Source: Nitrospirota bacterium | GTDB lineage: Bacteria; Nitrospirota; JACRHJ01 | Direction of reading: 5' to 3' | DNA: 64,000 bases | NCBI GenBank assembly: GCA_021784575.1 | Contig: JAJYHX010000001.1 | Span: 413,917 to 477,916, forward strand | Part shown: positions 1 through 64,000 of the stretch, one piece after another | How the letters are laid out: every line of letters begins with the position of its first letter | Position numbering within the stretch: the first letter of the stretch is position 1 | Program-made: the position numbers and the translations under genes | The notes under the pieces: generated by a model | What the model was told of the DNA's origin: nothing | Seen by the model: the letters and a program-made list of their open reading frames with translations, nothing else | Databases searched by the model: none

Positions 1-66
1 CCAAGGTATGCGCCCGCCGCGAGGACGGCAAGTATCGAAACAAAGATAATCAGTTTCTTTTTCATC
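1..66 (-). CDS. Partial CDS (N-terminus only, runs off window): MKKKLIIFVSILAVLAAGAYL..., likely periplasmic adaptor (membrane fusion protein) of an efflux system downstream of the OEP gene
   Basis: ATG at 66 on minus strand followed by Lys-rich then hydrophobic signal/TM segment; position directly downstream of TolC-like gene in same orientation. Function inferred from operon context only. Confidence 0.35.
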
Positions 67-134
67 TGGAATTCTCCTGTCGGACTGCCAGCCGTCAGCA
101 GCCGGTCTGCCTGAAGCCGGTCTACCGGCCCGGT

Positions 135-1439
135 CTACCTGTTCGAGGCCGGTCTGCCGGGCCGGACCGCCGGTCCGACGGCTGCTTCGAGGCCGGCCGC
201 TTTGGTCTCCCTGTCGGCTCTCCTGTTGTAATATTCCGTCTGGTAACCAAGCAGCGTCCGGATGGAGTCCAGCAGGTCGATATACTGCACCTTGCCGACC
301 TCGTATCCGGCAAGCCCCGCGCTTATGTCGTCGTTCGCCTCCGGGATAATAACTTCCCTGTAGAGCTTTATCATCCTGTCGTCCTTCTCTATCTGCCAGA
401 CGAGGGACTCGACCTTTGTCTTTATCGCGTTCTCTTCGGCGTCTTTTTCTTCCTCCGCCGAGGACTTCAGCAGCGCCGCCTCCTTTATGCCCGGCTCTAT
501 CTTCGACCTGCGCCATATGGGGAGGTTTATGGAGACGACGGCGGAGACCATGTCGGAGGGCCGCACACCGTTATTCTGCCTGTCTCTTTCCATATACTGG
601 GCCGAAACGGTGAAGTCGGGATAAGCCGCCTTCCTTGCGAGCGCAATCAGCGTCTCGCCCTTCTTTATGCGTTCGGACGCGGCCATGATCTCCGGGCGGT
701 TTGCAACGGCTGCCTTTGCAAGCGCCCTGGCGTCGAGGGTAAGCGGCGCGGGTTTTATGTCCTCCACCGCCCCCTCCACCGGGGCGTCCCGCCCGAGGAG
801 CGCGCCGAGCCTGGCCCGTTCCGTCCCGTCTTCCTTCCGGAGGGCGAGCCGCCTGTCGATGAGCATGGACTGCTCGAGCTGCGTCTTGATTATATCCCTC
901 ATGCTGCCAATGCCCACGGAATAGCGGGACTGGGCGATTTTCCCCAGGCTGTCGAGCAGCGCGCCAGTCTTCTTCAGGACTTCCAGGTCCTTCTTTATCC
1001 TGTAGAGCCTGAAATAAGCCGTCTTCACGTCCAGCTCAAGCGACAGGGCGTCTTCGCCGTAATCGCCCTTGACTGCCCCGGCCTCCTCCGAGGCGGCCTT
1101 TTCTCTCAAGGCCCTTTTGCCGAAGAACGGGAATGTCTGGGACAGCCCTATCATCTTCGAGGTCATCATGTCCTCGTCGAATTCAAAGGAGTTTACGGGG
1201 AGGTTCAGGACTCCGGCCATAAGCATCGGGTCGGGCAGCGCCCCGGCCTGCGGCACGCGCTCCAGGGCCGCCCGATACTTGTATTTCACCGCCGAGAGCG
1301 CCGGGTTCTTCGCCCTCGCCTCGGCCAAGAGGGCGGAGAGCCTCAGGGTCTCTCCTGCGTGCGCCGGGACGCCGGGCGCGGCGAAAAGGACAAATGATAT
1401 TAACATCGGCGTTATTCTCATGGCAGAAATATACCTCAT
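135..1439 (-). CDS. Outer membrane efflux protein (TolC/CzcC family)
   Basis: 434 aa ORF with N-terminal signal peptide (MRITPMLISFVLFAAPGVPAHA) and OEP-family features (ETLRLSALLAEARAKNPAL..., repeated coiled/helical segments typical of TolC-like proteins). C-terminal tail RPGRPA encoded by a short GGCCGGTCTRCC tandem repeat. Confidence 0.7.
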   Translation of the reverse strand: MRYISAMRITPMLISFVLFAAPGVPAHAGETLRLSALLAEARAKNPALSAVKYKYRAALERVPQAGALPDPMLMAGVLNLPVNSFEFDEDMMTSKMIGLSQTFPFFGKRALREKAASEEAGAVKGDYGEDALSLELDVKTAYFRLYRIKKDLEVLKKTGALLDSLGKIAQSRYSVGIGSMRDIIKTQLEQSMLIDRRLALRKEDGTERARLGALLGRDAPVEGAVEDIKPAPLTLDARALAKAAVANRPEIMAASERIKKGETLIALARKAAYPDFTVSAQYMERDRQNNGVRPSDMVSAVVSINLPIWRRSKIEPGIKEAALLKSSAEEEKDAEENAIKTKVESLVWQIEKDDRMIKLYREVIIPEANDDISAGLAGYEVGKVQYIDLLDSIRTLLGYQTEYYNRRADRETKAAGLEAAVGPAVRPGRPASNR

Positions 1440-1579
1440 TTATTAAGATATTTCCAAGGAGTAACGGCGGATTCTTCGGCTGCCGCCTCAGAACGGCGCG
1501 CGCTTTTCTAGACGCAGGCGCGCCCTCGAAAGATGCGGCGTTCAAGCCGCTCTTTAAGTTCGCGCCCGCTTGAGCGGGT

Positions 1580-1972
1580 TCAGCAGAGATATGCGGAGTT
1601 AAGTTTATAGACGGGCACGGAGGCCGGAGCCCTCGGCGGGGAGCCGGTAACAAGCGGGGATTTCCCAAGGGAGATTTTTATGGCAAAAGCCGGCGAGCAG
1701 ACGTGCGGCGCGCCTGACAGATACCTTTCAGCCCGGGCCGTATTGACCGTCGCCGGAACAAGCCGCCGGGCGGCCTGGGCCATGCAACAGGGTGTTTTCT
1801 GCGCGCTTATGCTGTGCCCGGATGCGGTATCCGTCCCGCAAGCCGTCACGGCCATGCCCGGGGCCGGCCGACCGGCGCAACAGGGCATGTTGCAGGGTTT
1901 CGGCGGCATGAACGCGCCGAGGAGGTTAAGGCTTATCGCGGCAGCCAGGAATGCTTTGAAAAATATCTTCAC
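1580..1972 (-). CDS. Hypothetical small secreted cysteine-rich protein (uncertain, may be non-coding)
   Basis: 130 aa ORF starting MKIFFKAFLAAAISLNLLGAFM (signal-like) followed by Cys-rich segment (PCNMPCCAG...TPCCMAQ). No recognisable family. Competes with overlapping + strand ORF 1680..2192. Confidence 0.2.
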   Translation of the reverse strand: MKIFFKAFLAAAISLNLLGAFMPPKPCNMPCCAGRPAPGMAVTACGTDTASGHSISAQKTPCCMAQAARRLVPATVNTARAERYLSGAPHVCSPAFAIKISLGKSPLVTGSPPRAPASVPVYKLNSAYLC

Positions 1973-2065
1973 GCTTTATTTATACGTCAGGGACCTTGCG
2001 GCTGTCAAGATAAAACACATGGGGGAATACGCGATATTCCGGAATATACCGGTGTCCCGAAGCCG

Positions 2066-5000
2066 TCAAACGCGGGCAATCGCGTCGTTCATGCGGCCAT
2101 CGGCCTGGTGCATGAACGCCTCAAGGCGGGTTATCGCGCCCGCCTGCTCGTTTCCGTCGTACGACATGGAGATATACGGAAACCCTTCGTAATCCTCGGA
2201 AAATTTCTTTAGAAGCGCGGCGACGATCGTCCCCGGCATACAGTTGAACGGCATCGCGTTCACAAGACCCGAGACCCCCTGGCGCGCGAAGTCAACGCTC
2301 TTGCCCATCGAGAGTATGGCCTCGCCCTGGAAGCTCGCCTTAAGGTAGGGAAGGGCAAGCGACAGGGTCTCCTTTATAGGCGGCTCGTGCAGGGTTTTTA
2401 AGTATCCGTCGAATATCGAGGCGTATTTCTTCTCTATCCTCGTCTGGACGAAATGCGTCGTCAGGCAGGAGAAATATTCGGAGAGCTTGCCCTTGCGCTT
2501 TGAGGCGTCGATATTCGTATGGTTCTGATAGAATATCCACTCCCCGAACGGCGCAAGCCAGACCTCCCCGCCGAGGGCCTCTATCTTCTTTATGACGGAT
2601 TCGTTCGAGAACTCGTTGCTCCGGACGTATATCTCTCCGACGATGCCGATGAGGGGCCTTTGGGTGTGGTTCTTGGGCAGGGCCTCGAAGGCCTCCCGCA
2701 TGTCCCGGAGCGCAGGCTCCATCGGCAGGCCCTTCTCTATGGCGCCGCATATGACCCCGCGAAACTCCCTGTGCAGGGCCTCGGCCGTGCCCTTTTCCTT
2801 CTCGTAGGGGCGGCTTTCGTGCAGGCACTTGTTCAGGAGGTCTGTCGCCACGATGCCCTGCCAGGCGCTGCGCACGAAACTGCTCCCGACCATCCCCAGG
2901 TCGCGGTAGAGGCCCTCGTCCTGGTTCGGGGCGTAGATGGGCACGTCGGGGAAACCGATTTCGTCGAGCACGAGGCGGTGCAGCATGTTATACTGCCCGA
3001 AGCGGCACGGCCCAGTCCCGGAAGGCATGAAGAAGGCCGAAGCGCCGGGGTCGAAACCCGGCTTCGCGCATATCTTCACCATGTCGCCCGTGGTGATGAT
3101 GCAGGGATAGCACTCCTTGCCGGAGGTATGCTTCCTGCCGAGTTCGAGCGTGAGGGAATCCGGCGGCTCCGTAGGCTCGGCCTCTATGCCGTGCCGCCTG
3201 AACGCGGACGCCAGCGCGAAGGCGTGGTCGCACATGCGCGGTATGAATATCTTCCGGGCGCCCCCGCTTTTGGAGTATGACACCTGCCGTATCTTCTTCC
3301 GCGCGGCCTTTAGCATCCCGACGTTCCCGATGGAGTCCAGGAACGCCTCGCACCTCGTTATCGCGCCCGCGTCGGCGGAATGCTCGTCCAACTCGAGCTG
3401 GAGGTATGGTTTCCCGCCCATGACCTCCTTGAAGTACTTCGTCAGGAAGGAGTCCGGCCCGCAGCCGTAGTTCGTGACGTAGAGCGCGTTCAGCCTTTTG
3501 TCCTCCCGGACAATCTCCGCCCCCTGGAGTATCCTCTGGCCGCTCCGCCAGTACATGTTCGGCCACTCGCGGCTGATGTCTATGTCGCCGAGCGGCAGGA
3601 AATCGAGCGGCACGGCGGCGATGCCGAGGTCCCGGAGCTTTTCGGGGAGGTCGAGGTTCAACCCCCCGTCGCAGCCGTTGTAAGGCCTGCTCATTATTAC
3701 GATTGCGCGGCCATCTTCGCCGAGGGAGCCGAGGAATTCCTTCCCGGCCCTTTTAACGCCGTCGTAGAATTCCCTCTGCACCCCAGCCCCCGCCTCAAGC
3801 GCGGACTTTATCCTGCCCGTCCCGATACCGTAATCGGAAAACGCGGCTTTCAATTCCTTCGCCATCTCCGCGGCGTCCAGGCCGAAATCTATGGACGGGG
3901 CGATTAATTTAAGGCCCGGTATGGCCGCGCTTGCGAGATACGGGATGGTCTGGACGTATGGGCACGCAAGCCCCCGCATCTTTGCTCCGTCCTGCGCGAG
4001 GTTTATGAAAGAGGGAAGGAATATCCGCTCCACGCCCTTGTCGATCAAGTCCAGTATGTGCCCGTGGGCCATCTTTATCGGGAAGCAGGACTCGGCGCCC
4101 ACCGCCTCCAGGCCCCGGCGGATGGTGGACTTGTTCGAGCGGTCGGAGAGCATCACGGTAAATCCGAGGCCCTCCAGAAACGCCCGCCAGAACGGGAACT
4201 GCTCGTGGAAGAACAGCGTGTACGGTATGCCGATAACCGGCCTCGAACCCGCTTCGCGCGATGCGCGGGGAGACGCTTCCGGATTCGCCGTTGGCGCCGA
4301 TGTATCGTAGCCCTTCAGGAGCAGCTCCTCCCGGAGCGCGAAAAGGCGCGGGAGTTGATTTTCGTCTTTCGCGGCCTTGCGTTTCACGTCGTATTTCTCG
4401 CAGCGCGAGCCGTAGAAGAGTTTGTCCTTCTCGCCTTCTATGGTCACCTGCCTTATTTCGCATTGGTTGGAGCAGCCCTTGCAATCGAAAGACTTTACGC
4501 TGTAATTGCGGTCGCCCAGGTCGAAGCCCTTGAAGGCGCTTGTTTTGATACCCGTCTGTTCGGCGTGTTTCTTCGCAATGAGCGCCATGCCGATCGCGCC
4601 TGTTACGTCGTGGTGCGGCGGGACGGTGATGGGTTTCCCCGTAACGCGCTCGAATGCCGCCGCGACGCCTTTGTTGAACGCCACGCCGCCCTGGAAGAAT
4701 ATACGCTCGCCTACCTTCTTGTCGCCGACTACCCTGTTTAAGTAATTGTAAACGATGGAGTAGCCGAGTCCCGCGACAAGGTCTTCCTTCGGCGCGCCTT
4801 TCTGCTGGTGGGAGACGACGGCGGACTCCATGAATACGGTGCAGCGCTCGCCCAGGGATATGGGGCATCGGGAAGAAAGCGACATCTCGCCGAACTGACC
4901 TTTGATGTTTATGTCGAGCCTCTCGGCCTGCTCTTCCAGGAACGAGCCGGTGCCCGCCGCGCATACCTTGTTCATCTCGAAGTCCACGACGACTCCGTCC

Positions 5001-6265
5001 CGAAGAGAGATGAACTTGGAGTCCTGCCCCCCTATCTCGAATATCGTGTCCACGGACGGGTCTGTGTCCGCCGCCGCGGTGGCCTGGGCGGTAATCTCAT
5101 TCTTCACGACGTCCGCGCCTATGAAATCGGCAATCATGTAACGCCCGGAGCCTGTCGTGCCCGCGCCCTTTACGGTTATCCTGCCGCCGATCTCCGCGCC
5201 GACCTCGCGGAGGCCCCGGCGCACGGCTTCTATCGGCCTGCCCGCCGTCATCAGATAGCGTTTCGAGAGCACGCGCTTTTCCCCGTCTATCACCACGACG
5301 TTCGTGCTTATCGAGCCTATGTCAACGCCGAGGTACGCGTCGATTTTCCCGCCGCCTTCGATCCTGCCGACCTCCGAGAGCGGGCTGCTGCGCATCAGAA
5401 ACTTTTCGTCCGCCATTAGCGGCGCCAGCCCGCCGCCGCTGTAACGGGCCACCTTAAGGTGGGCGCGCACCCTGTCCGCGCCGTGGAAGGCGCGCATATC
5501 TCCGCGGGCCCCGGCGTAAAGCGCCGCGCCCGCAGCCGTAAGGACGGAGAAATGCTCCGGCACGATTAATCCGTCACCGGTCTCCATTACCTCCCGAAAC
5601 GCCCGCACCATGCCCGCATTGGCCGCCACTCCGCCCGCGAACATCATCGGCGGAAGCATCTTCTTCCCACGGCCTATGGCGCTCTTGAAGTTCCGCGCGA
5701 CGGCGAAACAGAGGCCTGCGACAATGTCGTAGTCCGGCGTGGCGAGCTGCTGGAGGTGTATCATGTCGGACTTTGCGAACACGCTGCACCGCCCGGCGAT
5801 GCGCGGCGGGTTTTGGGACTTGAGCGCAAGCTCGCCGAACTCGTTTTCTATTTTTATGTTCAGCCTCTCGGCCTGCTGGTCGAGGAACGAGCCGGTGCCC
5901 GCCGCGCACGCGGAGTTCATGGAGAAGTCCTTCAGCCTGCCGCTCTCCATCACAAGGAGCTTCGAGTCCTCGCCTCCCATTTCGATAACCGTCCTTGCCT
6001 CAGGGTAATATCTCCCGGCGGCGGCGGAAAGCGCGACGACTTCGTTTACGTGCGTAACGTCGAGTATGCTGGCCAGCAGCTTCCCGGCGGAGCCTGTTAC
6101 GACAAGGGGCGCGCCGTCGGGCAGCTCGTCGAGGAACTCAAGCGCGGCGGCGAGCGCCTGACCGTAATGTCTTTTGTACCGGGATGAGATAATTTCCCCG
6201 TCGGCCCCAAGCGTCACGGTCTTTACGCTGACGGAGCCCAGGTCGATCCCGACCATGCGTTCCAA
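2066..6265 (-). CDS. CoA-substrate-specific enzyme activase fused to 2-hydroxyglutaryl-CoA dehydratase D-component-like domain (two BadF/BadG/BcrA/BcrD ATPase domains plus HgdB-like dehydratase region), 1399 aa
   Basis: N-terminal MERMVGIDLGSVSVKTV (acetate/sugar kinase-fold ATPase start), internally duplicated ATPase module (second copy ~GVDIGSISTNVVVID), then Cys-containing dehydratase-like region. Internal duplication is also visible at nucleotide level (antisense ORFs 3909..4964 and 5574..5909 share the MRGGHRLVP start). Family assignment from recalled sequence signatures. Confidence 0.65.
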   Translation of the reverse strand: MERMVGIDLGSVSVKTVTLGADGEIISSRYKRHYGQALAAALEFLDELPDGAPLVVTGSAGKLLASILDVTHVNEVVALSAAAGRYYPEARTVIEMGGEDSKLLVMESGRLKDFSMNSACAAGTGSFLDQQAERLNIKIENEFGELALKSQNPPRIAGRCSVFAKSDMIHLQQLATPDYDIVAGLCFAVARNFKSAIGRGKKMLPPMMFAGGVAANAGMVRAFREVMETGDGLIVPEHFSVLTAAGAALYAGARGDMRAFHGADRVRAHLKVARYSGGGLAPLMADEKFLMRSSPLSEVGRIEGGGKIDAYLGVDIGSISTNVVVIDGEKRVLSKRYLMTAGRPIEAVRRGLREVGAEIGGRITVKGAGTTGSGRYMIADFIGADVVKNEITAQATAAADTDPSVDTIFEIGGQDSKFISLRDGVVVDFEMNKVCAAGTGSFLEEQAERLDINIKGQFGEMSLSSRCPISLGERCTVFMESAVVSHQQKGAPKEDLVAGLGYSIVYNYLNRVVGDKKVGERIFFQGGVAFNKGVAAAFERVTGKPITVPPHHDVTGAIGMALIAKKHAEQTGIKTSAFKGFDLGDRNYSVKSFDCKGCSNQCEIRQVTIEGEKDKLFYGSRCEKYDVKRKAAKDENQLPRLFALREELLLKGYDTSAPTANPEASPRASREAGSRPVIGIPYTLFFHEQFPFWRAFLEGLGFTVMLSDRSNKSTIRRGLEAVGAESCFPIKMAHGHILDLIDKGVERIFLPSFINLAQDGAKMRGLACPYVQTIPYLASAAIPGLKLIAPSIDFGLDAAEMAKELKAAFSDYGIGTGRIKSALEAGAGVQREFYDGVKRAGKEFLGSLGEDGRAIVIMSRPYNGCDGGLNLDLPEKLRDLGIAAVPLDFLPLGDIDISREWPNMYWRSGQRILQGAEIVREDKRLNALYVTNYGCGPDSFLTKYFKEVMGGKPYLQLELDEHSADAGAITRCEAFLDSIGNVGMLKAARKKIRQVSYSKSGGARKIFIPRMCDHAFALASAFRRHGIEAEPTEPPDSLTLELGRKHTSGKECYPCIITTGDMVKICAKPGFDPGASAFFMPSGTGPCRFGQYNMLHRLVLDEIGFPDVPIYAPNQDEGLYRDLGMVGSSFVRSAWQGIVATDLLNKCLHESRPYEKEKGTAEALHREFRGVICGAIEKGLPMEPALRDMREAFEALPKNHTQRPLIGIVGEIYVRSNEFSNESVIKKIEALGGEVWLAPFGEWIFYQNHTNIDASKRKGKLSEYFSCLTTHFVQTRIEKKYASIFDGYLKTLHEPPIKETLSLALPYLKASFQGEAILSMGKSVDFARQGVSGLVNAMPFNCMPGTIVAALLKKFSEDYEGFPYISMSYDGNEQAGAITRLEAFMHQADGRMNDAIARV

Positions 6266-6299
6266 TTAACGCGCCTCCTTTATGAAATTGCTCGGGAAC

Positions 6300-6400
6300 C
6301 CTCTCCCTGGCCTTCAGCCTTCCCTCTCCCACGCCGGGGAGAGGGAAAATTCTTTACCCCTCGCCCTTTTTATGGGAGAGGGGCTTGGGGAGAGGGTGAA
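6300..6400. repeat. MITE-like palindromic repeat, family B (CCCTCTCCC-N-GGGAGAGGG hairpins), copy 1
   Basis: ccctctcccacgccggggagagggaaaattctttacccctcgccc closely matches 23549..23595 (ccctctcccatgaaagggagaggggtaaactcttaccctccccc). It overlaps and supplies the last ~9 codons and stop of pncB. Confidence 0.6.
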
Positions 6401-7557
6401 GCCAGCCGACGCACCGCGTGCAGGACCTTCTCCCGTATGACGTCCGGCCCCGGAAGCTCCGGGATTAACCTGCCTCCGCGCATAAGCGGGAGCAGCAAGT
6501 CGTTCATCTCCCCGCCGCATTCGCAGTGCCTGTGCTTCTCCGTGAACGGGACGACCTTGTCGCAAAGACACGAAAAGCACCTGATGACGCTCTTGGTCCC
6601 CGAGGCCTTCCCGCGCTTGGAGACGGGTTTTCCGTTTATCTCAACTATGTCCATAGCGAAGTCCACCACGGGCGCGTTAGCAATGGATGTGCCGATGCCG
6701 TAGCCGTCCGCGACCGGGTTCAGTACCGGGATGTCCTTCTCGCCTATCCCGCCGCTCACGAAGAGCCTTATGTCCTTGTGCCCCCTCAAGTCAAGCTCCC
6801 ACCGGACTTCTTCGAGTATGCGGTAGAAATCCCCCCTGCGGGAGCCGGGCGTGTCGAGCCGCATGGCGCGAACCCGGTTCCCCATCGCATCGGCCACGCG
6901 GACGGCCTCGAACTTTTCGTCGTTGAAGGTGTCGATAAGGACGGTCCTCGCGGCGCTCTTCTCGATGACCTCGTCGAACGCCTCCGCCGCGGCCTTCGTG
7001 TCTCCGAATATGAGTATCAGCGCGTGCGGCATTGTGCCCATCGGGTCGTGCCCGATTAGCTCCCCGCTCTTCATGACCGACACGCCGTCGCAGCCGCCGA
7101 TGTATGCGTTTCTCTCTATCATCGGGGCGAGAACGGGGTGCATCCTGCGCGCGCCGAAGGATATGACCGGCCTCTCCCCGGCGAGCTTCTTCAGGCGAGC
7201 GGCCTTCGTGGCGATGCCGGATGCCTGGCAGACAAGCCCCAGGACGGCGGTCTCGTAATGGCCGAAGTCCGTGTAATTTCCCTCCACCTCCATCACCGGC
7301 TGATAGGGATAAAATACCGTGCCCTCCGGCATCGACCGGACGTTTACGGGAAGCCCCGACAGAAGCCCGGCCACTTCCTCGACCCCGGCGAGAACGGCCC
7401 AGTCCCGGTTGTCGGGCAGGGCCTTTGCGATTATCTCCATCCGGACGCGCGCGTCCATCCCCCTGGCCTTCAGGATGCGCATCGTGCGGTCGAAGTATAC
7501 GTCGGTTATCTTGCCGGCCTTTATGTCTTCCGGGTCTGCGGTGTGGAACATCCTCAA
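6370..7557 (-). CDS. pncB: Nicotinate phosphoribosyltransferase (archaeal/Thermus-type NAPRTase with C-terminal zinc-ribbon)
   Basis: 395 aa; MFHTADPEDIKAGKITDVYFDRT...; C-terminal CFSCLCDKVVPF...HCECGG zinc ribbon; adjacent to nicotinamidase gene. Confidence 0.7.
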   Translation of the reverse strand: MRMFHTADPEDIKAGKITDVYFDRTMRILKARGMDARVRMEIIAKALPDNRDWAVLAGVEEVAGLLSGLPVNVRSMPEGTVFYPYQPVMEVEGNYTDFGHYETAVLGLVCQASGIATKAARLKKLAGERPVISFGARRMHPVLAPMIERNAYIGGCDGVSVMKSGELIGHDPMGTMPHALILIFGDTKAAAEAFDEVIEKSAARTVLIDTFNDEKFEAVRVADAMGNRVRAMRLDTPGSRRGDFYRILEEVRWELDLRGHKDIRLFVSGGIGEKDIPVLNPVADGYGIGTSIANAPVVDFAMDIVEINGKPVSKRGKASGTKSVIRCFSCLCDKVVPFTEKHRHCECGGEMNDLLLPLMRGGRLIPELPGPDVIREKVLHAVRRLASPSPQAPLP

Positions 7558-8075
7558 TATACCTCCGCCTTTATCACCTGCTCCATCTCTTTTAGCGCGA
7601 ACTCGTGCATCCGCGTGTCGAGGCCCGCCGCGCAGTCCCTTGGCACGCGCACCCTGAAGCCGCGCACTGCCGCTTCGACAGCCGTGAGCATCACGCAGAT
7701 GTTCGTTACGCAGCCTGTAACCTCGACGGTTTCCACGCCGAGGCCCCGAAGCCTGTTCTCAAGCTCCGTTTTGTAAAACCCCATGAGCGTCTTTTTATGG
7801 ATAATTATATCCCGCTCCGAGGGCTTTAGCTCATCTATGACCTCCGCGCCCAATGAGCCTTCCACGGCGTGAGACGGCCAGCTCCTGAACTCCATGTCGT
7901 CCTTGTCGTGCGCGTCGCATACATAAACCACCGGAATTCCTTCCCTGCGCGCCCTGTCGAGCTCCCGCCGGATATTCGGTATGACCAGCCGCGTCATAGG
8001 GACGTAGAGCGGAGCGTCCTCCCGGCAGAAGTCGTTTAACATGTCGATGATTAAAAGGGCTTCGGCCTTTGCCAT
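7554..8075 (-). CDS. pncA: Isochorismatase-family hydrolase, probable nicotinamidase
   Basis: 173 aa; LLIIDMLNDF...VCDAHDKDD...VTGCVTNICV catalytic-Cys motif of the isochorismatase fold; 4-nt overlap with pncB start. Confidence 0.65.
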   Translation of the reverse strand: MAKAEALLIIDMLNDFCREDAPLYVPMTRLVIPNIRRELDRARREGIPVVYVCDAHDKDDMEFRSWPSHAVEGSLGAEVIDELKPSERDIIIHKKTLMGFYKTELENRLRGLGVETVEVTGCVTNICVMLTAVEAAVRGFRVRVPRDCAAGLDTRMHEFALKEMEQVIKAEVY

Positions 8076-8175
8076 GTCGGATGTGTTCTCTTTTTCGGGG
8101 CTTGCGCGGCCCGCACTTATGCGGAACTCTTATCAAGATAACAGAGAGGTATGGATTTTTCAAGGTTCAGAAGGA

Positions 8176-8206
8176 AAATAAAAGGCCGGTTTAAAAAACC
8201 GGCCCA
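8176..8206 (-). terminator. Rho-independent terminator downstream of iscS-iscU (minus strand)
   Basis: On minus strand: GGCCGGTT-loop-AACCGGCC hairpin followed by TTTTATTTT. Confidence 0.6.
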
Positions 8207-8264
8207 AATTTCATTATGAGCGAAAGAAGCGGCCCGATGCGGCTGCCCATTCATGGGGCGAAGT

Positions 8265-8642
8265 TTACTTAAGCCCCTTTTTACTCCTGTAATCTGAAAT
8301 CGCGCTCTGGAGCGCCTCTTCGGCGAGCACCGAGCAGTGCATCTTCTGGGACGGAAGCCCTCCAAGCGCCTCCGCGACCATCGAGTTGGAAATCTTCAGC
8401 GCGTCATCGAGCTTCTGCCCCTTTACCATCTCGGTAACCATGGAAGACGTGGCAATCGCCGCGCCGCAGCCAAGCGTCTGGAACTTGGCGTCAACTATGG
8501 TGTCGTCCTTCACCTTGATGTAGAGCTCCATTATATCGCCGCAGACCGGGTTGCCGACCTTCCCCACGCCGTCCGGGTCTGTCATCTCGCCGACATTCCG
8601 TGGATTCCTGAAGTGATCCATCACTTTCTCTGAATATGCCAT
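8265..8642 (-). CDS. iscU: Fe-S cluster assembly scaffold protein IscU/NifU-like (N-terminal domain only), 125 aa
   Basis: MAYSEKVMDHFRNPRNVGEM...GNPVCGDIMELYIKV...QTLGCGAAIATSS...KMHCSVLAEEAL: the three conserved Cys of IscU. The track ORF 8265..8993 is an upstream extension; true start is the ATG at 8642. Confidence 0.85.
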   Translation of the reverse strand: MAYSEKVMDHFRNPRNVGEMTDPDGVGKVGNPVCGDIMELYIKVKDDTIVDAKFQTLGCGAAIATSSMVTEMVKGQKLDDALKISNSMVAEALGGLPSQKMHCSVLAEEALQSAISDYRSKKGLK

Positions 8643-8671
8643 TTCTAAGACCTCGTCTCCTTTCAAATGCT

Positions 8672-8770
8672 CGTCACCCCGCGCTTGACACGGCGCCCAG
8701 GAATTTTGAACTCCCTGGATTCCCGCTGGAGCCTGCCCCGGCACGTATAAAGCCGGGGCGGGAATGACGG
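8672..8770 (-). repeat. MITE-like repeat family A (TGTCATTCCCGCG...GGGGTGACAGG), copy in reverse orientation with internal insertion
   Basis: Reverse complement reads ccgtcattcccgcc...cgggaatccagggagttcaaaattcctgggcgccgtgtcaagcgcggggtgacga, matching copy at 10120..10193. Located in the iscS-iscU intergenic spacer. Confidence 0.6.
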
Positions 8771-8782
8771 ATAAAGTGGATA

Positions 8783-9964
8783 TTACGCTGTCTGCTGTCT
8801 TAAAAAGTCCTTGTAAATCGGGCTGAAGCTCCTTAGTTTCTCCACGACCTTCGGGAGCGCCTCCAGCACCTTGTCCACGTCCTCCTCCGTATTTTCCCTG
8901 CCGAAAGACATCCGGAGCGCGCCGTGGCTCTTCTCCGGCGGGACGCCCATCGCCGCCAGGACGTGCGACGGCTCCAGCGCGTCGGAGGTGCACGCCGAAC
9001 CGGACGCGGCGCAGATGCCGTGCTCGTCGAGGCTGAGGATTATGGACTCGCCCTCGACGTACTCGAATATCACGTTCAGCGTCCCCGCGAGCCTCATGGC
9101 CGGATGGCCGTTAAGCTTCACGTGCGGGACCTTCGCCTTTATCCCCTCCCAGAGCCTGTCCCGAAGCTTCAGGAGCCGGGCCTCCTCGGCCGGCCCTTCG
9201 GCGGCCATAAGCTCGGCGGCCCTGCCGAAGCCGACAATCCCCGGGACGTTCTCCGTGCCGGGCCGGAGCGAGCGCTCCTGGTGTCCGCCGAACATTATAG
9301 GGAGTATCTTCGTCCCCTTCCGGACATACAGAAGCCCTACCCCCTTGGGGCCGTAAATCTTGTGCGACGACGCGGAGAGGAGGTCCGCTCCGAGCTCGTT
9401 CACGTTTACGGAGAGCTTCCCGAAGCTCTGGACGGCGTCGGTATGGAAGGTAATTTTGCGCGCCTTTGCCATCTTGCCTATCTCGGCAATCGGCTGGATG
9501 GTGCCGACCTCGTTGTTCGCGTGCATTATGCTGATAAGCGTCGTGCCGGAGGTGATGGAGCGCTCCACGTCGGCGGGATTTACCATCCCGTATTCATCCA
9601 CGGGGAGATACGTGACCTGCCAGCCTTCCTTCTCAAGGGCCTTGCAGGGGTTAAGCACCGCGTGGTGCTCGATCTTCGTCGTGATTATGTGATTGCCCTT
9701 TTTCCTGTTAGCCCTTGCGGCGCCGAGCACGGCGATATTGTCGCTCTCCGTGCCGCCGCTTGTGAATATCACTTCCTCCCTGTTGCAGCCGAGTATCCCC
9801 GCCATGATGTCCCTCGCTCGCTCCATCTCGACATGGGCTTCATGGCCGACGCAGTAAAGCGTGGAGGGGTTGCCGTAACAGCCCTTCAGCATACCTGCAA
9901 GCGCCTCCACAACCTCCGGCCTGACCGGGGTGGTGGCGTTATTGTCAAGATAAATCCTGCCCAT
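8783..9964 (-). CDS. iscS: Cysteine desulfurase (NifS/IscS, class V aminotransferase)
   Basis: 393 aa; MGRIYLDNNATTPVRPEVVEA...; PLP-lysine motif SASSHKIYGPKG; catalytic Cys loop AASGSACTS. Confidence 0.85.
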   Translation of the reverse strand: MGRIYLDNNATTPVRPEVVEALAGMLKGCYGNPSTLYCVGHEAHVEMERARDIMAGILGCNREEVIFTSGGTESDNIAVLGAARANRKKGNHIITTKIEHHAVLNPCKALEKEGWQVTYLPVDEYGMVNPADVERSITSGTTLISIMHANNEVGTIQPIAEIGKMAKARKITFHTDAVQSFGKLSVNVNELGADLLSASSHKIYGPKGVGLLYVRKGTKILPIMFGGHQERSLRPGTENVPGIVGFGRAAELMAAEGPAEEARLLKLRDRLWEGIKAKVPHVKLNGHPAMRLAGTLNVIFEYVEGESIILSLDEHGICAASGSACTSDALEPSHVLAAMGVPPEKSHGALRMSFGRENTEEDVDKVLEALPKVVEKLRSFSPIYKDFLRQQTA

Positions 9965-10119
9965 TACATCACGCTCCTTTCAAAATGCCGAACAACTCTC
10001 CCCCATTTCGCAAGCCTTTATATATACCTAATTCTAACCCTGAATGTCAACTATGTCTATAAAATTAAGTAAAAAAACCCGTCTTCGCATCCGTGCCCGT
10101 CACTCCCGCCCCTCATGTT

Positions 10120-10193
10120 TGTCATTCCCGCGAAAGCGGGAATCCGGGAAGTTTAAAATTCCTGGGCCCCGTGTCAAGCACGGGGTGACAGGC
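10120..10193 (+). repeat. MITE-like repeat family A, reference copy (terminal inverted repeats TGTCATTCCCG / CGGGGTGACA with two internal hairpins)
   Basis: tgtcattcccgcgaaagcgggaatccgggaagtttaaaattcctgggccccgtgtcaagcacggggtgacagg. Hairpins are ttcccgc-gaaa-gcgggaa and ccccgtg-tcaagca-cgggg. Related copies at 8672, 25263, 28125, 53750. Confidence 0.65.
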
Positions 10194-10227
10194 CTTACTT
10201 CTTACCAGAGCACGAACGCGAAGAACG

Positions 10228-10530
10228 TTATTTTTTAACCTGCCTCCCCAGTAACTTCTCTATGGACGCCACCTTCCCCTCGATCCTGTTCGTCCGTGTC
10301 TTCCTGTCGTCGATGCTTATCTCCGTGATGACGCGCTCCGTCTGGCCGGCCAGGAGCTGGTGGCATCTTTTTATAAGCCCCATGACCTCGTCCCAATCGC
10401 CCTCCACGACCGTCCCCATCGCGTTTACCTTGTATGGCAGGCCGGATTCGTCCACCACCTTTATAACCTTCGCCACATGCTCCGATACGGACGCCCCGAC
10501 CATCGGCCACATGGAAAATTCCACGACCAT
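10228..10530 (-). CDS. MTH1187/YkoF family protein (DUF77, thiamine-binding-like), 100 aa
   Basis: MVVEFSMWPMVGASVSEHVAKVIKVVDESGLPYKVNAMGTVVEGDWDEVMGLIKRCHQLL: typical family signature (V.EFSI.P.G...S.S.YVA). The track ORF is extended by 20 spurious N-terminal codons. Confidence 0.6.
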   Translation of the reverse strand: MVVEFSMWPMVGASVSEHVAKVIKVVDESGLPYKVNAMGTVVEGDWDEVMGLIKRCHQLLAGQTERVITEISIDDRKTRTNRIEGKVASIEKLLGRQVKK

Positions 10531-10832
10531 GACGCACCTCCATAAAAAATGAACTGCAGGGGCGGTTACATGCCACGAGCTCGGCCACAATGGCCTGCTT
10601 TAAATTAGACCGTGGCTAAGAAACCGGCCCTGCAGGAACGGACTGTATAAGTTATTATGATTAAGATTAACAGAACGGGCGGAATCTGTAAAGCCGGCAG
10701 ACCGGCTTCGGGCCGGTGCAGGGCCTAACGACGCCCCAGGATTCCGTATTTTCCCGTTGATTTTTATAACCCCTTGTGTTATCAATTAGTTTTACGCGTG
10801 AAAGTTGTTTCCATTAATTAAATTTAACTACC

Positions 10833-12038
10833 ATGTCAACTGATAAACTGATAGAAGAGTCCAAGAAGTATCTCTTTAATACTTACGGGCGGTTTCCCGT
10901 GGTGTTCGTCCGGGGCAGGGGCATGAAACTGTGGGACTCCGACGGCAAGGAGTACACGGATTTTCTCTCCGGCATAGCAGTGAACAACCTTGGGCACTGC
11001 CATCCGAAGGTTGTGATTGCGCTTCAGAAGCAGGCCCAGAAGCTTATCCACGTCTCGAACTACTTCCACATCGAGCCGCAGATAAAGCTTGCGAAGGCCC
11101 TGTGCCAGAACTCGTTCGCGGACAGGGTGTTTTTCTGCAACTCCGGCGCGGAGGCGAACGAGGCGGCCATCAAGCTCGCCCGGAAGTATGCCAAAAACAA
11201 CATGGTGGGGCAAAGGCACGAGATTATCACCGCCCTGAAGTCGTTCCACGGCAGGACGATGGCCACGATTACCGCGACCGGCCAGGAGAAGTTCCAGAGC
11301 GCGTTCACGCCGCTTCTGCCGGGTTTCAAATACGTCCCGTTCGGGGACGCGGGTGCGATACGGGACGCCATTACGGAGAAGACCTGCGCCGTCATGATGG
11401 AGCCTATACAGGCGGAGGGAGGCGTCAACATCCCGCCGGAGGATTATTTCGGCGAGCTCCGGGCGCTGTGCGACGAGAAGGGGCTTCTTCTCATCCTCGA
11501 CGAGGTGCAGACCGGCATGGGACGCACCGGGAGGCTTTTCGCACATGAACACTACGGCATAAAGCCGGACATTATGACGCTTGCGAAGGCCCTTGGCGGC
11601 GGGACGGCAATCGGGGCCTGCCTTGCCACGGAGAAGGCGGCGGAGGCTTTCTCTCCGGGCGACCACGCCTCGACGTTCGGCGGCAATCCGCTGGCCTGCG
11701 CGGCGGGGCTTGCATCGCTTGAGGCCATACTCGAAGACGGCTGGCTCATCGGGTCCTGCGCGAGGATGGGGGAATATTTCACGAAGGAGCTTTTAAAGCT
11801 CAAGGAAAAATATTATTTCATAAGGGATGTCCGGGGCAGGGGGCTTTTAATCGGCATGGAGCTCGATTTCGACGCCGCGCCGATAGTCAGGCAGGCGCTC
11901 GCGGAGGGTTTCGTGATAAATTCGACAATGGGCAGCGTGCTGAGGTTCGTGCCGCCACTTGTCGTTACGGAAGAGGAGATCGACGCGCTGGTGGAGACAT
12001 TGGACAGGATATTCGAAGGCAGGCTGCACCATGACTAA
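10833..12038 (+). CDS. argD: Acetylornithine aminotransferase
   Basis: 401 aa class-III aminotransferase; ...NLGHCHPKVV...; ILDEVQTGMGRTG PLP motif; operon with argF/argG/argH. Confidence 0.85.
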   Translation: MSTDKLIEESKKYLFNTYGRFPVVFVRGRGMKLWDSDGKEYTDFLSGIAVNNLGHCHPKVVIALQKQAQKLIHVSNYFHIEPQIKLAKALCQNSFADRVFFCNSGAEANEAAIKLARKYAKNNMVGQRHEIITALKSFHGRTMATITATGQEKFQSAFTPLLPGFKYVPFGDAGAIRDAITEKTCAVMMEPIQAEGGVNIPPEDYFGELRALCDEKGLLLILDEVQTGMGRTGRLFAHEHYGIKPDIMTLAKALGGGTAIGACLATEKAAEAFSPGDHASTFGGNPLACAAGLASLEAILEDGWLIGSCARMGEYFTKELLKLKEKYYFIRDVRGRGLLIGMELDFDAAPIVRQALAEGFVINSTMGSVLRFVPPLVVTEEEIDALVETLDRIFEGRLHHD

Positions 12039-12975
12039 GGACCTCCTTACCCTGGCTTCTTTTCCGGACAAGGATTTCTTCAAGGTCCTTGAGCGGGCGG
12101 AGACGCTCAAGGCCGTCCGTGCAGGAGGAGAGGAGAGGTTTACGCTAAAGGGCCGGTCTCTCGCCATGATATTCGAGAAGTCCTCGACGCGCACGCGGGT
12201 GTCCTTCGAGGCCGGGATGTCCCAGCTCGGCGGACATGCGATATTCCTCTCGCCCGCCGATACCCAGATAGGACGGGGCGAGGAGATAAGGGACACGGCA
12301 AGGGTGCTCTCGAGGTATGTGGACGCGATAATGGTCCGGACATACTCGCAGGAGTCCGTCGAGGAAATGGCGGAATATGCGTCCGTGCCCGTGATAAACG
12401 GCCTCACCGACAAGCATCACCCCTGCCAGGTGCTGGCCGACCTCCTTACGATAAAGGAGAGGTTCGGAAGGCTTGAGGGCCTCAGGCTCGCATATGTAGG
12501 CGACGGCAACAACATGGCGAACTCCCTCATCGAGGGCTGCGTCAAGGCCGGCATCGACATCTCGCTTGCCTGCCCCGAGGGCTACGACCCCGACCCCGGC
12601 GTCCTCGCATGGGCGAAGGCCGGTCAACCGGCGGCGAAGGGAGCGGGGAGAGCGAAAAAAGGGAAAGTAAGTCTTGTGCGGGAACCGCAGGCCGCCGCGG
12701 AGGGCGCGGACATCCTGTATACCGACGTCTGGGCCTCGATGGGCCAGGAGTCCGAAAAGACTGCAAGGCGAAAGCGTTTCAAGGGTTTCCAGATAAACGG
12801 GAAGCTGATAGGGAAGGCAAATCCCGGCTGCATCGTCCTGCACTGCCTCCCGGCGCACAGGGGCGAGGAAATAACGGACGAGGCCATGGAGGGCGTAAAT
12901 TCCGCCGTTTTCGACCAGGCTGAGAACCGCCTTCATGCGCAGAAGGCGCTTCTGGAACTGCTTATAACGGGCTGA
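12031..12975 (+). CDS. argF: Ornithine carbamoyltransferase
   Basis: Starts MTKDLLTLASF... at the ATG at 12031, overlapping argD stop by 8 nt. STRTR carbamoyl-phosphate motif (FEKSSTRTRVSFE), HPCQ and HCLP motifs. The track ORF start at 11959 is an upstream extension. Confidence 0.85.
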   Translation: MTKDLLTLASFPDKDFFKVLERAETLKAVRAGGEERFTLKGRSLAMIFEKSSTRTRVSFEAGMSQLGGHAIFLSPADTQIGRGEEIRDTARVLSRYVDAIMVRTYSQESVEEMAEYASVPVINGLTDKHHPCQVLADLLTIKERFGRLEGLRLAYVGDGNNMANSLIEGCVKAGIDISLACPEGYDPDPGVLAWAKAGQPAAKGAGRAKKGKVSLVREPQAAAEGADILYTDVWASMGQESEKTARRKRFKGFQINGKLIGKANPGCIVLHCLPAHRGEEITDEAMEGVNSAVFDQAENRLHAQKALLELLITG

Positions 12976-13058
12976 AGTCCGTTAAAGGTCAGCCCTTGTT
13001 GGTATATAATTGAGACACAGGGTTCCCGGACTGTCAAACAGTTAAAAGAGGTCCCCCT

Positions 13059-13799
13059 ATGAAGAAATTGCTGGTTGTTTTATGGCTTGCCGCGGTTTTG
13101 GCGCCGAGCGCCGCCTATTGCGAACAGAGCAAGATAGGCAGCCTGCTCGACAAGATCCTCGGACGGGCAAAGACTACGTCCTCGACGCTTGAACAGTCGG
13201 TCAAGCCGGGGAAGAAAGTGAATTATATAATCAGGCTTAGAAACGGCGGGAAAATAAAAACCGACAACTATACCGTCCTGAGAAACTCCATCCGCATAAT
13301 ACTCCCTTCCGGCGCGATTGTCATAAGCAAGGGCGAGATAAGGGATATACAGGTGGTCAACTCCGACGAGGTGGGCACGACGGTGCAGAAGTCCTTCGCC
13401 AGGACTCCCGGCTCCGGGGGCGCGGCGAAAAAAGAGGAGCTTGTCCCGGCGCCGGCCCCGGCCAACCCGGCGGCCCCGGGCTATAACACGGATAACTACG
13501 GCCATAACCGGTTCTGGTGGAAGGCCCGGATTAATAACTGGAAGAAAAAATACCGGAAGGCGGCGGAGAAATACAAGGAGGCCAGCGACGACTGGAGCCG
13601 GTACAACGGACTCCTTACAACCGTGAGCCCGACGTCCATCTCCGACTACCAGGTGACGGAATATCAGGACATGCGGGGCGCGGCGAGGGTCCGGATGGAC
13701 GACGCGCAGAAGGAAATGGACAAGGCCCAGAACATGATAAACAACGTCATCCCGGACGAGGCCAGGAAGGACGGCGCGCCGCCGGGATGGGTAAGGTAA
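13059..13799 (+). CDS. Hypothetical secreted protein inserted between argF and argG
   Basis: 246 aa; signal peptide MKKLLVVLWLAAVLAPSAAYC; Pro/Ala-rich linker; no recognisable domain. Confidence 0.45.
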   Translation: MKKLLVVLWLAAVLAPSAAYCEQSKIGSLLDKILGRAKTTSSTLEQSVKPGKKVNYIIRLRNGGKIKTDNYTVLRNSIRIILPSGAIVISKGEIRDIQVVNSDEVGTTVQKSFARTPGSGGAAKKEELVPAPAPANPAAPGYNTDNYGHNRFWWKARINNWKKKYRKAAEKYKEASDDWSRYNGLLTTVSPTSISDYQVTEYQDMRGAARVRMDDAQKEMDKAQNMINNVIPDEARKDGAPPGWVR

Positions 13800-13805
13800 G
13801 GAGAT

Positions 13806-15017
13806 ATGGTGGATAAAGGCGTCAGGAAGGTCGTCCTCGCTTATTCCGGGGGGCTGGATACATCCGTCATCATAAAATGGCTCATCGAGAACTACCACTG
13901 CGAGGTCATAGCCTTCTCGGCGGACCTGGGCCAGGGGGAAGAACTCTCTCCGCTTAACGAAAAGGCGATAAAAACCGGCGCATCGAAGATATATATCGAA
14001 GACTTGAAAGAGGAGTTCGTCCGGGACTTTGTCTTCCCGATGCTCAGGGCGAACGCGCTCTATGAGGGCAGATACCTGCTGGGCACTTCAATCGCCAGGC
14101 CGCTTATCGCAAGGCGCCAGATAGAAATAGCCCTTGCCGAGGGCGCGGACGCGGTATCCCACGGCGCGACGGGCAAGGGAAACGACCAGGTGCGCTTCGA
14201 GCTCGCGTATTACGCCCTCAAGCCCGATGTCAGGGTCATCGCGCCCTGGCGCGAGTGGAGCTTCAAGTCCCGCGAAGACCTTATCGACTACGCCCAGAGA
14301 CACGGCATACCCGTTACGGCGACAAAGAGCAAGCCCTTTTCCACGGACAGGAACCTCCTGCACATCAGCTACGAGGGCGGCATACTCGAAGACCCGTGGA
14401 TGGAGTCCACGCGCGACATGTACACCATGGCGGCGCCCGTCGAGGACGCTCCGGACAGGCCCGTATACGTAGAGGTGGATTACGAAGGCGGCAGCCCCGC
14501 CGCGATAAACGGCGTCCGGATGAGCCCTGGAAAGCTCCTTTCGGAGGCGAACAGGCTCGCCGGAGAGAACGGCGTCGGACGCGTTGACCTCGTTGAGAAC
14601 AGGTTTGTCGGGATGAAGTCCCGCGGGGTATACGAGACGCCGGGCGGGACGCTGCTACATGCCGCGCACCGCGCCGTCGAGAGCATCACTCTGGACAGGG
14701 AGGTCATGCACCTGCGGGATTCGCTCGTGCCGAGGTATGCCGAGCTGGTGTACTACGGCTTCTGGTATTCTCCGGAGCGCGAGCTCATGCAGGGGCTTAT
14801 CGACGATACGCAGAAGAACGTCACCGGGACGGCGAGGCTTAAGCTCTACAAGGGCAACTGCGATGTCGTCGGCAGGAAGTCCGCCTGCTCGCTCTATCAC
14901 CCGGAATTCGCCACGTTCGGGGAAGAGGCGGTATACAACCAGCATGACGCGGAAGGGTTCATCAGGATAAACGCGCTGAGGCTCCGCATCCGCGCGCTGC
15001 TCGGGGGCAAGGCATGA
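13806..15017 (+). CDS. argG: Argininosuccinate synthase
   Basis: 403 aa; [14 protein letters not shown]-loop-like motif at N-terminus; conserved across length. Confidence 0.9.
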
Positions 15018-16417
15018 CCGATAAACCCTGGGGCGGGAGGTTCGAGGGCCCGACGGATGAGTTCGTGGAGGAGTTCACGGCCTCGGTCCCGTTCGACAGG
15101 CGGCTTTGGCGCTACGACATCGCCGGGAGCCTCGCCCACGCCAGGATGCTCGGGCGGCAGGGTATCATATCGCCCGAAGAGGCGGACAGGATCGTCCACG
15201 GCCTCGAAGAGGTCATGGGCGAGATCGAGCGCGGGGAGTTCGTCTGGAAGACCGGGCTTGAGGACGTCCACATGAACATCGAGGCCCGCCTCGTCGAGAA
15301 GACGGGCGACGCCGGACGCAAGCTCCATACCGCAAGGAGCAGGAACGACCAGGTCGCGCTCGACGTAAAGCTTTACTTAAAGGACGAGTGCGCCGCCTGC
15401 GCGAACCTCATAGACCGCCTCCAGGAAGCCGTCCTCGAGAAAGCCGAGAGGCATATCGACATTATCATGCCCGGCTACACCCACCTCCAGCGCGCCCAGC
15501 CGGTGCTTTTTTCGCACCACCTCATGGCCTACTACGAGATGCTTGAGAGAGACTCGGGCCGCTTCTCCGACGCCCTTAAGCGCGGGGACGCGATGCCGCT
15601 CGGCTCGGGGGCTCTCGCCGGGACGGGCTATCCGATAGACCGTTCGTTCGTCTCGCTGATGCTCCGTTTCCAGGGGCCGACACATAACAGCATGGACTCC
15701 GTCTCCGACCGGGACTTCAACCTCGAATACCTTTCCGCATGTTCGATACTTATGATGCACCTCTCGCGCCTCGCGGAGGAGCTGGTGCTCTGGTCAACGG
15801 GCGAGTTCGGCTTCATAAGCCTTCCCGACCGCTGCTGCACCGGCTCGTCCATCATGCCGCAGAAGAAGAACCCGGATGTCCCGGAGCTCGTGCGCGGGAA
15901 GACCGGCAGGGTATACGGAGACCTGATGGCCCTGCTCACGGTCATGAAGGGCCTGCCGCTTGCGTATAACAAGGACATGCAGGAGGACAAGGAGCCGGTC
16001 TTCGACGCCGCGGACACCGTCCGGGGATGCCTTCGGGCCATGACGGACATAGTCTTCGGCATGGAGCCCGATGCGCAAAAGATGGCCGCGGCGGCAGGCG
16101 GGAGCTATTCCACGGCGACCGACCTCGCGGACTGGCTGGCAAGGCATGGCGTGCCGTTTCGGAGCGCGCACGAGATTGTCGGGAAGCTTGTCAGGAAGCT
16201 CTCGGAGTCCGGGCGCGGCATGGACGAGGTTACGCTTGCCGAGCTTAAGGAGTTTTATCCCGGAGCCGACGAGAGCGCGTTATCCGCCCTGAAGGTTGAA
16301 AACTCCGTCGCCGCAAGAAACCATACCGGCGGCACGGCCAGGGAGGCCGTCCTCGGGCGCATAAATTCCGTCCGCGAGCTGAGGGCCGGAACCGCGAAAA
16401 CGTCCCCGCGCGACTGA
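15014..16417 (+). CDS. argH: Argininosuccinate lyase
   Basis: 467 aa; [12 protein letters not shown]...; fumarate-lyase signature [12 protein letters not shown]. Confidence 0.9.
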
Positions 16418-17757
16418 TGGACCGTGAAACAAGGGAGCTTCTCACACAGATATACCGCGCCGCAGTCTCCGCCGCGGACGCCTATTCCTGCGTAAAGGAA
16501 AACCTCGCCCTCGAAGCCGAAGCCGGTCTGCCGGCGGCCGCGCTTGTAATAAACAATTCCCGCTATCTTCTTTCCGAAATTAAAAACATATATGTAATCG
16601 CCGCAGGGAAGGCCGCTTACGGCATGGCGAAGGCGGCTGAAGACGTCCTTGGGGACATGGTCAGGGAAGGCGTCTTTGTCACAGCCGGGGGCTACGGCGG
16701 CAGGGCGCTTTCACGGATTCAGGGCTTCGAGGCCTCCCATCCCCTCCCGGACGGCCGGGGCATAATCGCCGCCGGGCGTATAATGGAGCTTGCAGGAAGG
16801 GCCTCCGCGAACGACCTCGTCCTGTGTCTTCTCTCCGGAGGCGCGTCCTCGCTCATGGTCCTTCCGGCGGAGGGTATAAGCCTGAAGGACAAGCAGGAGG
16901 TAACGAGGCTCCTGCTTGCGTCCGGCGCGGACATAGGCGAGATAAACTGCGTCCGCAAGCACCTCTCCGCCGTCAAGGGCGGCAGGCTCGCCGAGGCCAT
17001 TTCCCCGGCCATGACGGTGAGCGTCATAATCTCGGACGTCGCGGGCGACGACACGGGCGTCATAGCCTCCGGCCCGACAGCCCCGGACGAGACGACCTGC
17101 CTCCAGGCCCTTGAGATATTGAAGATAAGGGGCGTATACGAAAGAATCCCGCCGTCCGTCCGGGAACGCCTGCAAAAAGGCGCGTCCGGACTGATACCGG
17201 AGACGCCGAAGCCAGGGGACGCCATTTTCGGAAGAGTTACGAACTTTGTCGCGGCCTCCAATGCCGCGGCCCTTGCAAAGGCGTCGGAGATGGCCGCATA
17301 CCTGGGCTACAGGCCGTATATCCTCAACGGTCTCCTCGCCGGAGAGGCGCGGGATGCGGCAAAGCGGCTTGCCCGGGAAGCGTTCCAGCACAAAAGGGCG
17401 AGGCGGCCGACCCCGGCATGTCTCCTGGCGGGCGGAGAGACGACCGTAACCGTAAAAGGAGACGGCATAGGCGGCAGGAACCAGGAGACGGCGCTTGCGT
17501 TCGCCATAGAGATAAAAGGGGACAGGCGCGTGTCCGCCCTTTTCGCCGGCACCGACGGTATCGACGGCCCGACGGACGCCGCCGGGGCGTTCGTCGGCGG
17601 AGAGACGATAAAAGACGCCGGGGACAAGGGGCTAAGCGCCGGGGATTATTTGCAAAATAACGACTCGAACAGCTTCTTCGGAAAGACCGGCGGCCTCTTC
17701 TCGCCGGGGCCTACCGGCACGAACGTGATGGATATAGGCGTTATATTGGTAAAGTGA
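16417..17757 (+). CDS. Glycerate 2-kinase (MOFRL family, GckA/TtuD-like)
   Basis: 446 aa; DUF4147-MOFRL architecture (…LLSGGASSLMVLP…KHLSAVKGG…ISDVAGDD…); start overlaps argH stop (TGATGG). Confidence 0.65.
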   Translation: MDRETRELLTQIYRAAVSAADAYSCVKENLALEAEAGLPAAALVINNSRYLLSEIKNIYVIAAGKAAYGMAKAAEDVLGDMVREGVFVTAGGYGGRALSRIQGFEASHPLPDGRGIIAAGRIMELAGRASANDLVLCLLSGGASSLMVLPAEGISLKDKQEVTRLLLASGADIGEINCVRKHLSAVKGGRLAEAISPAMTVSVIISDVAGDDTGVIASGPTAPDETTCLQALEILKIRGVYERIPPSVRERLQKGASGLIPETPKPGDAIFGRVTNFVAASNAAALAKASEMAAYLGYRPYILNGLLAGEARDAAKRLAREAFQHKRARRPTPACLLAGGETTVTVKGDGIGGRNQETALAFAIEIKGDRRVSALFAGTDGIDGPTDAAGAFVGGETIKDAGDKGLSAGDYLQNNDSNSFFGKTGGLFSPGPTGTNVMDIGVILVK

Positions 17758-17856
17758 ATTTTCTTGTAAACCTTTAACCCGGCTGGCCGTCTAACATTCG
17801 CGCTGGGATTAAAACCCATTTTTTTTTATGGCCCACCGGGCCGGGAGGAAAGAGGA

Positions 17857-18249
17857 ATGAAGAAGATTCTCGCAGGACTGATTATGGCCGTGCTTTTGGC
17901 CGCCCCGATGTCCATGGCTTTCGCGCAGAGCGCGAGCGCCGCTCCCGCCGCCAAGACCGCGGCGAAGAAGAAGGTAAAGAAGGCCAAGAAAAAGGCCGTC
18001 AAGAAGGCCAAGAAGGGCAAGAAAAGGGTCGTCAAAAAGGCCAAGAAAGCCAGGAGAAGGGTTGTCAGGAAGGCCAAGAAAGGCAAGAAGAGGGTTGTCA
18101 GGAAGGCAATGAAGGGCAAGAAAAGGGTCGCCAGGAAGGCAATGAAGGGCAAGAAAAAGGCCGTCAAAAAGGCAATGAAGGGCAAGAAAAAGGCTGTCAA
18201 AAAGGCCGTTAAAAAGGCCAAGAAAGCCAAAAAGGGAGCAAAGAAGTAA
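17857..18249 (+). CDS. Secreted lysine/alanine-rich repeat protein (histone H1-like polycationic tail), 130 aa
   Basis: Signal peptide MKKILAGLIMAVLLAAPMSMAFA followed by ~100 aa of KKAKKGKKRVV(R/K)KA tandem 11-aa repeats; 33-nt tandem repeats visible in DNA from ~17990 to 18235. Confidence 0.6.
   Translation: MKKILAGLIMAVLLAAPMSMAFAQSASAAPAAKTAAKKKVKKAKKKAVKKAKKGKKRVVKKAKKARRRVVRKAKKGKKRVVRKAMKGKKRVARKAMKGKKKAVKKAMKGKKKAVKKAVKKAKKAKKGAKK
17990..18235 (+). repeat. Tandem ~33-nt coding repeats (KKAKKGKKRVVRKAM units) inside the Lys-rich gene
   Basis: Repeated gtcaggaaggccaagaaaggcaagaagagggtt / gtcaggaaggcaatgaagggcaagaaaagggtc / gccgtcaaaaaggcaatgaagggcaagaaaaaggc units. Confidence 0.7.
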
Positions 18250-18639
18250 GGTTTTTTCCGGGGGCCTTCCCAGCGCGCGATGGTCCCCGGGAAAGCGCGG
18301 TCGGCCACAGTTAACACTGATAAAGGCCGGGACTTCCATGAAAAAGGCAGTCCCGGCCCCCGGCCCTCCGGCAAGGCAGGCCAGACAGTCCAGGCAGATT
18401 TTTCAAATCGGGCGTTTCCCAAACCCTCCAGCCGGAACGCGGGCAGGTCAATAGCCTCCGGACGATTTCCAAACCGGGTATTACCGCGAACCTTCGACCG
18501 AAACCCCGAACACGCCGTCCAGCCGGCGTTGTAAACCTTCTTCGTCTGCCATACGTCTAATATAATAGTTCCGCAGCCGGACGCCATGTTCCCTTGAAGT
18601 AAAGGCCCCGAATGAAGTATAATAGGCGCATACAGGGGC

Positions 18640-18840
18640 CGGGAGTTTAGTGTTCAGGGAGCCGGGCGCCTTGATTCAAAGGGGCATCTCGCTGAGAGAT
18701 GTCCAGCCCCGAGGTTGGTTTCAGGGGCGGGCGCCCTGGTTCAGTCCGGCAGTTTCAGCGCAGTGGGAATAGCCTGGGGCGGGCGCCTGATTTGAGGGCC
18801 GGGTTGTAAAGGCTGAATAAGACCGCCGGGGTTCGACAGG
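18640..18840. promoter_or_regulatory. Three imperfect direct repeats (core GGGCGCCYTGRTTYARR, ~57-60 bp spacing) in the 620-bp leader upstream of the ECF sigma factor gene
   Basis: gccgggcgccttgattcaaagggg (18660), ggggcgggcgccctggttcagtccgg (18723), ggggcgggcgcctgatttgagggccgg (18778). Function as operator array or small RNA is inference. Confidence 0.35.
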
Positions 18841-18867
18841 CGCGGCTGTTACACAGAAGGAAAACAT

Positions 18868-19695
18868 ATGCTGGAAGAGACGGCGACCGGTCAGTCGGCC
18901 TGTGTTGCGCCGAAGCCGGCTGGCGGGATGTCTGGCGGACAGGCGGATGCGGCGGATAGCCCGCACGGCTTTGCGAGTGGGCTCGGAGGGGCCGGGGGCA
19001 GCGCGGAAGAGACCGGGTTTATCTCCGTGCCGATGGATGCGGCGGGTGCCGGTATGCCGGCGGCGGGTTTTGGGCCGCGCCGCGTAAAAGGTCCGGGCCA
19101 GGCCGGGACAGCCCCGAACGAGCAGGAGCTTGTCGAGGCTTCGAGGAACGGAGACCCGGAGGCGTTCGGCGCGCTGGTAAAGTTGTATATGCCGAGGGCG
19201 CTTGCGTTCGCCCGGCAGATGACCGGGAACGCGGACGACGCCCAGGACCTCGCCCAGGACGCCTTCGTAAAGGCATACAGGGCGCTGAATTCCTTCAAGG
19301 GCGGCTCGTCGTTTTACACGTGGTTTGTCAGGATATTGTCGAACGTCTGTCTGGATTTCTTACGCAAAAGGACGTTCATAAAGAAGCTCTTCTTCTTTGC
19401 CGCCCCCGAGGAAGAGGATGACGGGCATGACGCGGTAGATCAGGCGCCGGATTGTTCCCGCTCGATAAAACCGGACATGCCCCTCGAACAAAAGGAACTC
19501 CGGGCGGCGCTCAGGAAGGCGCTCTTGTCGCTGCCCCCGAGGCAGCGGGTTGTATTCCTTATGAAGCACGAGGAAGACCTTAAGCTTACGGAGATAGCGA
19601 CGGCCCTGAGAATAAGCGAAGGCGCCGTCAAGGCCCACCTCTTCAGGGCGGTTGAGACCTTGAAAAAGAGCATGAAAGGGTATCGTTATGGATGA
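18868..19695 (+). CDS. ECF-type RNA polymerase sigma factor (sigma-70 family) with ~90-aa Gly/Ala-rich N-terminal extension
   Basis: Region 2 (LVEASRNGDPEAFGALVKLYMPRALAFARQMTGNADDAQDLAQDAFVKAYRAL) and region 4 (RQRVVFLMKHEEDLKLTEIATALRISEGAVKAHLFRA) are recognisable. Good RBS (gaaggaaaacatATG) at 18868. Confidence 0.75.
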   Translation: MLEETATGQSACVAPKPAGGMSGGQADAADSPHGFASGLGGAGGSAEETGFISVPMDAAGAGMPAAGFGPRRVKGPGQAGTAPNEQELVEASRNGDPEAFGALVKLYMPRALAFARQMTGNADDAQDLAQDAFVKAYRALNSFKGGSSFYTWFVRILSNVCLDFLRKRTFIKKLFFFAAPEEEDDGHDAVDQAPDCSRSIKPDMPLEQKELRAALRKALLSLPPRQRVVFLMKHEEDLKLTEIATALRISEGAVKAHLFRAVETLKKSMKGYRYG

Positions 19696-20272
19696 CAGGT
19701 CTTCATGTGATTTCAGCGAGAAGCTGATACTTTACCACTATGGAGAGCTCTCACGAGAGCAGGCCTCCGAGGTAGCCGCGCACGTCATTTCCTGCGCCTC
19801 CTGCCGACGCGAGCTCGATGACATCTCCTTTACGCTCTCCAGCGTTCCTGGGCCCAAGAACCCGACCTCCGGCGAGAGTTATGCCGCCGCCAAGGGCGTT
19901 ATGCGCAGGCTTTTCCGAAAGCCCTCCGCGTTCAGGAGGTTTGTCCCCGTCTACATCACCGCCGCCGCTGCGATAGCCGCCGTGTTGATAGCTTTGTATT
20001 ATCCCGGTTTTAATGCCGGACGGCAGCCCATGCAGGCGCAGGCGGTAAAGGCCCCCGCGCCGGTGGATTGGGAAGTCCTGAACAATATCGATGTAATAGA
20101 CGACCTCGACGTCATACACCAGATAGACCAGAGCGGCCTGGACCAGCTGGGGCCGATAAGGGAATCCCGGCACAGCGTCAGGGCGAGGATGGCGGACAAG
20201 GGGCCTGTCAAGGCGGGAATCAGCGCGGACGGCGGGCGTCCTGAGATTGCCGAGGCAAATAACGGCGGATAA
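19688..20272 (+). CDS. Anti-sigma factor, zinc-finger (zf-HC2) type with one TM segment
   Basis: 194 aa; 8-nt overlap with sigma gene; HVISCASC (HxxxCxxC) motif; central hydrophobic segment PVYITAAAAIAAVLIALYY. Confidence 0.65.
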   Translation: MDDRSSCDFSEKLILYHYGELSREQASEVAAHVISCASCRRELDDISFTLSSVPGPKNPTSGESYAAAKGVMRRLFRKPSAFRRFVPVYITAAAAIAAVLIALYYPGFNAGRQPMQAQAVKAPAPVDWEVLNNIDVIDDLDVIHQIDQSGLDQLGPIRESRHSVRARMADKGPVKAGISADGGRPEIAEANNGG

Positions 20273-20273
20273 G

Positions 20274-20903
20274 ATGTTTATAAAAAAGCTTGCAATCGCA
20301 GCCCTGTTCATCGGGCTGTTTTTTTCCGTTTCGGCCTTCGCGGCGCAGGTTCAGGCCCCTCCTGTTAACGCAAATAAACCGCTTACCTCTCATAAAGCGC
20401 GGACGACGCATACCGTCCGCTTTAAGAGAAGGCTGTTAAAAGACCGCTGGGATTCCCTTTCCCCGCGCGAGCAGCAGGACCTGCTGGAAAACTACGAGAT
20501 ATGGAGGACGATGTCGCCCGCGAGGCGCAGGCGCCTCAGAAGGGCGTACCGCCTTTTCAACTCGCTCCCGCCCGCCAGGAGGCAGGAGCTCCGGGAAAAA
20601 TACGAAAAGATGAAGGCCCTCCCGCCGGAAGAGCGCGCGAAGGTGATGGGCAAGGTGGAGCGCTGGCGGAAGATGACCCCGCAGGAGAAACAGGACTACA
20701 GGGAAGGAATTGCCCGGTTCGACGCACTGCCGCCGGAGAAACAGGCGAAAATTCGCTCACAGCTTCGGGAGCTAAAGTCCCTCCCGCCGAGAGAGCGCGC
20801 CAGGCGGCGCGAAGAGATAAGGCGGGAACTCGCCCGACAGGGAATAATAATCCCCCGCAGGGAAACAGCCGAAAAGACTCAAAAGCCTGTATCCAAACCA
20901 TAA
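20274..20903 (+). CDS. Periplasmic repeat protein, DUF3106-like (repeated LPPxxRxxLRxxxxxW(R)xM motifs)
   Basis: Signal peptide MFIKKLAIAALFIGLFFSVSAFA. At least 5 repeats (SLSPREQQDLLENYEIWRTMSP, LPPARRQELREKYEKMKALPPEERAKVMGKVERWRKMTPQEK, LPPEKQAKIRSQLRELKSLPPRER). Third gene of the sigma/anti-sigma module. Confidence 0.5.
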   Translation: MFIKKLAIAALFIGLFFSVSAFAAQVQAPPVNANKPLTSHKARTTHTVRFKRRLLKDRWDSLSPREQQDLLENYEIWRTMSPARRRRLRRAYRLFNSLPPARRQELREKYEKMKALPPEERAKVMGKVERWRKMTPQEKQDYREGIARFDALPPEKQAKIRSQLRELKSLPPRERARRREEIRRELARQGIIIPRRETAEKTQKPVSKP

Positions 20904-20927
20904 CCGCCCGACCGAGCGGAGTTAACG

Positions 20928-21425
20928 TCAGCGCGCCCGCAGAGGCGTGAGAGGCGTTTTCATAACGAACGGGCCGGATATCTTGCCGGCCATGTAAAGG
21001 CACCGCCTGGTCTCGTCGAGCATCATGCCTATGCCATTCTGCCAGCTCACGGCCCCGCCCGGACGGTTCATGCCGTAGCCCGGCCCTTTGGCGCTGCCTA
21101 TCAGCGCAAGAAGCGCGAGGTTTATCTGGTCGAGGTTCCGGACAAGGAGCCTGAAAAGCCCTCTCTGATCCCTCGGTAGGACCTTAAGACCCAGCCTGCG
21201 CAGGTTGTCTATGGCCGCCCGCCTTGCCGTAATCCTGTCGGCAGCCGCCTTCAGCTTCCGCGCGTCCATTGCCCTGGCGCCGCCCGTGCCGCGCATATCC
21301 ACCTTTACAGTCTCGTAGTCCCTTTGTGTGGCGTCGAGGAGATTGGAAAACCTGCTTTCGGCGCGCGCGGTAGCGGCAAGGGAAGCAAATGCCATTACCG
21401 ATACCAAAAAAGCTTGATACTTCAT
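20928..21425 (-). CDS. Hypothetical secreted protein
   Basis: Signal peptide MKYQAFLVSVMAFASLAATARA with strong RBS (ggaaaggaggcggcgATG); no recognisable domain. The track ORF is extended by 17 codons upstream. Confidence 0.45.
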   Translation of the reverse strand: MKYQAFLVSVMAFASLAATARAESRFSNLLDATQRDYETVKVDMRGTGGARAMDARKLKAAADRITARRAAIDNLRRLGLKVLPRDQRGLFRLLVRNLDQINLALLALIGSAKGPGYGMNRPGGAVSWQNGIGMMLDETRRCLYMAGKISGPFVMKTPLTPLRAR

Positions 21426-21811
21426 CGCCGCCTCCTTTCCTGTAACCGGGATTTTCGCCAAGCTCAAAAGCGGCAAAGGCCCGGCATGGATAAAGCTCGC
21501 CGTCCTTAAGCCGTGTCGAAAACCCGTTTTTCGATTTTTGCCGGAGATTTCGTATTGCTTTTTATTTGTAAAACGGAACGCCCGGAGGTTGATTCCGGGG
21601 TCTATAGGGAGTATAATATTTGTGTTTCTTTCAAAGAACGCGTTACTGCGAAGACGTATGCATAAGTATAATGCCTTTTAGCATCCTGGTCAAGTGTTAT
21701 ATTTTGCAGCAATTTCACGGGGATAGACATTAAGTAAAATTAATTATTATTTTCTTGCCGCGCATAACCCGTCAAAGCTATCATCTCTCGGGGGGCAGGA
21801 AAGGGATAAAG

Positions 21812-22546
21812 TTGAAAGACCTCAAGATAGATTTCCATATACACTCGAAGGAAGACCCGCACGACTTCCTCAGAAACGACGCCTGCAAGATAATCGACAT
21901 GATGGCGGCAAGGGGTTTCGACGCAATCGCCATCACGAACCATAACCGGTTCACCTGGTCGGAGCGGCTCCGGGACTACGCCGGGGAGAGAGGCGTCATT
22001 TTGATACGCGGGGTCGAGCGCACGATAAAACGTAGGCACGTCCTGCTTATAAATTTCCCGGGCGAAACCGGCGATTACCGCACCCTGGACGACGTCGAGG
22101 GTGCAAAAAGGGAGGACAACCTTGTAATAGCCGCGCATCCGTACTTCCCGATGCCGACGGCCTCCGGGACGCTTCTCGACAGCCGCCCCGAGGTGTTCGA
22201 CGCCCTGGAATACTGCCATTATTACGTAAAGAACTTAAACTTCAACAACCGGGCGGTCTCGCGCGCCCTGGAGATGGGAAAGCCACTCATAGGCAACTCC
22301 GACGCGCACGTAACCCGACAGATTGGCCGCACCTATTCCATTGTAAAGGCTGAGAAAAACCCTGAAGCGATAATCCGGGCCATCAAGGAAGGCCGGGTGA
22401 AGGTAATAAGCCGCCCGTACCGCGCCGCCCAGCTTTTGCGCATATCCTCGGTAATTTCCATAAGGAACTTCCACGGCAGGATGAAATGCCTGATAAAAAA
22501 CGGCAAATACGGCTACCGGGGCGATGTGGACACGCTGCCGGACTAA
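21812..22546 (+). CDS. PHP-domain metal-dependent phosphoesterase
   Basis: LKDLKIDFHIHS... (His-rich PHP motif I), ...AITNHN..., ...AHPYFP..., ...GNSDAHV. Probable TTG start at 21812 with RBS aggaaaggg; the track ORF begins at an upstream TTG at 21755. Confidence 0.6.
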   Translation: MKDLKIDFHIHSKEDPHDFLRNDACKIIDMMAARGFDAIAITNHNRFTWSERLRDYAGERGVILIRGVERTIKRRHVLLINFPGETGDYRTLDDVEGAKREDNLVIAAHPYFPMPTASGTLLDSRPEVFDALEYCHYYVKNLNFNNRAVSRALEMGKPLIGNSDAHVTRQIGRTYSIVKAEKNPEAIIRAIKEGRVKVISRPYRAAQLLRISSVISIRNFHGRMKCLIKNGKYGYRGDVDTLPD

Positions 22547-22572
22547 GCGGAACCGCTTGTTTTTCTGCTATG

Positions 22573-23109
22573 TCAGCCCGTCAGCCTGGGGAAGCCCAGG
22601 CCCTTCCGGCTTGGCGCCGGCATACTTAAGACCCGCATTTCCTTAAACCTGCTCCCGTCCCAGTAGAAGAACAGGTTCGGCCCGTTCTGGATAAAAAGAT
22701 TGATTCCCGGCGCCCTCAGAACAAGGTTTGCCTTCCGGTTATTTTTGTCCAGCACCTCGTAGTTCCCCGGTGGCGCGGGCTGTATGCTCCAGAACTGCGG
22801 GCCTGTGTCCCCTTCGGCAACCTCTTGTATTTCCGGCTGATTTCCGGTATTCAAGAACACGAAAAGCCCCCACCACTGCGGCCTGTCCGTCCGGATGAGT
22901 ATCCAGGCGTCGTCCTGGGCGCCGACGCCTGTAAAGTCGGCCCGGAAGTGGAACGGCACCGGGATTTCCTTCCTGTAGGTCTGCCAGAAGCCCGAGTAAT
23001 CGCTATCGACAGGGTATCGCCAGCCTTCCGGCGGCGCCGTTTGGGCGAATACGGCGGAAGCCGATGAAAACACAAGGAAAACGAGGAGATGTCTTAGAAA
23101 ACGCGGCAT
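22573..23109 (-). CDS. Hypothetical secreted protein
   Basis: Signal peptide MPRFLRHLLVFLVFSSASAVFAQ; Trp/Pro-rich; no recognisable family. Confidence 0.4.
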   Translation of the reverse strand: MPRFLRHLLVFLVFSSASAVFAQTAPPEGWRYPVDSDYSGFWQTYRKEIPVPFHFRADFTGVGAQDDAWILIRTDRPQWWGLFVFLNTGNQPEIQEVAEGDTGPQFWSIQPAPPGNYEVLDKNNRKANLVLRAPGINLFIQNGPNLFFYWDGSRFKEMRVLSMPAPSRKGLGFPRLTG

Positions 23110-23466
23110 AATGCACAATTATCGCCCTCACTAATGGCAGTGTCAAATAAAGGTTTTTTTATTAATTTGCCAGTCGGACCGCGCCCTGTTTTACCCCCGG
23201 AATCACACCCTGCCCGACGCCCGGTTTTTGTCCCAAAATCACGCCGTTCCCAGCACCCCCTTTTTGGCCAGAAATTGCCCCAAAACGGCCCGTTTTCGAG
23301 CCGCTTTCGATGCCGCCCGAAAAACTCTATTTTAACTTATTTTTTCTTTAATAATCAGTTTGTTGTGTAGTTAATCCGGAATAACCACTAACAATGAATT
23401 TCGCCTACCGATGAGGATTGCTCAATGGCGTTCAGGTCGAAGTATTAGTAAATAGCATCGCCATTC

Positions 23467-23510
23467 ATCCCCCTCTTAAGATAAGAGGGGGAACGAGGGG
23501 GCGTTATGAC
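23467..23510. repeat. MITE-like palindromic repeat family C (CCCCTCT-TAAGATAA-GAGGGGG ... GGGGGCGTTATG), copy 1
   Basis: atccccctcttaagataagagggggaacgagggggcgttatgac; near-identical to 63771..63812; related copies 23866 and 25316. Confidence 0.65.
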
Positions 23511-23527
23511 AACTGTGGATGGCGGCG

Positions 23528-23670
23528 AACCCTCTCCCGGCCTTAGGCCACCCTCTCCCATGAAAGGGAGAGGGGTAAACTCTTACCCTCCCCCGCCGCT
23601 GGAGGAGGGGGAACCGGCCCCCGCCGGTGGGAGAGGGCTGAGGGGCGGGCGCAAGTGAACTTGCGCCCCT
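23528..23670. repeat. MITE-like repeat family B, copy 2, plus additional GC-rich hairpins (gggcgcaagt-gaac-ttgcgccc)
   Basis: ccctctcccatgaaagggagaggggtaaactcttaccctcccccgccgctggaggagggggaa matches 6300..6400 copy. Confidence 0.55.
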
Positions 23671-23865
23671 ACGACAGGCAGCCGCGGAGGCTTGGCCAAG
23701 ATTCCGGTTGAGGTGTTCGGGAATAACGGGCGGCGGCATTATCTCCTTGACATTTCTTTAATTCTCCAATAAAATCCATCCTTCCCGTAATATGGGAAGG
23801 CGCGGAGGTGCGCCCTTTTTGCTGCGGCGCCAAAAAGGCCGGGGCGTGATATAATTTTCATAACT

Positions 23866-23908
23866 CCCCTAATCCCCTCTGAATCTTAAGAGGAGAGCCG
23901 GGGGGGGT
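23866..23908. repeat. Family C-related palindromic repeat immediately upstream of ffh
   Basis: taactcccctaatcccctctgaatcttaagaggagagccgggggggg (cccctct-N-taagagg palindrome). Confidence 0.45.
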
Positions 23909-23923
23909 AGTTCAGGCGGCTGG

Positions 23924-25252
23924 ATGTTCGAGAGCTTATCCGAAAAACTGGAGAAGGTATTCAAGCGGCTTAAGGGGCGGGGTGTCCTGACAGAGGCGGA
24001 CGTCTCCGACGCGCTCCGCGAGGTGCGGATGGCGCTCCTTGAAGCCGACGTAAACTTCAAGGTCGTAAAGGATTTCGTCGAGGCAGTCCGCGTAAAGGCC
24101 GTCGGAAGCGGCGTCCTTGAGAGCCTCACCCCCGGCCAGCAGGTCGTGAAGATCGTCCATGACGAGCTGGTGAGGATGATGGGCGAGTCCGCGGCCCGCA
24201 TACAGCTTGTCCCGAACAGGCCGACGGTCGTGATGATGGTCGGCCTTCAAGGCTCCGGAAAGACGACCACCTCCGGCAAGCTCGCGCGGATGTTCAGGAA
24301 GGGCGGCAGAAAGACCCTGCTTGTCGCGGCGGATACGCAAAGGCCCGCGGCAATCGACCAGCTCATCACGCTCGGAAAGCAGCTCGGCGTCGAGGTGGAG
24401 GAATCCCGTCCGGGCGAAGACCCGGTCGCCGTCTGCGAGCGCGGCCTTGACAGGGCGAGGCGCGGGGCATTCGGCGTGGTTATAATGGATACCGCCGGAC
24501 GCCTGCACGTGGACGACGCCCTGATGGACCAGCTCCAGGCGGTCAGGGCGAAGGTCAGCCCCGACGAGATACTGTTCGTCGCCGACGCCATGACCGGCCA
24601 GGACGCCGTAAAGGCGGCCGCGGCCTTCGACGGCATGCTCGGCCTGACCGGCGTCATCCTTACGAAGATGGACGGCGACGCAAGGGGCGGCGCGGCGCTC
24701 TCGATACGGGCCGTTACCGGGCGTCCGATAAAGTTCGCGGGCATGGGCGAGAAGCTCGACGCCCTGGAGCCTTTTTACCCGGACAGGGTGGCCTCCCGGA
24801 TACTCGGCATGGGAGACGTCCTCTCGCTCATCGAGAAGGCGGAAGAGAGCGTATCCCTCGAGGAGGCGAAAGACCTCGAAGCAAAGGTCCGGCAGGGAGA
24901 TTTCTCGCTCGAGGACTTCCGCGTCCAGCTCATGCAGGTAAAGAAACTGGGGCCGCTCGACCAGCTGCTTGGGATGATACCGGGCATGGGCAAGCTCAAG
25001 GGCGCGATGGCGAACGTGGACGACCGGGAGGTTGACCGCATCGTCGCCATAATAAACTCCATGACGTCGAAGGAGCGCAGGAACGTAAACATAATAAACG
25101 GCAGCAGGCGTAAGCGCATCGCGAGGGGCAGCGGCACTCAGGTGCAGGAAGTGAACCGCCTGCTGAAGCAGTTCGCCGAGACCCGAAAGATTATGAAAAT
25201 GCTCTCCAGGCCGGGAGGGAAACTCAGGCTCGGCAGGGGGCTGTTCGGATAA
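23924..25252 (+). CDS. ffh: Signal recognition particle protein Ffh
   Basis: 442 aa; MFESLSEKLEKVFKRLKGRG...; GTPase P-loop GLQGSGKTTTSGKLA; DTAGR; M-domain Met-rich C-terminus. Confidence 0.95.
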   Translation: MFESLSEKLEKVFKRLKGRGVLTEADVSDALREVRMALLEADVNFKVVKDFVEAVRVKAVGSGVLESLTPGQQVVKIVHDELVRMMGESAARIQLVPNRPTVVMMVGLQGSGKTTTSGKLARMFRKGGRKTLLVAADTQRPAAIDQLITLGKQLGVEVEESRPGEDPVAVCERGLDRARRGAFGVVIMDTAGRLHVDDALMDQLQAVRAKVSPDEILFVADAMTGQDAVKAAAAFDGMLGLTGVILTKMDGDARGGAALSIRAVTGRPIKFAGMGEKLDALEPFYPDRVASRILGMGDVLSLIEKAEESVSLEEAKDLEAKVRQGDFSLEDFRVQLMQVKKLGPLDQLLGMIPGMGKLKGAMANVDDREVDRIVAIINSMTSKERRNVNIINGSRRKRIARGSGTQVQEVNRLLKQFAETRKIMKMLSRPGGKLRLGRGLFG

Positions 25253-25262
25253 GATTTTGTTC

Positions 25263-25291
25263 GTCATTCCCGCGAAAGCGGGAACCCGGTG
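25263..25291 (+). repeat. Partial family A repeat (left arm only) just downstream of ffh, followed by a family C copy at 25316..25350
   Basis: gtcattcccgcgaaagcgggaacccggtg then aatccccctcttgtcttaagaggggcgaaagagg. Confidence 0.5.
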
Positions 25292-25375
25292 TATTTTAAT
25301 AACGCCACCTTAATCCCCCTCTTGTCTTAAGAGGGGCGAAAGAGGAGCAAAGATAATTTAGAAGGAGGTGATTGA

Positions 25376-25645
25376 ATGGCGGTAAAGATAAGGCTTACGC
25401 GCAAGGGAACTCACAAACAGCCGTATTACAGGGTTGTGGCGACGGACTCCCGCTCGCCAAGAGACGGGCGCTTTCTGGACATACTCGGCACCTACGACCC
25501 CCTTGCGAAACCGGCTCTCATAGAGCTCGACCGTGAGAAAGTGGTGTCCTGGCTTAAAAAAGGCGCGACTCCCTCGGAGACGGTCAGGTCTCTTATAAAG
25601 ACGTCCGGAGTCCTCAAGGCCGGGGACGCGCCACAGGTTTCCTAA
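25376..25645 (+). CDS. rpsP: 30S ribosomal protein S16
   Basis: MAVKIRLTRKGTHKQPYYRVVATDSRSPRDGRFLD...; RBS gaaggaggtg upstream. Confidence 0.95.
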   Translation: MAVKIRLTRKGTHKQPYYRVVATDSRSPRDGRFLDILGTYDPLAKPALIELDREKVVSWLKKGATPSETVRSLIKTSGVLKAGDAPQVS

Positions 25646-25799
25646 GGCTTGAATCCGTGTTCGCGGCAAATCGAAAACACGTGTTCGTGATTCGCCACTC
25701 GTGTTCGTGGCGGAACTTGAGAATTTAGATTTTCACGGACACGCATAACGTCCTTTATGTTCTGACCGGCACGGCCACTACTACCAGCGGAGGTGGGCA

Positions 25800-26030
25800 A
25801 TGAAAGACCTGATCGAACACATCGCCAAGGCTCTGGTCGATAATCCTGAACAGGTGAGCGTCGCCGAAGTCGAGGGAGAGAAAACCACCGTCATCGAACT
25901 GAGGGTCGCCCAATCCGACCTGGGGAAGGTTATAGGCAAGGAGGGCAAGACCGCCCGCGCCATGCGCACAATCCTGAACGCAGCCGGGACAAAGATCGGG
26001 AAAAGGTGCGTCCTGGAGATACTCGAATAA
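25800..26030 (+). CDS. KH-domain RNA-binding protein (YlqC/UPF0109 family)
   Basis: 76 aa; [16 protein letters not shown] (GXXG KH loop); conserved position between rpsP and rimM. Confidence 0.8.
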
Positions 26031-26671
26031 AAAAGCGCGTCCTTGTCGGCATAGTTCTGAAGACCATCGGGCTTAAAGGCGAGCTTAAAATAAGGTCCCT
26101 CACCGACAACCCGGACCGTTACCGGCCCGGGGCAGTGATGTGGGCGGCCGGGGCCGGCGGGACGGGGAATACGGGAGGCGCCGGGGCGCGAGCCGCCGGT
26201 CAACCGGACACCGGGCGCGCCGAAGCTGTTTTGGAAGGCCCGGGGCGCGCCGAGGTTGTTCCGTCGGCGGACGTGCCGCTTACCGTAAAATCCGTGCGGG
26301 AAAGCGGGCGCGACCTTGCCGTGTTCTTTGAAGAGGCAGGCTCGATCGAAGACGCCGAGGCCCTGCGGGGCAAAGAGCTTTTCGTCCCGGAGTCGGAAGT
26401 CCCGCCCCTGCCGGAAGGCGAGTATTACCACTTCCAGATGCTGGGCCTCCGGGTCTACACCAGCCGCGGGAGGCTCCTGGGCATGTTGAGCGATATAATC
26501 TCCGCGGGCGCGAGAGACGTATACGTCGTGAAGCCTGTCGAGCCGGCAGACCGGCTGCGCGGGACGGGACGGGAATATTTGATACCCGCCACAGACGACG
26601 CGATTGAGATGATAGACATGGCGGGCGGCAGGATAACCCTGCGCCCGATGAAGGGCTATATCCCGGAGTGA
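26006..26671 (+). CDS. rimM: Ribosome maturation factor RimM (with Gly/Ala-rich internal insertion)
   Basis: GTG start overlapping KH gene; [25 protein letters not shown]... RimM N-domain; PRC-barrel C-domain ([25 protein letters not shown]). Confidence 0.75.
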
Positions 26672-26685
26672 GGCCGGTCAACCGG

Positions 26686-27420
26686 ATGAACTGCGAGGTC
26701 CTTACCCTTTTCCCGGGTATTGTCGAGGCCGCGGTCGGCGACAGCATCCTGAAGCGCGCGCGGGAGAAGGGTCTTCTCAACATAAAAATAACCGACATCC
26801 GGAGCTTCACCAAAGGGAAACACAAGACGGCTGACGACGTCCCCTTCGGCGGCGGGCCGGGTATGGTTATGAAGCCGGAGCCGGTCTTCGAGGCCGTCGA
26901 GGCCGCAGCCGGGGGTGACGGGAATAAGGCTGCGCGTGTTATCCTCATGTCGCCCCAGGGGCCGGCATTCAGCCACGCAAAGGCCGTGGAGCTCTCCCGC
27001 GAGACCAGGAAGCTCATATTCATCTGCGGGCGCTACGAAGGCATCGACGAGCGTGTGCGGACCCTGGCGGACGAAGAGCTTTCCCTGGGCGATTTTGTCC
27101 TTTCCGGCGGAGAGCTCGCGGCGGCGGCGGTCATAGAGGCCTCGACAAGGCTCATCCCCGGCGTGCTTGGAGACGATGAATCCGCCGGACAGGATTCGTT
27201 CTGCGAAGGTCTCCTGGACTACCCGCACTATACCCGTCCGGCGGAGTATCGGGGGATGAAGGTTCCGGAAGCGCTTCTCTCCGGGAACCATGCCGAGATA
27301 CGGCGTTGGAGGCGAAAAGAGGCGCTTAGGGCGACCATGCAAAAACGGCCCGACCTGCTTGAGGGCGCGGCCCTGACGGATGAGGACAGAAGGCTGATAG
27401 AGGAACTGGAAAACGAGTAA
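26686..27420 (+). CDS. trmD: tRNA (guanine37-N1)-methyltransferase
   Basis: MNCEVLTLFPGIVEAAVGDSILKRAREKGLL...DDVPFGGGPGMVMKPEP...: canonical TrmD. An alternative start at 26668 would overlap the rimM stop. Confidence 0.9.
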   Translation: MNCEVLTLFPGIVEAAVGDSILKRAREKGLLNIKITDIRSFTKGKHKTADDVPFGGGPGMVMKPEPVFEAVEAAAGGDGNKAARVILMSPQGPAFSHAKAVELSRETRKLIFICGRYEGIDERVRTLADEELSLGDFVLSGGELAAAAVIEASTRLIPGVLGDDESAGQDSFCEGLLDYPHYTRPAEYRGMKVPEALLSGNHAEIRRWRRKEALRATMQKRPDLLEGAALTDEDRRLIEELENE

Positions 27421-27469
27421 TTTATACATTGCCCTTATTCACTACCCCGTAAAGAACAAAAACGGGGAC

Positions 27470-28075
27470 GTGGTCTCCACCGCGATTACGAACCTCGACC
27501 TGCACGACATGGCGCGGACGGCGAAGACATACGGCGTGAAGGGCTATTACATAATTAACCCGATGGCCGCCCAGAGGGAGCTTGCCGAAAGGATAATAAG
27601 GCACTGGACGGAAGGTTTCGGAGCGGGTTACAACCCGAACCGCGGCGAGGCGCTCCGCATCATAAAAATCGTGCCGGAGTTCCATGACGCGCTTTCCGGG
27701 ATAGAGCGGGAAACCGGGGCAAGGCCGAAGGTCGTGGCCACGGCGGCGCGCGAACCCGGCGAAAGCGGACGCGCATGTGACGACCAAGTTATACGGGAGC
27801 GGGCCGAGCAGGGTTCGCATGGCGGCAGGGTTATAGGTTTTGCGCGGGCGCGGGAGATAATAAACGCCGGGCCGGCTGTAATTGCCTTCGGGACGGGCTG
27901 GGGACTGACGGATGAGTTCATGGAATCATGCGACTTCCGGCTCGTGCCCATCCGGTGCGCGGGCGGATATGAGGGCCGCTCTGCCGACCCGGCCGGCGGC
28001 GATAACGGATACAACCACCTGCCGGTTCGTTCCGCCGCCGCGATTATCCTTGACAGGCTGGCGGGAGAACGGTAA
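27470..28075 (+). CDS. Predicted SPOUT-class RNA methyltransferase (Methyltrn_RNA_4/DUF2168-like) inserted between trmD and rplS
   Basis: C-terminal SPOUT motif GYNHLPVRSAAAIILDRL. The in-frame upstream sequence LYIALIHYPVKNKNGDV lacks ATG/GTG/TTG, so the annotated GTG start at 27470 may truncate the real N-terminus. Confidence 0.5.
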   Translation: MVSTAITNLDLHDMARTAKTYGVKGYYIINPMAAQRELAERIIRHWTEGFGAGYNPNRGEALRIIKIVPEFHDALSGIERETGARPKVVATAAREPGESGRACDDQVIRERAEQGSHGGRVIGFARAREIINAGPAVIAFGTGWGLTDEFMESCDFRLVPIRCAGGYEGRSADPAGGDNGYNHLPVRSAAAIILDRLAGER

Positions 28076-28124
28076 TAATAGACGGCCCGAAAATACGCTA
28101 TTCGTGTTTACGAAAAATAGCGGC

Positions 28125-28210
28125 TGTTATTCCCGCGAAAGCGGGAACCCGGCGTCTTTTGTCATTCGATGGGAAGTCTCCGGGCCCCCGTTTCCACGGG
28201 GGTGACGAGC
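28125..28210 (+). repeat. MITE-like repeat family A copy upstream of rplS
   Basis: ctgttattcccgcgaaagcgggaacccggcg...ccgggcccccgtttccacgggggtgacgagcc. Confidence 0.6.
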
Positions 28211-28278
28211 CTTTAAATTCCTTACACGAACACGGACAACGAACCACGGACACGGATTTATAAGGAGGTTTTAGAAAA

Positions 28279-28767
28279 ATGAATATTCTCGATTCCATAG
28301 AAAAAGAGCAGATGAGGAGCATCCCCGAGTTCGCCATCGGGGACACGCTCAAGGTATCCCTGAAGGTAAAGGAAGGCGACAAGGAACGCATACAGATGTT
28401 CGAGGGTGTCTGCATCGCCAGAAACGGCGGCGGCATCCGCGAGACCTTCACCGTGCGCAAGGTCAGCTACGGCGAGGGCGTCGAAAGAATCCTGCCGCTT
28501 CACTCCCCGCTCATCGCCGACATAAAGGTCGCCAAGCGCGGCAAGGTGGCGAGGGCGAAGCTCTTCTACCTGCGCGACCTCTCCGGCAAGGCCACGAGGA
28601 TAAAGGAGAAGGAATTCAAGCCCGAAGGCGCGGGAAAAGCGGAGGCGTCAGCCAAGAAGGCGAAGGCCGAAAAGCCCGAAAAACCGGCAAAGGCCGAGAA
28701 ACCCGCAAAGGCGGAGAAGCCGGCAAAGGCGCCAAAGGCCCCTAAGGCTGCAAAGGCAAGGAAATAG
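28279..28767 (+). CDS. rplS: 50S ribosomal protein L19 with ~45-aa Lys/Ala/Glu/Pro-rich C-terminal extension
   Basis: [61 protein letters not shown]...; tail [33 protein letters not shown]. Confidence 0.9.
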
Positions 28768-28951
28768 CCGGAACCGCGTGGCGAGCGCACATATGACGAC
28801 CGGGACGGTAAATGTCAGTGAAGCGAATGGTCATGCGGGAAACTGTCCGAGGCGGGAGCCGGGTTTTCCCCGCATAATTGGCGGGCCTTGCATTTACCGG
28901 AGGGATTCATCCGGGAGCGAGGCGTGCGGGTCCGACAGCGGCAGGTAGAGT

Positions 28952-29605
28952 ATGCCGTCGAGTAAAAAACAGTCCGGTTTCGATTTCGGGGATGGCCTGG
29001 CGCCGTCCCTTTATTTTTTCGAGGCGGACCTTGCGGGCCGGGGGTATGCCAGGATTGCCGGCGTGGACGAGGCGGGCCGCGGGCCGCTTGCCGGGCCGGT
29101 GGTTGCGGGCTGCGTAATACTTCGGCCCGGCCAGACAATACCGGGCGTCAACGACTCTAAAAAACTCACCGAGCGCGAGCGCGACAGGCTCTGCAGGATT
29201 ATATGCGCCGAGGCGCTCGATTTCGGAGTAGGCATCGTCGAGGCCGGCGAGATAGACGAAATCAATATCTACCAAGCCGCCAGGAAGGCGATGCTGCTTG
29301 CCGCGCAGGACCTCAATGCGCCCCCCGACTTCATACTCCTCGACGCGATGAGCATAGACCTCGACATACCCCAGCGCTCCTTGATAAAGGGCGACTTAAG
29401 GAGCGCGTCCATCGCCGCCGCGTCGATTGTCGCAAAGACGACACGCGACCGCATCATGGTGCGCTACGACATGGAATACCCCCAGTACGGCTTCGCAAGG
29501 CACAAGGGCTACGGCGCCATGACGCACAAAGACGCCCTGAAAAGGCACGGTCCGTGCCCCATCCACAGGCGGTCTTTCCGGGGCGTCATAAACCCGGACG
29601 GATGA
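28952..29605 (+). CDS. rnhB: Ribonuclease HII
   Basis: IAGVDEAGRGPLAGPVVAGCVIL...DSKKL (DEDD active site); 217 aa. Confidence 0.9.
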   Translation: MPSSKKQSGFDFGDGLAPSLYFFEADLAGRGYARIAGVDEAGRGPLAGPVVAGCVILRPGQTIPGVNDSKKLTERERDRLCRIICAEALDFGVGIVEAGEIDEINIYQAARKAMLLAAQDLNAPPDFILLDAMSIDLDIPQRSLIKGDLRSASIAAASIVAKTTRDRIMVRYDMEYPQYGFARHKGYGAMTHKDALKRHGPCPIHRRSFRGVINPDG

Positions 29606-29671
29606 AAATAACCTATCGGCGCTTGCCTTATTTTTTCTTAATTGTTACAATTGGATTACAATTGAGTTTCT

Positions 29672-30211
29672 ATGTATCGGGGGGCGGGTCAATTGGAATA
29701 TTTCGACGTTATAAACGAAAAGGGCGAGATAATCGGGAAGGCGCTCAGAAGCGAGTGCCACGGGAACCCGGCGCTTTTGCACCGGGCGGCGCACGTGCTG
29801 GTGTTCAACAAGAAGGGGAAGCTTCTCTTGCAGCTGCGTTCAAAGGACAAGGACATCCAGCCCGGCAAATGGGATACGTCCGTCGGCGGGCACCTCGGTG
29901 TCGGCGAGAGCTACGAGCAGGCGGCCCTCAGGGAGATGAAGGAAGAGCTTGGAGTGGATCCGCCGGAGCTGGAACATCTCTACGACTACCCTATGCGGAA
30001 CGAGATTGAATCGGAGAACATACGAAGCTTCCTGACCCGGTGCGAAGGGCCGTTCACGCCGCAGGCGGAGGAGATAGAGAAGATCAAGTTCTGGAGCCTC
30101 GAAGAGATTGCGTCGTCCATGGGCAAGGGCGTCTTCACGCCGAATTTCGAGACGGAGTTTCGGATGCTTGCGCTCTTCTTCAAGAAGTCGGAAGACACGC
30201 CGCTTCACTAA
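29672..30211 (+). CDS. NUDIX hydrolase
   Basis: Nudix box GGHLGVGESYEQAALREMKEELGV (GX5EX7REUXEEXGU). Confidence 0.75.
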   Translation: MYRGAGQLEYFDVINEKGEIIGKALRSECHGNPALLHRAAHVLVFNKKGKLLLQLRSKDKDIQPGKWDTSVGGHLGVGESYEQAALREMKEELGVDPPELEHLYDYPMRNEIESENIRSFLTRCEGPFTPQAEEIEKIKFWSLEEIASSMGKGVFTPNFETEFRMLALFFKKSEDTPLH

Positions 30212-30255
30212 TTTCCCTCTCCATCGGCGGGAGAGGACGGGCACAGGGTGAACCA

Positions 30256-31266
30256 GTGAGTCCCGCATACCTGGGGACGCTTGAGACGGCGGACCCGCTG
30301 TATTCATATCTTGTAAAAGACGTCATGCCGAAGGTGAGGCTCGATGTAAGGACGCCGACCTTCCATGTCAGCCGCCTGTCCGGTTCCAACCTTGTATACC
30401 GATACCGGGAAAGCGCGTCTCAATTAAACCTCATCGGCAAGTTCTATACCCCGGCCGAGGCCTCGAAAGGGCCGAAGCTCATCGGGGAATATCACAACCT
30501 CAGGAAGGCGCGGGCGCTGGGGCTGACGGGGCCGCCGAACAGAGTCGTCCGGCCTCTTGCGAGCGAAAAAAGCCTGGGGCTCGGGCTCCTGGAAGAATAT
30601 GTCGCCGGGCGCGACCTCGACCATTACATCAGACGCGCGGCTTTCGAGGGCAGGCACGACAGGCTTAGGACGCGGCTTTCGGACCTGGCCTTCTTCCTCT
30701 CGGAGTTTCACAAAAGGACCACCTCGGACTTCCCGCTCTCGCTTGGGCGCTCGTCCGATTATTTCGACCGGATACTCTCAAAGCTCGCAAAGAAAGGTCT
30801 TCTGGACGAACACCTGGAGAGTGTTTTCAGAAAGCTCAAGGAAGCGTGGCTTGAGCGCGACTGCATGAAAGACGACCGCCGCGTGCTGGTGCACGGCGAC
30901 GCGACGCCGACGAACTTCATCTTTCCGGACGGCCAGGGGTGCATAGCGATAGACCTTGAGAGAATGCGCCCGGACGACCGGATGATGGATATAGGGATGA
31001 TTTGCGGGGAGCTCAAGCATTCCTTCCTCTGGCGCACGGGCAACAAATACGTCTCCGAGGAGCATATCGGGCATTTTCTAAACGAGTATGCGGGGCATTT
31101 CGGCAATCCGCGCAAGGTCTTCGGTAGCATAGCCCGCAGAAATCCCTTCTACATGGCCCTGACGGAGCTTCGCATAGCCCGTAACTCCTGGCTCGACCGG
31201 GAACACAGGAGGAGGCTCGTCTCGGAGGCGCGCGAATGCCTCGCATGGGGGCTCAAGCTTTCATGA
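30256..31266 (+). CDS. Aminoglycoside/choline-kinase-like phosphotransferase (APH family, protein-kinase-like fold)
   Basis: GTG start (VSPAYLGTLETADPLYSYL...). Catalytic Brenner motif VLVHGDATPTNFIF and D-loop IAIDLERM. The track ORF from 30040 is an upstream extension overlapping the NUDIX gene. Confidence 0.6.
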   Translation: MSPAYLGTLETADPLYSYLVKDVMPKVRLDVRTPTFHVSRLSGSNLVYRYRESASQLNLIGKFYTPAEASKGPKLIGEYHNLRKARALGLTGPPNRVVRPLASEKSLGLGLLEEYVAGRDLDHYIRRAAFEGRHDRLRTRLSDLAFFLSEFHKRTTSDFPLSLGRSSDYFDRILSKLAKKGLLDEHLESVFRKLKEAWLERDCMKDDRRVLVHGDATPTNFIFPDGQGCIAIDLERMRPDDRMMDIGMICGELKHSFLWRTGNKYVSEEHIGHFLNEYAGHFGNPRKVFGSIARRNPFYMALTELRIARNSWLDREHRRRLVSEARECLAWGLKLS

Positions 31267-31288
31267 GCCTGCCCGGAGGACATAGGCT

Positions 31289-31999
31289 TTGGGCATAAAG
31301 GCGCTGATATTCGACCTCTACGGGACGCTCGTCAATATCCGCACGGACGAGCAGGACCCGGCGATATACTCGGAGCTAAGCAAGTTCCTCTCGTACAGCC
31401 ATGTGAATATTTCCCCGGAAGACCTGAAAGACGAATACACGAGAGGCGTCAGGCGGTGCCTCTCCGCCGGGAAGGAGCAATACCCGGAAGTGGACGTGCG
31501 CCGCATATTCACCGGCATTGTAGGGTCGAGGCGCGAGGGCAGGGCGGAGCCTCGCACGGCCCTCGTCGCGGCGAGGCTTTTCCGCTCGCTCTCCAGAAAG
31601 AATTTCGAGCCTTTTCCGGGGATTTACGGGATGCTCGAGCGGCTGCGGGAACAATACTCAATGGCGCTTCTCTCGGACGCGCAGAGGTGTTTCACGGAGC
31701 CGGAGATAAACCAGCTAAAGCTCGGGTGGTTCTTCGACCGCATATTCCTTTCCTCGGATTACGGTTTCAGAAAACCGGAGACGAAATATTTCCGCATGGC
31801 CCTCGACGCGCTAAAGGTGGCCCCGGAAGAGGCCGTATACGTGGGAGACAACGCCTTCCGCGACCTCTGGGGAGCGAAAAAGGCCGGGATGCGAGTGGCG
31901 CTTGTAAACAGCTCCGTCCGCGAATACGACGGCATAAAACCGGACGTCTACATAGACGAAATAGCCTCGCTTGAGCAGGCCGTCGCGGATATGTTATAA
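31289..31999 (+). CDS. HAD-superfamily hydrolase (subfamily IA)
   Basis: Motif I ALIFDLYGTLV (DxD nucleophile), motif II LLSDAQ, motif III/IV ...VYVGDNAFRDLWGAKKAG; TTG start. Confidence 0.65.
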   Translation: MGIKALIFDLYGTLVNIRTDEQDPAIYSELSKFLSYSHVNISPEDLKDEYTRGVRRCLSAGKEQYPEVDVRRIFTGIVGSRREGRAEPRTALVAARLFRSLSRKNFEPFPGIYGMLERLREQYSMALLSDAQRCFTEPEINQLKLGWFFDRIFLSSDYGFRKPETKYFRMALDALKVAPEEAVYVGDNAFRDLWGAKKAGMRVALVNSSVREYDGIKPDVYIDEIASLEQAVADML

Positions 32000-32108
32000 T
32001 TTAAATCAGGAGTCGTGGGCCGGGGGCAGGGGGCGGCAAGATTCAAATTCCTTTATGCCTGCCGCCGACGGCTGACCCCCGGCTTCCGCTTTGTAGGAGG
32101 GTTTTGCG

Positions 32109-32453
32109 ATGGTAAGGTCGATTGAACGCGACGAGCTCAGGCGAAAGCTCCATGAATCGCCGGGCAGGGTAATACTGGTGGATGTCCGGGAGAGGGTCGA
32201 TTACGAAAATGAGCATATAAAAGGGGCCATATCCATACCAGTCTCCGAGCTGTCCATGCGTGTCCAGAAGGATTTCGGCAAGGATATGGAAATTATAGTA
32301 TACTGCGGCGCTTTCGATTGCACGATAAGCACCAAGGCCTCGGAGATTCTCCTGAACATGGGATACGAAAACGTCATGGAGTATGAAGGCGGGCTTAAAG
32401 ACTGGAAGATTGCCGGTTTCCTGACAGAGGGGCCTGAACGCCTCGCCGCATAA
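32109..32453 (+). CDS. Rhodanese-domain protein (single domain sulfurtransferase-like)
   Basis: 114 aa; VILVDVRERVDYENEHIKGAISIP...EIIVYCGAFDCTIS (active-site Cys loop). Confidence 0.7.
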   Translation: MVRSIERDELRRKLHESPGRVILVDVRERVDYENEHIKGAISIPVSELSMRVQKDFGKDMEIIVYCGAFDCTISTKASEILLNMGYENVMEYEGGLKDWKIAGFLTEGPERLAA

Positions 32454-32606
32454 GGCGCAAATTATCCTGAAACCCGCCCCCGGAGGCGAGTTTTTTTGTC
32501 TTCTTGCGCCCCGAATAAAATCAAGAAAATTATGGACAAAAAGCGGGCGGAGTGATAGATTATCTATCACTTTGTCGTATAGACGTTTTTTGAGACAGGA
32601 GCAGCC

Positions 32607-33614
32607 ATGTTTGTGAAACGCCTGGTAAGGACTTTTATTCCGTTCCTGATAGCGGGCGCCGTCCTCGCGGGGACTTCCCATGCCGCAAACGCCTTCAGGA
32701 ACGTCTCCGTGGGCCAGCACGCCCCCGACTTCACCCTTCAGGACAGCTCCGGCAAGGACTACTCCCTTTCGTCTTACTCGGGGAGGATTACGCTGGTAAT
32801 ATTCATCAGGCCGGACCAGGGGAGCTCCGTCAACGCGATGAAGATCCTCCAGAAGATATATCCCGAATTTTCATCAAAGGGTGTCGAGTTCCTGGCTATC
32901 GTCTCCGAGACCGACCAGAAAAACAACATACCCGTCCTGGTGCAGAAGGAAAATATTACGTTCCCGGTCCTGTTTGACGAAAACCGCAAGGTGTACGGCG
33001 CCTGGGGCACAATACTTTACCCCACAACCGGCATAGTCGGAAAAGACGGGAAACTGGCAGTCCAGGTGCCGATGTGCGACTGGAAATTCAAGGACACGGT
33101 CGTGGGCAACCTCAAACTTGCGCTGGGCGAGATAAGCAAAGAGCAGCTCGAAGAGGAGCTTAACCCGAAGGCCAACGAGACTGTCGCCCCGGGCCTGGCC
33201 AAGGCGCAGCGCCACATGATGCTGGCAGAAGACCTGATGAAGCGCCAGATGTACACGGACGCGTGCAAGCAACTTTCCGCTGCGGTCAAATCCGCGCCCG
33301 ACCTCACCGATGCGCATATAAAATACGGCTTCGCCCTCCTCAGCAAGGGAGATACGAAGAAGGCCGGGGAACAGTTTACCCTGGCGCTTAAGCAGGAGCC
33401 GAAATCGAACGATGCGAAGACGGGGCTTGGGTCCTGCCTTGTGGCGCAGGGGCAGGTGGATAAAGGCATCGAACTTCTGACGGAGGCGTCGAAGCTGAAC
33501 CCGCAGCCGGCCCGGGCGTATTTTGAACTCGGCAAGGCTTACGAGAAAAAGGGCGCCTTCGACAAGGCTGCGGAGTATTACAGAAAATCTGCGGAGAAAC
33601 TCGCCAACTGGTAA
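32607..33614 (+). CDS. Secreted thioredoxin-fold (AhpC/TSA-redoxin-like, no CXXC) protein fused to C-terminal TPR repeats
   Basis: Signal peptide MFVKRLVRTFIPFLIAGAVLAGTSHA; GQHAPDFTLQDSSGKDYSLSSYSGRITLVIFIRPDQGSS lacks the usual Cys pair; TPR-like helices (AYFELGKAYEKKGAFDKAAEYYRKSAE). Confidence 0.55.
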   Translation: MFVKRLVRTFIPFLIAGAVLAGTSHAANAFRNVSVGQHAPDFTLQDSSGKDYSLSSYSGRITLVIFIRPDQGSSVNAMKILQKIYPEFSSKGVEFLAIVSETDQKNNIPVLVQKENITFPVLFDENRKVYGAWGTILYPTTGIVGKDGKLAVQVPMCDWKFKDTVVGNLKLALGEISKEQLEEELNPKANETVAPGLAKAQRHMMLAEDLMKRQMYTDACKQLSAAVKSAPDLTDAHIKYGFALLSKGDTKKAGEQFTLALKQEPKSNDAKTGLGSCLVAQGQVDKGIELLTEASKLNPQPARAYFELGKAYEKKGAFDKAAEYYRKSAEKLANW

Positions 33615-33628
33615 GGTTTAAAGAACAG

Positions 33629-35425
33629 ATGACCGAGGAAAAGAACGGCGTTTTTAAAATAACGGCGGGCACCTTTGCGGGCCTCGCCGTTTTTTTTGGG
33701 GCTTTCACGGTATATCTCCTCACGCTCGCCCCGGAGGTGACATTCTGGGACTGCGGCGAGCTCTCCACCGCCGCGTGGTCTCTCGGAATCCCCCATCCTC
33801 CCGGATATCCCTTGTTCTGCATGATAGGAAAGCTCTTTACCTTCCTGCCGCTGGGGAGCATCGTCTACAGGCTGAACGTCATGTCCGCCTTCTTCGCCGC
33901 GGCAGTGGTATACGTCCTGTTCCTGACGCTTAAAAAAGTCCTTCGCGGGGCGCCTTTTGCCGAATGGCTTTCCGCCGCCGCCGCGCTGTCTTTTGCGTTC
34001 TACAGCTATTTCTGGGGCGTCTCCGTCGTGGCCGCCGTCCGCACCCTGTCGACATTCCTGCTTGCCCTGACCGCCTGGTTCCTGCTCGTCTTCGAGGAGT
34101 CCCAGGACATCAGGTGGCTCTACCTCTCCGCGTTTTTTCTGGGGTTTTCGCTTGTAAGCCACGAGAGCGCATATTTCATCATCCCGGCATTTATCATTTA
34201 CCACCTCTTGCGCCCAGGCACAAGGAAGGCCGGCGTAATCGCCGTGTCGGCGAGCCTGTTTTTGCTTGCATGGTCTGCGTTCCTTTACGAGCCCGTGCGC
34301 GGACATGCCGGGCCGATAATCGACATAGGCAGACCGGACACCTTCAGGAATATCCTGTGGACGCTGAAGTGGGACGTCTACGCCAACATGGTCAGGTCCA
34401 CCCTGTCGAACATCTCCTCGTTCTTTACGGGCGCAAGGATGGCCGCGGGCGCGGCGGGGCTCGGCCTTGCCGCCGTGGTCGTTTACCTGCTCAGGAAGCG
34501 GCGCTGGCTTCTGTTCATGGTCCTTGCCGGGGCGTCATTTTATCTCTGCATGACGTTCTTTACCCTGAACGCCACCGCGGTGAGGAAGATGGGCCTTCTC
34601 GACAAATATTACAACCCGGTCTTCATCTTCCTTATGCCCGCGCTGGCCGCGGGGTTTGCGTTTATGTGGGAGAGGTTCCCGGCAAGGAACAGGCTGGCGC
34701 CGGCCATTGCCGCAATTGCGCTTTCCGCGCTCCCGGCATTCCTGCTCGTCTCCAATTACAAGGCGCTCGATAACTCGAATAACTTCTTCGCGTACGACCT
34801 TGCCGGCAACGAGCTTAATTCGCTTCGGCCCTTTTCCGTACTATTCTCCTGGGGAGACAACGGCGTCTTCCCGATGTGGTACAGGCAGGGCGTCGAGAAA
34901 TACAGGGACGACGTTTTGCTCATACACGCCGAGCTTCTGTCATACGCCTGGTACATGGAGAACCGCCAGGCCGAGACGTACAGGAGATACGGCGTTGTCT
35001 TCTCGCCGTGCGCCCCCCTTTCGGACATCGGAAGCAATGTGGAGGCGATGGCCGCAACGCTGAAGAAGAGAACCCGCGTCTATTTCGATTTTTCCTCGGC
35101 GGCTCAGCTGAAGATCCCCATGACATCCCTGATTCCGCAGGGAGTGGCGTGGATGCTGCCGTCCGGGAGTCCTGAGCCCCTCGGGGAAATATGGGGACGT
35201 TATAATCTCCGGGGCGCCCTGGACGACAGTACGAACAAGGCCTTCGCGGTGGAGGGGATATTGAATATTTACGCATGGGAAGCGGCGGTGTGGTCCCAGA
35301 CCACGGCGCATCCGGCAGAGGCTTTAAGCGCCTATTTTATCGCAAAAAAACTCGGTTATAAAAACAAGCTTCTCGACAATTGGGCGATTTCGCTCCAAAG
35401 TAAGCTCGAAGGTGTTGGCAAATAA
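33629..35425 (+). CDS. Polytopic membrane protein, DUF2723 / GT-C fold (PMT-ArnT/TMEM260-like putative glycosyltransferase)
   Basis: 598 aa with ~11 predicted TM helices; N-terminal TFWDCGELSTAAWSLGIPHPPGYPLF motif characteristic of DUF2723. Confidence 0.55.
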   Translation: MTEEKNGVFKITAGTFAGLAVFFGAFTVYLLTLAPEVTFWDCGELSTAAWSLGIPHPPGYPLFCMIGKLFTFLPLGSIVYRLNVMSAFFAAAVVYVLFLTLKKVLRGAPFAEWLSAAAALSFAFYSYFWGVSVVAAVRTLSTFLLALTAWFLLVFEESQDIRWLYLSAFFLGFSLVSHESAYFIIPAFIIYHLLRPGTRKAGVIAVSASLFLLAWSAFLYEPVRGHAGPIIDIGRPDTFRNILWTLKWDVYANMVRSTLSNISSFFTGARMAAGAAGLGLAAVVVYLLRKRRWLLFMVLAGASFYLCMTFFTLNATAVRKMGLLDKYYNPVFIFLMPALAAGFAFMWERFPARNRLAPAIAAIALSALPAFLLVSNYKALDNSNNFFAYDLAGNELNSLRPFSVLFSWGDNGVFPMWYRQGVEKYRDDVLLIHAELLSYAWYMENRQAETYRRYGVVFSPCAPLSDIGSNVEAMAATLKKRTRVYFDFSSAAQLKIPMTSLIPQGVAWMLPSGSPEPLGEIWGRYNLRGALDDSTNKAFAVEGILNIYAWEAAVWSQTTAHPAEALSAYFIAKKLGYKNKLLDNWAISLQSKLEGVGK

Positions 35426-35874
35426 CTGAGCTATTTCGCGCAACACGGATTTTATGTTTGAGTGAGAACGCAGGACAAGGCTTGCCGGGCATATGATAAT
35501 TCAATAATTGTTATGAGTATATAAATATAATTTTAGACCCGCAGGGAAATCGGCCGCAGGCTGACCTGAAGATGTAATCCCTTGATTATTCAATAAATTA
35601 TTAATCAAGGCGGAATGACTTCCATGTGGATTGTAATTTTGGGAGGGGGAGTGCAGAAATGTGTTTTAAAGCTATAATAACCCGATTTTGCTTGGATTTT
35701 TCGCCATAGCGTTAATGCGGCGGAGGGGATTATGAGTTAAGCTATGATAAAAATGGGAGATGCTGTTTTCCGGGAAAGGCATGGGAATTGCATCCCTATT
35801 GGGATGGCTTCAGTGCAACTTAATAGTAAAAAATCCTGAAAACGGATTTTTTTAATAGGTTTGGAGGTAGGAAA

Positions 35875-37551
35875 ATGAAGGGTGGATACTTCGTGAAACC
35901 GTTGTTGTTTGCTTTAGTTTTCGGGGTGTTTATTGCCGGAGCGGTCCCGGCCTTCGCCGGCGGCGTTAAGTTCATGGGCGGATATCCAAGGCGTGAAGGC
36001 AAGTCCGTCCTTATGCAATGGCTTCCCGTTCACGGGGCATCGGCATACAAGGTCTACCGGGCCGAAGGACGCATGAAGGCCAGGGTCATAGGCGAGCCGA
36101 AGGTCAACAGGTTTATAGACAAGAGCCTCCCGGCGGGCAAGACCCTGCATTATTACGTCTCCGCGGTTATCGGCGGGAAAGAGTCCTCGAAGACGACGGT
36201 ATGGAGCACAACCACCGCCTCGAAGGCGCCTAAAAAAGTCTTTATTCCCCTTAAGACGCCAAGGCTCGCCGGCCTTCATCTGAAGCCGGAGCCCGGCAAC
36301 AAATACTCCGTCGGGATGAGGTGGGAAAACGCCGGCGGGACAAACTTTGTCGGTGTAAATATTTACCGCTCCACCGTAAAAGGCAAGGATTTCGCCCTCA
36401 TAGGCTCATCTTCCAGCGACATGTACAACGACAAAAACGTAAAGCCCGGCATGACATACTACTATGTCGCGACGTCCGTGGACAGCCAGTTCCACGAGAC
36501 CAGATATTCAAACGAGCTTTCGGTATCGATTCCATCTCCCGCAGCGCTGGCGGCTGAGCAGAAACAGGCCGAAAAAGAAGACGAGCCGGTAAAAATGAGG
36601 CCGGCGAAGCTCCTCTTCCGGATACCCGACAGCGAGGAATCTAAAAACAAGGATGAAATACCTTACGCGGCCATGTCCGTGGCCGTCGATGAGGCGGTTG
36701 GACACATATACGTCACTTCAGTGGTCTACGGCGGCGTCCTGGTATACAACCTCGACGGCAAATACCAGTTCGGCATCCGCAAGGACGGCGTGGACGGCAA
36801 GGAAAAATTCGGCACCGCGATGGGCGTGGCTGTCGGCAAGGGCGGCGATATTTACGTGTCCGATTACAGCGGCCCGACGGTAAGCATATTCGATTTCACG
36901 GGCAAGCCCGTCGGGACGATAAACATAGACACCACCAAAATGCCGGAATACAGCGACGTCCTGAGGAACCATGCCAGGAACCACAGCATAGCCATTGCAA
37001 AGGATGGAAGGATGTACATATGCGACCCGGCCGTCAATTCGATACACGTCTATAACGCCGCCAACAACAGACACATAACCGATTTCCGTGGCGCAAGGAA
37101 CGCGATGGAAGAAAAGAAATTCCACACGAAGCTTTTGCTGAACGGGCCGGCATATAGCGCAATACTGAATAATGGAGACCTGGCAATAGTGGATTCCGGG
37201 ATCGCCAGGATTGATGTATTGGACAAAGAGGGGCATCTTGTAAACCATATCGGGGAATACGGCGAGGGCGCGGGCGAACTCTACTTCCCGTCCGGCGTGG
37301 CGGTCGACAGGAAAGGCGATGTTTTTGTCGGACTGGCGCAGTCCCCGAACATACAGGTGTTCAGCCCGGAGGGCAAGTTCCTCTATGCGCTTAGCAATGA
37401 ATCTGCAAACGGGCCTTTGCCGATACAGTCCTCCGGCGGCCTGGCCGTAGACAGCCACGACAGGCTTTACGTGGCCGAGACGATGGCCGGCAGGGTCTCG
37501 GTATTCCAGCTTCAGGGGAATACCAGGGACATTAAGACGGGAGTAAAGTAA
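35875..37551 (+). CDS. Secreted NHL-repeat beta-propeller protein with two N-terminal fibronectin-III-like domains (paralog 1)
   Basis: Signal peptide MKGGYFVKPLLFALVFGVFIAGAVPAFA; FN3 signatures (YKVYRAEG...LHYYVSAV; VNIYRSTVKG...MTYYYVATSVD); ~6 NHL blades (GHIYVTSVVYGGVLVYNLDGKYQFG, GDIYVSDYSGPTVSIFDFTGKPVG, GRMYICDPAVNSIHVYN, GDLAIVDSGIARIDVLDKEGHLV, GDVFVGLAQSPNIQVFSPEGKFL, DRLYVAETMAGRVSVFQ). Confidence 0.7.
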   Translation: MKGGYFVKPLLFALVFGVFIAGAVPAFAGGVKFMGGYPRREGKSVLMQWLPVHGASAYKVYRAEGRMKARVIGEPKVNRFIDKSLPAGKTLHYYVSAVIGGKESSKTTVWSTTTASKAPKKVFIPLKTPRLAGLHLKPEPGNKYSVGMRWENAGGTNFVGVNIYRSTVKGKDFALIGSSSSDMYNDKNVKPGMTYYYVATSVDSQFHETRYSNELSVSIPSPAALAAEQKQAEKEDEPVKMRPAKLLFRIPDSEESKNKDEIPYAAMSVAVDEAVGHIYVTSVVYGGVLVYNLDGKYQFGIRKDGVDGKEKFGTAMGVAVGKGGDIYVSDYSGPTVSIFDFTGKPVGTINIDTTKMPEYSDVLRNHARNHSIAIAKDGRMYICDPAVNSIHVYNAANNRHITDFRGARNAMEEKKFHTKLLLNGPAYSAILNNGDLAIVDSGIARIDVLDKEGHLVNHIGEYGEGAGELYFPSGVAVDRKGDVFVGLAQSPNIQVFSPEGKFLYALSNESANGPLPIQSSGGLAVDSHDRLYVAETMAGRVSVFQLQGNTRDIKTGVK

Positions 37552-37681
37552 TCGTTTTCTTTGGAGTATCAAGGTATTGAGAGATTATGGAATCTATAAA
37601 TTTCGACAAGGAAGGGAGGTGAAGATTTTTTAGGGAGAAGTATCGTTAGCGCATTTTTTTCAATCAAACAGGAGAGTAGAG

Positions 37682-40609
37682 ATGAAAAGATTATTAACGG
37701 TTCTAATCGCGGCGGCGGTGGTGCTTACGGCCTACCCGGCGTTCGCGATGATTCTCGGGTCGCCGCACGACTTCACTGGGCAGGCAGGCGCCGGCACCTA
37801 CGTTTACGGCACCTGCGATACATGCCACGTGCCGCACGCCGCGAAAGAGAGAAAACGTTTGTGGAATAACGTCACCGGCATTACAATAGGAGGCACCCCT
37901 TGGGGCAGCACCACGAAGGGCATAGGCCTTCTCTGCGGAAGCTGCCACTATGGAAACGCTTTTACGGTCGCGAACATTGGAGGCAGGCCGGCTGACAATA
38001 TGGCCAATCTTGCCTATGCCGCCACCTCTCACGGCGACAACCTGGGTGTCCTCGAAGGAACCGCCGCGGGCGACCTCAACGACACCGCTGGCGCCGCGCC
38101 CGACGCGACCCTGCCTTACACCCAGACCGCATCGAACACCATCGAATGCACCTCGTGCCACAACCCGCACCAGGACGGCGGCCCGGGCGGCGAAGCCAGT
38201 CCAAGCACCGGCATCAGGCCGTTCCTTCGCGCCGATACCGGCGTCACCGACATTTCCGATTTCTGCGCCGAGTGTCATAAGTCGAGGGTAAACAACCCGG
38301 TCAATTCCCTCAGCACAAACGACTACCAGAACGGCGACCCGACAGGCGCAGCGACGGCTTCAATGTCGGACTTTACCAGGAACCACCCGGTAAATGTTCT
38401 GTATGGCGACGACCCATCTAACGGCATCGGCTGGTTCAAGAACCAGCCTGCCGGCGGCCCGCTCACGACCGTCGTCTACGGCAAAAATGCGACCAACAAC
38501 GCCCTCATCGGCTGGTCCCTGGGCGGCAAGATGCAGAACACCGACGGCAGCATTCCGTCAACCGCATATACTGAAAACGCCGGCAGTACTCCCGATGCAA
38601 ATAACGTATTGGGCGGCACGAGCCAGGGAGCGCAGCAAATAGGCTGCATGACCTGCCACTCCATACACAAGCCTGGCGACAGCAACGGGTATGTAGGGTC
38701 TGACGCGGGTCTGAGCACCGGAACCGGTAGCTATCAGGCTCTCTGGCTTCTTGCGGTGGGCAACAGCGGCCAGGGCGGCGATTACAGGTCTGACCTCTGC
38801 GAGACCTGCCACGGCCAGGCTATTTCGACAAGCGCCACCACCTGGGATACGAGGGCGGGCGGCGTTGCGCCGAGCACCACTGGAGGCTATGACCACCCGA
38901 TAGACGGCCCGATTGCCGGCACATATCTCACCACCTTCATCACCGCATGGTCTATGGAGACAAACGGCAATACCACTTTCGGCCTTAACAGCCTCCGCAC
39001 CAGGGCCGAGCGCGTGCCGGCCGGCACATCTGCCACATGGCCCGCGGGCAACATGGGGTCTGCCACGCCCCAGATTATTTGCACCTCCTGCCACAGCGCC
39101 CATCATGCCGGGTCAAGGCTGAGGAGGATGAATGGTGATGTGAATGACTGGTGCAAGTCCTGCCATCCGTCGGTATCTCCGCTCGGGCATCACTCCAATC
39201 ACGCGAACGACTACCTTTCGGTGCTCGTGTGCTCAAACTGTCATACCGATGTGCCGGCTCTGAGCGGCGGCACGTATACTGTAAATGGGGTCGCTGAGAC
39301 CTCGTCAGGCCTGGCCCATAACGGCTTCGTCTACTATAACCTTGGCGGCGACAATATGGGCTCCACCCCGCTTGCCACCAATACAAATGGTGTGACTGTT
39401 TCCGAACCGTCTACGCAGTTGGCCAATGGATCCGGCTGTTCCTACTGCCATGCTATCGCGAAGGAACAAATAACATATCCGAATACTCAGAGTGCTACTA
39501 ATCCCGGTTATGCGGTGCCGCCGGTAAACAGGCTGGGCGACGTGACTAATTCGTATCAGGTGAACCACTACCTCGGCCAGTTTGACACCAACGCCAAGTC
39601 TGGTGTATCCATAAACGTCAAGACCGGGGCCTGGAACAGCTACCAGATGCTCCCGAACCACAAGGGCGAGCAAAGGGACTACTCCAAGTTCGGCAATTCC
39701 ACCGGCATCGGGAAGCGCGCAGCCGGCTGGTTACTCACCTGCGAGTCCTGCCATTCGATACTCGGCAACATAGGCAGGGAGGCGCCGGGACAAGGAGCGC
39801 CGATACTCGCCGGCATATCGTCCGGATGGGAGAACAACCTGCTCCTGGAGGACTACCAGGACGACAGCTACTACGGCAATGGAGCGGCAAGCGATCCTAC
39901 GTCCACCACAGCGACTGCTGGTGTAAACGCCGGCAACGGGATCACCTGGGCGACCCAGGCGAACGCCCTGAGCGTCGGTTCCGGTCTGTGCATAGCCTGT
40001 CATAATCAGGGCGGCGCACAGTACAACCAGGGCGCGGCCAACGGCACGGTGCCGGACTACGCAATTCAGGATCCTACGGTTGCGCCTCTGAACATGCACC
40101 CGATGACCGGATGGTCGATAACCAGGGCTCAGGACGCGGGCAGGACAACCGGTAACGGTTTCTTCCTGACCACGGACCAGGATGGGACAACCGATGACCT
40201 TTCTTACGCCAACAACCCGCAGCTTACTACCGGAGGCGCTTATGGGACGACTGGCGCTCCGGCGAAGAAGACCGGCGGATCGGTCGGGCTTGGCGCGGGT
40301 GAGGGCGCGGTATCCTATCCCGTAACTCCGGGCTCGTTGCATACGTCGAACGGCGATCCCCTTACATACTCTGGCGCTATGGACTGCGACAGCTGCCACA
40401 GGCCGCACAACGCGCCTTCCGGCGCCTGGTTGCCCGCGTCCGAAATAAAGACGCGCACACTCAGCAGCAGCGCCATCGGGAACGGCGCAGTCGATACCAC
40501 GGTGACAGGGGCTGTGGGTGTGCCGGTTATACTTGAGTACGCTAATACCGCTCAGGGTACCACCGCTGACAATACCGGGACCCTGTGCGAGCAGTGTCAC
40601 AGCTATTAG
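37682..40609 (+). CDS. Secreted multiheme c-type cytochrome, 975 aa, 14 CXXCH motifs arranged as paired (doubled-CXXCH) units, Gly/Thr/Ser/Asn-rich (cytochrome A)
   Basis: Signal peptide MKRLLTVLIAAAVVLTAYPAFA. Haem motifs CDTCH, CGSCH, CTSCH, CAECH, CMTCH, CETCH, CTSCH, CKSCH, CSNCH, CSYCH, CESCH, CIACH, CDSCH, CEQCH. Recurrent CxxCHxPH(xx) context as in TIGR01905 paired-CXXCH domains. N-terminal GSPHDF motif shared with cytochrome B. Confidence 0.75.
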   Translation: MKRLLTVLIAAAVVLTAYPAFAMILGSPHDFTGQAGAGTYVYGTCDTCHVPHAAKERKRLWNNVTGITIGGTPWGSTTKGIGLLCGSCHYGNAFTVANIGGRPADNMANLAYAATSHGDNLGVLEGTAAGDLNDTAGAAPDATLPYTQTASNTIECTSCHNPHQDGGPGGEASPSTGIRPFLRADTGVTDISDFCAECHKSRVNNPVNSLSTNDYQNGDPTGAATASMSDFTRNHPVNVLYGDDPSNGIGWFKNQPAGGPLTTVVYGKNATNNALIGWSLGGKMQNTDGSIPSTAYTENAGSTPDANNVLGGTSQGAQQIGCMTCHSIHKPGDSNGYVGSDAGLSTGTGSYQALWLLAVGNSGQGGDYRSDLCETCHGQAISTSATTWDTRAGGVAPSTTGGYDHPIDGPIAGTYLTTFITAWSMETNGNTTFGLNSLRTRAERVPAGTSATWPAGNMGSATPQIICTSCHSAHHAGSRLRRMNGDVNDWCKSCHPSVSPLGHHSNHANDYLSVLVCSNCHTDVPALSGGTYTVNGVAETSSGLAHNGFVYYNLGGDNMGSTPLATNTNGVTVSEPSTQLANGSGCSYCHAIAKEQITYPNTQSATNPGYAVPPVNRLGDVTNSYQVNHYLGQFDTNAKSGVSINVKTGAWNSYQMLPNHKGEQRDYSKFGNSTGIGKRAAGWLLTCESCHSILGNIGREAPGQGAPILAGISSGWENNLLLEDYQDDSYYGNGAASDPTSTTATAGVNAGNGITWATQANALSVGSGLCIACHNQGGAQYNQGAANGTVPDYAIQDPTVAPLNMHPMTGWSITRAQDAGRTTGNGFFLTTDQDGTTDDLSYANNPQLTTGGAYGTTGAPAKKTGGSVGLGAGEGAVSYPVTPGSLHTSNGDPLTYSGAMDCDSCHRPHNAPSGAWLPASEIKTRTLSSSAIGNGAVDTTVTGAVGVPVILEYANTAQGTTADNTGTLCEQCHSY

Positions 40610-40640
40610 TGGGTTGTGCCGGAAACTGACAACCATGACG

Positions 40641-40671
40641 AAAGGAGGGCCGCATGGCCCTCCTTTTTTTA
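40641..40671 (+). terminator. Rho-independent terminator after cytochrome A
   Basis: aggagggcc-gcat-ggccctcct followed by TTTTTTT. Confidence 0.75.
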
Positions 40672-40684
40672 AGGACGCAAAGGG

Positions 40685-40713
40685 CACGTCCTGATTGACT
40701 TGCGGAGCATTCT
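40685..40713 (+). promoter_or_regulatory. Near-consensus sigma-70 promoter upstream of the PPIase gene (TTGACT-17 nt-TATTAT)
   Basis: ttgacttgcggagcattctcctgtattat; -35 at 40685..40690, -10 at 40708..40713. Confidence 0.5.
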
Positions 40714-40817
40714 CCTGTATTATACCTAAGGCAAATTGCCGTTATTCCGGAAAGCGTTATGGGGAAGCGGCGTACCGGAGTTGGTTGATTAAAACAGCGT
40801 TTTGGAGGTTTTAAAAA

Positions 40818-42398
40818 ATGCGTCTCCCTGACAGAAAAAAATGGCTGACGGCGCTCCTGGCCGGATTGGTGATTTTGTCCGCTTTGAGCCAGGGCTGCGT
40901 CAGAACCCGACATTTCGGCAAGGGAGTGCTGGCGACCATCGATAATCAACCGCTTACCGTGGAAGAGTATAAAATCGTTGTCGGGAGGATACCGACGGAT
41001 TTCAAGAAAAGAAAGCGCAGGCTTCAGCAGATGATAAGCACGAGGCTCCTTGCGGAAGAGGCGCTTGCGAAAGGCTATCTCGGGACGTCCGCGGTTTACT
41101 GGGGCATGCAGAGGTTTTATTACTTCAGGCTGCCCGAACTGTTAAAGTGGGATGTCTACAATAAAATCAAGGTGGACAAGAACAAGCTGGACGCCATAAG
41201 AAAGGCAATGAATCTCCAGACGGTGGTGCATGTCAAGATGCTTGTCGCGCCGACGATAGGGAGGGCGCAGGCGGCGCTTAGCGACCTCGAAAAAGGCGAG
41301 AAATTTGAAGACGTGGCGGCAAAGTATACGGTCGTGAAGTCGGATGTCAGGCACGAGATAAGCCTCGACGATTCTCTTTATCCCATCGGGGTCAGGGCGA
41401 TATTAAACCGCACGAAACCCGGCCAGCTCACGCCGCCGATGAAGCTTGACATCGGCTACGCCGTGATGCAGGTGCAGTCGAAAGACGACCCGGCCGCCGT
41501 ATGGAAGTCCGTGGAAGACAGAATGGCGGGGAACCTGAAACAACAGGAAATGAAAAAAGAGATGGCGGATATACTTGCCCGGCTTCGTTCCACCGCCAAG
41601 ATAAAGATATATTCACAGAAGAACAAGCAAGGACAGACAATATATACCGGCGCGGAGGTCAACGGCATAAATATAAACATGAACCCGCGCCTCTTCAAGC
41701 GGCAGAACAACCCTCATTTCGCGCACACGATGATGAACGCCCAGACACTGATGGCAGCGCTCAACGAAAGAATCAACGACATACTTTACACCGAGGAGGC
41801 GAAGGCGCGCGGCCTCCAGTACAACCCAAGGTTCAGGGAAGACGTGCGGCTGAAGAGGGAGGAGGTGCTTGCGGATTGTTACCTTGAGGCGATGGTAGGA
41901 AACAATACCGCAACTCCGCAGGATATAGAGAACTATTACGAAAAATATAAAAAGAGACACGAACAGAACCGGCTTGCGCGCATAAGCCACATACTGCTTC
42001 CGAGCGAGAGCCAGGCGGAGACGGTTCTCTCAGAATTGAAAAAAGGAAAGGATTTCGCCCGGCTTGCAAAAGAAATGTCGCTCGACCTGCCGACAAAAAA
42101 CGCCGGCGGCGTTGTCGGTTTTATCGATCCGAAAACCCTGAAGGAACCGATGAAGAGCGTTATCATGGGAATGAAGCCCGGAGAGATAAGCGGGATTGTA
42201 AAAGGCCCGGCTGGGTACGAAATAGTGAAGGTGACCGAGTGGAAAAACGAGATCGTGCCGCCGCTTTCCGAGATAAAGGACGAGATGACAAACAGGGTAC
42301 TCTTGAACAAGCGCTCGGACAAAGTGACGGCGCTTTATAAGGTGGTTTACGCAAAGCACAAGGTCGAAATAAACGAGCAGCTTCTAAAGTCGCTGTAA
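40818..42398 (+). CDS. Periplasmic parvulin-type peptidyl-prolyl cis-trans isomerase (SurA/PrsA/PpiD-like chaperone), probable lipoprotein
   Basis: 526 aa; signal plus Cys (LVILSALSQGC); SurA-N-like region; PpiC rotamase domain (ARISHILLPSESQAETVLSELKKGKDFARLAKEMS...GGVVGFI). Confidence 0.65.
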   Translation: MRLPDRKKWLTALLAGLVILSALSQGCVRTRHFGKGVLATIDNQPLTVEEYKIVVGRIPTDFKKRKRRLQQMISTRLLAEEALAKGYLGTSAVYWGMQRFYYFRLPELLKWDVYNKIKVDKNKLDAIRKAMNLQTVVHVKMLVAPTIGRAQAALSDLEKGEKFEDVAAKYTVVKSDVRHEISLDDSLYPIGVRAILNRTKPGQLTPPMKLDIGYAVMQVQSKDDPAAVWKSVEDRMAGNLKQQEMKKEMADILARLRSTAKIKIYSQKNKQGQTIYTGAEVNGININMNPRLFKRQNNPHFAHTMMNAQTLMAALNERINDILYTEEAKARGLQYNPRFREDVRLKREEVLADCYLEAMVGNNTATPQDIENYYEKYKKRHEQNRLARISHILLPSESQAETVLSELKKGKDFARLAKEMSLDLPTKNAGGVVGFIDPKTLKEPMKSVIMGMKPGEISGIVKGPAGYEIVKVTEWKNEIVPPLSEIKDEMTNRVLLNKRSDKVTALYKVVYAKHKVEINEQLLKSL

Positions 42399-42423
42399 CA
42401 TCAGCACCGAGGTTTACGCACTA

Positions 42424-44052
42424 ATGGGTAGTAAGATGTTCACGAGAAACAAGCTGGTTGCCTTGGCGGCGGCTTCGCTTCTCTTTATTCTAAGTGTTGT
42501 TGCCGCATTTCCCGCGCAGGACTCCGTCAAGCCTCCGATATGGGTTGGCATCTACATCGCCGCAGAGAAGGTGGGGCTTAAGTGGACGCCGGTCAAGGGC
42601 GCTGTACGGTATAAGATATACCGTTCCATTTCCAGCGGCGGCCAGTACAACCTCATCGCGTCAACTACGGACGACTCTTACATCGACCCCACGGTCCTCA
42701 TAGGGGAGACCTACTACTACGTCCTCAAGTCCGTCGGAGCCGGCAGCAAGGAATCGGGTTATTCCGAAGAGCGTTATATAAAGGTGCCGGTCGTCAAGGA
42801 GACCGTGCCCGTCCAGCCGCCGGAATGGGTTGGCGCGCTGGTGGGAAGAAGAAGGATAAGGCTCGCCTGGAATCCCTCCGCCTCGAAGGACGTCCTCGCA
42901 TATAACGTCTACAGGAGCGCCGACCCAACGAAGGGTTTTCAGCTCATCGGCTCCACTCAGGACACCAGCCTCACCGACACGGACATAAAAGAAGGCGAGA
43001 CATACTACTATGCCGTCTCCGCCCTGGATAGAAATTTCAGGGAGACAAAGCTCGGAAAGGTGCAGACCGTCCGGTATGCGCCTTCGGAGGGGAAACCGGG
43101 CGTCGGGGCCGTCCGGCCAGGCGCGTCCGAGATGCCGCCGCGGATTATACCGACAAGGCTGACTATCAGGCGCACCCGGCGGGTGGGATATATCCTGAGG
43201 TGGAAGAACCGCAGGCCGCTTTTTTCTCCGACGGATGTCGTCCTTGGCAAGGACGGGAAGATATACGTATCTGATACCGGCGACAGCATGATACAGGTCT
43301 TCAAGCCGGGAGGCGCCTTCATACGGTCCATCGGCAAGTTCGGGACAAAGCCTGGGCAGTTCGAGAAGCTCCTCGGCGTGGATGTCAACGACAAGGACGA
43401 AGTCCTCGCCGTTGACGCTTATACCGGCACGATACAGAAGTTCGACAAGAAGGGCCGTCTCATAATGTTCAAGAAGATGCTTGATGACAGCAAGGCCATC
43501 GCGCTTGACCTTGGACGCAAGAAGCCGGTGGAGGTCTTCGGCATAATAAAGGGCCTCTTCGCCCCGGACGGGAACCTGTACATAATCGACAACTTCAACG
43601 ACTGCGTCGAAATTTATTCGCCGACCGGCAAATATATAAAGACGTTCGGAGGCAAGGGAAGGCAGGACGGGAAGTTCCTGTCTCCCACCTTTGCCATATT
43701 CGGGAAAGACGGGCATCTCTACGTGTCCGATTGCATGAACGCGCGCGTCCAGGTGTTCGACAAGGACGGACACTTTCTGTGGAAGTTCGGCGGGTACGGA
43801 AATATCGCCGGGACATTCGGCAGGCCGAAGGGCATCTGCATCGACAAGGCCGGCAATATATACGTCTCGGATTCCATGTCCAACGCGATACAGGTGTTCG
43901 ACAGGCACGGCAGGTTCAAGTACGCCCTGGCGAACAGAATGGGCAAACAGATTGATATGGCCACTCCGAACGGTATAGCCATCGACAAAGACAAGCGCAT
44001 CTATATCGTCGAGAAGCTGGTGAACCGTATCCAGATCAGACAGGTCGAGTAG
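42424..44052 (+). CDS. Secreted NHL-repeat beta-propeller protein with two N-terminal FN3-like domains (paralog 2)
   Basis: Signal peptide; FN3 signatures (RYKIYRSISSGGQYNLIA...ETYYYVLKSV; YNVYRSADPTKGFQ...ETYYYAVSALD); NHL blades (GKIYVSDTGDSMIQVFKPGGAF, GNLYIIDNFNDCVEIYSPTGKYI, GHLYVSDCMNARVQVFDKDGHFL, GNIYVSDSMSNAIQVFDRHGRF, KRIYIVEKLVNRIQI). Confidence 0.7.
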   Translation: MGSKMFTRNKLVALAAASLLFILSVVAAFPAQDSVKPPIWVGIYIAAEKVGLKWTPVKGAVRYKIYRSISSGGQYNLIASTTDDSYIDPTVLIGETYYYVLKSVGAGSKESGYSEERYIKVPVVKETVPVQPPEWVGALVGRRRIRLAWNPSASKDVLAYNVYRSADPTKGFQLIGSTQDTSLTDTDIKEGETYYYAVSALDRNFRETKLGKVQTVRYAPSEGKPGVGAVRPGASEMPPRIIPTRLTIRRTRRVGYILRWKNRRPLFSPTDVVLGKDGKIYVSDTGDSMIQVFKPGGAFIRSIGKFGTKPGQFEKLLGVDVNDKDEVLAVDAYTGTIQKFDKKGRLIMFKKMLDDSKAIALDLGRKKPVEVFGIIKGLFAPDGNLYIIDNFNDCVEIYSPTGKYIKTFGGKGRQDGKFLSPTFAIFGKDGHLYVSDCMNARVQVFDKDGHFLWKFGGYGNIAGTFGRPKGICIDKAGNIYVSDSMSNAIQVFDRHGRFKYALANRMGKQIDMATPNGIAIDKDKRIYIVEKLVNRIQIRQVE

Positions 44053-44054
44053 CC

Positions 44055-46181
44055 GTGAAAAAGCTTGTTTTGATTCTTGCCGCAATAGTAAGCGTAATCG
44101 CCGCGAAAGAAGTTTTCGCGGGGGTTATCGGTTCTCCGCACGATATAGCCGCCCAGAAGTATGTTGTAGCCGGCGAGCAGCAGTGGACCAAGAACGTGTG
44201 CAACTACTGCCACGTTCCGCACAAGGCGAAGGGCGCGATGCTCTGGCCGACGCCTCCTCCGGCGCTCAAGGGCTGGGGCAGGGTAGGGCCTTTGTGTTAT
44301 TCCTGCCACGACGGCGTGGCGATTGTCTCTCCCTACGTGGATGCGTCCCAGACGGTTTTCAATCCGAAGAGCCACGGACTCAAGCTTGCAGACCTCCCGG
44401 CGGGCGACGACGCATCCGGCTCCGGCCTGCCGTATACCAACGGCAGCCAGGACCACATCGAATGCAGCACGTGCCATAATCCGCACGACGACACGCACAG
44501 GCCCTTCCTCCGGGTGGACATCAACCAGCTCTGCGAGAAGTGCCACAAGCACCGCGAGAACTCCGGCTACGGCATAAACAACGCCGAGGGAACCCATCCG
44601 GTTCACATGCCGCTTAAAGACCAGACTGGCGGCCGCATCCCGCTTGAGCCCATCAGCAGCTTCATGGTGCCGTTCCCGATGCCGTATCCAAAAGAGAACG
44701 GGAAAAACACGTACGGCGTGCACTGGACGCTTGGCGGGCATCTCTCGGATGGCTCAACCGGAACGGTGGAATGCACCACCTGCCACAGCATACACGGCAG
44801 ACTGCCCTCCGGGCCGTTCTACAAGCTTCTCAGCGTCGATCCTGTGAAGGACGACGCGGACAATTTCTGCGAGGGCTGCCACAGGGGCAAGAGAGCCGAC
44901 GGACTGCCGTCCCCGCCATATCCGAACCCGGGCGGCACGACAGCCCCGCTCAGTTATCATCCCGCCGACAACGACACCTGCAACGGCACGACCGACACGA
45001 CCAACGGCAGGATTGTGGCGATAAACGAGCCGGACGGATGGGTATTCGGCAAGCACGGAGAGGTTCTCTGCACGACCTGCCATGAACCGCACGGCGCCCG
45101 GAAAAACTCTCCGATACTGAGGCAGGACCCGGATTCGCCGACGTTCTGCGAGTCGTGCCACTCGGTTCCGTTCCCGCATCACCCGACCGGAGACCTCACC
45201 GGCAATTCAAACATAAATTCGGGCGACGCGCACGCCAGCACGAGAGAGATTGTAATACCCCCGTCCTTTCCCGCCGGGATCACGTACGGCGACCCGAAGC
45301 CCGGCTGGCTGTACTGCTCAAGCTGCCACAGGGCGCACAACGCCAACTGCACCCCGATTCTGGTAATAGACTGTCGAAACGGCACCGCCTGCGACATATG
45401 CACTATGTGTCATCCGAAGTACAACCCTACATGGCAGACTGACGACAACTGGAAGTCTACCCATTTCATGGGAGATCCGACGGCGTTTACAGTGCCCTAC
45501 ATAACATTGCAGGGCGATCTCGAAGGAACACAGCCGGGGTATTACGACCAGTATCCGCCCATGCACATAGGAAAATGGCCGGAATCGGGGCTGGAGTCGC
45601 AATACGGAGGGCCGAGCGGCAAAGAGATAACGTGCTGTTCGTGCCACAGCTTCGACGTGGGTAACATTACCGCCGGAAACGCCGACCAGTCTCCGTACCT
45701 TGGGCCGATACTCGCTCCCGGATACCAGCCGACTGACCTGGTTTCAGGGCTTCTTGCGAGGGCCGGCAGTTACAAGGAATGGCTGCCGAGCGACGTGCAG
45801 GATGTTATAATCGGCGGCAACCGCGGCACCGAACAGATAGTTGACAAATACCTCTGCACAGGCTGTCACGGCCTGACGCCGAGGACGGACGTGTCGTCGG
45901 GCTGGGAAGGCTTTACGCATCCCATGATGAATGCCGACGGCTCCACCCTGGCGAATATAATTGCGCCTGCCACCCTGACTTTCAACCAGCATGTAAACTG
46001 CGAGTCCTGCCATACCCCGCACGAAGCCGACAGCAGGGGCGGTTTCCTGATACTAAAGACTGCGGCCCTGAAAGACCCGATGGCAAACAGCGCGCCGCCG
46101 GATCCCTACCGCATCTACAAGGATCCGGTCAATTACATCGAGTTCGCGCCGCTTTGCGAACTCTGCCACATAGGATATTGA
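44055..46181 (+). CDS. Secreted multiheme c-type cytochrome, 708 aa, 14 CXXCH motifs in paired arrangement (cytochrome B)
   Basis: GTG start 3 nt after NHL2 stop; signal peptide MKKLVLILAAIVSVIAAKEVFA; GSPHDI motif; CNYCH, CYSCH, CSTCH, CEKCH, CTTCH, CEGCH, CTTCH, CESCH, CSSCH, CTMCH, CSCH(CCSCH), CTGCH, CESCH, CELCH. Confidence 0.75.
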   Translation: MKKLVLILAAIVSVIAAKEVFAGVIGSPHDIAAQKYVVAGEQQWTKNVCNYCHVPHKAKGAMLWPTPPPALKGWGRVGPLCYSCHDGVAIVSPYVDASQTVFNPKSHGLKLADLPAGDDASGSGLPYTNGSQDHIECSTCHNPHDDTHRPFLRVDINQLCEKCHKHRENSGYGINNAEGTHPVHMPLKDQTGGRIPLEPISSFMVPFPMPYPKENGKNTYGVHWTLGGHLSDGSTGTVECTTCHSIHGRLPSGPFYKLLSVDPVKDDADNFCEGCHRGKRADGLPSPPYPNPGGTTAPLSYHPADNDTCNGTTDTTNGRIVAINEPDGWVFGKHGEVLCTTCHEPHGARKNSPILRQDPDSPTFCESCHSVPFPHHPTGDLTGNSNINSGDAHASTREIVIPPSFPAGITYGDPKPGWLYCSSCHRAHNANCTPILVIDCRNGTACDICTMCHPKYNPTWQTDDNWKSTHFMGDPTAFTVPYITLQGDLEGTQPGYYDQYPPMHIGKWPESGLESQYGGPSGKEITCCSCHSFDVGNITAGNADQSPYLGPILAPGYQPTDLVSGLLARAGSYKEWLPSDVQDVIIGGNRGTEQIVDKYLCTGCHGLTPRTDVSSGWEGFTHPMMNADGSTLANIIAPATLTFNQHVNCESCHTPHEADSRGGFLILKTAALKDPMANSAPPDPYRIYKDPVNYIEFAPLCELCHIGY

Positions 46182-46189
46182 GGGATACA

Positions 46190-48481
46190 ATGCTGCGGAC
46201 GGCGAAACATATCATGCTTGTTCTGACGGTCGCGGCGGCGCTGCTCCCGGCTGTTGCGTACGCGGCAATAGGCGGCACGGAATCGAAACACAACATGACA
46301 CTGTTAGGCGGCTACCCCTACGGCCAGAACGTATGCGACGCATGTCATTCGTCACATTTCGACTCGGGCGTTAGGCTTTGGGCGGCGGGCAGGCAGACGG
46401 AACTCGCTAACGCAAAGAATCAGTCTCAGGACGAACTGGCCGGCGGGAATTATCCGGGCATATACCTCTGCCTCGACTGCCATAGCACGGCAGCGTCGGT
46501 TCCATCGGCGCCTGCCTCCTGGGCAAAGCCCGCCGCCGAGAACGTCGTCACGCACTCGACGCTCGAAATGAAATTCGCCGGGTATTCCACGAAATACGAG
46601 TCTTTTACGATGCAGTGCACCACCTGCCATAATACGCATCAGTACTGGAACGGCACGTTCCAGCCGGGCCAAAACGGATACATGATACGCTCCACCATCA
46701 TCACCCCGAACAGCGGCGTTAAGAAGGTGGTCTTCTACGCGATATCCGGCCCGAACTCCATGGGGAACGACTATACGCCCCATACGTCCATATGCGAGGT
46801 CTGCCATACCAGGACCACTTACCACAACAACGCGTCATCCAATAACCCGCATTACGACGGGCAGAAATGCACTCTCTGCCACAACCACCAGAACGGTTTC
46901 AGCGCGAGGTGGACATGCACCTCCTGCCACGGGAACCCGCCGACGAGCCAGCCGCTGCTTGTGGGCCGCTCCCTGAAGAACGGTTATCCGCCCACAGGCG
47001 AGACCTCGGCGGGTATGCACGCCTTCCACTTCTACTCCACGAAGGTTTATTCCACAAACGGGTCCTTCAGCGTCGGTTATTCCTGCGACTACTGCCACAA
47101 GGGCGGCATGAACGATACCGGGCTTACCGACAAGATTATAGAAGTGAAGTTCTCGGATTTTAGCCGCTACACATCCGGCAGTTTCGACGGCTTTGCTCCG
47201 ATAAGCGGCTATACCTTCAGCCCCGGCAATACCACCGGCGGGACGCAGGCCTGCTCCAACACCTATTGCCACGGCAACTTCTACGGCGGGAACAAGACCA
47301 ACAAGCCCGTATGGACAAACGCCGCGAGCGGGGCATGCGGCACCTGCCACGCCACCGCCCCACCGGCCCTTCTCGACCACAGCGTGCACCTAACGGCCTC
47401 GTGGGGACCGAAGGCGTCCTGCGACGACTGCCACGGCGCCAACGCCTCCATTGGCAGCAACACCGGGCACGTGGGCGGGTTCGTCATATTTGCAGACTTG
47501 AAGAACTTCTCCACCACGACCGTTTGCAACGGGTGCCACGGAAGCGGCGCGGCGATGGCAAAGGCATACTGGGGGCACACCAGCATCAGGTCGCAGGACT
47601 CCTGGTGCGAGTCCTGCCACAACGGCAACAGCCCGGCGTCCGTCGTGAATACCGCCGCCGGGACAGGCGGAGTCAATGTTACCGCGCAGAATGTCGTCGG
47701 CGACAAAACGACCTACGGTTACGACTATACCGGCCACGGCGCGCCCCCGGGCGCGATCCAGTGCACCGCATGTCACGACATAAAGTCTCAGCACGTGGGC
47801 CCAGCCTCGTTCTCGTACAAGGCGTCGTCCAATAACTACAGGTCCGCCTTCAGGATGGGTTCGGTGTCCAATACCGTCCCGCTGCTCGGCAGCTATACGT
47901 CTTCGGCGGCGGCGCTGTGCTATTCCTGCCACAGCCAGACGAAGATACTGGGTATGCCCGCCGAGGGAAAACCGTCATCCATGCACGTCCACAACCCCAT
48001 ATACATTTCCTCCTGGGCCACGGATTTCCGCAATACCTCGACGATACTCGGACTTTACAGCGGCGGCGACTGGGACGCCACCGGCAGCAGCGCCGACGAG
48101 CCCACCAACATCCACTGGAACCACCTTGACGACTACGGGAGCACCAAACGCTACCCGTCGGCCTACATATACGACTCCGACGGCGACGGAGCCGGAGACT
48201 CCCGCATCGTCTGCGATACATGTCACGACCCGCACGGCACGCAGCAGCCCGCGATGGTATACGATGCGTTCGACCTGAGGACTTATTCCGCCCCGCCCAA
48301 TCCCGGCTACAGATGGGTAAACGGAAGCGGATATGCGACGAACAGGTGCATTTCCCCCGGCAACTCATGTCATACGGCGGGAGATTTTCCTGGAACCGCG
48401 GGCATGAGGTGGTATCGGCAGACCCTGTCGAATACCACAACCGGCGCCCCGGTGGGACTTACGGCGACTCAGCTGCAATAG
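46190..48481 (+). CDS. Secreted multiheme c-type cytochrome, ~764 aa, ~15 CXXCH (one CX4CH) motifs (cytochrome C)
   Basis: ATG at 46190 with RBS gaggg; signal peptide MLRTAKHIMLVLTVAAALLPAVAYA; CDACH, CLDCH, CTTCH, CEVCH, CTLCH, CTSCH, CDYCH, CSNTYCH, CGTCH, CDDCH, CNGCH, CESCH, CTACH, CYSCH, CDTCH. The track ORF start at 46154 overlaps cytochrome B. Confidence 0.75.
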   Translation: MLRTAKHIMLVLTVAAALLPAVAYAAIGGTESKHNMTLLGGYPYGQNVCDACHSSHFDSGVRLWAAGRQTELANAKNQSQDELAGGNYPGIYLCLDCHSTAASVPSAPASWAKPAAENVVTHSTLEMKFAGYSTKYESFTMQCTTCHNTHQYWNGTFQPGQNGYMIRSTIITPNSGVKKVVFYAISGPNSMGNDYTPHTSICEVCHTRTTYHNNASSNNPHYDGQKCTLCHNHQNGFSARWTCTSCHGNPPTSQPLLVGRSLKNGYPPTGETSAGMHAFHFYSTKVYSTNGSFSVGYSCDYCHKGGMNDTGLTDKIIEVKFSDFSRYTSGSFDGFAPISGYTFSPGNTTGGTQACSNTYCHGNFYGGNKTNKPVWTNAASGACGTCHATAPPALLDHSVHLTASWGPKASCDDCHGANASIGSNTGHVGGFVIFADLKNFSTTTVCNGCHGSGAAMAKAYWGHTSIRSQDSWCESCHNGNSPASVVNTAAGTGGVNVTAQNVVGDKTTYGYDYTGHGAPPGAIQCTACHDIKSQHVGPASFSYKASSNNYRSAFRMGSVSNTVPLLGSYTSSAAALCYSCHSQTKILGMPAEGKPSSMHVHNPIYISSWATDFRNTSTILGLYSGGDWDATGSSADEPTNIHWNHLDDYGSTKRYPSAYIYDSDGDGAGDSRIVCDTCHDPHGTQQPAMVYDAFDLRTYSAPPNPGYRWVNGSGYATNRCISPGNSCHTAGDFPGTAGMRWYRQTLSNTTTGAPVGLTATQLQ

Positions 48482-48492
48482 GAGAGTCGGCT

Positions 48493-50928
48493 ATGAAGAT
48501 GAAAATGACGAAGACAAAAACGGTTCTACTTTTTGCGGTGTTCGCGCTTGTTGGCGTTGCCGCAGGGCTGCCCGCCGAGGCTGCGCCGGCGACCGCGCGT
48601 ATCGTGCCTGCGCGGATGCGTCCGCAGATGGCGGCGCGCGTGTTTGCGCCGGAAACGTCCGTGCATATGCAGAGGTTCGCGCCCGGGCATATGTCCATGC
48701 CCATGCGTATGCCGGCGCAGATTCGTCCATGGCAGAGGCCCGCGCCCGGGCAGGCATCCACGCCCATGCGTATGCCGGCGCAGATTCGTCCGATGCAGAG
48801 GCCCGTGCCCGCGCAGACCAGTCCGGTGCGGAGGTCCGCGTCCGGGCAGACCAGTCCGCAGGCGCCTGCGCAGAAGCCCGTCTCCGGCCAAACGTCCGCC
48901 GCCGGTCAAACCGCCCCGGCCGGTAAAAGCGGCGGGCCTGGCATAAAGCTTCAATGGAAGGCCCCCGCCGGCATTGCCGTGTCGAAGATAGCGGGGTACT
49001 ACATCCTGCGCGCCGACAAAGAGCTTGGGCCGTATAAAAGAATAAACGAAAGCCCTGTCAAGACGCTTTCGTACGACGATAAGGGCCTGAAAGACAAGGC
49101 GGGGTATTTCTACGAGGTTTGCACGGTTTTGCAAAACGGCACGATGAGCCGCCCCACGAAGCCTGTCGGGATAATTGTCGGAAGCAAGCAGACGTACGCG
49201 CCGCCGCGGATAGAATCCTTTGGCGCGGATTCCGCCGGGAAAGTCAGATATGCCGGAGAGACCGCGTTTTTCAACATGAGCGGGACTCCGGGAGACAACG
49301 CGGTTTTTTCCATCGAAGGTCAGACAGGCGGGATAACGACGCCCGGCACGCAGATAACGATGAAGGAGATAACGCCCGGCGTTTACAGGGGCGCATACAC
49401 CGTGGCGCGCGGCGTCCGGATAATAAACGGTTATGCGGCGGCTACATTGTCGGATGACAAGGGAGGGCAGGCTGCCGCAAAGACCGGCGCCAACCTCGAT
49501 TTTATCGGGATGGCCAAACCGGCAATCTCCGGACTTTACGCAAGCCGGATTACAAGCGACAGCGTGTGCGTCGGCTGGCCCCGCGTCGACACCGGCGAAG
49601 GATATTACAACCTGTATCGGGACACCTCGCGCATAGTGGACGCCAGCAAACTTACCCCGCTGTCTGCGAACATGAACACCAGCGTATCCACATTCATAGA
49701 CGATTCCGTAAAGGCGGGGACAAGCTACTACTATGTCCTGGTTTACGACGATCTTTCGGGCGCGCCGCTCGCCATAAGCGATAACCTGGAAGTCAATGTC
49801 CCGTGGATGCATGTTTCATTCGGAGCAAACTCCGTGCATGAAGACTCCGGAGGGAAAACCCTGAAGCCCGGAGACGTCCTCGGCGTAACCGTGAACACGG
49901 CGGCCGGCGGCAAGGCGGCATTCAGTATAAGCAATACGGCCAGCAACCTTGCGCTGACGGAAGGCCCGGCCGGGGTCTACAAGGGCGCGTGGACGATAAA
50001 GGAGGGCGACGGGATATTCAAGAGCAGGGTGGCCGTGAATTTTACGGCCCCTGACGGCAGACAGCATTCCGCGCTGTCCGCAACGCTTGTCTCCGTGGAC
50101 GCCCCGAAGGCAAATCAAGTGAAGCCCGCCGTTCTTGCGGCCTCCGTGAAAACCATTGGGGGCAGGAATCCGGTACTGGTCAATAGCAGAAATCCAGCCG
50201 GGATTAATAAGAAGCTGCCCGGAGCCGGGAAGCCGGTTATCGCCGGGATTAAAGGCAACGTCAGGGTAATTCCGGGGCCGCCGGGCAGGCCGGCAGCCGG
50301 AAAGAAACTTACCGTATTGCCCGGGAAGGCGGGAAGAACGTCAATCATCACAACCGGAGGGCTTGCCTCAAGACCCGGCGGTGTCATCGGCGCGGCGCAG
50401 GCGGCGAAGAGCGCATCAATCATCACGGGCGGGAGGCCTGACTCAATACCGCGTGGGCTGCCGTATGAATTTCAGAAGCCGGAACCCCGGCCATCTCCTG
50501 CTCCGGGAATGCATTCTCCGGCTTCGGGAATACAAAGGGCCGGCGGCTCGTTTCCGGGCAGGCCGGCGGAAAGCGCCGGAACCCCGGCGAACGCTGTGAA
50601 CCCGATTGGCGTTGTAAACCCGGCAGGCACTGTGGCCCCGATTGGCGTTGTGAACCCGCTTGGCGCTGTAAACCCGGCAGGCACTGTGGCCACGATTGGC
50701 GTTGTGAACCCGCTTGGCACGGTGAACGCGGCGGGCGCGGGGAATGCTGCCGCGGGGCCTGTCTCAAGCCTTCCGGCGCCGTCGCATGGGAAGAAAAAAC
50801 CGGGAACTCCGCAGTCTCCGGCTTCGGGAACACAGTCTCCGGTTCCGGGAATGCAGTCTCCGGTTCCGGGAATGCAAAAGGCCGGCGGCTCGGTTCCGGG
50901 CCACGGCGTTTCGGCCTTTGGAGACTGA
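48493..50928 (+). CDS. Large repetitive secreted/surface protein (~811 aa) with FN3-like and Ig-like domains, N-terminal Met/Pro/Arg-rich repeats and C-terminal NPxGxV repeats
   Basis: Signal peptide MKMKMTKTKTVLLFAVFALVGVAAGLPAEA. Repeats MPMRMPAQIRP(W/M)QRP x2; FN3-like (GYYILRADKELGPY...; GYYNLYRD...SYYYVLVYDD); two Ig-like modules; C-terminal tandem (NPIGVVNPAGTVAPIGVVNPLGAVNPAGTVATIGVVNPLGTVN) mirrored by ~60-nt DNA tandem repeats at ~50590..50720 and ~48700..48830. Confidence 0.55.
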   Translation: MKMKMTKTKTVLLFAVFALVGVAAGLPAEAAPATARIVPARMRPQMAARVFAPETSVHMQRFAPGHMSMPMRMPAQIRPWQRPAPGQASTPMRMPAQIRPMQRPVPAQTSPVRRSASGQTSPQAPAQKPVSGQTSAAGQTAPAGKSGGPGIKLQWKAPAGIAVSKIAGYYILRADKELGPYKRINESPVKTLSYDDKGLKDKAGYFYEVCTVLQNGTMSRPTKPVGIIVGSKQTYAPPRIESFGADSAGKVRYAGETAFFNMSGTPGDNAVFSIEGQTGGITTPGTQITMKEITPGVYRGAYTVARGVRIINGYAAATLSDDKGGQAAAKTGANLDFIGMAKPAISGLYASRITSDSVCVGWPRVDTGEGYYNLYRDTSRIVDASKLTPLSANMNTSVSTFIDDSVKAGTSYYYVLVYDDLSGAPLAISDNLEVNVPWMHVSFGANSVHEDSGGKTLKPGDVLGVTVNTAAGGKAAFSISNTASNLALTEGPAGVYKGAWTIKEGDGIFKSRVAVNFTAPDGRQHSALSATLVSVDAPKANQVKPAVLAASVKTIGGRNPVLVNSRNPAGINKKLPGAGKPVIAGIKGNVRVIPGPPGRPAAGKKLTVLPGKAGRTSIITTGGLASRPGGVIGAAQAAKSASIITGGRPDSIPRGLPYEFQKPEPRPSPAPGMHSPASGIQRAGGSFPGRPAESAGTPANAVNPIGVVNPAGTVAPIGVVNPLGAVNPAGTVATIGVVNPLGTVNAAGAGNAAAGPVSSLPAPSHGKKKPGTPQSPASGTQSPVPGMQSPVPGMQKAGGSVPGHGVSAFGD

Positions 50929-51007
50929 AATTTATATAACTGGCCGTAAAGACATGGCGTAAAGGCATTGGGGACCTGTGAAAATATTCCCGACCCTGTC
51001 TGGGAAA

Positions 51008-52813
51008 ATGCTCTTTGTAAAGTATTGGCCCGCGGTTGTGGCGGGGGCCGCGGTGTTTTTTGCCCTGTTCTCAAACCCGATGCTCTCTTTTGCCGCGATG
51101 AGCTACGGAACGGATTTATCTTATCAGCAGAACAGTTCGACCAGCGGCAGTATTACCAGCAGCAACGCCCAGGAGCGGTTCGGAGCCTATTTCGACATGC
51201 TGTCCGCGCCAAACTCCAAACTGACGCTTACCGGGATATTCCGCCTGGACGTTGTCAGGAATACGGCAAATGCCGGGAGCAAGAGCTTCGAGCTCGACCC
51301 GGATGTCGCCGTCAATATGTCCACCAGGGCGACGCAGATTGGCGTCGGCTACACGGATATTAACGTGACCAACAATATCATAACAAACGGACAGACCCAG
51401 ACCCAGACGACGAAAGCCACGGATATGTACGCGGACTCCGCTTTTGCCAGCGGGAACCTTCCGGCGCTCAGGGTCAGATACGACGCGCGCAACCAGAACC
51501 AGTCCGCCTCGGGCTCGCCGTCCAGCGACACGAAGACGGGAGCGTTCGACGTGTCGACTAATTACAGGATCGGCATAATTGCGTTTAGCGGCGATTACAA
51601 CAACCAGGCGACAACGACCAACACGACCGGACAGACCCAGGATACGACCTCTATAAACGGCCAGGTCAGCGCGGCGAAAAGTTTTGGAAGCAGATTTACC
51701 GCAGGCGTGAGCGAGAATTACAACTACGCGCTCGCCACCACTGACGGCCAGGCCAATTCCAAGGCCTATAATTCAATATCCGATTTGACTGCGTCATATG
51801 TGCCTATTGCCGGGGCGCAGGTTTCGGGGAGCTATCTATACAGGTTGTCGGAAGACCTCCTCAATGCGTCCGGCACCGGCAGGACCACCCAGAGCACGTA
51901 TTTCAGCTCGGCCAGTTACGCATTTCCGAAATATCTCCGGCTCTACGGTTCGTATATCCTGAACGACTCATCGGGGGGGATAAGCTCGTCCTCGAGCCAG
52001 ACGCTCGGCGGAATGGACCTGATCCACCACGTAGGCATATTTACCTTCAGCTCAAGGTACGAAAAGAGATTCGACACAAACAGCAGCCAGGGGAGCGCCT
52101 CGACTTCGGATACTCAGGACAACGTGGACTGGCTTATCTCCGCCCATCCGTCCATGTTCCTCAACATGGCCCTCTCCGAATCGTACGTCAATTCCTCGAA
52201 CTCATCCAACACGGGCAGTTCGTCAAACGAATTCAGGTTTATGACCAACATCGGCCCGATAAAGAACCTGTCCATGAACCCTTACTGGGACTATACGGTA
52301 TCGGCCACATCTCCCGGTTCTTCCTCGACCAACAATATGGATATGGTTATCCCGGTGATGTATGTGCTGAGCCTGCGGCAGAGGTTGATGATGAATTTCT
52401 CAGACATGTACAGGATGGCATGGGCCGGCGGCACAGGCGCGGCCACCACGTCTACAACCCAGAACAACGCGGTTGTAAGGCTTTCTCTCGCAAGGCCGCT
52501 GCCCAACACGATGTTGACCGCCGACGCGGCCTTCAACACCTCATGGGGCACCAACGCGCAAGCCGTCACGACCAGCTCATATTCTCTCATGGGAAGCTGG
52601 TTTGATCAGCCGCACGCGCTGAACTTCAATTTAATGTATCAGCCGGCGTCCTTGTCTCCGGCCACCATGAATTTGGCCGCGCAGTACAGCCTCGGCGTAA
52701 GGCTCAGGAACCTGGCCGTGAGCTTGCAGGCGCGGTATAGCTACTCACAGGTTTTTACATCCGAAAGGAACAATTCACAGGCGATTTACCTTTCGTTAAG
52801 TATCAGGAAATAA
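51008..52813 (+). CDS. Putative outer-membrane beta-barrel protein (Ser/Thr/Asn/Gln/Tyr-rich, amphipathic beta-strand pattern)
   Basis: Signal peptide MLFVKYWPAVVAGAAVFFALFSNPMLSFA; many alternating hydrophobic/polar strands (RFTAGVSENYNYAL, YLRLYGSYILND, AVVRLSLARPL, NLAVSLQARYSYSQVF, AIYLSLSIRK). No terminal Phe, so beta-barrel assignment is tentative. Confidence 0.4.
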   Translation: MLFVKYWPAVVAGAAVFFALFSNPMLSFAAMSYGTDLSYQQNSSTSGSITSSNAQERFGAYFDMLSAPNSKLTLTGIFRLDVVRNTANAGSKSFELDPDVAVNMSTRATQIGVGYTDINVTNNIITNGQTQTQTTKATDMYADSAFASGNLPALRVRYDARNQNQSASGSPSSDTKTGAFDVSTNYRIGIIAFSGDYNNQATTTNTTGQTQDTTSINGQVSAAKSFGSRFTAGVSENYNYALATTDGQANSKAYNSISDLTASYVPIAGAQVSGSYLYRLSEDLLNASGTGRTTQSTYFSSASYAFPKYLRLYGSYILNDSSGGISSSSSQTLGGMDLIHHVGIFTFSSRYEKRFDTNSSQGSASTSDTQDNVDWLISAHPSMFLNMALSESYVNSSNSSNTGSSSNEFRFMTNIGPIKNLSMNPYWDYTVSATSPGSSSTNNMDMVIPVMYVLSLRQRLMMNFSDMYRMAWAGGTGAATTSTTQNNAVVRLSLARPLPNTMLTADAAFNTSWGTNAQAVTTSSYSLMGSWFDQPHALNFNLMYQPASLSPATMNLAAQYSLGVRLRNLAVSLQARYSYSQVFTSERNNSQAIYLSLSIRK

Positions 52814-52917
52814 AGAGTGAATTCAATCTTTAAAAATTTTTAATTTTCAAAGATTGATGTTGCAAATCAATTATAGCTATGATAAAAAGTCAAACTGGGG
52901 GAGGGGGAGCGTTTATT

Positions 52918-53697
52918 ATGCGAATTAGTATCAGGTTTCTTCTTTTTGCATGTCTGGCGGTTTTATTTCTTGCTGGTTGCGGAAGCGGGACGACCCGTCT
53001 TTTTACCAAGCCTATCGCCGAATCCACTTACGTGACATATCCGGAATGGGGCCCCGACTGCGACGTCGCGGTTATGCCTTTCGTGAACGTGTCCAAGGAC
53101 AAGGATGCGGGCCTTAAGGCGCGCGATCTCTTCGTTACCGAGCTCTATATCTCCGGCGCCTTCAAGGATGTCGTGGACGAGGGCCAGATGGTCGAGGTAA
53201 TGAAGAAGCTTAAGCTTAGGGAGACCGACAACATCGGCAAGGACACGCTGAAGACCCTTGGGGACAGCTTGGGCGTTCAGGCCGTCATATTCGGCACGGT
53301 CGAGGTGTACAACGAACGGTCCACCCAGGGCGCGCAATTCGCGGTATCGTTGCGCATGGTGGATGTCGATACCGGCCAGATACTCTGGCTCGGGGACGCG
53401 TCCAAGGAGGGCGGCGGGACGGTTTCCGAGGCCCTGGGGCTTTCCAGCGGCCCGCCCGTAATCGACGTTGCGCGCGACGTCATGAGCGGCCTCGTGGACG
53501 ACCTTGCGAGTGAAATAAGGGACAGGAAGGTAACGGGTAAAAAGGCCCTTGCGCTTTTAAAGAGAGAGAAGATGGGAAATGTATTGAAGGCCAAGGTGAA
53601 TAGCGCGCTCGTCCCGAACCAGCAGGCCGGAGCTGTGCCGCCGCCCGCCGTTAAAAGCAACTCCGCGGGCATAACGCCTGCGCCGGTCGTTCCTTAA
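52918..53697 (+). CDS. Lipoprotein of the LpoB/CsgG/TolB-N-like fold family (PF-type VAVMPFxNxS motif)
   Basis: Lipobox LFLAGCGS with ATG at 52918 and RBS gggggaggggga. VAVMPFVNVSKDKDAGLKARDLFVTELYISGAFKDVVDEGQ...AVIFGTVEVY matches the conserved LpoB/CsgG-like core. Pro/Ala-rich C-terminal tail. Confidence 0.45.
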   Translation: MRISIRFLLFACLAVLFLAGCGSGTTRLFTKPIAESTYVTYPEWGPDCDVAVMPFVNVSKDKDAGLKARDLFVTELYISGAFKDVVDEGQMVEVMKKLKLRETDNIGKDTLKTLGDSLGVQAVIFGTVEVYNERSTQGAQFAVSLRMVDVDTGQILWLGDASKEGGGTVSEALGLSSGPPVIDVARDVMSGLVDDLASEIRDRKVTGKKALALLKREKMGNVLKAKVNSALVPNQQAGAVPPPAVKSNSAGITPAPVVP

Positions 53698-53749
53698 GAT
53701 GGGGTGGCGGGAAAATACCGTGATTCCCGGATGACGATGTTTCATTGTT

Positions 53750-53832
53750 CGTCATTCCCGCGAAGGCGGGAATCCAGTGACTTTAAAAATCGCTGGGCCC
53801 CCGTTTAAAGACGTCCGGGGATGACAGGCTTT
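53750..53832 (+). repeat. MITE-like repeat family A copy in the spacer upstream of NHL paralog 3
   Basis: cgtcattcccgcgaaggcgggaatccagtgactttaaaaatcgctgggcccccgtttaaagacgtccggggatgacaggc. Confidence 0.6.
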
Positions 53833-53896
53833 AAAATTCGCGGGCACGGGTATTAATAACGAGAACAGGGGTTTTAAGTATAAAATGCGTATATCC

Positions 53897-55381
53897 ATGA
53901 AGAATATAAAAACTGTTGCGGTATATGCGGCCTTCGCCCTTGCAGTCTGGGGCTGCGGCCACAGCACGGTGGTCGTGGGGCGCCGGGCCGAGATTAAAGG
54001 CATAAAACCCCAGGAGCAGTCCCAGCCTTCGGTATCGGCGAAGTCCGCCAAGGCCGCCGGCCGGAAACAACAGTCCGTCCTCGCGGGCGCAAAAGGCGGC
54101 GCGATGGGCATGGGCGGGCCGTCCGGCGCGAAAGCATCGACTGCCAAGGTTGCCGCCAATATGCTGCCGCAGTCTTCGCCGGCAAGGCCGCGGCCCGCGC
54201 CTCCGAAAGAGGAAGCAAAGTCAAAATCCGGCCCCGCGCCATACAAGCTCGACCTCTCCTTCGGCGGTTTCGGGCTTGGGATAGGGCTTTTCGATACGCC
54301 CGTGGCCGTTGCGGTGGACGACCAGGAAAATATGTATGTCGTTGACCAGGGTAACTACCGCATACAGAAGTTTGACCGTTTCGGCCTCTTCCAGTTCGCA
54401 TTCGGCAGGCAGGGCATGGGAGAGGGGGAGTTTGCGCAATCCATGACGACCCCCACGGCCCTGCGCGAGACCGGCGAGTTCGAGTTCAACAAGCCCGTCG
54501 GGATATACCTCGACCAGGACCGCACCAGGAACCTGACCAGGATACAGGTTGTGGACTCTCTGAACAACCGCATACAGCGTTTCCTCGTCGCGTCCAACGT
54601 ATCGGACTTCATGAATGTGTACAACCCCTTCGACGCAAGTCCGCCGAACGTTTTTATCATGCTCACAAAAACCGGGAATGCGGTCGATACGGCCCTGCAC
54701 GACAAGTTCCTTGCGGAGAACAGGCTCGTCATACTCGACCCGCTATACCTCCAGGACATTGCGGGAAAGGCCAACGCATTCCTGCTTACTCCGTTTATAT
54801 GGGGTGGGCTGGGCTTCACGCAGGGCCAGCTTAACCAGCCGACATATCTTACAATGGACGAAAACAACGTCCTTTGGGTTTCCGACACCGGGAACGGACG
54901 CGTGGAAGGCTTCAATGTAAGCGAGTCCAACCCCGCGGTCGATGCGACATATTTCCGCGAGTTCGGAAACGACACGAACCTCTCTTACGGCAAGGGCAGG
55001 CTCAATCAGCCGACCGCCATCGCCTACGATAACGAGGGACTCGGCGGGTTCCTTGTCCTCGACAAGCTCCCGGACGGCACTTACGCAATCGAGAAATTCG
55101 ACAGAGACGGCCGTTTCAAGGGGATATTTACCAAATCCGGCGACAAGGAAGGACAGTTGAAAGAGCCGGTTGACATCGCCCTGAGCCCTTTCGACAATAC
55201 CTGTTTCGTTACGGACAGGGGCAGGCGGAAGGTTATGGTCTACAACAACAAGGGCGTGTTCATGTACGAGTTCGGCGGCAACGAGCTGGCGGATCCGAGG
55301 GGCATAACGGTCTTAAGGAACGGCTATGTCTATGTTACGGACGCCGCCAAGAACATGGTCTACCGGTATGTCCCGCAATAA
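53897..55381 (+). CDS. Secreted/lipo NHL-repeat beta-propeller protein (paralog 3; lacks FN3 domains, has Ala/Lys/Gly-rich linker)
   Basis: MKNIKTVAVYAAFALAVWGCGHS signal; NHL blades (ENMYVVDQGNYRIQKFDRFGLFQFAFG, TRIQVVDSLNNRIQRF, NNVLWVSDTGNGRVEGFN, FLVLDKLPDGTYAIEKFDRDGRF, NTCFVTDRGRRKVMVYNNKGVFM, GYVYVTDAAKNMVYRY). Confidence 0.65.
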   Translation: MKNIKTVAVYAAFALAVWGCGHSTVVVGRRAEIKGIKPQEQSQPSVSAKSAKAAGRKQQSVLAGAKGGAMGMGGPSGAKASTAKVAANMLPQSSPARPRPAPPKEEAKSKSGPAPYKLDLSFGGFGLGIGLFDTPVAVAVDDQENMYVVDQGNYRIQKFDRFGLFQFAFGRQGMGEGEFAQSMTTPTALRETGEFEFNKPVGIYLDQDRTRNLTRIQVVDSLNNRIQRFLVASNVSDFMNVYNPFDASPPNVFIMLTKTGNAVDTALHDKFLAENRLVILDPLYLQDIAGKANAFLLTPFIWGGLGFTQGQLNQPTYLTMDENNVLWVSDTGNGRVEGFNVSESNPAVDATYFREFGNDTNLSYGKGRLNQPTAIAYDNEGLGGFLVLDKLPDGTYAIEKFDRDGRFKGIFTKSGDKEGQLKEPVDIALSPFDNTCFVTDRGRRKVMVYNNKGVFMYEFGGNELADPRGITVLRNGYVYVTDAAKNMVYRYVPQ

Positions 55382-56624
55382 GCCTGTAATTGTCCTCTTT
55401 GCGCTGTTTTTGTTTGTCTTAGCAATCCCTCTCGCAAGGTCAGCGGCTGCCGGAACGAAGGCGCGGAATGGTGTCACATCCGGGGCCGGCTCTCCGCGGG
55501 ACCGCTCCCACGCAGGGTCAAAGACCGACAAAGTGAAGACGCAGGGCAAAGGCGTGCTCGTGCTCGTGCCCGAGAACCTTTCCGCCGTCTACTCCGAAAC
55601 CGAGCTCTCCGGGGCCCGGCGGCGCGAGGTCTCTGTCCAATCCACCACAGAAGGAGAGATTTCGGTGGTGGGAATAGCGGACGGCAAGCCGGAGATAGAG
55701 ATAGTAAATAACGGCAGGTCCAAGGTAACGCCGGTATTTTACGGCAAGTATTTCCACGCGCAGATTATCCTGTCGCTCGGCGAGAACATGATAAGCGTGC
55801 GCTGGAGAAGGAAGGGCGGGGACTGGAATGTCCAGACCATTTCGCTTTTCCGCTCCTCCAGGATGCTCGGCGCGCCGGTTGTAAACTACCCGCCTTATTC
55901 CTTTCACACTCCCAAGAACGAAGAGCAGTGCCAGGAGTGCCACCAGATGCAGCTTACGCGTAAGGAAATAGAAACGGCAAGGGACTTGAGCTGCCTTAAG
56001 TGCCATGCCGACCTGACGAGCAATATTTACGTCCACGGCCCGGTAAACGTGGGCATATGCACGGTATGCCACGACCCGAACAGCAAGCCGAACAAATACA
56101 AGGTGGAGGAAGGCGACAAGACACTGTGCTACTCCTGCCACACGGACAGGGAGAAGATAGACGACAAGATGAAGCGCGAGCACGGCCCCGTAGGCGCGGG
56201 GCTTTGCACTGTATGCCACGACCCTCACGGCTCGCCATTCAGGTATCAGCTTGTTAAATCCAAAAACGAGATATGCCTGATGTGCCATCAGAGCGATGCG
56301 AACCACTGGCTAAACCAAAGCAGCCTTCATCCGCCGTTTAAAAAGGGAGAATGCTACAGGTGCCACGACCCTCATTCCGCGAACTATAAATACAACCTCA
56401 AGGCCGACAGGAAGCATATCTGCTTGATTTGTCATACCCTTCCCATACCCGGCCATCTTCACGACCCGGGCAAGGTGCCGCTTTTCAAGCTGCCGCCGGA
56501 TTTTCCCCTTACAAAACATGGGAAAACGATGTGTCTGACCTGCCACTCCCCACATGGCGCCATAGGCCCGCACCTGACCCGCCGGAGGGGTTGCAAGGGC
56601 TGCCATCCGGACAAGGACTCGTAG
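55368..56624 (+). CDS. Periplasmic decahaem c-type cytochrome (~418 aa, 10 CXXCH; MtrA/OmaB-like size class) (cytochrome D)
   Basis: ATG at 55368 overlapping NHL3 end; signal/TM MSRNKPVIVLFALFLFVLAIPLARSAAAG; CQECH, CLKCH, CTVCH, CYSCH, CTVCH, CLMCH, CYRCH, CLICH, CLTCH, CKGCH. Confidence 0.7.
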   Translation: MSRNKPVIVLFALFLFVLAIPLARSAAAGTKARNGVTSGAGSPRDRSHAGSKTDKVKTQGKGVLVLVPENLSAVYSETELSGARRREVSVQSTTEGEISVVGIADGKPEIEIVNNGRSKVTPVFYGKYFHAQIILSLGENMISVRWRRKGGDWNVQTISLFRSSRMLGAPVVNYPPYSFHTPKNEEQCQECHQMQLTRKEIETARDLSCLKCHADLTSNIYVHGPVNVGICTVCHDPNSKPNKYKVEEGDKTLCYSCHTDREKIDDKMKREHGPVGAGLCTVCHDPHGSPFRYQLVKSKNEICLMCHQSDANHWLNQSSLHPPFKKGECYRCHDPHSANYKYNLKADRKHICLICHTLPIPGHLHDPGKVPLFKLPPDFPLTKHGKTMCLTCHSPHGAIGPHLTRRRGCKGCHPDKDS

Positions 56625-56646
56625 GCCGGCCGCTCGGTTTCAAAAT

Positions 56647-56679
56647 AAAAAAAGCCCCGTAAAAACGGGGCCTTTTTTA
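56647..56679. terminator. Bidirectional rho-independent terminator (A-run, GCCCCG-loop-CGGGGC, T-run) closing the cytochrome cluster and the convergent small gene
   Basis: aaaaaaagccccgtaaaaacggggcctttttt. Confidence 0.8.
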
Positions 56680-56690
56680 TGTCTTTCCGG

Positions 56691-56837
56691 TCAGTCCTTC
56701 TTGCCGATTTTAAAAATTTTGGTTCCGCATACCGGGCATTTGCCTTCGACGGCGGGTTTTCCGTTCTTCATCGTAATCTCTTTTGCGTCGCTAATATCCC
56801 GTTTTTCCTTGCATTTTACGCAATATCCGCTTGTCAT
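56691..56837 (-). CDS. Small zinc-ribbon protein, DUF5679-like (48 aa), not in the supplied ORF track
   Basis: Minus-strand ATG at 56837 preceded by RBS aggagggg; translation MTSGYCVKCKEKRDISDAKEITMKNGKPAVEGKCPVCGTKIFKIGKKD with CxxC...CxxC zinc ribbon. Confidence 0.55.
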   Translation of the reverse strand: MTSGYCVKCKEKRDISDAKEITMKNGKPAVEGKCPVCGTKIFKIGKKD

Positions 56838-57175
56838 CGCCCCTCCTTTGAAGTGGATTTATTTCCTCAATACTACCACTAAATTTCTATAAATCAATTT
56901 GTTTTTCATGGAGTTTCATGCGCCGCGAAACGCACCATCCCATCGCCCGGTTTTTGGGCGCGGAACAGATCTAAAAAATGGCCGTTTTCGGGCAATTTCG
57001 GGGCAAAACGGGGGCGCGGGGAGGGGACGTTTCCCTGCGGTAATTTAGTAAATTCCTCTTATTCCACAATGTGTTGCGGTTCATATAAATATTTATCGCG
57101 TTTATATACTTGACAAACCCAAATAATTCTGGTAGAGTTTAAACATTCTAAACATTCATTCGTCTAAAGGGAGCT

Positions 57176-58114
57176 ATGGAAACCAAGAATAAGATTACTC
57201 TACCGGAACTTGCAACTTACTTCCACAATGAGGATGCCGCGCGGGAATTCCTTGAGAAACTCCGTTGGCCGGACGGCGTGGTCTGCCCGCATTGCGGCTC
57301 TATCAATGAACATTATCGGATTGTGCCAAAAGAAGGCTCCAAGACCCGCAAGGGCCTTTGGAAGTGTAAGGACTGCCGCAAGCAGTTCAGCGTTACGGTA
57401 GGAACCGTTTTTGAAGGCTCTCATATTCCCATTCATATCTGGCTTTATGCTATCCATGAAATGAGTTCCGCTAAAAAAGGCGTGAGCGCGCACCAGCTTC
57501 ACCGGAAACTTGGGATAACCTATAAATCCGCTTGGTTTATGGCACATCGGATAAGATTTATAATGGAAGGTGATACGCCGTTAGCCGAGAAAATGAAGGG
57601 CATCGTTGAATGCGATGAAACGTATGTAGGGGGAAAAGGGAAGGGGCTTGGCAAGAAATTCTGTGGTCGTGGAACTCTCAAGACTCCTGTCTTTGCACTC
57701 GTTGAAAGGGATGGTCGTGTTAAATCTCAGGTTGTGGAGCGCGTAACCGGTAAGAATTTAAAGGGTATAATCAAGAAAAACGTCGAAACCGCTTCCACGA
57801 TAATGACGGACGATTTCAAGTCCTATAAAGGGTTAAACAAGATATTTTATGCTCATAAGGTGGTAGAGCACGGCAAGAAGATTTACAGTAAGCCCGGTGG
57901 AATTCACACCAACACAATTGAAGGCTATTTTTCTATCCTGAAACGTGGTATAGTTGGCGTATACCAGCACGTCGGCAAACAGCACCTTGACAGGTATCTC
58001 GCCGAATTTGATTTCAGATACAATGCCCGCAAGGTTACGGATGGGGAGCGTGCCGTATTAGCTCTCAAGGGCATTGAAGGAAAGCGGCTGATGTATCGGG
58101 ACTCATCGCTATGA
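57176..58114 (+). CDS. IS1595-family transposase (N-terminal zinc-ribbon plus DDE_Tnp_IS1595 domain)
   Basis: 312 aa; VCPHCGS...WKCKDCRKQFSVTVGTVFEGSHIPIHIWLYAIHEM (ISXO2-like Zn ribbon/HTH), DDE region ...VECDETYVGGK...IMTDDFKSYKGL...HKVVEHGKK...HTNTIEGYFSILKRGIVGVYQHV. Confidence 0.8.
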   Translation: METKNKITLPELATYFHNEDAAREFLEKLRWPDGVVCPHCGSINEHYRIVPKEGSKTRKGLWKCKDCRKQFSVTVGTVFEGSHIPIHIWLYAIHEMSSAKKGVSAHQLHRKLGITYKSAWFMAHRIRFIMEGDTPLAEKMKGIVECDETYVGGKGKGLGKKFCGRGTLKTPVFALVERDGRVKSQVVERVTGKNLKGIIKKNVETASTIMTDDFKSYKGLNKIFYAHKVVEHGKKIYSKPGGIHTNTIEGYFSILKRGIVGVYQHVGKQHLDRYLAEFDFRYNARKVTDGERAVLALKGIEGKRLMYRDSSL

Positions 58115-58866
58115 AGAACAGACTAATAAGCCCCCGGACTATCGCTCTTAGGATTGAAGGCGAGAAAATACCCGCCGAAAAACTCCGCCGCGCTATTGGC
58201 GATTTCTTTAATTTTCTTGATGAGGCAAGCGCAAATGTAACTGGCAGACGAAAGCCAATAGAATGGCTTGTGACTGTCAAGAAGGGAAGCGCTATCTTTG
58301 CCGCCGATCCTGCAATTAAAGGTAAGGTAAAACCAAATACCGTGAATGATGTTTTTAAAGCAGTAGAAAACGGAATCGATGTTTTAGAAAGAGGGAAGGG
58401 GCGTCCCAAAATACTTAGCGATAAGGCTTTGGAATACTATCAACATTTGGCTATTAGCCCTTCTGTGAGGGGGGAAGAAGGAATAATAGGTATAAGTGTC
58501 ATTATTGACGAAAGGGAACCTTTAAAATTAACCAAACACGCAGTTGAGCATATAGACGAGATATTGGGGACGCACTCTAAAGCTTTAGGCTCCGTGGAAG
58601 GACAGCTTTTAACCATCTCTGAAAGAGGAAGTTTAAAAGTAGTAATATATGAAGCTCTAACGGATAGAGCGATTGACTGCCATATAGATGATTTTATGCT
58701 TGAGGATGCCATGAACGCCTTTGGGAAAAGGGTTTATGTTTACGGTCTGATTAGTTATAACAAGCAAGGACTACCAAATAGAATAATAGTTGAAGATATG
58801 CGGATATTTCCAGAGGATGAAGCCATACCTACCGCCCGTGAGATTTGTGGACTCTTAGGAGCCTAA
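58111..58866 (+). CDS. Hypothetical 251-aa protein translationally coupled to the transposase (ATGA overlap) and to the downstream PIN gene
   Basis: No recognisable domain; lower-GC codon usage matching the island. Confidence 0.5.
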   Translation: MKNRLISPRTIALRIEGEKIPAEKLRRAIGDFFNFLDEASANVTGRRKPIEWLVTVKKGSAIFAADPAIKGKVKPNTVNDVFKAVENGIDVLERGKGRPKILSDKALEYYQHLAISPSVRGEEGIIGISVIIDEREPLKLTKHAVEHIDEILGTHSKALGSVEGQLLTISERGSLKVVIYEALTDRAIDCHIDDFMLEDAMNAFGKRVYVYGLISYNKQGLPNRIIVEDMRIFPEDEAIPTAREICGLLGA

Positions 58867-58867
58867 T

Positions 58868-59344
58868 TTGCCGCCACAGAGAAGATACTGGGATTCAGAT
58901 TGTTTTTTGGCTTATCTTGGAGAAGATACCGGAAAACGCGGTAAATGCTTAGGTGTGCTTGATGCCGCCGAAAAAGGTGATGTGCTGATAATTACCTCCG
59001 CCCTTACCATTGCAGAGGTCGTTTATCTCAAAGGCAATCCTAAAATTACTCCCGAAAAATCTGATAAAATTTGCCGCTTTTTCGAAAACAAATATATCCA
59101 GCCAATTAACTTAGACCGTTATCTCGCTGAAGAAGCAAGACAACTCTTGTGGATACACCCGGCACTAAAACCAAAAGATGCAATTCATGTGGCGAGCGCT
59201 ATCCGCGCAAAAGTCCATTTGATGGACACTTTCGATAAATATCTTATTGGATTAAGTGGTAAAATAGGAGACAATCCTCTTATTATTGGAGAGCCAAACA
59301 TACCCTATGAAGAAGATATGTTTAAAGGACTCGAAGAAAACTAA
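58868..59344 (+). CDS. PIN-domain protein (VapC-like ribonuclease toxin)
   Basis: 158 aa; acidic PIN residues in conserved positions (WDSDCFLAYL, ITSALTIAEV, PKDAIHVASAI, LMDTFDKYL); starts 1 nt after previous stop. Confidence 0.6.
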   Translation: MPPQRRYWDSDCFLAYLGEDTGKRGKCLGVLDAAEKGDVLIITSALTIAEVVYLKGNPKITPEKSDKICRFFENKYIQPINLDRYLAEEARQLLWIHPALKPKDAIHVASAIRAKVHLMDTFDKYLIGLSGKIGDNPLIIGEPNIPYEEDMFKGLEEN

Positions 59345-59633
59345 GGAAAAACATAAGGGGGCCGAGAAGCCCATCTCCCTTTATCCCCTCGGTTTCGAGG
59401 ATGCTATGAAGGCTATTCTTCAAACCCCGCATGAGTCAAAGCGCGTAAGTCCTAAAAAACAAAAAGAAAAAAAAGGTAAGCAAGGGTAATTTCTTCTATA
59501 TCTGTTAGAATTCGCTCCTATTCCCTTCCCGCTTGGGTTTGTCAAATATACAATCGCGATATTTATCGATAAGCAAGGCCCCGTTTTGCAACTATTTGAG
59601 AAATAAGGGTAAATTTGTGCTATATTTTGAGAT

Positions 59634-60152
59634 ATGGACAGGGATATAAGAGAAGCCCGCGACAAGGCCGTCGATGCCTTGGCCGTGGCAATAGGGTTTT
59701 GGGGAATCGACCCCCTTGAGGCGCGCATCTGGGGTTTCCTTTTCCTTTCGCGGGCGCCGCTCTGCCTGACAGGGCTGGCAGAGAGCTTAAGCGCCGACGC
59801 GCAGGCGGTGGAAGCCAAGCTTAACCTGTTGAAAAGGCTGGGCGCAGTGAAGGAATCCGCGCAGTCGCCGGGGCGGGATAAGTGCTTCGAGGCGGAGGCG
59901 GATTTCTTCCGGATACTGCAAACCGTCCTGAAGGAGCGCCGCGAAAAGGAAATGGGATCGGCCCTCCAGGAGATCTGCGACCAGCGCGCGTATGTGGAAT
60001 ACCGCTATGACGAGGAAAAAGCCCCGGAGCTTAAGTTCATGGCGGAACGTCTGGAGAAGCTCGAAGGTTTTATACACCTGATAGACCGCGCGATGTTCGG
60101 GCTTAGGACTTTTGCCGGGATAAGGGGCATGTTCCGGGGGCGTGAGAAATGA
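59634..60152 (+). CDS. MarR/GbsR-like winged-helix transcriptional regulator
   Basis: 172 aa; GIDPLEARIWGFLFLSRAPLCLTGLAESLSADAQAVEAKLNLLKRLGAV (HTH) as in GbsR/TrmB-like choline-responsive repressors. Confidence 0.5.
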   Translation: MDRDIREARDKAVDALAVAIGFWGIDPLEARIWGFLFLSRAPLCLTGLAESLSADAQAVEAKLNLLKRLGAVKESAQSPGRDKCFEAEADFFRILQTVLKERREKEMGSALQEICDQRAYVEYRYDEEKAPELKFMAERLEKLEGFIHLIDRAMFGLRTFAGIRGMFRGREK

Positions 60153-60195
60153 AATTTCCTTGACAGGGTAAATAGATACAAATATACTCGGGCGT

Positions 60196-61170
60196 ATGAA
60201 ATATATAAACGAGCTGTCGGAGGGCGAGAGGATTGAGTCCGTATTTGCCGCAACGGAAAAGCAGCTCAAAAAGACAAGGGCGGGGAAGCCGTTTCTTTCT
60301 TTTCGGCTGGCGGACAAGACCGGGAGCGTCGAGTCCGTAGCCTGGGACAATGCCGAGGCCCTTGCGCTGAAGTTTGAAAAGGGCGATATTGTGGCCGTCC
60401 GGGCCGAGGCGGGCTCGTATAACGGCAGCCTACAGCTGACAGTCAGGGACATAAAGAAGGTTCAGGCGCCGGACGAGTACCTGTCCCGAATTCTGCCGAC
60501 GACGGACAGGGACGTCGAGGCCATGCTCTCGGAGCTTAAGGCGGCGGCGCAGGGCGTAGGGACGGGCTGGTTAAGGGAACTCATGCAGGGTTTCCTTGAC
60601 GATTCCGCGTTCATGGACGCGTTCAAGAAAGCCCCGGCGGCCAAGGGAATGCACCATGTATTCGCCGGAGGACTGCTCCAGCACACGCTGAAGGTCGTGC
60701 GGCTCGTGAGGCTGATATTCGAGGAATATAGCGCCTCCGACCCGCTGGTCGCCTCTATGACAGACAAAGACCTCCTCGTCGCGGGGGCCTTCCTGCACGA
60801 CATCGGCAAGATAGAGGAACTCTCTCCCGGCGCGGGGTTCGATTACACCTTCCGCGGCAGGCTCATCGGGCATGTGACGCTCGGGCTTATGGCCCTCAAG
60901 GATAGGCTGGACGGGATAAAAAACATAGACAGGGAAAAAGCTGACCTGCTCATGCACATGGTAATATCCCATCACGGCAGTCTCGAATACGGCTCGCCCA
61001 AGATGCCGATGTGCATGGAGGCCATGATACTGCACTACGCGGACAACCTCGACGCGAAGCTACAGGGCCTGGCCGAGTTCGCGGACAAGGACGTCCAGGA
61101 CGGGAAGTTCACGGCCTGGCACAGGCTCTACGAGCGGCAGTTCTATAAAGGCGGCGATACGGACCGGTAA
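60196..61170 (+). CDS. yhaM: 3'-5' exoribonuclease YhaM-like (OB-fold plus HD domain)
   Basis: N-terminal OB fold (RIESVFAATEKQLKKTRAGKPFLSFRLADKTGSVESVAWDN), HD motif (HTLKV...LVAGAFLHDIGK...HMVISHHGSLEYGSP). Confidence 0.7.
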   Translation: MKYINELSEGERIESVFAATEKQLKKTRAGKPFLSFRLADKTGSVESVAWDNAEALALKFEKGDIVAVRAEAGSYNGSLQLTVRDIKKVQAPDEYLSRILPTTDRDVEAMLSELKAAAQGVGTGWLRELMQGFLDDSAFMDAFKKAPAAKGMHHVFAGGLLQHTLKVVRLVRLIFEEYSASDPLVASMTDKDLLVAGAFLHDIGKIEELSPGAGFDYTFRGRLIGHVTLGLMALKDRLDGIKNIDREKADLLMHMVISHHGSLEYGSPKMPMCMEAMILHYADNLDAKLQGLAEFADKDVQDGKFTAWHRLYERQFYKGGDTDR

Positions 61171-61190
61171 ACAACGGGCGGCGGAAACTC

Positions 61191-61739
61191 ATGAACCTGC
61201 CGAACATCATTACCCTCTTGAGAATCGCGCTTGTCCCGGTCTTCCTCGCCTTTCTTATCCAGAACAGGTACGGCCTCGCCATCGGCGTTTTCATCGTTGC
61301 CGGGCTGACGGACGCAATCGACGGCGCCATTGCCCGGATGATGAACAAAAAGACCAGCCTGGGCGCGCTGCTCGACCCGCTTGCGGACAAGCTCCTCGTC
61401 CTCACGGCGTTCGTCGCCCTGGCCCTGACGGGCAGGCTTCCGCTCTGGCTCGCGGGAGCGGTGATAGCAAGGGACGCGGCGATTGTCGCCGGATGGCTGT
61501 ATCTTAGCAGGTTCGGCTCCCGGGAGTCCCTCCGGCCCACAGCGCTCGGGAAGCTTACGACGTTCATGCTCATAGTGCTGATTATGGCCGCCCTCGCCGG
61601 GCTGTATACGGGACGCGGGCCCGCCCTGACGGAATATCTTTTATGGCCTGCGGCCATGCTCCTGGCCGCATCGGGACTGCATTACATCATCCGGGGTTTC
61701 AGGATCATACATGGTAAAAAAGATAATCTGGCAGGCTGA
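61191..61739 (+). CDS. pgsA: CDP-diacylglycerol--glycerol-3-phosphate 3-phosphatidyltransferase (CDP-alcohol phosphatidyltransferase family)
   Basis: NIITLLRIALVPVFL...GLTDAIDGAIARMMNKKTSLGALLDPLADKLL (D-G-x2-A-R...G-x3-D-x3-D motif). Confidence 0.8.
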   Translation: MNLPNIITLLRIALVPVFLAFLIQNRYGLAIGVFIVAGLTDAIDGAIARMMNKKTSLGALLDPLADKLLVLTAFVALALTGRLPLWLAGAVIARDAAIVAGWLYLSRFGSRESLRPTALGKLTTFMLIVLIMAALAGLYTGRGPALTEYLLWPAAMLLAASGLHYIIRGFRIIHGKKDNLAG

Positions 61740-62790
61740 CCTCGCGGTATTCATCTTCCTGGCCCTTTTTTTCATGCTCGCGTGGGCGCTCGGCGCTTCC
61801 ATAACCCCGTTCGTCCTGGCGCTTCTTTTTGCATACATACTGAACCCGGCCGTGCGCTTCCTCGAAAGGCGCGGCGTGCCGAGAGGCGCCGGCGCGGCCA
61901 TTTTCTCCGTTTTGCTCTTCGCCGCCCTTGCCGGGGTCCTGTTCGGGGCGGTATATGTCCTGATGAGGGAAATCACGCAACTCGTGAACAACATCCCGGC
62001 GTATATCTACACGTTCAAAAACGAGTATTTCCCGTACATCAGCCGCGCGCTTGGACTTGGGCCGGCGTATGATTTCAACACGCTCATCGGAAAGCTTAAG
62101 GCGCAGGTCTCGAATCTCTCGCCGGAGTCCTTCGCGTCGGCGTTCGGGCATGTCCTCGGCATCGTCGCCGGGACGCTCAATGTCTTCTTCCTTATCCTGG
62201 CGCTGTTCCTGATACCGATATTCATGATATACCTGCTTATGTCCTGGAACGACATGAAGCAGAACGCGCTCGCGATGATGCCGGAGGGGTATCGTGAATA
62301 TATCGTCGGGAAGCTTGGCGAGGTGGAGGCGGTTCTGAGGGACTTCGTCAAGGGACAGCTCCTCGTGGCGCTGATAATGGGCGCGATGTATTGCGCGGGC
62401 TTCTATTTCGCGGGCGTGGACATGTCCGTGCTCGTCGGAATGGGCGGGGGCATTCTAAACCTCGTGCCGTATCTCGGCACGACCGTGGCGGGCCTCACCG
62501 CCGTCGTCCTCGCGCTCCTCAAGTATCACGATATACTCCACCCGCTTATAGTTGTAGGCATAATGGCATTTGTCCAGGCGATGGAAGGTTATATCATCAC
62601 GCCGAAGGTAATCGGGCACAGGCTCGGGCTGCATCCGCTTATCATTATCCTCTCGCTCCTTGTGCTTGGGAAGCTGTTCGGCTTCGTGGGGATACTGCTG
62701 GCCGTGCCGATAGCCGCGGTCATAAAGGTCTTTCTGGCGGGTTTCGTTACGAGCTACTGGGAATCGAAGTTTTATACGGGCAAGCCGTAA
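61711..62790 (+). CDS. AI-2E family transporter (PerM/YhhT, UPF0118)
   Basis: 359 aa, ~8 TM helices, typical AI-2E topology and conserved C-terminal LAVPIAAVIKV segment. Confidence 0.7.
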   Translation: MVKKIIWQADLAVFIFLALFFMLAWALGASITPFVLALLFAYILNPAVRFLERRGVPRGAGAAIFSVLLFAALAGVLFGAVYVLMREITQLVNNIPAYIYTFKNEYFPYISRALGLGPAYDFNTLIGKLKAQVSNLSPESFASAFGHVLGIVAGTLNVFFLILALFLIPIFMIYLLMSWNDMKQNALAMMPEGYREYIVGKLGEVEAVLRDFVKGQLLVALIMGAMYCAGFYFAGVDMSVLVGMGGGILNLVPYLGTTVAGLTAVVLALLKYHDILHPLIVVGIMAFVQAMEGYIITPKVIGHRLGLHPLIIILSLLVLGKLFGFVGILLAVPIAAVIKVFLAGFVTSYWESKFYTGKP

Positions 62791-62793
62791 AAT

Positions 62794-64000
62794 ATGGTCA
62801 AGGGTCTTAAAATCATCGGCGTGGAGGCGGGCGGCACGGCTCTTGATGTCGGAATAGGGGAGGGGGACAGGATAATCTCCATAAACTCCGCGCCCGTGCC
62901 CGACTACCTCGCGTACCGCTATCTTATCGCCTCGGAGGAAGTCGTCCTGCTGGTCGGGAAGAAGTCCGGCGGTGAAGTCGAGATAGAGATTGAAAAAGAC
63001 GAGGACGACGACCTGGGGATTATCCCCGCCCCGATGAAGGTGCGCTCCTGCAACAACCGGTGCGTGTTCTGTTTCGTGGAGCAGATGCCGAAGGGCCTGA
63101 GGCGGACCCTTTATGTTAAGGACGAGGATTATCTCCACAGCTTCCTGTACGGCAACTACATCACGCTTACGACGCTGAAGGACGTGGATTACGAGCGTAT
63201 AATCCGCGAGCGCCTCTCGCCGCTTTACGTCTCCGTCCACGCCACGGACGACGGCCTCCGCCGCTTCCTGCTCGGGAACTGCAAGGCCCCATCCATTCTC
63301 GACGGCATAAAGAAACTGACGGAAGGCGGCATAGTCCTTCATACGCAGGCGGTTGTCGCTCCGGGGATAAACGACGGCGCGGCGCTTGTCAGGACGGTGG
63401 AGGATATGGCGGTTTTTTATCCCGGCGTGCAGTCTATTGCGGTAGTTCCCGTGGGGCTTACAAGGCACAGGGAAAGGCTCTATCCGCTCCGGACGTTCAC
63501 GAAAAGGGAGGCCGCGCGCCTCCTCGACGGGTTGGAGCCGCTCAGGAAGAAGTGCAGAAGGAAATTCGGCGTAAGTTTCGTATATCCGTCGGACGAATTT
63601 TATCTGAAGGCCGGGCGGGATTTCCCGAAGGCCGGGGAATACGACGGCTACCCTCAGTTCGACAACGGTGTCGGGCTGACGCGGGATTTTCTGGACGAGT
63701 TTAAGCAGATTGGGAAAAGAGGCGCCTCCATTGCCTGTAATTCCGAGCGACAGCGAAGAATCCACCGTTACCCCCCTCTCAAGATAAGAGGGGGGACAGG
63801 GGGGCGTTATGGAGTCAGGAAGATAATCCTCATAACCGGCAAATCTTTTGCGCCGATTCTGAAAACCATCGCAAAGGAAATCGAGACGATGAACGGCCTG
63901 AAACTTTCCGTCCTGCCGGTAAAGAACAATTTATTCGGCGGGAAGGTGACGGTCGCCGGGCTTCTGTCCGGCGGGGACATAATAGCGGCCCTGAAGGGCA
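62794..64000 (+). CDS. DUF512-family protein (PDZ-like N-terminus plus radical-SAM-like Cys cluster), partial at window end, carrying an in-frame MITE-C insertion
   Basis: MVKGLKIIGVEAGGTALDVGIGEGDRIISINS...CNNRCVFCFVEQMPKG...; reading frame stays open to the window end; not in the ORF track because no stop is reached. Confidence 0.6.
   Translation, partial: MVKGLKIIGVEAGGTALDVGIGEGDRIISINSAPVPDYLAYRYLIASEEVVLLVGKKSGGEVEIEIEKDEDDDLGIIPAPMKVRSCNNRCVFCFVEQMPKGLRRTLYVKDEDYLHSFLYGNYITLTTLKDVDYERIIRERLSPLYVSVHATDDGLRRFLLGNCKAPSILDGIKKLTEGGIVLHTQAVVAPGINDGAALVRTVEDMAVFYPGVQSIAVVPVGLTRHRERLYPLRTFTKREAARLLDGLEPLRKKCRRKFGVSFVYPSDEFYLKAGRDFPKAGEYDGYPQFDNGVGLTRDFLDEFKQIGKRGASIACNSERQRRIHRYPPLKIRGGTGGRYGVRKIILITGKSFAPILKTIAKEIETMNGLKLSVLPVKNNLFGGKVTVAGLLSGGDIIAALKG
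63771..63812 (+). repeat. MITE-like repeat family C copy lying inside the DUF512 coding sequence, in frame
   Basis: cccccctctcaagataagaggggggacaggggggcgttatgg, encoding ...YPPLKIRGGTGGRYG...; near-identical to the intergenic copy at 23467..23510. Confidence 0.6.

Follow-up and report, generated by a model that had tools for sequence, protein, structure and literature searches.

The porin-cytochrome complexes MtrCAB of Shewanella (PDB 6R2Q) and OmaB-OmbB-OmcB and Ext of Geobacter share several features with the locus described here, namely a large plug-less barrel, a secreted periplasmic decahaem and large cytochromes that could lie outside, all encoded in one operon; the barrel of MtrCAB, MtrB, has 26 strands. 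A second point of reference is the osc (OmcS-companion) cluster of Geobacter sulfurreducens, GSU2492-GSU2504, which, as described in papers citing Shen et al. 2025, includes the prolyl isomerase OscH, the β-propeller OscD and the cytochromes OscI and OscJ with doubled CXXCH motifs. In that description OscE, OscF and OscG are proposed for OmcS secretion rather than as an electron conduit; GSU2497 is annotated as a lipoprotein. Besides OmcE and a large β-barrel, the minimal OmcE-type cluster of Desulfuromonadia is described as having two multi-haem cytochromes and two β-propeller lipoproteins, and OmcE homologues with a porin gene nearby are reported in Nitrospirota; GT39-type glycosylation genes often adjoin, and mounting in a porin has been considered as a model for such clusters (bioRxiv 10.1101/2025.10.22.684050). 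Finally, the Uet cluster of 'Ca. Tenderia electrophaga' and some Gallionella encodes the prolyl isomerase UetB, the NHL proteins UetH and UetI, the doubled-CXXCH undecahaem UetJ and UetC, a predicted 28-strand barrel with a pore of about 5 nm, and has been read as a porin-cytochrome complex.

Gene organization and comparison with described clusters

We analysed 64,000 nt from a Nitrospirota bacterium (GTDB JACRHJ01; GCA_021784575.1, contig JAJYHX010000001.1, positions 413,917-477,916 of the forward strand), hereafter the window. All genes considered here lie on its + strand. The cluster probably begins with a thioredoxin-like (AhpC-TSA) and TPR protein and a PMT_2/TMEM260-like GT-C glycosyltransferase (32607..35425), followed by one of three NHL β-propeller proteins (35875..37551) and cytochrome A, in which Pfam and motif counting identify 14 CxxCH (37682..40609). 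Profile matches and signal analysis then indicate a SurA/PpiC-type peptidyl-prolyl isomerase, probably a lipoprotein (40818..42398), which precedes an NHL β-propeller protein that has a type I signal peptide and Fn3-like domains near its N-terminus (42424..44052), cytochrome B with 14 CxxCH (44055..46181) and cytochrome C with one CxxxxCH in addition to its 14 CxxCH (46190..48481). Directly 5' of the barrel gene lies protein X (48493..50928; 811 aa), with Ig-like/Fn3 domains. The remaining four genes encode the barrel (51008..52813; 601 aa, ATG start), a lipoprotein of 259 aa with the lipobox LAGC (52918..53697), an NHL-repeat β-propeller lipoprotein of 498 aa with the lipobox VWGC (53885..55381; Pfam NHL E 5e-16) and cytochrome D, of 432 residues (55326..56624, with an alternative start at 55368). 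Apart from X and the barrel, all open reading frames between 32.6 and 56.6 kb could be assigned to non-barrel families.

The barrel and lipoprotein genes are separated by 104 nt and the lipoprotein and NHL genes by 187 nt, while the 3' end of the NHL gene overlaps the start of cytochrome D by 14-56 nt. A strong intrinsic-terminator-like hairpin (GCCCCGT-AAAA-ACGGGGC, 56654-56671; 56654..56680 with its T run) lies 30 nt 3' of the end of cytochrome D and closes the operon, and no intergenic terminator was found upstream of 56654 within it. This layout shows the barrel gene in one operon with cytochrome D, with which it is co-transcribed. The initial annotation had placed the barrel 2.5 kb upstream of cytochrome D, and the coordinates bear this out (2.5 kb from barrel stop to cytochrome start).

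By gene content, the osc, OmcE-type and Uet clusters are the closest described to the window, closer than Mtr/Pcc. Cytochrome D, like its MtrCAB-type counterparts, needs only about 24 residues of polypeptide per haem. Unlike in Mtr, however, the barrel and decahaem genes are not adjacent and the candidate outer cytochromes lack lipidation; in addition, the lipoprotein, the NHL propellers, the prolyl isomerase and X are conserved here and absent from Mtr. Compared by gene content, the window shares with osc, as described in citing papers, a prolyl isomerase, one or more β-propellers, a lipoprotein-containing secretion-type set and doubled-CXXCH cytochromes, and metagenomic clusters of osc layout contain a barrel remotely homologous to that of the window with a homologous lipoprotein directly after it. 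Against that same description, the window differs in its rearranged order, in having NHL rather than YVTN propellers and in yielding no OmcS-family hexahaem in a search with cytochromes B to D.

Likeness to the OmcE-type clusters extends to cytochrome B, whose residues 1-165 are OmcE-like, to the propeller lipoprotein NHL3, to the large barrel and to the PMT_2-like glycosyltransferase at the cluster head, but the OmcE-like unit here makes up only the first quarter of much longer 14-haem proteins (700-975 residues), which are at most candidate filament formers. With Uet, compared by description, the window has in common the prolyl isomerase, the giant barrel, the NHL proteins and a doubled-CXXCH multi-haem. 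Uet differs in encoding a cupredoxin as well as trihaem c7 proteins, and no lipoprotein has been reported beside its barrel; it also belongs to another phylum and is thought to take up electrons rather than export them.

The barrel and its partner proteins

The barrel product is identical to the database protein P0001. Following a signal peptide (approximately residues 1-30), strands were predicted over residues 28-600, and an AlphaFold2 model built from 25 sequences contains 30 antiparallel strands (pLDDT 90.2, pTM 0.65), with no plug and with loops of merely 2-8 residues. Hydrophobic alternation in the strands exceeded that of all 1000 shuffles (z about 5). Each strand carries a belt of about 10 hydrophobic residues with aromatic girdles and extends on the far side as a polar stretch rich in S/T/N/Q, and conservation is higher in the periplasmic turns than in the far-side loops (0.66 vs 0.50). 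The top Foldseek matches in the PDB are all large outer-membrane barrels: MtrB, SlpA, TonB-dependent transporters, LptD and PapC. MtrB (6r2q_B) gave the best E-value, but its TM-scores were low (0.31), and the best TM-score, 0.42, was to the 30-strand barrel of Deinococcus SlpA. As the initial annotation had suspected of this reading frame, the model thus confirms, at the level of prediction, a genuine very large outer-membrane β-barrel.

Kinship with MtrB or OmbB at the family level, in contrast, was not borne out. The OmbB barrel has about 20 strands and MtrB 26, and the window barrel, with 30, has no match in Pfam or NCBIfam at E<=0.01. Across 25 members of its family, neither MtrB_PioB (PF11854, TIGR03509) nor any other porin-cytochrome profile appeared even at E<=5, a threshold at which only weak, generic barrel matches were obtained (DUF2490, Porin_4, OMP_b-brl, KdgM). 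The family is tiny, with 24 matches among 1.84 billion representatives, and its named members all come from Nitrospirota metagenome-assembled genomes.

Cytochrome D contains exactly ten CxxCH motifs, which all fall between residues 202 and 427, with five doubled-CXXCH units in the last 240 residues and a non-haem N-terminal region of about 190 residues. Its type I signal peptide without a lipobox marks it as secreted and non-lipidated. The protein matches Paired_CXXCH_1 (E 1e-39) and, in three stretches, the DmsE/MtrA model TIGR03508 (96.2 bits, E 2e-27), though below the cut-off of 192.2 bits. The sole PDB sequence match to its haem domain is MtrA (6r2q_A, E 9e-11), in an alignment of repeat unit with repeat unit that is not collinear over the full length. 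The initial description of cytochrome D as a periplasmic carrier of the MtrA/OmaB type is therefore upheld in part, for a secreted, non-lipidated decahaem with MtrA as its only PDB sequence match, and not in full, given the sub-threshold DmsE score and the extra N-terminal region. A standard MtrA/DmsE protein (about 300-350 residues, no extra domain) was rejected on the same score, the length of 432 residues and the 190-residue N-terminal region, which is itself kept in L001 and L009, two of the related loci.

The lipoprotein between barrel and cytochrome was rightly recognized as LpoB/CsgG-like, and likewise as a member of a group linked to secretion and assembly: it exceeds the Pfam cut-offs for CsgG (29.7 bits, cut-off 20.8) and LpoB (26.7, cut-off 22.3) and falls slightly below that for GNA1162-like proteins (25.5 bits, cut-off 25.9). 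A profile search of the PDB returned GNA1162 (4hrv, E 8e-4) and PelC (5t11, E 3.5e-3), with no significant match to CsgG (E 0.36), and the CsgG profile is matched over positions 28-144 of 210, missing its C-terminal third. The LAGC lipobox is kept in homologues. From lipobox and profile matches, the protein is assigned to the GNA1162/LpoB/CsgG/PelC clan, and we take it to be a soluble-domain lipoprotein rather than a CsgG channel. A barrel is paired with an oligomeric or plug lipoprotein in PelB-PelC and, more loosely, in CsgG and LptD-LptE, and here too a lipoprotein of the clan is encoded beside an outer-membrane barrel; the likeness to PelB-PelC is limited by weak similarity of the lipoproteins (E 1e-3 to 4e-3) and by cargo, which here would be protein or haem and not polysaccharide or LPS.

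The cluster has three NHL propellers and one Rotamase/SurA-type gene (40818-42398). Two of the propellers, NHL1 and NHL2, carry type I signal peptides without lipoboxes; NHL3, the lipoprotein at 53885..55381, has a conserved lipobox, whose cysteine is kept in L001, and a low-complexity linker of about 100 residues.

The first 165 residues of cytochrome B align in order with the whole of OmcE, including all four haem motifs (7tfs, E 2e-9; also 9yuq), and are fused to ten further haems. The N-terminal 500 or so residues of cytochrome A are a paralogue of the corresponding N-terminal part of cytochrome B, which cytochrome C shares more weakly, and cytochromes C and A both have a module resembling domain II/IV of MtrC/MtrF. 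OmcS was not matched in the PDB by cytochromes B, C or D, the three that were searched. As candidate outer cytochromes, A, B and C are not lipoproteins. Protein X carries a signal peptide and combines Ig-like/Fn3 domains in its centre with Pro-rich repeat tails. Its homologues carry Big_1 and Invasin_D3 domains, and few parts of the operon are as poorly conserved (40% identity).

Conservation of the gene set in related loci

A nine-gene order, PPIase-NHL-cytB-cytC-X-barrel-lipoprotein-NHL-cytD, is kept in L001-L007, down to 35% barrel identity. Wherever the downstream gene could be read, a lipoprotein gene lies directly 3' of the barrel, and this includes a remotely related family in OmcS-like clusters, that of the P0032 barrels (hhalign probability 96.4% over 206 columns). 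The link to OscE, OscF and OscG of G. sulfurreducens runs indirectly through this P0032 family, homologue searches having yielded unnamed metagenomic proteins only. All loci of sufficient length also have an NHL or β-propeller gene, which in the core family and L011 comes straight after the lipoprotein. The barrel's most constant partners are thus the lipoprotein and the propeller, not the ten-haem cytochrome alone. For this reason, the initial view that a porin-cytochrome-like pair had been "split" by these two genes does not hold, as both accompany the barrel across loci and are not unrelated insertions.

The pairing itself fared better. Barrel and cytochrome D share an operon, remain together down to 35% identity and recur in L009, where the barrel is just 14% identical and a cytochrome D homologue, N-terminal region included, lies downstream of barrel-lipoprotein-PPIase-NHL. 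Every locus with cytochrome D has the lipoprotein and an NHL gene between the two, with four intervening genes in L009. Against a fixed pair, L011 has barrel-lipoprotein-NHL with no cytochrome downstream, its upstream side being lost at a contig end. The gene immediately upstream of the barrel is X-like in the window, in L001-L007 and in L015; in L009 the X-like gene stands two genes upstream. Clusters of the P0032 family run in the order NHL, YNCE propeller, barrel and LpoB-like lipoprotein, with doubled-CXXCH cytochromes and a SurA-type isomerase among the genes that follow; one, L012, has a weak OmcS match (E 5e-6), and none has a gene annotated with Big_1.

Possible roles: conduit, export pore or porin

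We consider it close to an even chance that the barrel serves as the transmembrane component of a dedicated outer-membrane module for extracellular electron transfer and sheathes a trans-membrane haem chain. A barrel this wide, with neither plug nor loops, would have to be filled with protein, hence the proposed sheath, and so read the module is a conduit of the porin-cytochrome mechanism, yet outside the Mtr/Pcc families. Barrel, lipoprotein collar and propeller lipoprotein would together hold cytochromes across the outer membrane. By analogy with PelC around PelB, the collar may sit on the periplasmic rim of the barrel, and the propeller lipoprotein would hold cytochrome D at the membrane's inner face. 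The bulky N-terminal region of cytochrome D would then stay periplasmic while its C-terminal ten-haem wire enters the barrel, with the polarity of MtrA in MtrB, and meets outside the cell a 14-haem cytochrome with an OmcE-like N-terminal module; the prolyl isomerase may act as an assembly chaperone. Support for a conduit comes from the predicted 30-strand barrel with its better-conserved periplasmic turns, from the gene overlap between cytochrome D and the propeller lipoprotein, the lack of an internal terminator and the conserved nine-gene order, from the Foldseek E-value of MtrB, from MtrA as the sole PDB match of cytochrome D and the recurrence of that protein in L009, from the OmcE-like N-terminus of cytochrome B and the MtrC/MtrF module of cytochromes C and A as candidate outer partners, and from the parallel with Uet. 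It is weakened by the lack of any MtrB_PioB or other porin-cytochrome profile match to the barrel and by a strand number exceeding the needs of an MtrA-like wire, for which the 26 of MtrB suffice. The immediate neighbours of the barrel are also X and the lipoprotein rather than a cytochrome, with cytochrome D two genes away (four in L009), L011 lacks a cytochrome downstream (its upstream side is lost), and a secretion role, not that of an electron conduit, has been proposed for the analogous Geobacter OscEFG.

In a possible, more tentative explanation, barrel, lipoprotein and propeller, aided by the prolyl isomerase, would export folded, haem-loaded cytochromes A, B and C, and might also keep a cytochrome or filament mounted in the manner of an usher, leaving cytochrome D as merely a periplasmic donor or accessory outside the barrel lumen. 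The gene set fits both the osc cluster, as citing papers describe it, and the OmcE clusters for which porin-mounting was discussed (bioRxiv 10.1101/2025.10.22.684050). The remote homology to P0032 barrels, with the weak OmcS match in L012, points the same way, as do the alignment of cytochrome B residues 1-165 with OmcE and the export ties of the PelC/GNA1162/CsgG clan, and 30 strands without a plug would suit a large cargo. However, cytochromes B, C and D do not match OmcS in the PDB, the OmcE-like unit sits in 700-975-residue fusions that are not known polymerisers, and the cluster encodes no energy source for export. Such a pore also gives no role to the conserved, MtrA-like cytochrome D, which is translationally coupled to the propeller lipoprotein.

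In a broader proposal, which we think improbable, barrel, lipoprotein, propeller and isomerase would form an unrecognised, ancient system, a "cytochrome usher", dedicated to passing folded, haem-loaded cytochromes through the outer membrane and holding them there, common to Geobacter osc, the OmcE clusters and these Nitrospirota. In the present lineage, the OmcE-like N-terminal modules would link the 14-haem cytochromes into a wire with ten-haem side branches, which would thread the 30-strand barrel and be fed with electrons by periplasmic cytochrome D.

It is unlikely that the barrel instead exports protein X and anchors it at the surface as an adhesin or cytochrome scaffold, in a two-gene version of an inverse autotransporter. 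Big_1 and Invasin_D3 are typical of intimin/invasin passenger domains, the long disordered repeat tails of X could thread a pore, and an X-like gene recurs next to the barrel or, in L009, two genes away. Inverse autotransporters, though, have a 12-strand barrel fused to the passenger and not a separate 30-strand barrel, X is poorly conserved within the operon, and in the P0032 clusters the barrel, lipoprotein, propeller, isomerase and cytochromes occur together with no gene annotated as Big_1. A general giant diffusion porin or SlpA-like structural protein, in the operon by chance, is very improbable despite the TM-score of 0.42 to SlpA and the weak Porin_4, OMP_b-brl, KdgM and DUF2490 matches, as synteny with lipoprotein, propeller and cytochromes is strict over two remotely related barrel families, the barrel has neither an SLH domain nor any other that would anchor it in the envelope, an open 30-strand pore without loops or plug would leak, and a distribution of 24 representatives is narrow, unlike that of a housekeeping porin.

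With the lipoprotein and the propeller as its most constant partners, the barrel of these Nitrospirota appears to be related to the machinery that takes electrons or cytochrome wires through the outer membrane, and to have received little study.

The predicted barrel and its operon

All genes that the initial annotation had named are present where it placed them on the + strand, and its reading of the open reading frame at 51008-52813 (+ strand, 601 aa, identical to database protein P0001) as a β-barrel agrees with the predicted 30-strand topology, which is neither barrel-less nor that of an adhesin. AlphaFold2, run with 25 sequences, returned a model (pLDDT 90.2, pTM 0.65) with a signal helix at the N-terminus followed by 30 antiparallel strands averaging 15.7 residues, with predicted loops of merely 2-8 residues on both faces and without a plug or additional domain; a model built with nine close homologues only (pLDDT 55) was set aside, the 25-sequence alignment having remedied it. 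Hydrophobic alternation along the strands was 0.33 vs 0.20 ± 0.03 in shuffles, above 1000/1000 shuffles. Counted from the terminus side, about 10 positions of the strands (51089-52810) form a hydrophobic belt with aromatic girdles, and the other 6-8, which are 45-70% Ser/Thr/Asn/Gln, a polar far-side extension. With its short loops on both faces and this polar “chimney,” the predicted barrel is unusually bare. Far-side loops are less conserved than terminus-side turns (0.50 vs 0.66), as would be expected if the far side is surface-exposed.

When the model was compared with the PDB using Foldseek, the leading matches were all large outer-membrane barrels: MtrB (6r2q_B) gave the best E-value (1.7e-10), and the best TM-score (0.42) was to the 30-strand Deinococcus SlpA, followed by TonB-dependent transporters, LptD, and PapC. 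The open reading frame itself had no match in Pfam or NCBIfam, its profile matched no PDB sequence even at E<=10, and the 25 family members, searched against Pfam at a permissive threshold, never hit MtrB_PioB and found weak generic barrel families only. By sequence, then, the barrel lies outside the MtrB/PioB family. A redox role for the barrel itself was rejected, as there is no His, Cys, or Met in its invariant or nearly invariant columns. Barrels of the core family (P0001, P0007-P0009) end in S/N/M-x-R/K-K (52790-52813 in the window) rather than the usual aromatic outer-membrane-protein C-terminus, and distant relatives (P0029-P0032) terminate in F, unlike the core family; the R/K-K ending could signal atypically to the β-barrel assembly machinery.

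The cluster appears to begin at 32607-35425 with a thioredoxin-like (AhpC-TSA) plus TPR protein and a PMT_2/TMEM260-like GT-C glycosyltransferase, followed by an NHL gene (NHL1, from 35875), the 14-haem cytochrome cytA (37682-40609), a SurA/PpiC-type prolyl isomerase (40818-42398), a second NHL gene (NHL2, from 42424), the 14-haem cytB (44055-46181), cytC (46190-48481; 14 + 1 haems), the Ig-domain protein X with its repeat tails (48493-50928), the barrel, a lipoprotein (52918-53697), the NHL lipoprotein NHL3, and the cytochrome cytD. Type I signal peptides are found on NHL1, NHL2, X, and all four cytochromes, and lipoboxes on NHL3 and the isomerase besides the lipoprotein. Intergenic gaps in the barrel-lipoprotein-NHL3 stretch are 104 and 187 nt, the NHL3 and cytD genes overlap, and the sole convincing intergenic terminator-like hairpin lies at 56654-56671, 30 nt past cytD, all of which suggests that the barrel, lipoprotein, NHL3, and cytD genes form one transcription unit, which probably takes in everything from about 32.6 kb onward. 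In Geobacter OmcE clusters, GT2/4/39 and TPR genes are reported downstream (bioRxiv 10.1101/2025.10.22.684050), and in the present cluster both the cytochromes and the S/T-rich extension of the barrel could be O-glycosylated.

The Ig-like domains of X are flanked by low-complexity tails, Pro-rich at the N-terminus and GVVNP-like at the C-terminus, which are encoded by tandem DNA repeats (63-nt and 54-nt units), and homologues of X bear Big_1 and Invasin_D3 domains. These are domains of intimin and invasin passengers. Directly after the operon terminator lies an IS1595-family transposase (57176-58114), and GC content falls from about 0.58 to 0.45-0.49 across 56-60 kb, suggesting that the cluster adjoins mobile or foreign DNA. 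Some 8 kb before the start of the cluster lies ffh (SRP54; 23924-25252), which also bounds the syntenic region reported for Desulfuromonadia OmcE clusters (bioRxiv 10.1101/2025.10.22.684050), though its proximity here may be coincidence. Two further features of the window, a 1399-aa BcrAD/BadFG ATPase plus DUF2229 protein of the CoA-enzyme activase type (2066-6265, - strand) and a TolC-like OEP protein (135-1439), are unrelated to the barrel.

Cytochromes and lipoproteins of the cluster

The cytD gene runs on the + strand from 55326 (or 55368) to 56624 and encodes exactly ten CxxCH motifs, all within residues 202-427, bearing out its initial description as a ten-haem protein. Its initial placing in the size class of MtrA/OmaB-type periplasmic carriers stands in part: MtrA is the sole match to the haem domain across the whole PDB (E 9e-11), but the protein scores 96 bits against the DmsE/MtrA profile, under the 192-bit cut-off, and carries an additional conserved N-terminal region of 190 residues. 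Judged on these comparisons, cytD is MtrA-like, yet outside that family.

Residues 1-165 of cytB (44055-44550) are collinear with the entire OmcE nanowire subunit, including all four haem motifs (7tfs, E 2e-9), and also match 9yuq, a multihaem cytochrome of 218 residues whose PDB entry has 16 chains. This N-terminal region is shared by cytA (from 37682) and, more weakly, by cytC (from 46190), and the N-termini of all three are predicted to be OmcE-like units fused to ten further haems. A module like domain II/IV of MtrC/MtrF is present in cytC and cytA.

The lipoprotein gene (+ strand) most likely starts at 52918, where there is a good ribosome-binding site, and its product has an LAGC lipobox that is conserved in homologues. 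Its initial description as LpoB/CsgG-like holds, with scores above the Pfam cut-offs for both families, and a search of the PDB with its profile gives GNA1162 at E 8e-4 and PelC, which forms rings, at E 3.5e-3. The CsgG profile aligns over positions 28-144 of 210 only, and because this match stops short of the C-terminal third the lipoprotein is unlikely to form a channel; a CsgG-type channel was rejected on this partial match and on a PDB match to CsgG that is not significant. Next to it on the + strand, NHL3 (53885-55381) encodes an NHL propeller with a lipobox.

Distribution and related loci

Among 1.84 billion representative proteins, a profile search picked out just 24 relatives of the barrel. 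One family member is annotated “porin family protein [Nitrospirota bacterium],” and every barrel-bearing locus found in the genome collection belongs to a Nitrospirota MAG. The barrel family is small, unannotated, and known to date only from Nitrospirota MAGs and metagenomic contigs. The lipoprotein search returned 41 homologues, one at 39% identity and the other 40 at 55% or more, and the named ones are all from Nitrospirota. Seven loci (L001-L007) keep all nine genes between the isomerase and cytD, both included, in the same order while barrel identity drops from 85% to 35%; where it is 35%, the lipoprotein is 64%, NHL3 62%, cytD 56%, and cytB 67% identical, making the barrel the fastest-evolving member of the operon.

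More divergent loci keep parts of this arrangement. At L009, where the barrel is 14% identical to that of the window, the order is a 2603-residue cytochrome, an X-like Big_1 protein, two genes, barrel, lipoprotein, isomerase, NHL, thioredoxin, and a cytD homologue that is 33% identical over cytD residues 47-427, N-terminal region included. The giant multi-haem cytochrome (L009 1-2405) stands at one end of this locus, and at the other the cytD homologue (16061-17647) is fused to an AhpC-TSA/Redoxin domain, with the thioredoxin gene adjoining. In L015 a cytochrome and an X-like protein are encoded with the barrel, and in L016 the barrel and then the lipoprotein; L011 has barrel, lipoprotein, and NHL followed by a sigma factor, with no downstream cytochrome and with its upstream side ending at the contig edge. 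In another Nitrospirota MAG (L008 9176-11830), the barrel and X are broken over three reading frames upstream of an intact lipoprotein, NHL, and cytD, reflecting either an error in long-read assembly or the decay of a second copy; these frameshifts led us to drop the locus as a minimal barrel-lipoprotein-NHL-cytD module.

A remote barrel family of about 700 aa with a discoidin-domain insertion (P0032) matches the N-terminal 206 columns of the window barrel family with an hhalign probability of 96.4%; a homologue search with P0032 returned metagenomic proteins. Its clusters (L012, L017, L018) comprise an NHL gene, a YNCE propeller, the barrel, an LpoB-like lipoprotein, genes of ~455 aa and ~190 aa, a SurA-type isomerase, a ~650-aa gene (missing from L018), and a doubled-CXXCH cytochrome. 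L017 and L018 add a cytochrome after the ~455-aa gene and a GNA1162-like lipoprotein after the ~190-aa gene, both absent from L012, whose own 193-aa gene encodes a second lipoprotein. Both small L012 lipoproteins are homologous to the window lipoprotein (E 6e-10 and 2e-7), and one L012 cytochrome weakly matches OmcS. This layout looks like that of the Geobacter OmcS-companion (osc) cluster. Contrary to the initial view that the lipoprotein and NHL genes split a barrel-cytD pair, the lipoprotein adjoins the barrel in every locus whose downstream gene can be read, and an NHL/β-propeller gene occurs in every barrel locus that extends far enough, so these genes are the core of the module.

Possible roles of the barrel and its partners

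The cluster resembles porin-cytochrome conduits in having a barrel, a periplasmic decahaem cytochrome, and large cytochromes possibly outside. The porin-cytochrome-like pair initially proposed is borne out to the extent that a large predicted barrel and an MtrA-like decahaem share one operon, but not as regards known families, with no MtrB_PioB match for the barrel and cytD below the DmsE/MtrA cut-off. In gene content, with added prolyl isomerase and β-propellers, the cluster is closer to the Uet, osc, and OmcE clusters. Uet, from ‘Ca. Tenderia electrophaga’ and some Gallionella, has an isomerase (UetB), a predicted 28-strand barrel (UetC), NHL proteins (UetH/UetI), and a doubled-CXXCH undecahaem (UetJ), and has been interpreted as a porin-cytochrome complex. 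OmcE clusters, as described, consist of OmcE itself and a large β-barrel together with two β-propeller lipoproteins and two multi-haem cytochromes; Nitrospirota are reported to have OmcE homologues close to a porin gene, and a porin-mounting model has been discussed (bioRxiv 10.1101/2025.10.22.684050). For osc, the papers citing its description relay proposals of folding for OscH, secretion for OscE/F/G, and filament morphology for OscD, and list GSU2499 as hypothetical and GSU2497 as a lipoprotein. Synteny and the remote P0032 link suggest that the proteins here are homologous to OscE, OscF, and OscG, with Osc compared by description only.

A 30-strand barrel without plug or loops, as modelled, could not stay open, which suggests that it is filled by protein. 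Our preferred reading, held tentatively, is that the barrel is a conduit with cytD inserted. The propeller lipoprotein NHL3 would hold cytD to the inner surface of the outer membrane, cytD would thread its C-terminal haem wire into the barrel and contact a 14-haem cytochrome outside, and the lipoprotein may form a collar on the conserved periplasmic rim. Somewhat less probable, though still a serious contender, is an Osc-like pore through which cytochromes with OmcE-like N-terminal modules pass or in which they stay mounted, cytD being merely a donor. The large predicted strand number, a lipoprotein from an export-linked clan, and the role proposed for OscE/F/G in the citing accounts all argue for such a pore, whereas a conserved MtrA-like cytD translationally coupled to the propeller lipoprotein favors the conduit. 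Neither model excludes the other. In Shewanella, loss of MtrB also mislocalises outer cytochromes. That the barrel serves as an export and anchor pore for X is improbable, and that it is a general porin more improbable still.

What is new here is a predicted 30-strand barrel family with an obligate lipoprotein partner, set in a Nitrospirota cytochrome cluster that is osc/OmcE/Uet-like when those known clusters are compared by description. The locus also adds large fusion cytochromes of Nitrospirota to the proteins with OmcE-like haem modules. How multi-haem cytochromes, nanowires above all, cross and are anchored in the outer membrane is an acknowledged open question, and the locus is a compact, strictly syntenic version of such machinery in another phylum. 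Its barrel is unusually clean as modelled, with 30 strands and no plug or loops, and adjacency to the lipoprotein spans two remotely related barrel families; the pair is therefore of interest as a concrete, testable one for how cytochromes cross the outer membrane, and as a marker for systems of this kind that Mtr, Pcc, and Cyc2 profiles miss.

What the first reader, a model, noticed from the sequence alone, without database searches (positions are those of the whole stretch)
57176..59344. IS1595-family transposase translationally coupled to an unknown 251-aa protein and a PIN-domain protein in an AT-rich island
The transposase stop and the next start overlap (ATGA at 58111..58114). The PIN gene begins 1 nt after the 251-aa gene. 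All three share a lower-GC composition than the flanks. IS1595 elements are normally single-gene, so a transposase with a tightly coupled two-gene passenger is unusual. A 251-aa partner is far larger than canonical VapB antitoxins. The partner plus PIN could be a non-canonical toxin-antitoxin, abortive-infection or defence module mobilised by, or domesticating, the transposase.
Basis: partly seen in the sequence, partly recalled or inferred. Interest (0 to 1): 0.72.

Follow-up and report, generated by a model that had tools for sequence, protein, structure and literature searches.

The report
Jumping gene carrying PIN nuclease module
This is a 2.5-kb insertion sequence of the IS1595 family that carries, between its own ends, a PIN nuclease gene, an unannotated partner gene and a tiny fourth gene; relatives of the package occur in several bacterial phyla and in phage-like contigs, often with restriction-modification or toxin-antitoxin genes added, so it is a little-described cargo-carrying transposon, not a new kind of system.

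Summary
The transposase gene (57176-58114), the 251-aa gene (58111-58866) and the PIN gene (58868-59344) are tightly coupled and lie in a low-GC insert. All three sit inside one mobile element, 57097-59558 (2462 bp). It has 26-bp terminal inverted repeats and a perfect 8-bp target-site duplication (ATATTTAT). The same arrangement, with the same repeat consensus and its own 8-bp duplication, recurs in other metagenomic elements whose proteins are only 40-60% identical. One relative is 100% identical at three different insertion sites. This is therefore an IS1595-family "transporter IS" (tIS), a class already recognised for that family.

What appears to be undescribed is the fixed passenger core:
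- The 251-aa protein has a ferredoxin-like domain plus an OB-fold domain. Its family has about 2,200 sequence clusters and no annotation.
- The PIN protein has an intact acidic tetrad.
- A conserved ~45-60-aa lysine-rich ORF overlaps the PIN 3' end.

Downstream of this core, relatives carry variable cargo (restriction-modification genes, methyltransferases, toxin-antitoxin genes, ClpP).

The 251-aa/PIN pair also exists without any transposase, and a sibling IS transposes without the pair. The pair is therefore a passenger, most likely an addiction or defence module. Its function is inferred, not shown.

The parts
57089..57096 (.). Left copy of the 8-bp target-site duplication, ATATTTAT
   Evidence: It is identical to 59559-59566 and lies directly outside the IR tips. 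It was the only solution returned by an unbiased IR plus 8-bp duplication search.
57097..57122 (+). Left terminal inverted repeat (IRL), CGCGTTTATATACTTGACAAACCCAA
   Evidence: It matches IRR at 23 of 26 positions. The same consensus forms the ends of L003, L006, L010, L014-16, L017, L019 and L027. The tip position was fixed using three identical copies with different flanks.
57110..57138 (+). Probable transposase/operon promoter: TTGACA, 17 nt, TAGAGT with a TG extension. The -35 hexamer lies inside IRL
   Evidence: It is the best sigma-70-like match in 56600-59700, at 10 of 12 positions. The TTGACA is conserved in the IRL of all relatives. Promoter function is inferred.
57176..58114 (+). IS1595-family DDE transposase, 312 aa, with an N-terminal zinc ribbon
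   Evidence: Pfam and NCBIfam hits cover the full models. C37, C40, C64, C67 and D147, D212, E249 (plus K256, R257) are invariant across seven elements.
58111..58866 (+). Passenger 1: 251-aa protein of an unannotated family, with an N-terminal ferredoxin-like domain and a C-terminal OB-fold
58868..59344 (+). Passenger 2: PIN-domain nuclease, 158 aa
   Evidence: Pfam PIN at 1.9e-10. D9, E50, D104, D123 and T43/S44 are invariant in an 18-sequence alignment. It follows the OB-fold gene in nearly every related locus fetched; the exceptions are two distant solitary family members.
59307..59489 (+). Passenger 3 (ORF4): conserved lysine-rich small ORF, 60 aa from the ATG at 59307 (67 aa from the TTG at 59286). 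It overlaps the PIN 3' end in the +1 frame and has the core motif FDxxhKxhLxxPPExK
   Evidence: It is present in the same relative frame in 11 of the 12 elements where it was found. Codon test: 195 synonymous to 417 non-synonymous differences in frame, against 74:517 and 32:565 in the other frames. Gene callers also predicted it in L007, L009, L010, L017 and L035. It has no family hit.
59533..59558 (-). Right terminal inverted repeat (IRR). Its reverse complement reads CGCGATTGTATATTTGACAAACCCAA
   Evidence: The 19-mer core occurs only at these two places in the 64-kb window, against 0.02 expected by chance.
59559..59566 (.). Right copy of the 8-bp target-site duplication, ATATTTAT

Best explanation
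Window 57097-59558 is a complete, probably active, horizontally acquired insertion sequence of the IS1595 family. It is of the passenger-carrying type called a transporter IS (tIS). It inserted into the intergenic region between a small DUF5679 gene and a CudC/MarR-like regulator gene and duplicated 8 bp of target (ATATTTAT).

Shown:
- A Zn-ribbon/DDE transposase lies between 26-bp terminal inverted repeats that also enclose three passenger genes.
- The whole unit moves as one piece in relatives.

Inferred mechanism:
- One promoter, whose -35 hexamer lies in IRL, drives a translationally coupled operon: tnp, the OB-fold gene, PIN and ORF4.
- The PIN protein is an active Mg-dependent ribonuclease-type toxin.
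- The 251-aa ferredoxin-like/OB-fold protein is its cognate neutralising or controlling partner. It is a non-canonical antitoxin, large and without a VapB-type DNA-binding domain.
- Together they act as an addiction or exclusion module. It makes loss of the element costly ('take me or die', as proposed for TA pairs in Tn3-family transposons). That would explain why the pair survives after the transposase decays.
- The stretch between ORF4 and IRR is a cargo slot. In relatives it holds restriction-modification, methyltransferase, TA or ClpP genes. In the window it is empty.

Confidence by part: about 0.95 that this is a tIS with these boundaries; about 0.5 that the pair is a toxin/antitoxin-like addiction module as opposed to another passenger function.
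For: Boundaries:
- IR plus identical 8-bp flanks are the unique solution in the window.
- A related 3141-bp element (Tnp, 251 aa, PIN, ClpP) is 100% identical at three sites, with duplications TTAACTTT, AACCTTAT and AACAGGAA.
- Independent elements L003 (3712 bp), L006 (4190 bp), L017 (3869 bp) and L019 each have the same IR consensus and their own perfect 8-bp duplication.

Foreign origin: GC3 is 34-51% against 71-78% in host genes.

Transposase integrity.

Long co-inheritance: seven intact elements show mean identities of 58% (Tnp), 46% (OB) and 53% (PIN), and the three proteins diverge together.

The pair is a passenger, not transposition machinery:
- A sibling tIS (L050) has the same IR family, an intact transposase and duplication TAACGTAT, but carries a different 242-aa passenger and no OB-PIN.
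- OB-PIN pairs exist with no transposase, for example next to trpBA in L039/L040, and in L012, L018, L020 and L021.

TA-like features:
- The PIN acidic tetrad is invariant.
- The upstream partner is separated by 1 nt or overlaps PIN in all relatives.
- The partner evolves faster than PIN.
- The pair stays intact where the transposase is truncated or frameshifted (L001, L019, L025, L029, L032).
- Co-travelling cargo is itself of the addiction/defence type: a BglII-like R-M pair, a SocA/Panacea antitoxin, a SecB-like protein, and orphan or Mrr-fused methyltransferases.

Precedent: TA pairs, including PIN and PIN_3 toxins, embedded in the transposition module of Tn3-family transposons (PMC7157771).
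Against: - No toxicity, neutralisation or interaction data exist.
- The partner has none of the known antitoxin DNA-binding folds and no hit in any TA or defence library.
- Its conserved C-terminal tail (LPxxxDVxGIL) is also kept in distant solitary family members that lack a PIN neighbour. The tail is therefore not evidently a PIN-binding motif.
- No separate strong promoter for the pair was found. This is consistent with operon expression but is untested.
- Only one copy of the window's own element is known, so its current activity is unproven.
- L010 has the IRs but no exact duplication.
Confidence: 0.6

Rival explanations
1. The OB-fold protein plus PIN (possibly with ORF4) is an anti-phage or anti-MGE defence (abortive-infection) system rather than a classical addiction TA. 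In this reading the OB/ferredoxin-like protein senses foreign single-stranded nucleic acid or a phage protein and releases or directs the PIN nuclease. The IS then serves as a shuttle for small defence cargos.
For: The OB domain resembles ssDNA-binding proteins (SSB, RPA, PriB). The variable cargo beside it is dominated by restriction-modification and methyltransferase genes and TA modules. Elements sit in phage-like contigs and IMG/VR contigs as well as chromosomes. Full-length structural neighbours are uncharacterised phage proteins.
Against: There is no hit in PADLOC-DB v2. The OB-fold protein is absent from cultured-phage and plasmid records. No phage-challenge data exist. Defence and addiction roles are not mutually exclusive, so this is partly a refinement of the best explanation and not only a rival.
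Confidence: 0.25
2. The OB-fold protein, PIN nuclease and ORF4 are accessory transposition proteins of this IS lineage. They might process single-stranded or flap intermediates, cleave the second strand, or choose or regulate targets, in the way TnsA complements TnsB in Tn7.
For: Gene order is strictly conserved. Translational coupling to the transposase is tight (ATGA overlap in the window and in L010). The three proteins co-diverge. PIN/FEN-like nucleases and OB-fold proteins act on DNA intermediates (general knowledge). ORF4 is found only in transposase-linked copies and not in pair-only loci.
Against: Sibling element L050 has the same IR family and a perfect 8-bp duplication but no OB-PIN. 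Ordinary IS1595-family members encode only the transposase (49%-identical plasmid copies are annotated as a single IS1595 transposase gene). Intact OB-PIN pairs persist at chromosomal sites with no transposase or IR. For ORF4 alone, a role in transposition or in cargo expression is not excluded.
Confidence: 0.08
3. The adjacency is incidental. On this view an ordinary single-gene IS1595 landed next to a resident two-gene PIN module, or the transposase is a domesticated, immobile relic.
For: Only one copy is seen in the window and in matching assemblies. The IRs are imperfect, matching at 23 of 26 positions.
Against: The IRs and the duplication enclose all the genes. GC3 of all three genes is foreign to the host. 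The same three-gene order recurs inside the IRs in more than 8 independent elements, and one has three identical copies. The transposase catalytic and zinc residues are intact.
Confidence: 0.02

Closest known systems
IS1595-family transporter insertion sequences (tIS; Siguier, Gagnevin & Chandler 2009, Res Microbiol 160:232; ISfinder/TnCentral)
   Same: It has a Zn-ribbon plus DDE_Tnp_IS1595 transposase, short terminal IRs with G-rich tips, and an 8-bp target duplication. Passenger genes lie between the IRs with no second IS copy. The typical 8-bp duplication and the IS1595 subgroups carrying passenger genes are from my own knowledge of that 2009 paper, which could not be read here.
   Different: Here the passengers are not occasional cargo. 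A fixed core (OB-fold protein, PIN, ORF4) has co-diverged with the transposase across a widespread lineage, and a variable cargo slot follows it. I could not query ISfinder, so I do not know whether any member already has a name.
Toxin-antitoxin pairs integrated in Tn3-family transposons (Lima-Mendez et al. 2020, mBio, PMC7157771)
   Same: A TA-type gene pair, including PIN and PIN_3 toxins, sits beside the transposase gene and is expressed with it. The proposed role is stabilisation of the transposon itself ('take me or die').
   Different: The transposon family and size differ (Tn3 TnpA with a resolvase, against a 2.5-kb IS). [quoted passage not shown] Here the partner is a 251-aa ferredoxin-like/OB-fold protein of no known family. 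The Tn3 pairs were acquired about 10 separate times, whereas here the pair looks ancestral to the lineage.
VapBC type II toxin-antitoxin systems
   Same: The PIN toxin is about 150 aa with the four conserved acidic residues. The partner gene lies immediately upstream and is overlapping or abutting. The module is found on mobile DNA and in chromosomes.
   Different: VapB antitoxins are about 70-100 aa, with an AbrB, RHH, PhD or HTH DNA-binding domain and a C-terminal PIN-binding tail. This partner is 251 aa and has two globular domains, neither resembling those folds. Toxicity and neutralisation are untested.
OB-fold single-stranded nucleic-acid-binding proteins (SSB, RPA, PriB)
   Different: Identity is only 6-20%, with no sequence-level relationship. 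The N-terminal ferredoxin-like domain and the conserved C-terminal LPxxxDVxGIL tail are additional features. Nucleic-acid binding is untested.

Membership tests
IS1595 family of insertion sequences | Transposase with an N-terminal zinc ribbon and a DDE_Tnp_IS1595 catalytic domain with intact catalytic residues | tested here: met
   Pfam PF12762 at 1.4e-39 (model positions 2-153 of 153), PF12760 at 9e-17, and NCBIfam NF033547 at 3e-60 (2-215 of 215). C37, C40, C64, C67 and D147, D212, E249 are invariant.
IS1595 family of insertion sequences | Terminal inverted repeats at both ends of the element | tested here: met
   The 26-bp IRs at 57097-57122 and 59533-59558 match at 23 of 26 positions. The consensus is shared with at least 8 related elements.
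IS1595 family of insertion sequences | Short direct target-site duplication (8 bp) | tested here: met
   ATATTTAT flanks both ends in the window. Perfect 8-bp duplications also flank L003, L006, L014, L015, L016, L017, L019 and L050.
IS1595 family of insertion sequences | Demonstrated mobility (identical copies at different sites) | tested here: inconclusive
   This is met for the related L014/L015/L016 element, which is 100% identical over 3141 bp at three sites. For the window's own element only one site is known.
Transporter IS (tIS) | Passenger genes lie inside a single IS, between its IRs, and are not flanked by two IS copies | tested here: met
   The OB-fold, PIN and ORF4 genes lie between the transposase gene and IRR. 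The window has no second copy of the IR or of the transposase.
VapBC type II toxin-antitoxin | PIN-domain toxin with conserved acidic active-site residues | tested here: met
   Pfam PIN at 1.9e-10. D9, E50, D104 and D123 are invariant.
VapBC type II toxin-antitoxin | Small upstream antitoxin with an AbrB, RHH, PhD/YefM or HTH DNA-binding domain | tested here: not met
   The partner is 251 aa with no Pfam or NCBIfam hit. Its folds are ferredoxin-like plus OB.
VapBC type II toxin-antitoxin | The toxin inhibits growth and is neutralised by direct binding of the cognate antitoxin | not testable with these tools
   This needs expression and pull-down experiments or a complex prediction. Only single-chain prediction was available.
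Known anti-phage defence systems (PADLOC-DB v2.0.0) | Component proteins match the models of a catalogued system | tested here: not met
   None of the three proteins had a hit at E<=0.1.
Tn3-family TA-bearing transposons | Tn3-type TnpA with a resolvase and res site, with the TA pair adjacent to res | tested here: not met
   The only transposase present is IS1595-type, and no resolvase gene lies within 57097-59558. The analogy is functional only.

The most novel reading that the evidence does not exclude
The fixed core of this IS lineage (ferredoxin-like/OB-fold protein, PIN nuclease, lysine-rich ORF4) may be a new three-component toxin-antitoxin or defence system. In it, an SSB-like OB-fold protein, instead of a DNA-binding antitoxin, would gate a PIN nuclease, perhaps by sensing single-stranded DNA or RNA from phage replication or from the element's own transposition. 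The IS would then be a dedicated shuttle that spreads this core plus swappable defence cargo (R-M, TA, methyltransferases) among bacteria and phages of many phyla.
Probability: 0.2. Interest if true: 0.75.

Novelty: new variant of a known kind. Interest (0 to 1): 0.5.

Why it matters
IS elements are usually treated as carrying only a transposase gene. This lineage shows a 2.5-4-kb IS acting as a modular vehicle: a fixed PIN-based module plus a slot that picks up restriction-modification, methyltransferase and toxin-antitoxin genes. It moves between chromosomes and phage-like genomes in several phyla.

It also gives a genomic context and a testable role to a sizeable unannotated protein family. 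That family has about 2,200 clusters at 50% identity and no Pfam or NCBIfam model. Most members sampled here pair with PIN nucleases.

If the pair is an addiction or defence module, the idea of TA-stabilised transposons extends from Tn3 to the smallest transposable elements. It would also add a non-canonical, OB-fold partner to PIN toxins.

For annotation, the ends, the duplication and the fourth small ORF should be added, and the three 'hypothetical' genes should be labelled as IS passengers.

Tried and rejected
1. The 39-nt inverted repeat first reported (57084-57122 / 59533-59571) is not the true IR. It is the 26-bp IR plus a partly palindromic 8-bp duplication. The tip was fixed using three identical copies with different flanks.
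2. I tested whether the conserved, low-confidence C-terminal tail of the 251-aa protein is a PIN-binding motif. It is not supported, because the tail is also conserved in distant solitary members without PIN.
3. Known-family searches for the 251-aa protein found nothing significant: Pfam, NCBIfam, PADLOC, PHROGs and PDB sequences, and tblastn against cultured phages and plasmids.
4. PDB sequence hits for PIN were low-complexity matches to designed repeat proteins and are not meaningful.
5. ORF4 had no credible hit in Pfam or NCBIfam.
6. Rfam found nothing inside the element, only sub-threshold hits on the host terminator at 56645-56730.
7. A search for a second copy of the window's element found that contigs L035 and L036 are the same insertion site.
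8. The afdb50 fold library was unavailable. A very broad family alignment was too diverse for the metagenome scan, so a narrower one was used.
9. The pattern-based genome and metagenome scans returned few loci. The association statistics therefore rest on about 22 distinct loci, biased toward close relatives.
10. Literature: no paper in the held library links IS1595 with a PIN passenger. The single co-occurrence (PMC6211672) is a Haemophilus parasuis comparative-genomics paper that I did not open. The 2009 IS1595 paper is not held.
Full report
**1. Observation.** The three ORFs exist exactly as described.
- The transposase ORF is 57176-58114 (312 aa), the second ORF 58111-58866 (251 aa) and the PIN ORF 58868-59344 (158 aa).
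- The first two overlap by ATGA. PIN starts with TTG one base after the TAA of the 251-aa gene, with AGGAG 9 nt upstream.
- The first protein is a full-length IS1595-family transposase: Pfam DDE_Tnp_IS1595 at 1.4e-39 plus Zn_ribbon_IS1595, and NCBIfam at 3e-60.
- The third protein is a PIN domain (1.9e-10).
- The middle protein has no significant hit in Pfam, NCBIfam, PADLOC, PHROGs or PDB sequences.
- The low-GC claim holds. The element is 43.5% GC against 57.6% for the window. GC3 is 34-51% in the three genes against 71-78% in neighbouring host genes, so the DNA is foreign to this genome.

**2. Boundaries.** A self-comparison found a 39-nt inverted repeat bracketing all three genes.

The exact tips came from relatives. 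One PIN homologue (P0030) sits on 23 contigs. Three of these (L014, L015, L016) share a 3141-bp block that is 100% identical but has different flanks. At each site the block is bounded by GG-tipped 26-bp IRs and a perfect 8-bp direct repeat: TTAACTTT, AACCTTAT and AACAGGAA.

Transferring the tip position to the window gives the following:

| Feature | Coordinates | Sequence |
|---|---|---|
| IRL | 57097-57122 | CGCGTTTATATACTTGACAAACCCAA |
| IRR | 59533-59558 | matches IRL at 23 of 26 positions |
| Duplication, left | 57089-57096 | ATATTTAT |
| Duplication, right | 59559-59566 | ATATTTAT |

- The apparent 39-nt repeat is the IR plus this partly palindromic duplication.
- An unbiased search required an identical 8-mer outside a 22-nt IR matching at 15 or more positions. 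It returned exactly one solution each in the window, L003, L006, L014-16 and L017.
- L019 has its own duplication, TTATCAAT.
- The IR core occurs only at these two sites in the 64-kb window, against 0.02 expected.
- The element is therefore 2462 bp and contains the transposase and all passengers.

**3. The transposase looks functional.**
- The zinc-ribbon cysteines and D147, D212, E249 (with K256 and R257) are invariant in seven elements.
- The best sigma-70-like site in the region (TTGACA, 17 nt, TAGAGT; 10 of 12) has its -35 hexamer inside IRL. That hexamer is conserved in every relative.
- Rfam finds nothing within the element.

**4. A conserved lineage.** Homologues of the 251-aa protein and of PIN led to about 22 distinct loci.

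| Group | Loci |
|---|---|
| Intact Tnp, ~250-aa protein, PIN in the same order and tight spacing (8) | window, L003, L006, L010, L014, L017, L027, L043 |
| Same module behind a truncated or frameshifted transposase (5) | L001, L019, L025, L029, L032 |
| Pair only, no detectable transposase (8) | L009, L012, L018, L020, L021, L028, L034, L039/40 (L009 and L028 have only 300-500 bp of upstream sequence) |
| Distant family members, solitary (2) | L037, L038 |

- Among seven intact elements the mean identities are 58% (Tnp), 46% (OB-fold protein) and 53% (PIN). The three proteins diverge together, which indicates long co-inheritance.
- Named sources include Nitrospirae, Actinomycetota, Eubacteriales, Thermoanaerobaculia and Bacteroidales MAGs. 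Several contigs look phage-like (L010, L016).
- The IR occurs exactly in 13 IMG/VR contigs.

**5. A fourth gene.** Downstream of PIN, and overlapping its 3' end in the +1 frame in 11 of the 12 elements where it was found, is a lysine-rich ORF of about 42-60 aa. Its conserved core is FDxxhKxhLxxPPExK.
- In the window it is 59307-59489 from the ATG. The ORF listing gives 59286 from a TTG.
- Substitutions fit coding in that frame: 195 synonymous to 417 non-synonymous, against 74:517 and 32:565 in the other frames.
- Independent gene callers predicted it in five loci.
- It has no family match.
- It is absent from the pair-only loci.

**6. Variable cargo.** Cargo lies between ORF4 and IRR.

| Locus | Cargo |
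|---|---|
| window | none |
| L014 | ClpP |
| L010 | N6_N4 methyltransferase |
| L017, L009 | methyltransferase fused to Mrr/NA-iREase domains |
| L001 | D12 methyltransferase plus an HTH protein |
| L006 | a 381-aa unknown protein plus Dam |
| L025 | N6_N4 methyltransferase plus a BglII-like endonuclease |
| L022 | a SocA/Panacea antitoxin plus an unknown protein |
| L019 | a SecB-like protein plus two unknown proteins |
| L003 | a 325-aa unknown protein |

**7. The 251-aa protein.**
- The word-indexed search found only 8 clusters.
- An exhaustive profile search found 2227 representatives at E<=1e-3 (939 at 1e-10). Nearly all of the 150 listed are about 220-290 aa.
- All the hits listed are unannotated (either unnamed or called 'hypothetical protein') and have no precomputed Pfam domain. 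The library behind one search carries no annotation at all.
- Foldseek finds three full-length matches to uncharacterised phage proteins.
- No catalytic constellation is conserved across the family, so it looks like a binding protein and not an enzyme. This is an inference.

**8. PIN.** D9, E50, D104 and D123, plus T43/S44, are invariant in 18 diverse homologues.

**9. Passenger or transposition factor?** Two observations favour passenger status.
- L050 is a sibling tIS with the same IR family, an intact 313-aa transposase and a perfect duplication (TAACGTAT). It carries a different 242-aa passenger and no OB-PIN.
- Intact OB-PIN pairs persist without any transposase or IR, for example next to trpBA in L039/L040.

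Retention of the pair after the transposase decays fits an addictive or otherwise selected module.

**10. Comparison with what is known.**
[quoted passage not shown] The architecture is therefore not new.
- TA pairs embedded in Tn3-family transposition modules, including PIN toxins, are the closest functional precedent (PMC7157771). A 2025 review cites only that work for TA systems on transposons.
- The features that appear undescribed in the held literature are the fixed OB-fold/PIN/ORF4 core, its non-canonical partner and the cargo slot. ISfinder could not be queried.

**11. Verdict.** This is a real feature with correctly observed genes.
- It is a bona fide IS1595-family transporter IS (confidence about 0.95).
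- Its conserved PIN module is most likely a non-canonical toxin-antitoxin-like addiction or defence passenger (about 0.5 for addiction, about 0.25 for defence).
- A role in transposition is unlikely (about 0.08).
- It is a new variant of a known kind, of moderate interest.

Noticed in passing
window 59307-59489 (alternative TTG start at 59286): A conserved lysine-rich small ORF (ORF4) overlaps the PIN 3' end in the +1 frame. Its core motif is FDxxhKxhLxxPPExK. It is present in all transposase-linked relatives checked and absent from pair-only loci. In L009 its stop overlaps the start of the downstream methyltransferase gene.
   Followed up: yes
window 56645-56680 and 59569-59587: The bidirectional terminator hairpin between the cytochrome gene and the DUF5679 gene has its right half repeated, inverted, 3 nt outside the right target duplication (17 of 19 positions; the AAGGCCCCGTTTT core occurs only at these two places in the window). 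It is host DNA on both sides of the insertion. Its meaning is unknown.
   Followed up: partly
L032 5619-7088: A truncated derivative (a 66-aa transposase remnant, the OB-fold gene, PIN and IRR) is itself flanked by the same 8-mer, TTAAGATA, on both sides. The left junction begins GGTCA, like an IR tip. It may have been mobilised in trans using a pseudo-end inside the transposase gene.
   Followed up: partly
L010 4278-8077: A phage-like 47.5-kb contig carries an intact element (Tnp, OB-fold protein, PIN, ORF4 and an N6_N4 methyltransferase) with recognisable IRs. The flanking 8-mers differ (TAAATTAA and ATTTTTTA), so there is no exact target duplication.
   Followed up: no
L050 6835-8844; L052 5434-6809; L053 2738-4430 (IMG/VR contigs): The same IR consensus bounds sibling IS1595 elements without OB-PIN. 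L050 has an intact transposase plus an unrelated 242-aa passenger. L052 and L053 have truncated transposases plus other ORFs.
   Followed up: partly
window 56691-56837 (- strand): A 48-aa zinc-ribbon protein (Pfam DUF5679, 1e-17) lies immediately left of the insertion. Its gene and the intergenic region also have lower GC (46%) than the surrounding genome.
   Followed up: no
window 52600-53200: A second short low-GC stretch (about 45-47% against about 57%) lies upstream of the NHL-repeat-like gene. I did not examine it.
   Followed up: no
window 53885-56624: The host genes left of the element encode a 498-aa protein and a 432-aa protein. The 432-aa protein has many CxxCH haem-binding motifs, i.e. 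it looks like a multihaem cytochrome c. This suggests a metal-respiring or sediment-type host.
   Followed up: no
L038 3695-3970: A distant solitary member of the OB-fold family (223 aa, no PIN neighbour) lies near a 91-aa IS1595 transposase fragment on the opposite strand, inside what looks like a mobile or defence region (DruA and DDE_Tnp_1 nearby).
   Followed up: no

Follow-up and report, generated by a model that had tools for sequence, protein, structure and literature searches.

REP sequences are short imperfect palindromes that occur in high copy number, lie mostly outside genes and are species-specific, and the RAYT proteins are Y1 transposases of the IS200/IS605-like type. Other points of reference for the sequence described here include free-standing homing endonuclease genes whose products have a Vsr-like/PD-(D/E)XK fold, and the attC sites of integrons, whose consensus cores are RYYYAAC (R'') and GTTRRRY (R'). 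The closest described parallel is offered by the Rickettsia palindromic elements (RPEs), which are reported to be approximately 150 bp in length and which a review presents as the established example of palindromes inserted in frame (Ogata et al. 2000, cited in PMC10969869). The same review states that bacterial MITEs (ERIC, BOX and others) also occur inside genes, and that they occasionally form in-frame fusions with ORFs (PMC10969869; Delihas 2007, cited therein).

We analysed a 64,000-nucleotide stretch of DNA from a Nitrospirota bacterium (hereafter the window), at the end of which a gene for a radical SAM enzyme with a DUF512 domain carries a repeat of this general kind (Table 1). The initial annotation had drawn attention to a 42-nucleotide sequence at positions 63771-63812, a member of a palindromic repeat family termed family C. 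This sequence is present exactly as quoted and is read in the frame of the DUF512 ORF, where it introduces neither a stop codon nor a frameshift, and the peptide given for it (YPPLKIRGGTGGRYG) is also correct. We consider it probable (approximately 0.75) that the 42 nucleotides form the central part of a single copy, some 47 nucleotides in length and standing alone, of a selfish, RPE-like palindromic element that is tolerated by its host as a neutral, disordered loop.

Family C and the RPEs are both dispersed palindromic repeats that are found between genes as well as in frame within unrelated conserved genes, where they add a peptide and leave the ORF intact. In both cases the insertion sites fit the fold of the protein, which for family C is judged from the placement of the DUF512 copy in a loop that is predicted to be disordered. 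The two nevertheless share no sequence relationship, and family C copies are only ~45-57 nt long rather than ~150 bp. Moreover, family C is not confined to one genus, as six phyla contain an identical hairpin core, and it is tied to the ends of DUF559 genes, an association for which we know of no RPE counterpart. Given that the host belongs to Nitrospirota rather than to the Rickettsiales, that the copy is ~47 nt long, and that neither Rfam nor the literature yielded a match, we describe the element as one that works like an RPE rather than as an RPE. Specifically, Rfam returned no family for the whole window at the gathering threshold, and only a chance match to Pab91 (E = 0.53) for positions 63650-63900 in E-value mode. 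Literature searches with the element sequence, the peptide and the 3' motif retrieved only a single paper, which is unrelated and matched the string of the 3' motif by chance, and those on palindromic repeats in Patescibacteria or Nitrospirota, or on DUF559 together with repeats, found nothing relevant.

The host enzyme and its surplus loop

The host ORF extends from its ATG to the end of the window as 402 codons free of stops and frameshifts, and it represents only the 5' part of the gene. The encoded protein gives Pfam matches to Radical_SAM_2 (8.7e-57), to a C-terminal DUF512 domain (3.5e-50) and to PDZ_6, and it carries the cluster motif CX3CX2C as CNNRCVFC, with C86, C90 and C93 invariant across the ortholog alignment. 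Orthologues in Nitrospirota are 439-474 amino acids long, the closest one in the protein collection being 90% identical, and a homologue with a solved structure is available (9CG1, match 5e-92). DUF512 is a cobalamin-binding domain (PMC11659888).

An alignment with orthologues, which had been proposed as a check, establishes the segment as an insertion relative to the DUF512 family. Structure 9CG1 aligns to residues 7-306 and 347-453 of the full-length orthologue P0001, and its linker has 14 residues compared with 40 in P0001; the linker is similarly short in the distant orthologues P0023, P0028, P0045, P0059 and P0120. The residues are common to close relatives only and are encoded by the repeat itself, rather than recurring in unrelated genomes as native sequence might. 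The size of the insertion had been underestimated, however. The DUF512 match in the host spans 185 residues for 159 profile positions, and the surplus over the family amounts to about 26-27 residues (A314-G340). The surplus is ~27 residues rather than the ~14 initially proposed because a second palindromic element, unrelated to family C, abuts the family C copy. This second element is present at the same site in the relatives L001, L005, L006, L008 and L010, in either a short form or a 55-nt long form. Other long-form copies are located in L009 (286-338) and L001 (11363-11417), and no further copy of the short form was found within the 64-kb window.

Table 1. Coordinates of the repeat copies and associated genes in the window.
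Feature	Position	Strand	Support
Host gene: PDZ / radical SAM / DUF512 (cobalamin-binding) enzyme, TIGR03279 type	62794..64000	+	ORF and Pfam
Upstream half of the insertion: degenerate copy of the second palindromic repeat, type TGTCATTC[CT]GAGCG...GAAGAATCC; translates to ACNSERQRRIH	63733..63765	+	
Family C solo copy, in frame (R325-G340): shortened left arm, hairpin, spacer, 3' motif	63765..63811	+	nhmmer E 6e-12
Hairpin core CCCCCCTCT-CAAGATA-AGAGGGGGG; 9-bp G/C-rich stem, 7-nt loop	63771..63795	+	
3' motif GGGGGGCGTTATGG	63799..63812	+	
Family C intergenic copy, closest relative within the window	23462..23509	+	E 9e-15
Family C diverged copy, 26 nt upstream of ffh and in opposite orientation to it	23858..23898	-	E 1e-7
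Family C copy, 33 nt upstream of rpsP and in opposite orientation to it	25299..25343	-	E 1.4e-9
ffh	23924-25252		
rpsP	25376-25645		

The hairpin core of the DUF512 copy, which differs from the consensus CTCTTAAG by a T>C change, appears in both the MFE and the centroid structures that were predicted. The predicted folding energy is -33 kcal/mol over 91 nt for RNA (z -2.6) and -12.7 kcal/mol over 56 nt for DNA (z -2.4). Two of the three forward frames of the family hairpin run into TAA, and the DUF512 gene reads the sole stop-free frame (PPLKIRGG). We also considered whether the ATG within the 3' motif could serve as an internal start codon for the C-terminal domain, and rejected this option, as translation from it would not be in the host frame and would end after five codons (MESGR, then a stop).

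The insertion is located in the loop that precedes the first beta-strand of the cobalamin-binding domain. In the AlphaFold model of P0001 (mean pLDDT 83.5), confidence drops below 50 only at residues 109-121 and 316-340, and the latter stretch (CHSERQRRIRLSPPLKIRGGQGGRY) lies between a helix (296-322) and a strand (344-349). The proposal that the element is tolerated as a peptide insertion is in good agreement with this in-frame placement within a loop predicted from pLDDT to be disordered. The ~27 surplus residues would be best regarded as a repeat-derived loop and not as a conserved DUF512 feature, and we recommend that they be masked in alignments, domain models and structural work.

Family C copies and their association with DUF559 genes

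A family C profile representing 128 copies was used for an nhmmer search of the window, and four copies were found. The DUF512 copy had been called near-identical to the intergenic copy at 23467-23510. The two are certainly similar, matching at 36 of 40 nt (90%) over 23469-23508 (E = 2.6e-8), but near-identical overstates the resemblance, and a longer alignment of 55 nt gives 80%. When the 42-nucleotide sequence was compared with shuffled sequence, no match was obtained in 100 shuffles. The relatives reported at 23866 and 25316 are indeed situated just upstream of ffh and rpsP, and the sequences of related genomes hold additional family C copies, one of which is directly upstream of aroE in L001.

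Family members share an architecture that consists of a G/C-rich hairpin (CCCCCTCTTAAGATAAGAGGGGG), a spacer of 3-6 nt and the motif GGGG(A/C)GTTATGA. Among the matches listed, the exact hairpin core occurs in more than 116 genomic stretches and 26 viral contigs, and the phyla represented are Nitrospirota, Desulfobacterota, Patescibacteria, Chloroflexota, Pseudomonadota and Bacteroidota. The 3' motif was absent from the search pattern and is nonetheless present in 128 of the 174 copies among the matches listed. In other phyla, the arms of full-length copies read TAAC(N)CCCC and GGGG(N)GTTA; their left arm (TAACNCCCC) is missing from the DUF512 copy, and copies in the window have it in shortened form only (TTCAT/TTAC-CCCCC). 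In-frame copies were also found elsewhere in genes for transketolase (two copies), ParB, PfkB, Cas6, a nitrogenase-like protein (Oxidored_nitro), a cytidylyltransferase and a tyrosine recombinase (Phage_integrase), all of which were confirmed by Pfam, and these in-gene copies use only the three stop-free frames (PPLKIRGG, PPLILRGG and PSYLKRG). Thus, a single element family is common to at least six phyla, and it constitutes a concrete source of spurious peptides of the PPLKIRGG or PSYLKRG type, and of spurious small ORFs, in metagenome annotations. In-frame palindromic selfish DNA in housekeeping genes, which is best known from Rickettsia, would accordingly extend to free-living and candidate-phylum bacteria.

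As with MITEs, the copies are small repeats that do not code for protein by themselves and are occasionally fused in frame to host ORFs, and the full-length copies of other phyla have inverted arms. They differ from MITEs in that no consistent direct repeat indicative of a target-site duplication was detected around 27 full-length copies, in that no parent IS with a recognised transposase is known for family C, and in that its commonest unit is a single 'end' (hairpin + GGGGNGTTATGA) where a MITE has paired terminal inverted repeats.

Small genes for DUF559 proteins, which are Vsr-like nucleases, are bracketed by inverted copies of this module. Six intact and four decayed DUF559 genes (the latter in L035, L037, L092 and L119) are bounded by hairpin-GGGGAGTT, whose ATG is the start codon, and by TAACTCCCC-hairpin. 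RNase HII and other genes likewise begin at the ATG of the motif. The flanked protein matches the DUF559 family of Pfam (3e-37) and PDB entry 3HRL (6e-29). In an independent sample of 80 metagenome loci picked by similarity of the DUF559 protein alone, with flanks scored by a generic hairpin finder, the motif accompanied by a perfect hairpin of at least 8 bp was found at 43 of 69 upstream and 44 of 65 downstream gene ends (62-68%), compared with 0.3% and 2.1% at random positions. This reproducible pairing of the element with both ends of the gene opens the function of DUF559, a very widespread nuclease domain, to testing.

Family C resembles REPs in consisting of short imperfect palindromes of high copy number, most of them extragenic, and the placement of a small enzyme gene between inverted repeat copies mirrors the REP-RAYT-REP arrangement. 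However, the gene in question encodes a DUF559 (Vsr-like PD-(D/E)XK) nuclease rather than a Y1 transposase, the repeat core is common to several phyla whereas REPs are species-specific, and there is no conserved GTAG head on the 5' side of the hairpin. To our knowledge, DUF559 is not a known transposase. The units are also reminiscent of free-standing homing endonuclease genes in that a small, selfish-looking nuclease ORF lies between palindrome halves and decayed copies are common. They depart from these genes in showing no defined target gene and no intron or intein context, and in that the halves on either side are also encountered by themselves, in hundreds of solo copies; the nuclease activity of the DUF559 protein and its specificity are putative.

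With these distinctions in mind, we tentatively raise the possibility that an undescribed, cross-phylum family of 40-57-nt palindromes represents the inverted ends of DUF559 units, and that the DUF559 nuclease copies both the units and the solo ends. If true, this would be a DUF559-driven mobile element of an uncatalogued kind that has colonised coding sequences in frame, repeatedly, in six phyla. Neither the window nor the ~60 kb of sequence examined from relatives contains a DUF559 gene, and DUF559 is therefore only a putative mobiliser in this genome.

Inheritance of the insertion and competing explanations

The insertion had been interpreted as recent, a view that its distribution contradicts. 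The same element occupies the same codon position in orthologues of four lineages (the window, L001, L005 and L006), among which the 4-fold degenerate sites of the host gene differ by 25-42%. The full set that shares element and site comprises the window, L001-L004 (four assemblies), L005 and L006/L007, with orthologues at 82-90% protein identity, and recovery from independent assemblies indicates that we are dealing with an inherited allele and not an artefact. The element core diverges by 2-12% among orthologues, as compared with 25-42% at the 4-fold sites, and therefore it does not behave as expected of a pure neutral passenger; constraint at the sequence level, gene conversion by other copies or spread of the linker allele through recombination is needed. 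L001 and L005 are also unusually alike downstream of the linker.

A suggested role of the element as a source of protein variation gains a little from the observation that the linker varies strongly between lineages (96-189 nt, with differing repeat-like peptides), but the one recent exchange of alleles examined, between L005 and L008, points to recombination instead. This exchange is flanked by a ~600-nt tract of 5% divergence, whereas the remaining DNA is ~99.5% identical, which argues for homologous recombination, and we rejected fresh transposition as its cause in favour of import by this route. Alleles of the DUF512 loop appear to be exchanged by homologous recombination. No pair of filled and empty sites with clean junctions was found for the DUF512 site, and therefore transposition into this site is inferred rather than observed.

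In our preferred explanation, a selfish RPE-like element may have been copied once into a permissive loop in the ancestor of a Nitrospirota sub-clade, or may have spread among lineages by homologous recombination. It would then persist as a near-neutral passenger, with selection purging only those insertions that bring in a stop codon, cause a frameshift or damage the protein structure. The copying would be hairpin-directed, and might be driven in trans by the putative DUF559 (Vsr-like PD-(D/E)XK) nuclease.

Among the alternatives, the one we take most seriously, although we judge it rather unlikely, is that the insertion is functional, either because the hairpin regulates expression (through pausing, an RNase site or transcript stability) or because the loop has been recruited for enzyme function or partner binding. 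The conservation of the core far beyond that of synonymous sites and the predicted thermodynamic strength of the hairpin agree with such a role, as does the location of the module elsewhere directly before gene starts with its ATG as start codon, which suggests that intergenic copies act at the RNA level. However, wholly different sequences fill the same loop in L008, L009, L010 and P0007-P0027, distant orthologues carry no such segment, the loop is predicted to be disordered, and the ATG is here out of frame with its five codons; conversion or recombination can also explain the conservation. A MITE insertion that is recent, restricted to this genome and perhaps still polymorphic seems very improbable, given its shared position in lineages so far apart at 4-fold sites. 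Its appeal lies in the dispersed nature of the repeat and in the differing linkers of the close relatives L005 and L008, but the latter difference comes with the recombination-like tract of raised divergence.

We assign a similarly small chance to a site of site-specific recombination, attC-like as in integrons or of another kind (R''..AAC / L'' / variable hairpin / L' / GTT.. R'), the copies of which would reflect recombinase cassette traffic. Full-length copies (RTAAC(N)CCCC - hairpin - GGGG(N)GTTATGA) do recall the inverted AAC...GTT cores of attC, the element lies in the N-terminal part of tyrosine-recombinase genes at two loci (L104 and L114), and the DUF559 gene resembles a small cassette ORF. 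Nevertheless, RYYYAAC and GTTRRRY are matched only at AAC and GTT, and copies are single and dispersed, upstream of or inside housekeeping genes, rather than arrayed beside an integrase; even the densest cluster (L078) has no cassette-like ORF array. Furthermore, the hairpins flanking DUF559 genes are inverted, as judged by loop orientation, where site-specific integration would give direct repeats, and cross-phylum identity is not expected of the variable part of attC. That a native linker evolved in place and resembles the intergenic repeat by chance or convergence would fit the residues common to close orthologues, but is scarcely credible when the DNA matches intergenic copies at 90% identity, the same 21-mer and 3' motif recur in more than 100 unrelated contexts in six phyla, the segment is missing from more distant orthologues and 9CG1, and shuffling yields no match. 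Least plausible of all is a chimeric join within the gene, induced by the repeat during assembly or binning: short repeats are able to mis-join metagenome contigs, but the reading frame here is unbroken, both of its sides are colinear with the family, and independent assemblies from NCBI, ENA and Logan show the same arrangement.

The linker of other orthologues, which reads STFSLRKxxxAKRNG and for which no second copy was found in the ~1.4 Mb of sequence compared, contains an 11-bp perfect inverted repeat.

An inherited insertion in the DUF512 gene

The DUF512 gene carries, in-frame within a permissive loop, a dispersed palindromic element that is inherited and recurs in other genes and phyla. 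The 42 nt singled out in the initial annotation were located at 63771-63812, which is the only site in the window whether matched exactly or with up to three mismatches, and no match occurred in 100 dinucleotide-preserving shuffles. The host ORF begins with an ATG at 62794, four bases past the stop codon of an upstream AI-2E-transporter-like gene, and remains open for 402 codons to the window end. The insertion is tolerated in-frame as proposed, and its peptide had been read correctly. The product matches the Pfam families Radical_SAM_2 (8.7e-57), DUF512 (3.5e-50) and PDZ_6, with the DUF512 match spreading 185 residues over 159 profile positions.

A family C profile made from 128 copies and then run over the window yields four copies, including those expected in the rpsP and ffh leaders. 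The intergenic copy, previously described as near-identical to the DUF512 element, is related (36 of 40 positions identical at 23469-23508, E 2.6e-8) but similar only.

Repeat copies and other features (window coordinates unless a locus is named; L001-L010 are relatives with the DUF512 gene)
Feature	Location	Strand	Remarks
Family C copy	23462-23509	+	Profile search; intergenic
Family C copy	63765-63811	+	Profile search; inside DUF512 gene, downstream element
Family C copy	25343-25299	-	Profile search; 33 nt upstream of rpsP
Family C copy	23898-23858	-	Profile search; 26 nt upstream of ffh
Upstream element	63733-63765		TGTCATTC[CT]GAGCG...GAAGAATCC type; peptide ACNSERQRRIH
DUF512 3'-end TGTCATTCTGAG...GAAGAATC copies	L001 11363-11417; L005 ~6395-6425; L008 ~2776-2806; L010 ~1532-1562		
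Transketolase, Patescibacteria UBA10118	L018 ~1900-4000	-	703-codon ORF; two in-frame family C copies
GTCATTCCCGCGAAAGCGGGAATCC family copies	10116-10170; 25258-25312; 28121-28175; 53746-53800		8-bp stem, GAAA loop
GTCATTCCCGCGAAAGCGGGAATCC inverted pair	8666-8727 / 10135-10196		
Palindrome cluster	23510-23680		Dense, G/C-rich; CCCTCTCCC...GGGAGAGGG types
39-nt inverted repeats	57084-57122 / 59533-59571		A/T-rich; 82% complementary; 2.4 kb apart
49-nt inverted repeat pair	23248-23296 / 56974-57022		84%; 33.7 kb apart
Coding-type tandem repeats	17937-18240		33-nt period; AAG/GCC codon-rich (lysine/alanine-rich)
Coding-type tandem repeats	50490-50900		18-nt and 21-nt periods
CxxCH motif runs	~36400-48300; ~56000-56240		Many TGCxxxTGCCAC; NHL-like repeats

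In an alignment of 33 orthologue sequences, the linker at the insertion point is short in distant proteins (P0023, P0028 and P0039-P0120), and a Nitrospirota sub-clade has long, highly divergent sequences there. When the solved homologue structure 9CG1 is aligned with P0001, a full-length orthologue 90% identical to the window protein, residues 7-306 and 347-453 of P0001 are matched, and the linker comprises 14 residues in 9CG1 compared with 40 in P0001. PMC11659888 lists this entry, which is apparently the protein from Clostridium sporogenes; in that protein a PDZ domain (1-80) and a radical SAM domain (81-266) precede a C-terminal cobalamin-binding domain (PMC11659888). These short linkers support an insertion relative to the family, and native linker sequence is effectively excluded. 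The extra stretch in the window protein is A314-G340, larger than the ~14 residues first claimed, and its DNA consists of two abutting palindromic elements. The upstream element, in a short or 55-nt form, occupies the same site in L001, L005, L006, L008 and L010, and is found elsewhere in relatives as well. The downstream element, family C, sits at one and the same codon position in the window gene and in those of L001 (four independent assemblies), L005 and L006/L007. Given 25-42% divergence at the 4-fold degenerate sites of these genes, the shared position establishes that the insertion is inherited; it is not recent, and an assembly artefact is effectively excluded. The initial observation is confirmed, and its interpretation was partly right, being wrong on age and size. 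One orthologue, P0035 (320 aa, on a 433-kb contig), stops matching the family near residue 290, immediately ahead of the linker, and terminates prematurely; it probably reflects a frameshift or an assembly error at this repeat-rich site, or a pseudogene.

An AlphaFold2 model of P0001 made with 37 aligned sequences (mean pLDDT 83.5, pTM 0.79) has low-confidence segments only at 109-121 and 316-340. The latter is exactly CHSERQRRIRLSPPLKIRGGQGGRY, between a helix (296-322) and a strand (344-349), and on the basis of its low pLDDT the repeat-derived residues are predicted to form a disordered loop ahead of the strand that opens the Rossmann-like cobalamin-binding fold. Direct reading of the consensus CCCCCTCTTAAGATAAGAGGGGG reveals TAA stops in two of the three forward frames, and the DUF512 gene uses the sole open one (PPLKIRGG). 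The reverse strand offers two open frames, PPLILRGG and PSYLKRG, and every in-gene family C copy found is read in one of these three. Such use of stop-free frames would be the expected leftover of selection against stops.

Other linker alleles are present among relatives. A different repeat-like segment of 73-75 nt occupies the linker in L008 and L009, remnants of two elements are present in L010, and STFSLRKEKVAKRNG-like peptides characterize P0007-P0027. The DNA encoding these peptides holds an 11-bp perfect inverted repeat, and a search of about 1.4 Mb of sequence for a second copy of the STFSLRKEKVAKRNG-type linker DNA found none. L005 and L008 are ~99.5% identical across 3.6 kb, yet their linkers differ, with family C (54 nt) in one and the 75-nt segment in the other. 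This swap is immediately preceded by a ~600-nt tract with ~5% divergence (alignment columns 1500-2200) that ends at the swapped linker. The simplest reading of these alignments is that a diverged allele was imported by homologous recombination, and the abutting divergent tract disfavours fresh transposition. Among four orthologues, the 41-nt element core differs by 2-12% versus 25-42% at 4-fold sites (P 5e-3 to 5e-7), which may be due to constraint on the sequence itself, to gene conversion from other copies or to recombinational spread of the linker allele. Such spread would fit the unusual similarity of L001 and L005 just downstream of the linker. The 3' end of the gene was observed in the relatives, as the window stops short of that point; there, a further copy of the TGTCATTCTGAG...GAAGAATC palindrome supplies the last residues and stop (…ILSF*, CTG TCA TTC TGA), and so repeats also remodel this end of the gene.

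Family C in other genes and phyla

An exact scan for CCCCTCTYAAGAYAAGAGGGG in one genome per species gave more than 116 stretches among the matches listed, where our own arithmetic for uniform composition predicts ~4 by chance. The listed matches are distributed among six phyla: Nitrospirota, Desulfobacterota (Geobacteraceae and relatives), Patescibacteria (Uhr-, Falkow-, Buchanan-, Dojka- and Saccharibacteria), Chloroflexota (Dehalococcoidia), Pseudomonadota and Bacteroidota. The sequence is also present in a further 26 viral contigs. The motif GGGG(A/C)GTTATGA, which was absent from the search pattern, follows within a few bases 3' in 128 of the 174 copies among the matches listed, sometimes preceded by a nested extra hairpin. 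Full-length copies in other phyla are imperfect palindromes of 49-85 nt (RTAAC(N)CCCC - spacer - hairpin - spacer - GGGG(N)GTTA), and the left arm is shortened in the window lineage. No consistent target-site duplication was found in 27 full-length copies, and no Rfam family matches the element. In Seramator thermalis (Bacteroidota; L078, 3157-6379), five same-orientation hairpin copies within 3.2 kb are nested in a longer conserved unit (…GGCAAGTGnGATC-GACT-hairpin-TACCGCCGAAGGCGGGGAGGTGTTATGATG…) among duplicated small ORFs. This is a larger composite repeat, and its host, a cultured isolate, could be used for experiments.

Element-spanning ORFs with at least 60 codons on either side were collected, and their identities were confirmed by Pfam. 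With the four DUF512 genes added, at least 13 of the 174 copies among the matches listed are in-gene; this is far under coding density, and thus most copies are intergenic. Regardless, in-frame occupation is recurrent. Copies reside in a Nitrospirae ParB, whose ParB_N match the insertion divides into two parts, a NadD-like cytidylyltransferase (PPLKIRGGSGGRYE), a PfkB kinase, Cas6, a nitrogenase-like Oxidored_nitro protein and two tyrosine recombinases. The extreme case is the L018 transketolase, a housekeeping enzyme full of palindromic elements, in which two or more further peptides also look repeat-like (…HPSPLPETRFAARRASSGQALTKERE… and …SNSPAADVQDSSTALGMT…). This in-frame behaviour matches that of Rickettsia palindromic elements, as reviewed in PMC10969869.

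Association with DUF559 genes and possible origins

In ~20 of 140 copies among the matches listed, a long ORF starts at the ATG of the 3' motif, and several of these ORFs encode ~123-residue DUF559 proteins (Pfam 3e-37), for which the closest solved structure is the 'endonuclease-like protein' 3HRL (6e-29). The upstream end reads hairpin - GGGGAGTT - ATG, with the ATG as start codon, and the stop-codon end reads (C/G)(A/G)TAACTCCCC - hairpin in inverted orientation. The hairpin loop contains the stop codon in L033 and L052, and in L022 the gene is bracketed in the same way by a variant hairpin (CCTCCCCTTAAnTTAAGGGGAGG) at each end. Remnants of decayed DUF559 genes lie between hairpin ends in L035, L037, L092 and L119. 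For an ascertainment-free sample, 80 metagenome loci were chosen by DUF559 protein similarity alone from more than 530 relatives listed. The motif together with a perfect hairpin of 8 bp or longer is present at 43 of 69 usable upstream ends (random positions, 0.3%) and 44 of 65 usable downstream ends (2.1%). Where the flanking stems vary, the changes compensate each other (CCCCTCTTA/TAAGAGGGG, CCTCCCCTTA/TAAGGGGAGG, CCCCCCTTA/TAAGGGGGG), and the exact window-type hairpin occurs in five listed upstream flanks. The DUF512 loop element is homologous to these unit ends. Because DUF559 genes are bracketed in this manner, family C is their 'left end' module, with solo copies in the window. No DUF559 gene was found in the window or the relatives' loci, and a literature search revealed no link between DUF559 and repeats of this kind.

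We favour an origin in which selfish DNA was copied or recombined into the DUF512 loop and would persist as a near-neutral passenger, since only stop-free, loop-located insertions would survive. The leading idea, suggested by the flanking arrangement, is hairpin-directed copying, possibly by a DUF559 nuclease acting in trans. It is possible that the hairpin or loop is instead functional, as conservation of the element might indicate, although the different or absent loop sequence in sister lineages speaks against this. An attC-like recombination site is unlikely given that copies are dispersed, that DUF559 flanks are inverted and that no arrays are formed, the L078 cluster included. As a phenomenon, the element works like Rickettsia palindromic elements or intragenic MITEs. 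Family C is undescribed, our literature search returning only a chance 3'-motif string in an unrelated paper, and it is unusual in its cross-phylum identity, small size and pairing with a DUF559 nuclease gene.

Other repeats and features in the window

The dense palindromes that follow family C in the region separating a hypothetical gene from ffh are read through by a mechanical ORF and look like a repeat 'graveyard'. The separate GTCATTCCCGCGAAAGCGGGAATCC family has at least 4-6 window copies, one of which directly adjoins the family C copy upstream of rpsP. The 39-nt inverted repeats could be insertion element ends or divergent regulatory regions, and the 49-nt pair is probably a further dispersed repeat family. 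Coding-type tandem repeats occupy two regions, and the runs of CxxCH haem-binding motifs point to a large multihaem cytochrome gene cluster.
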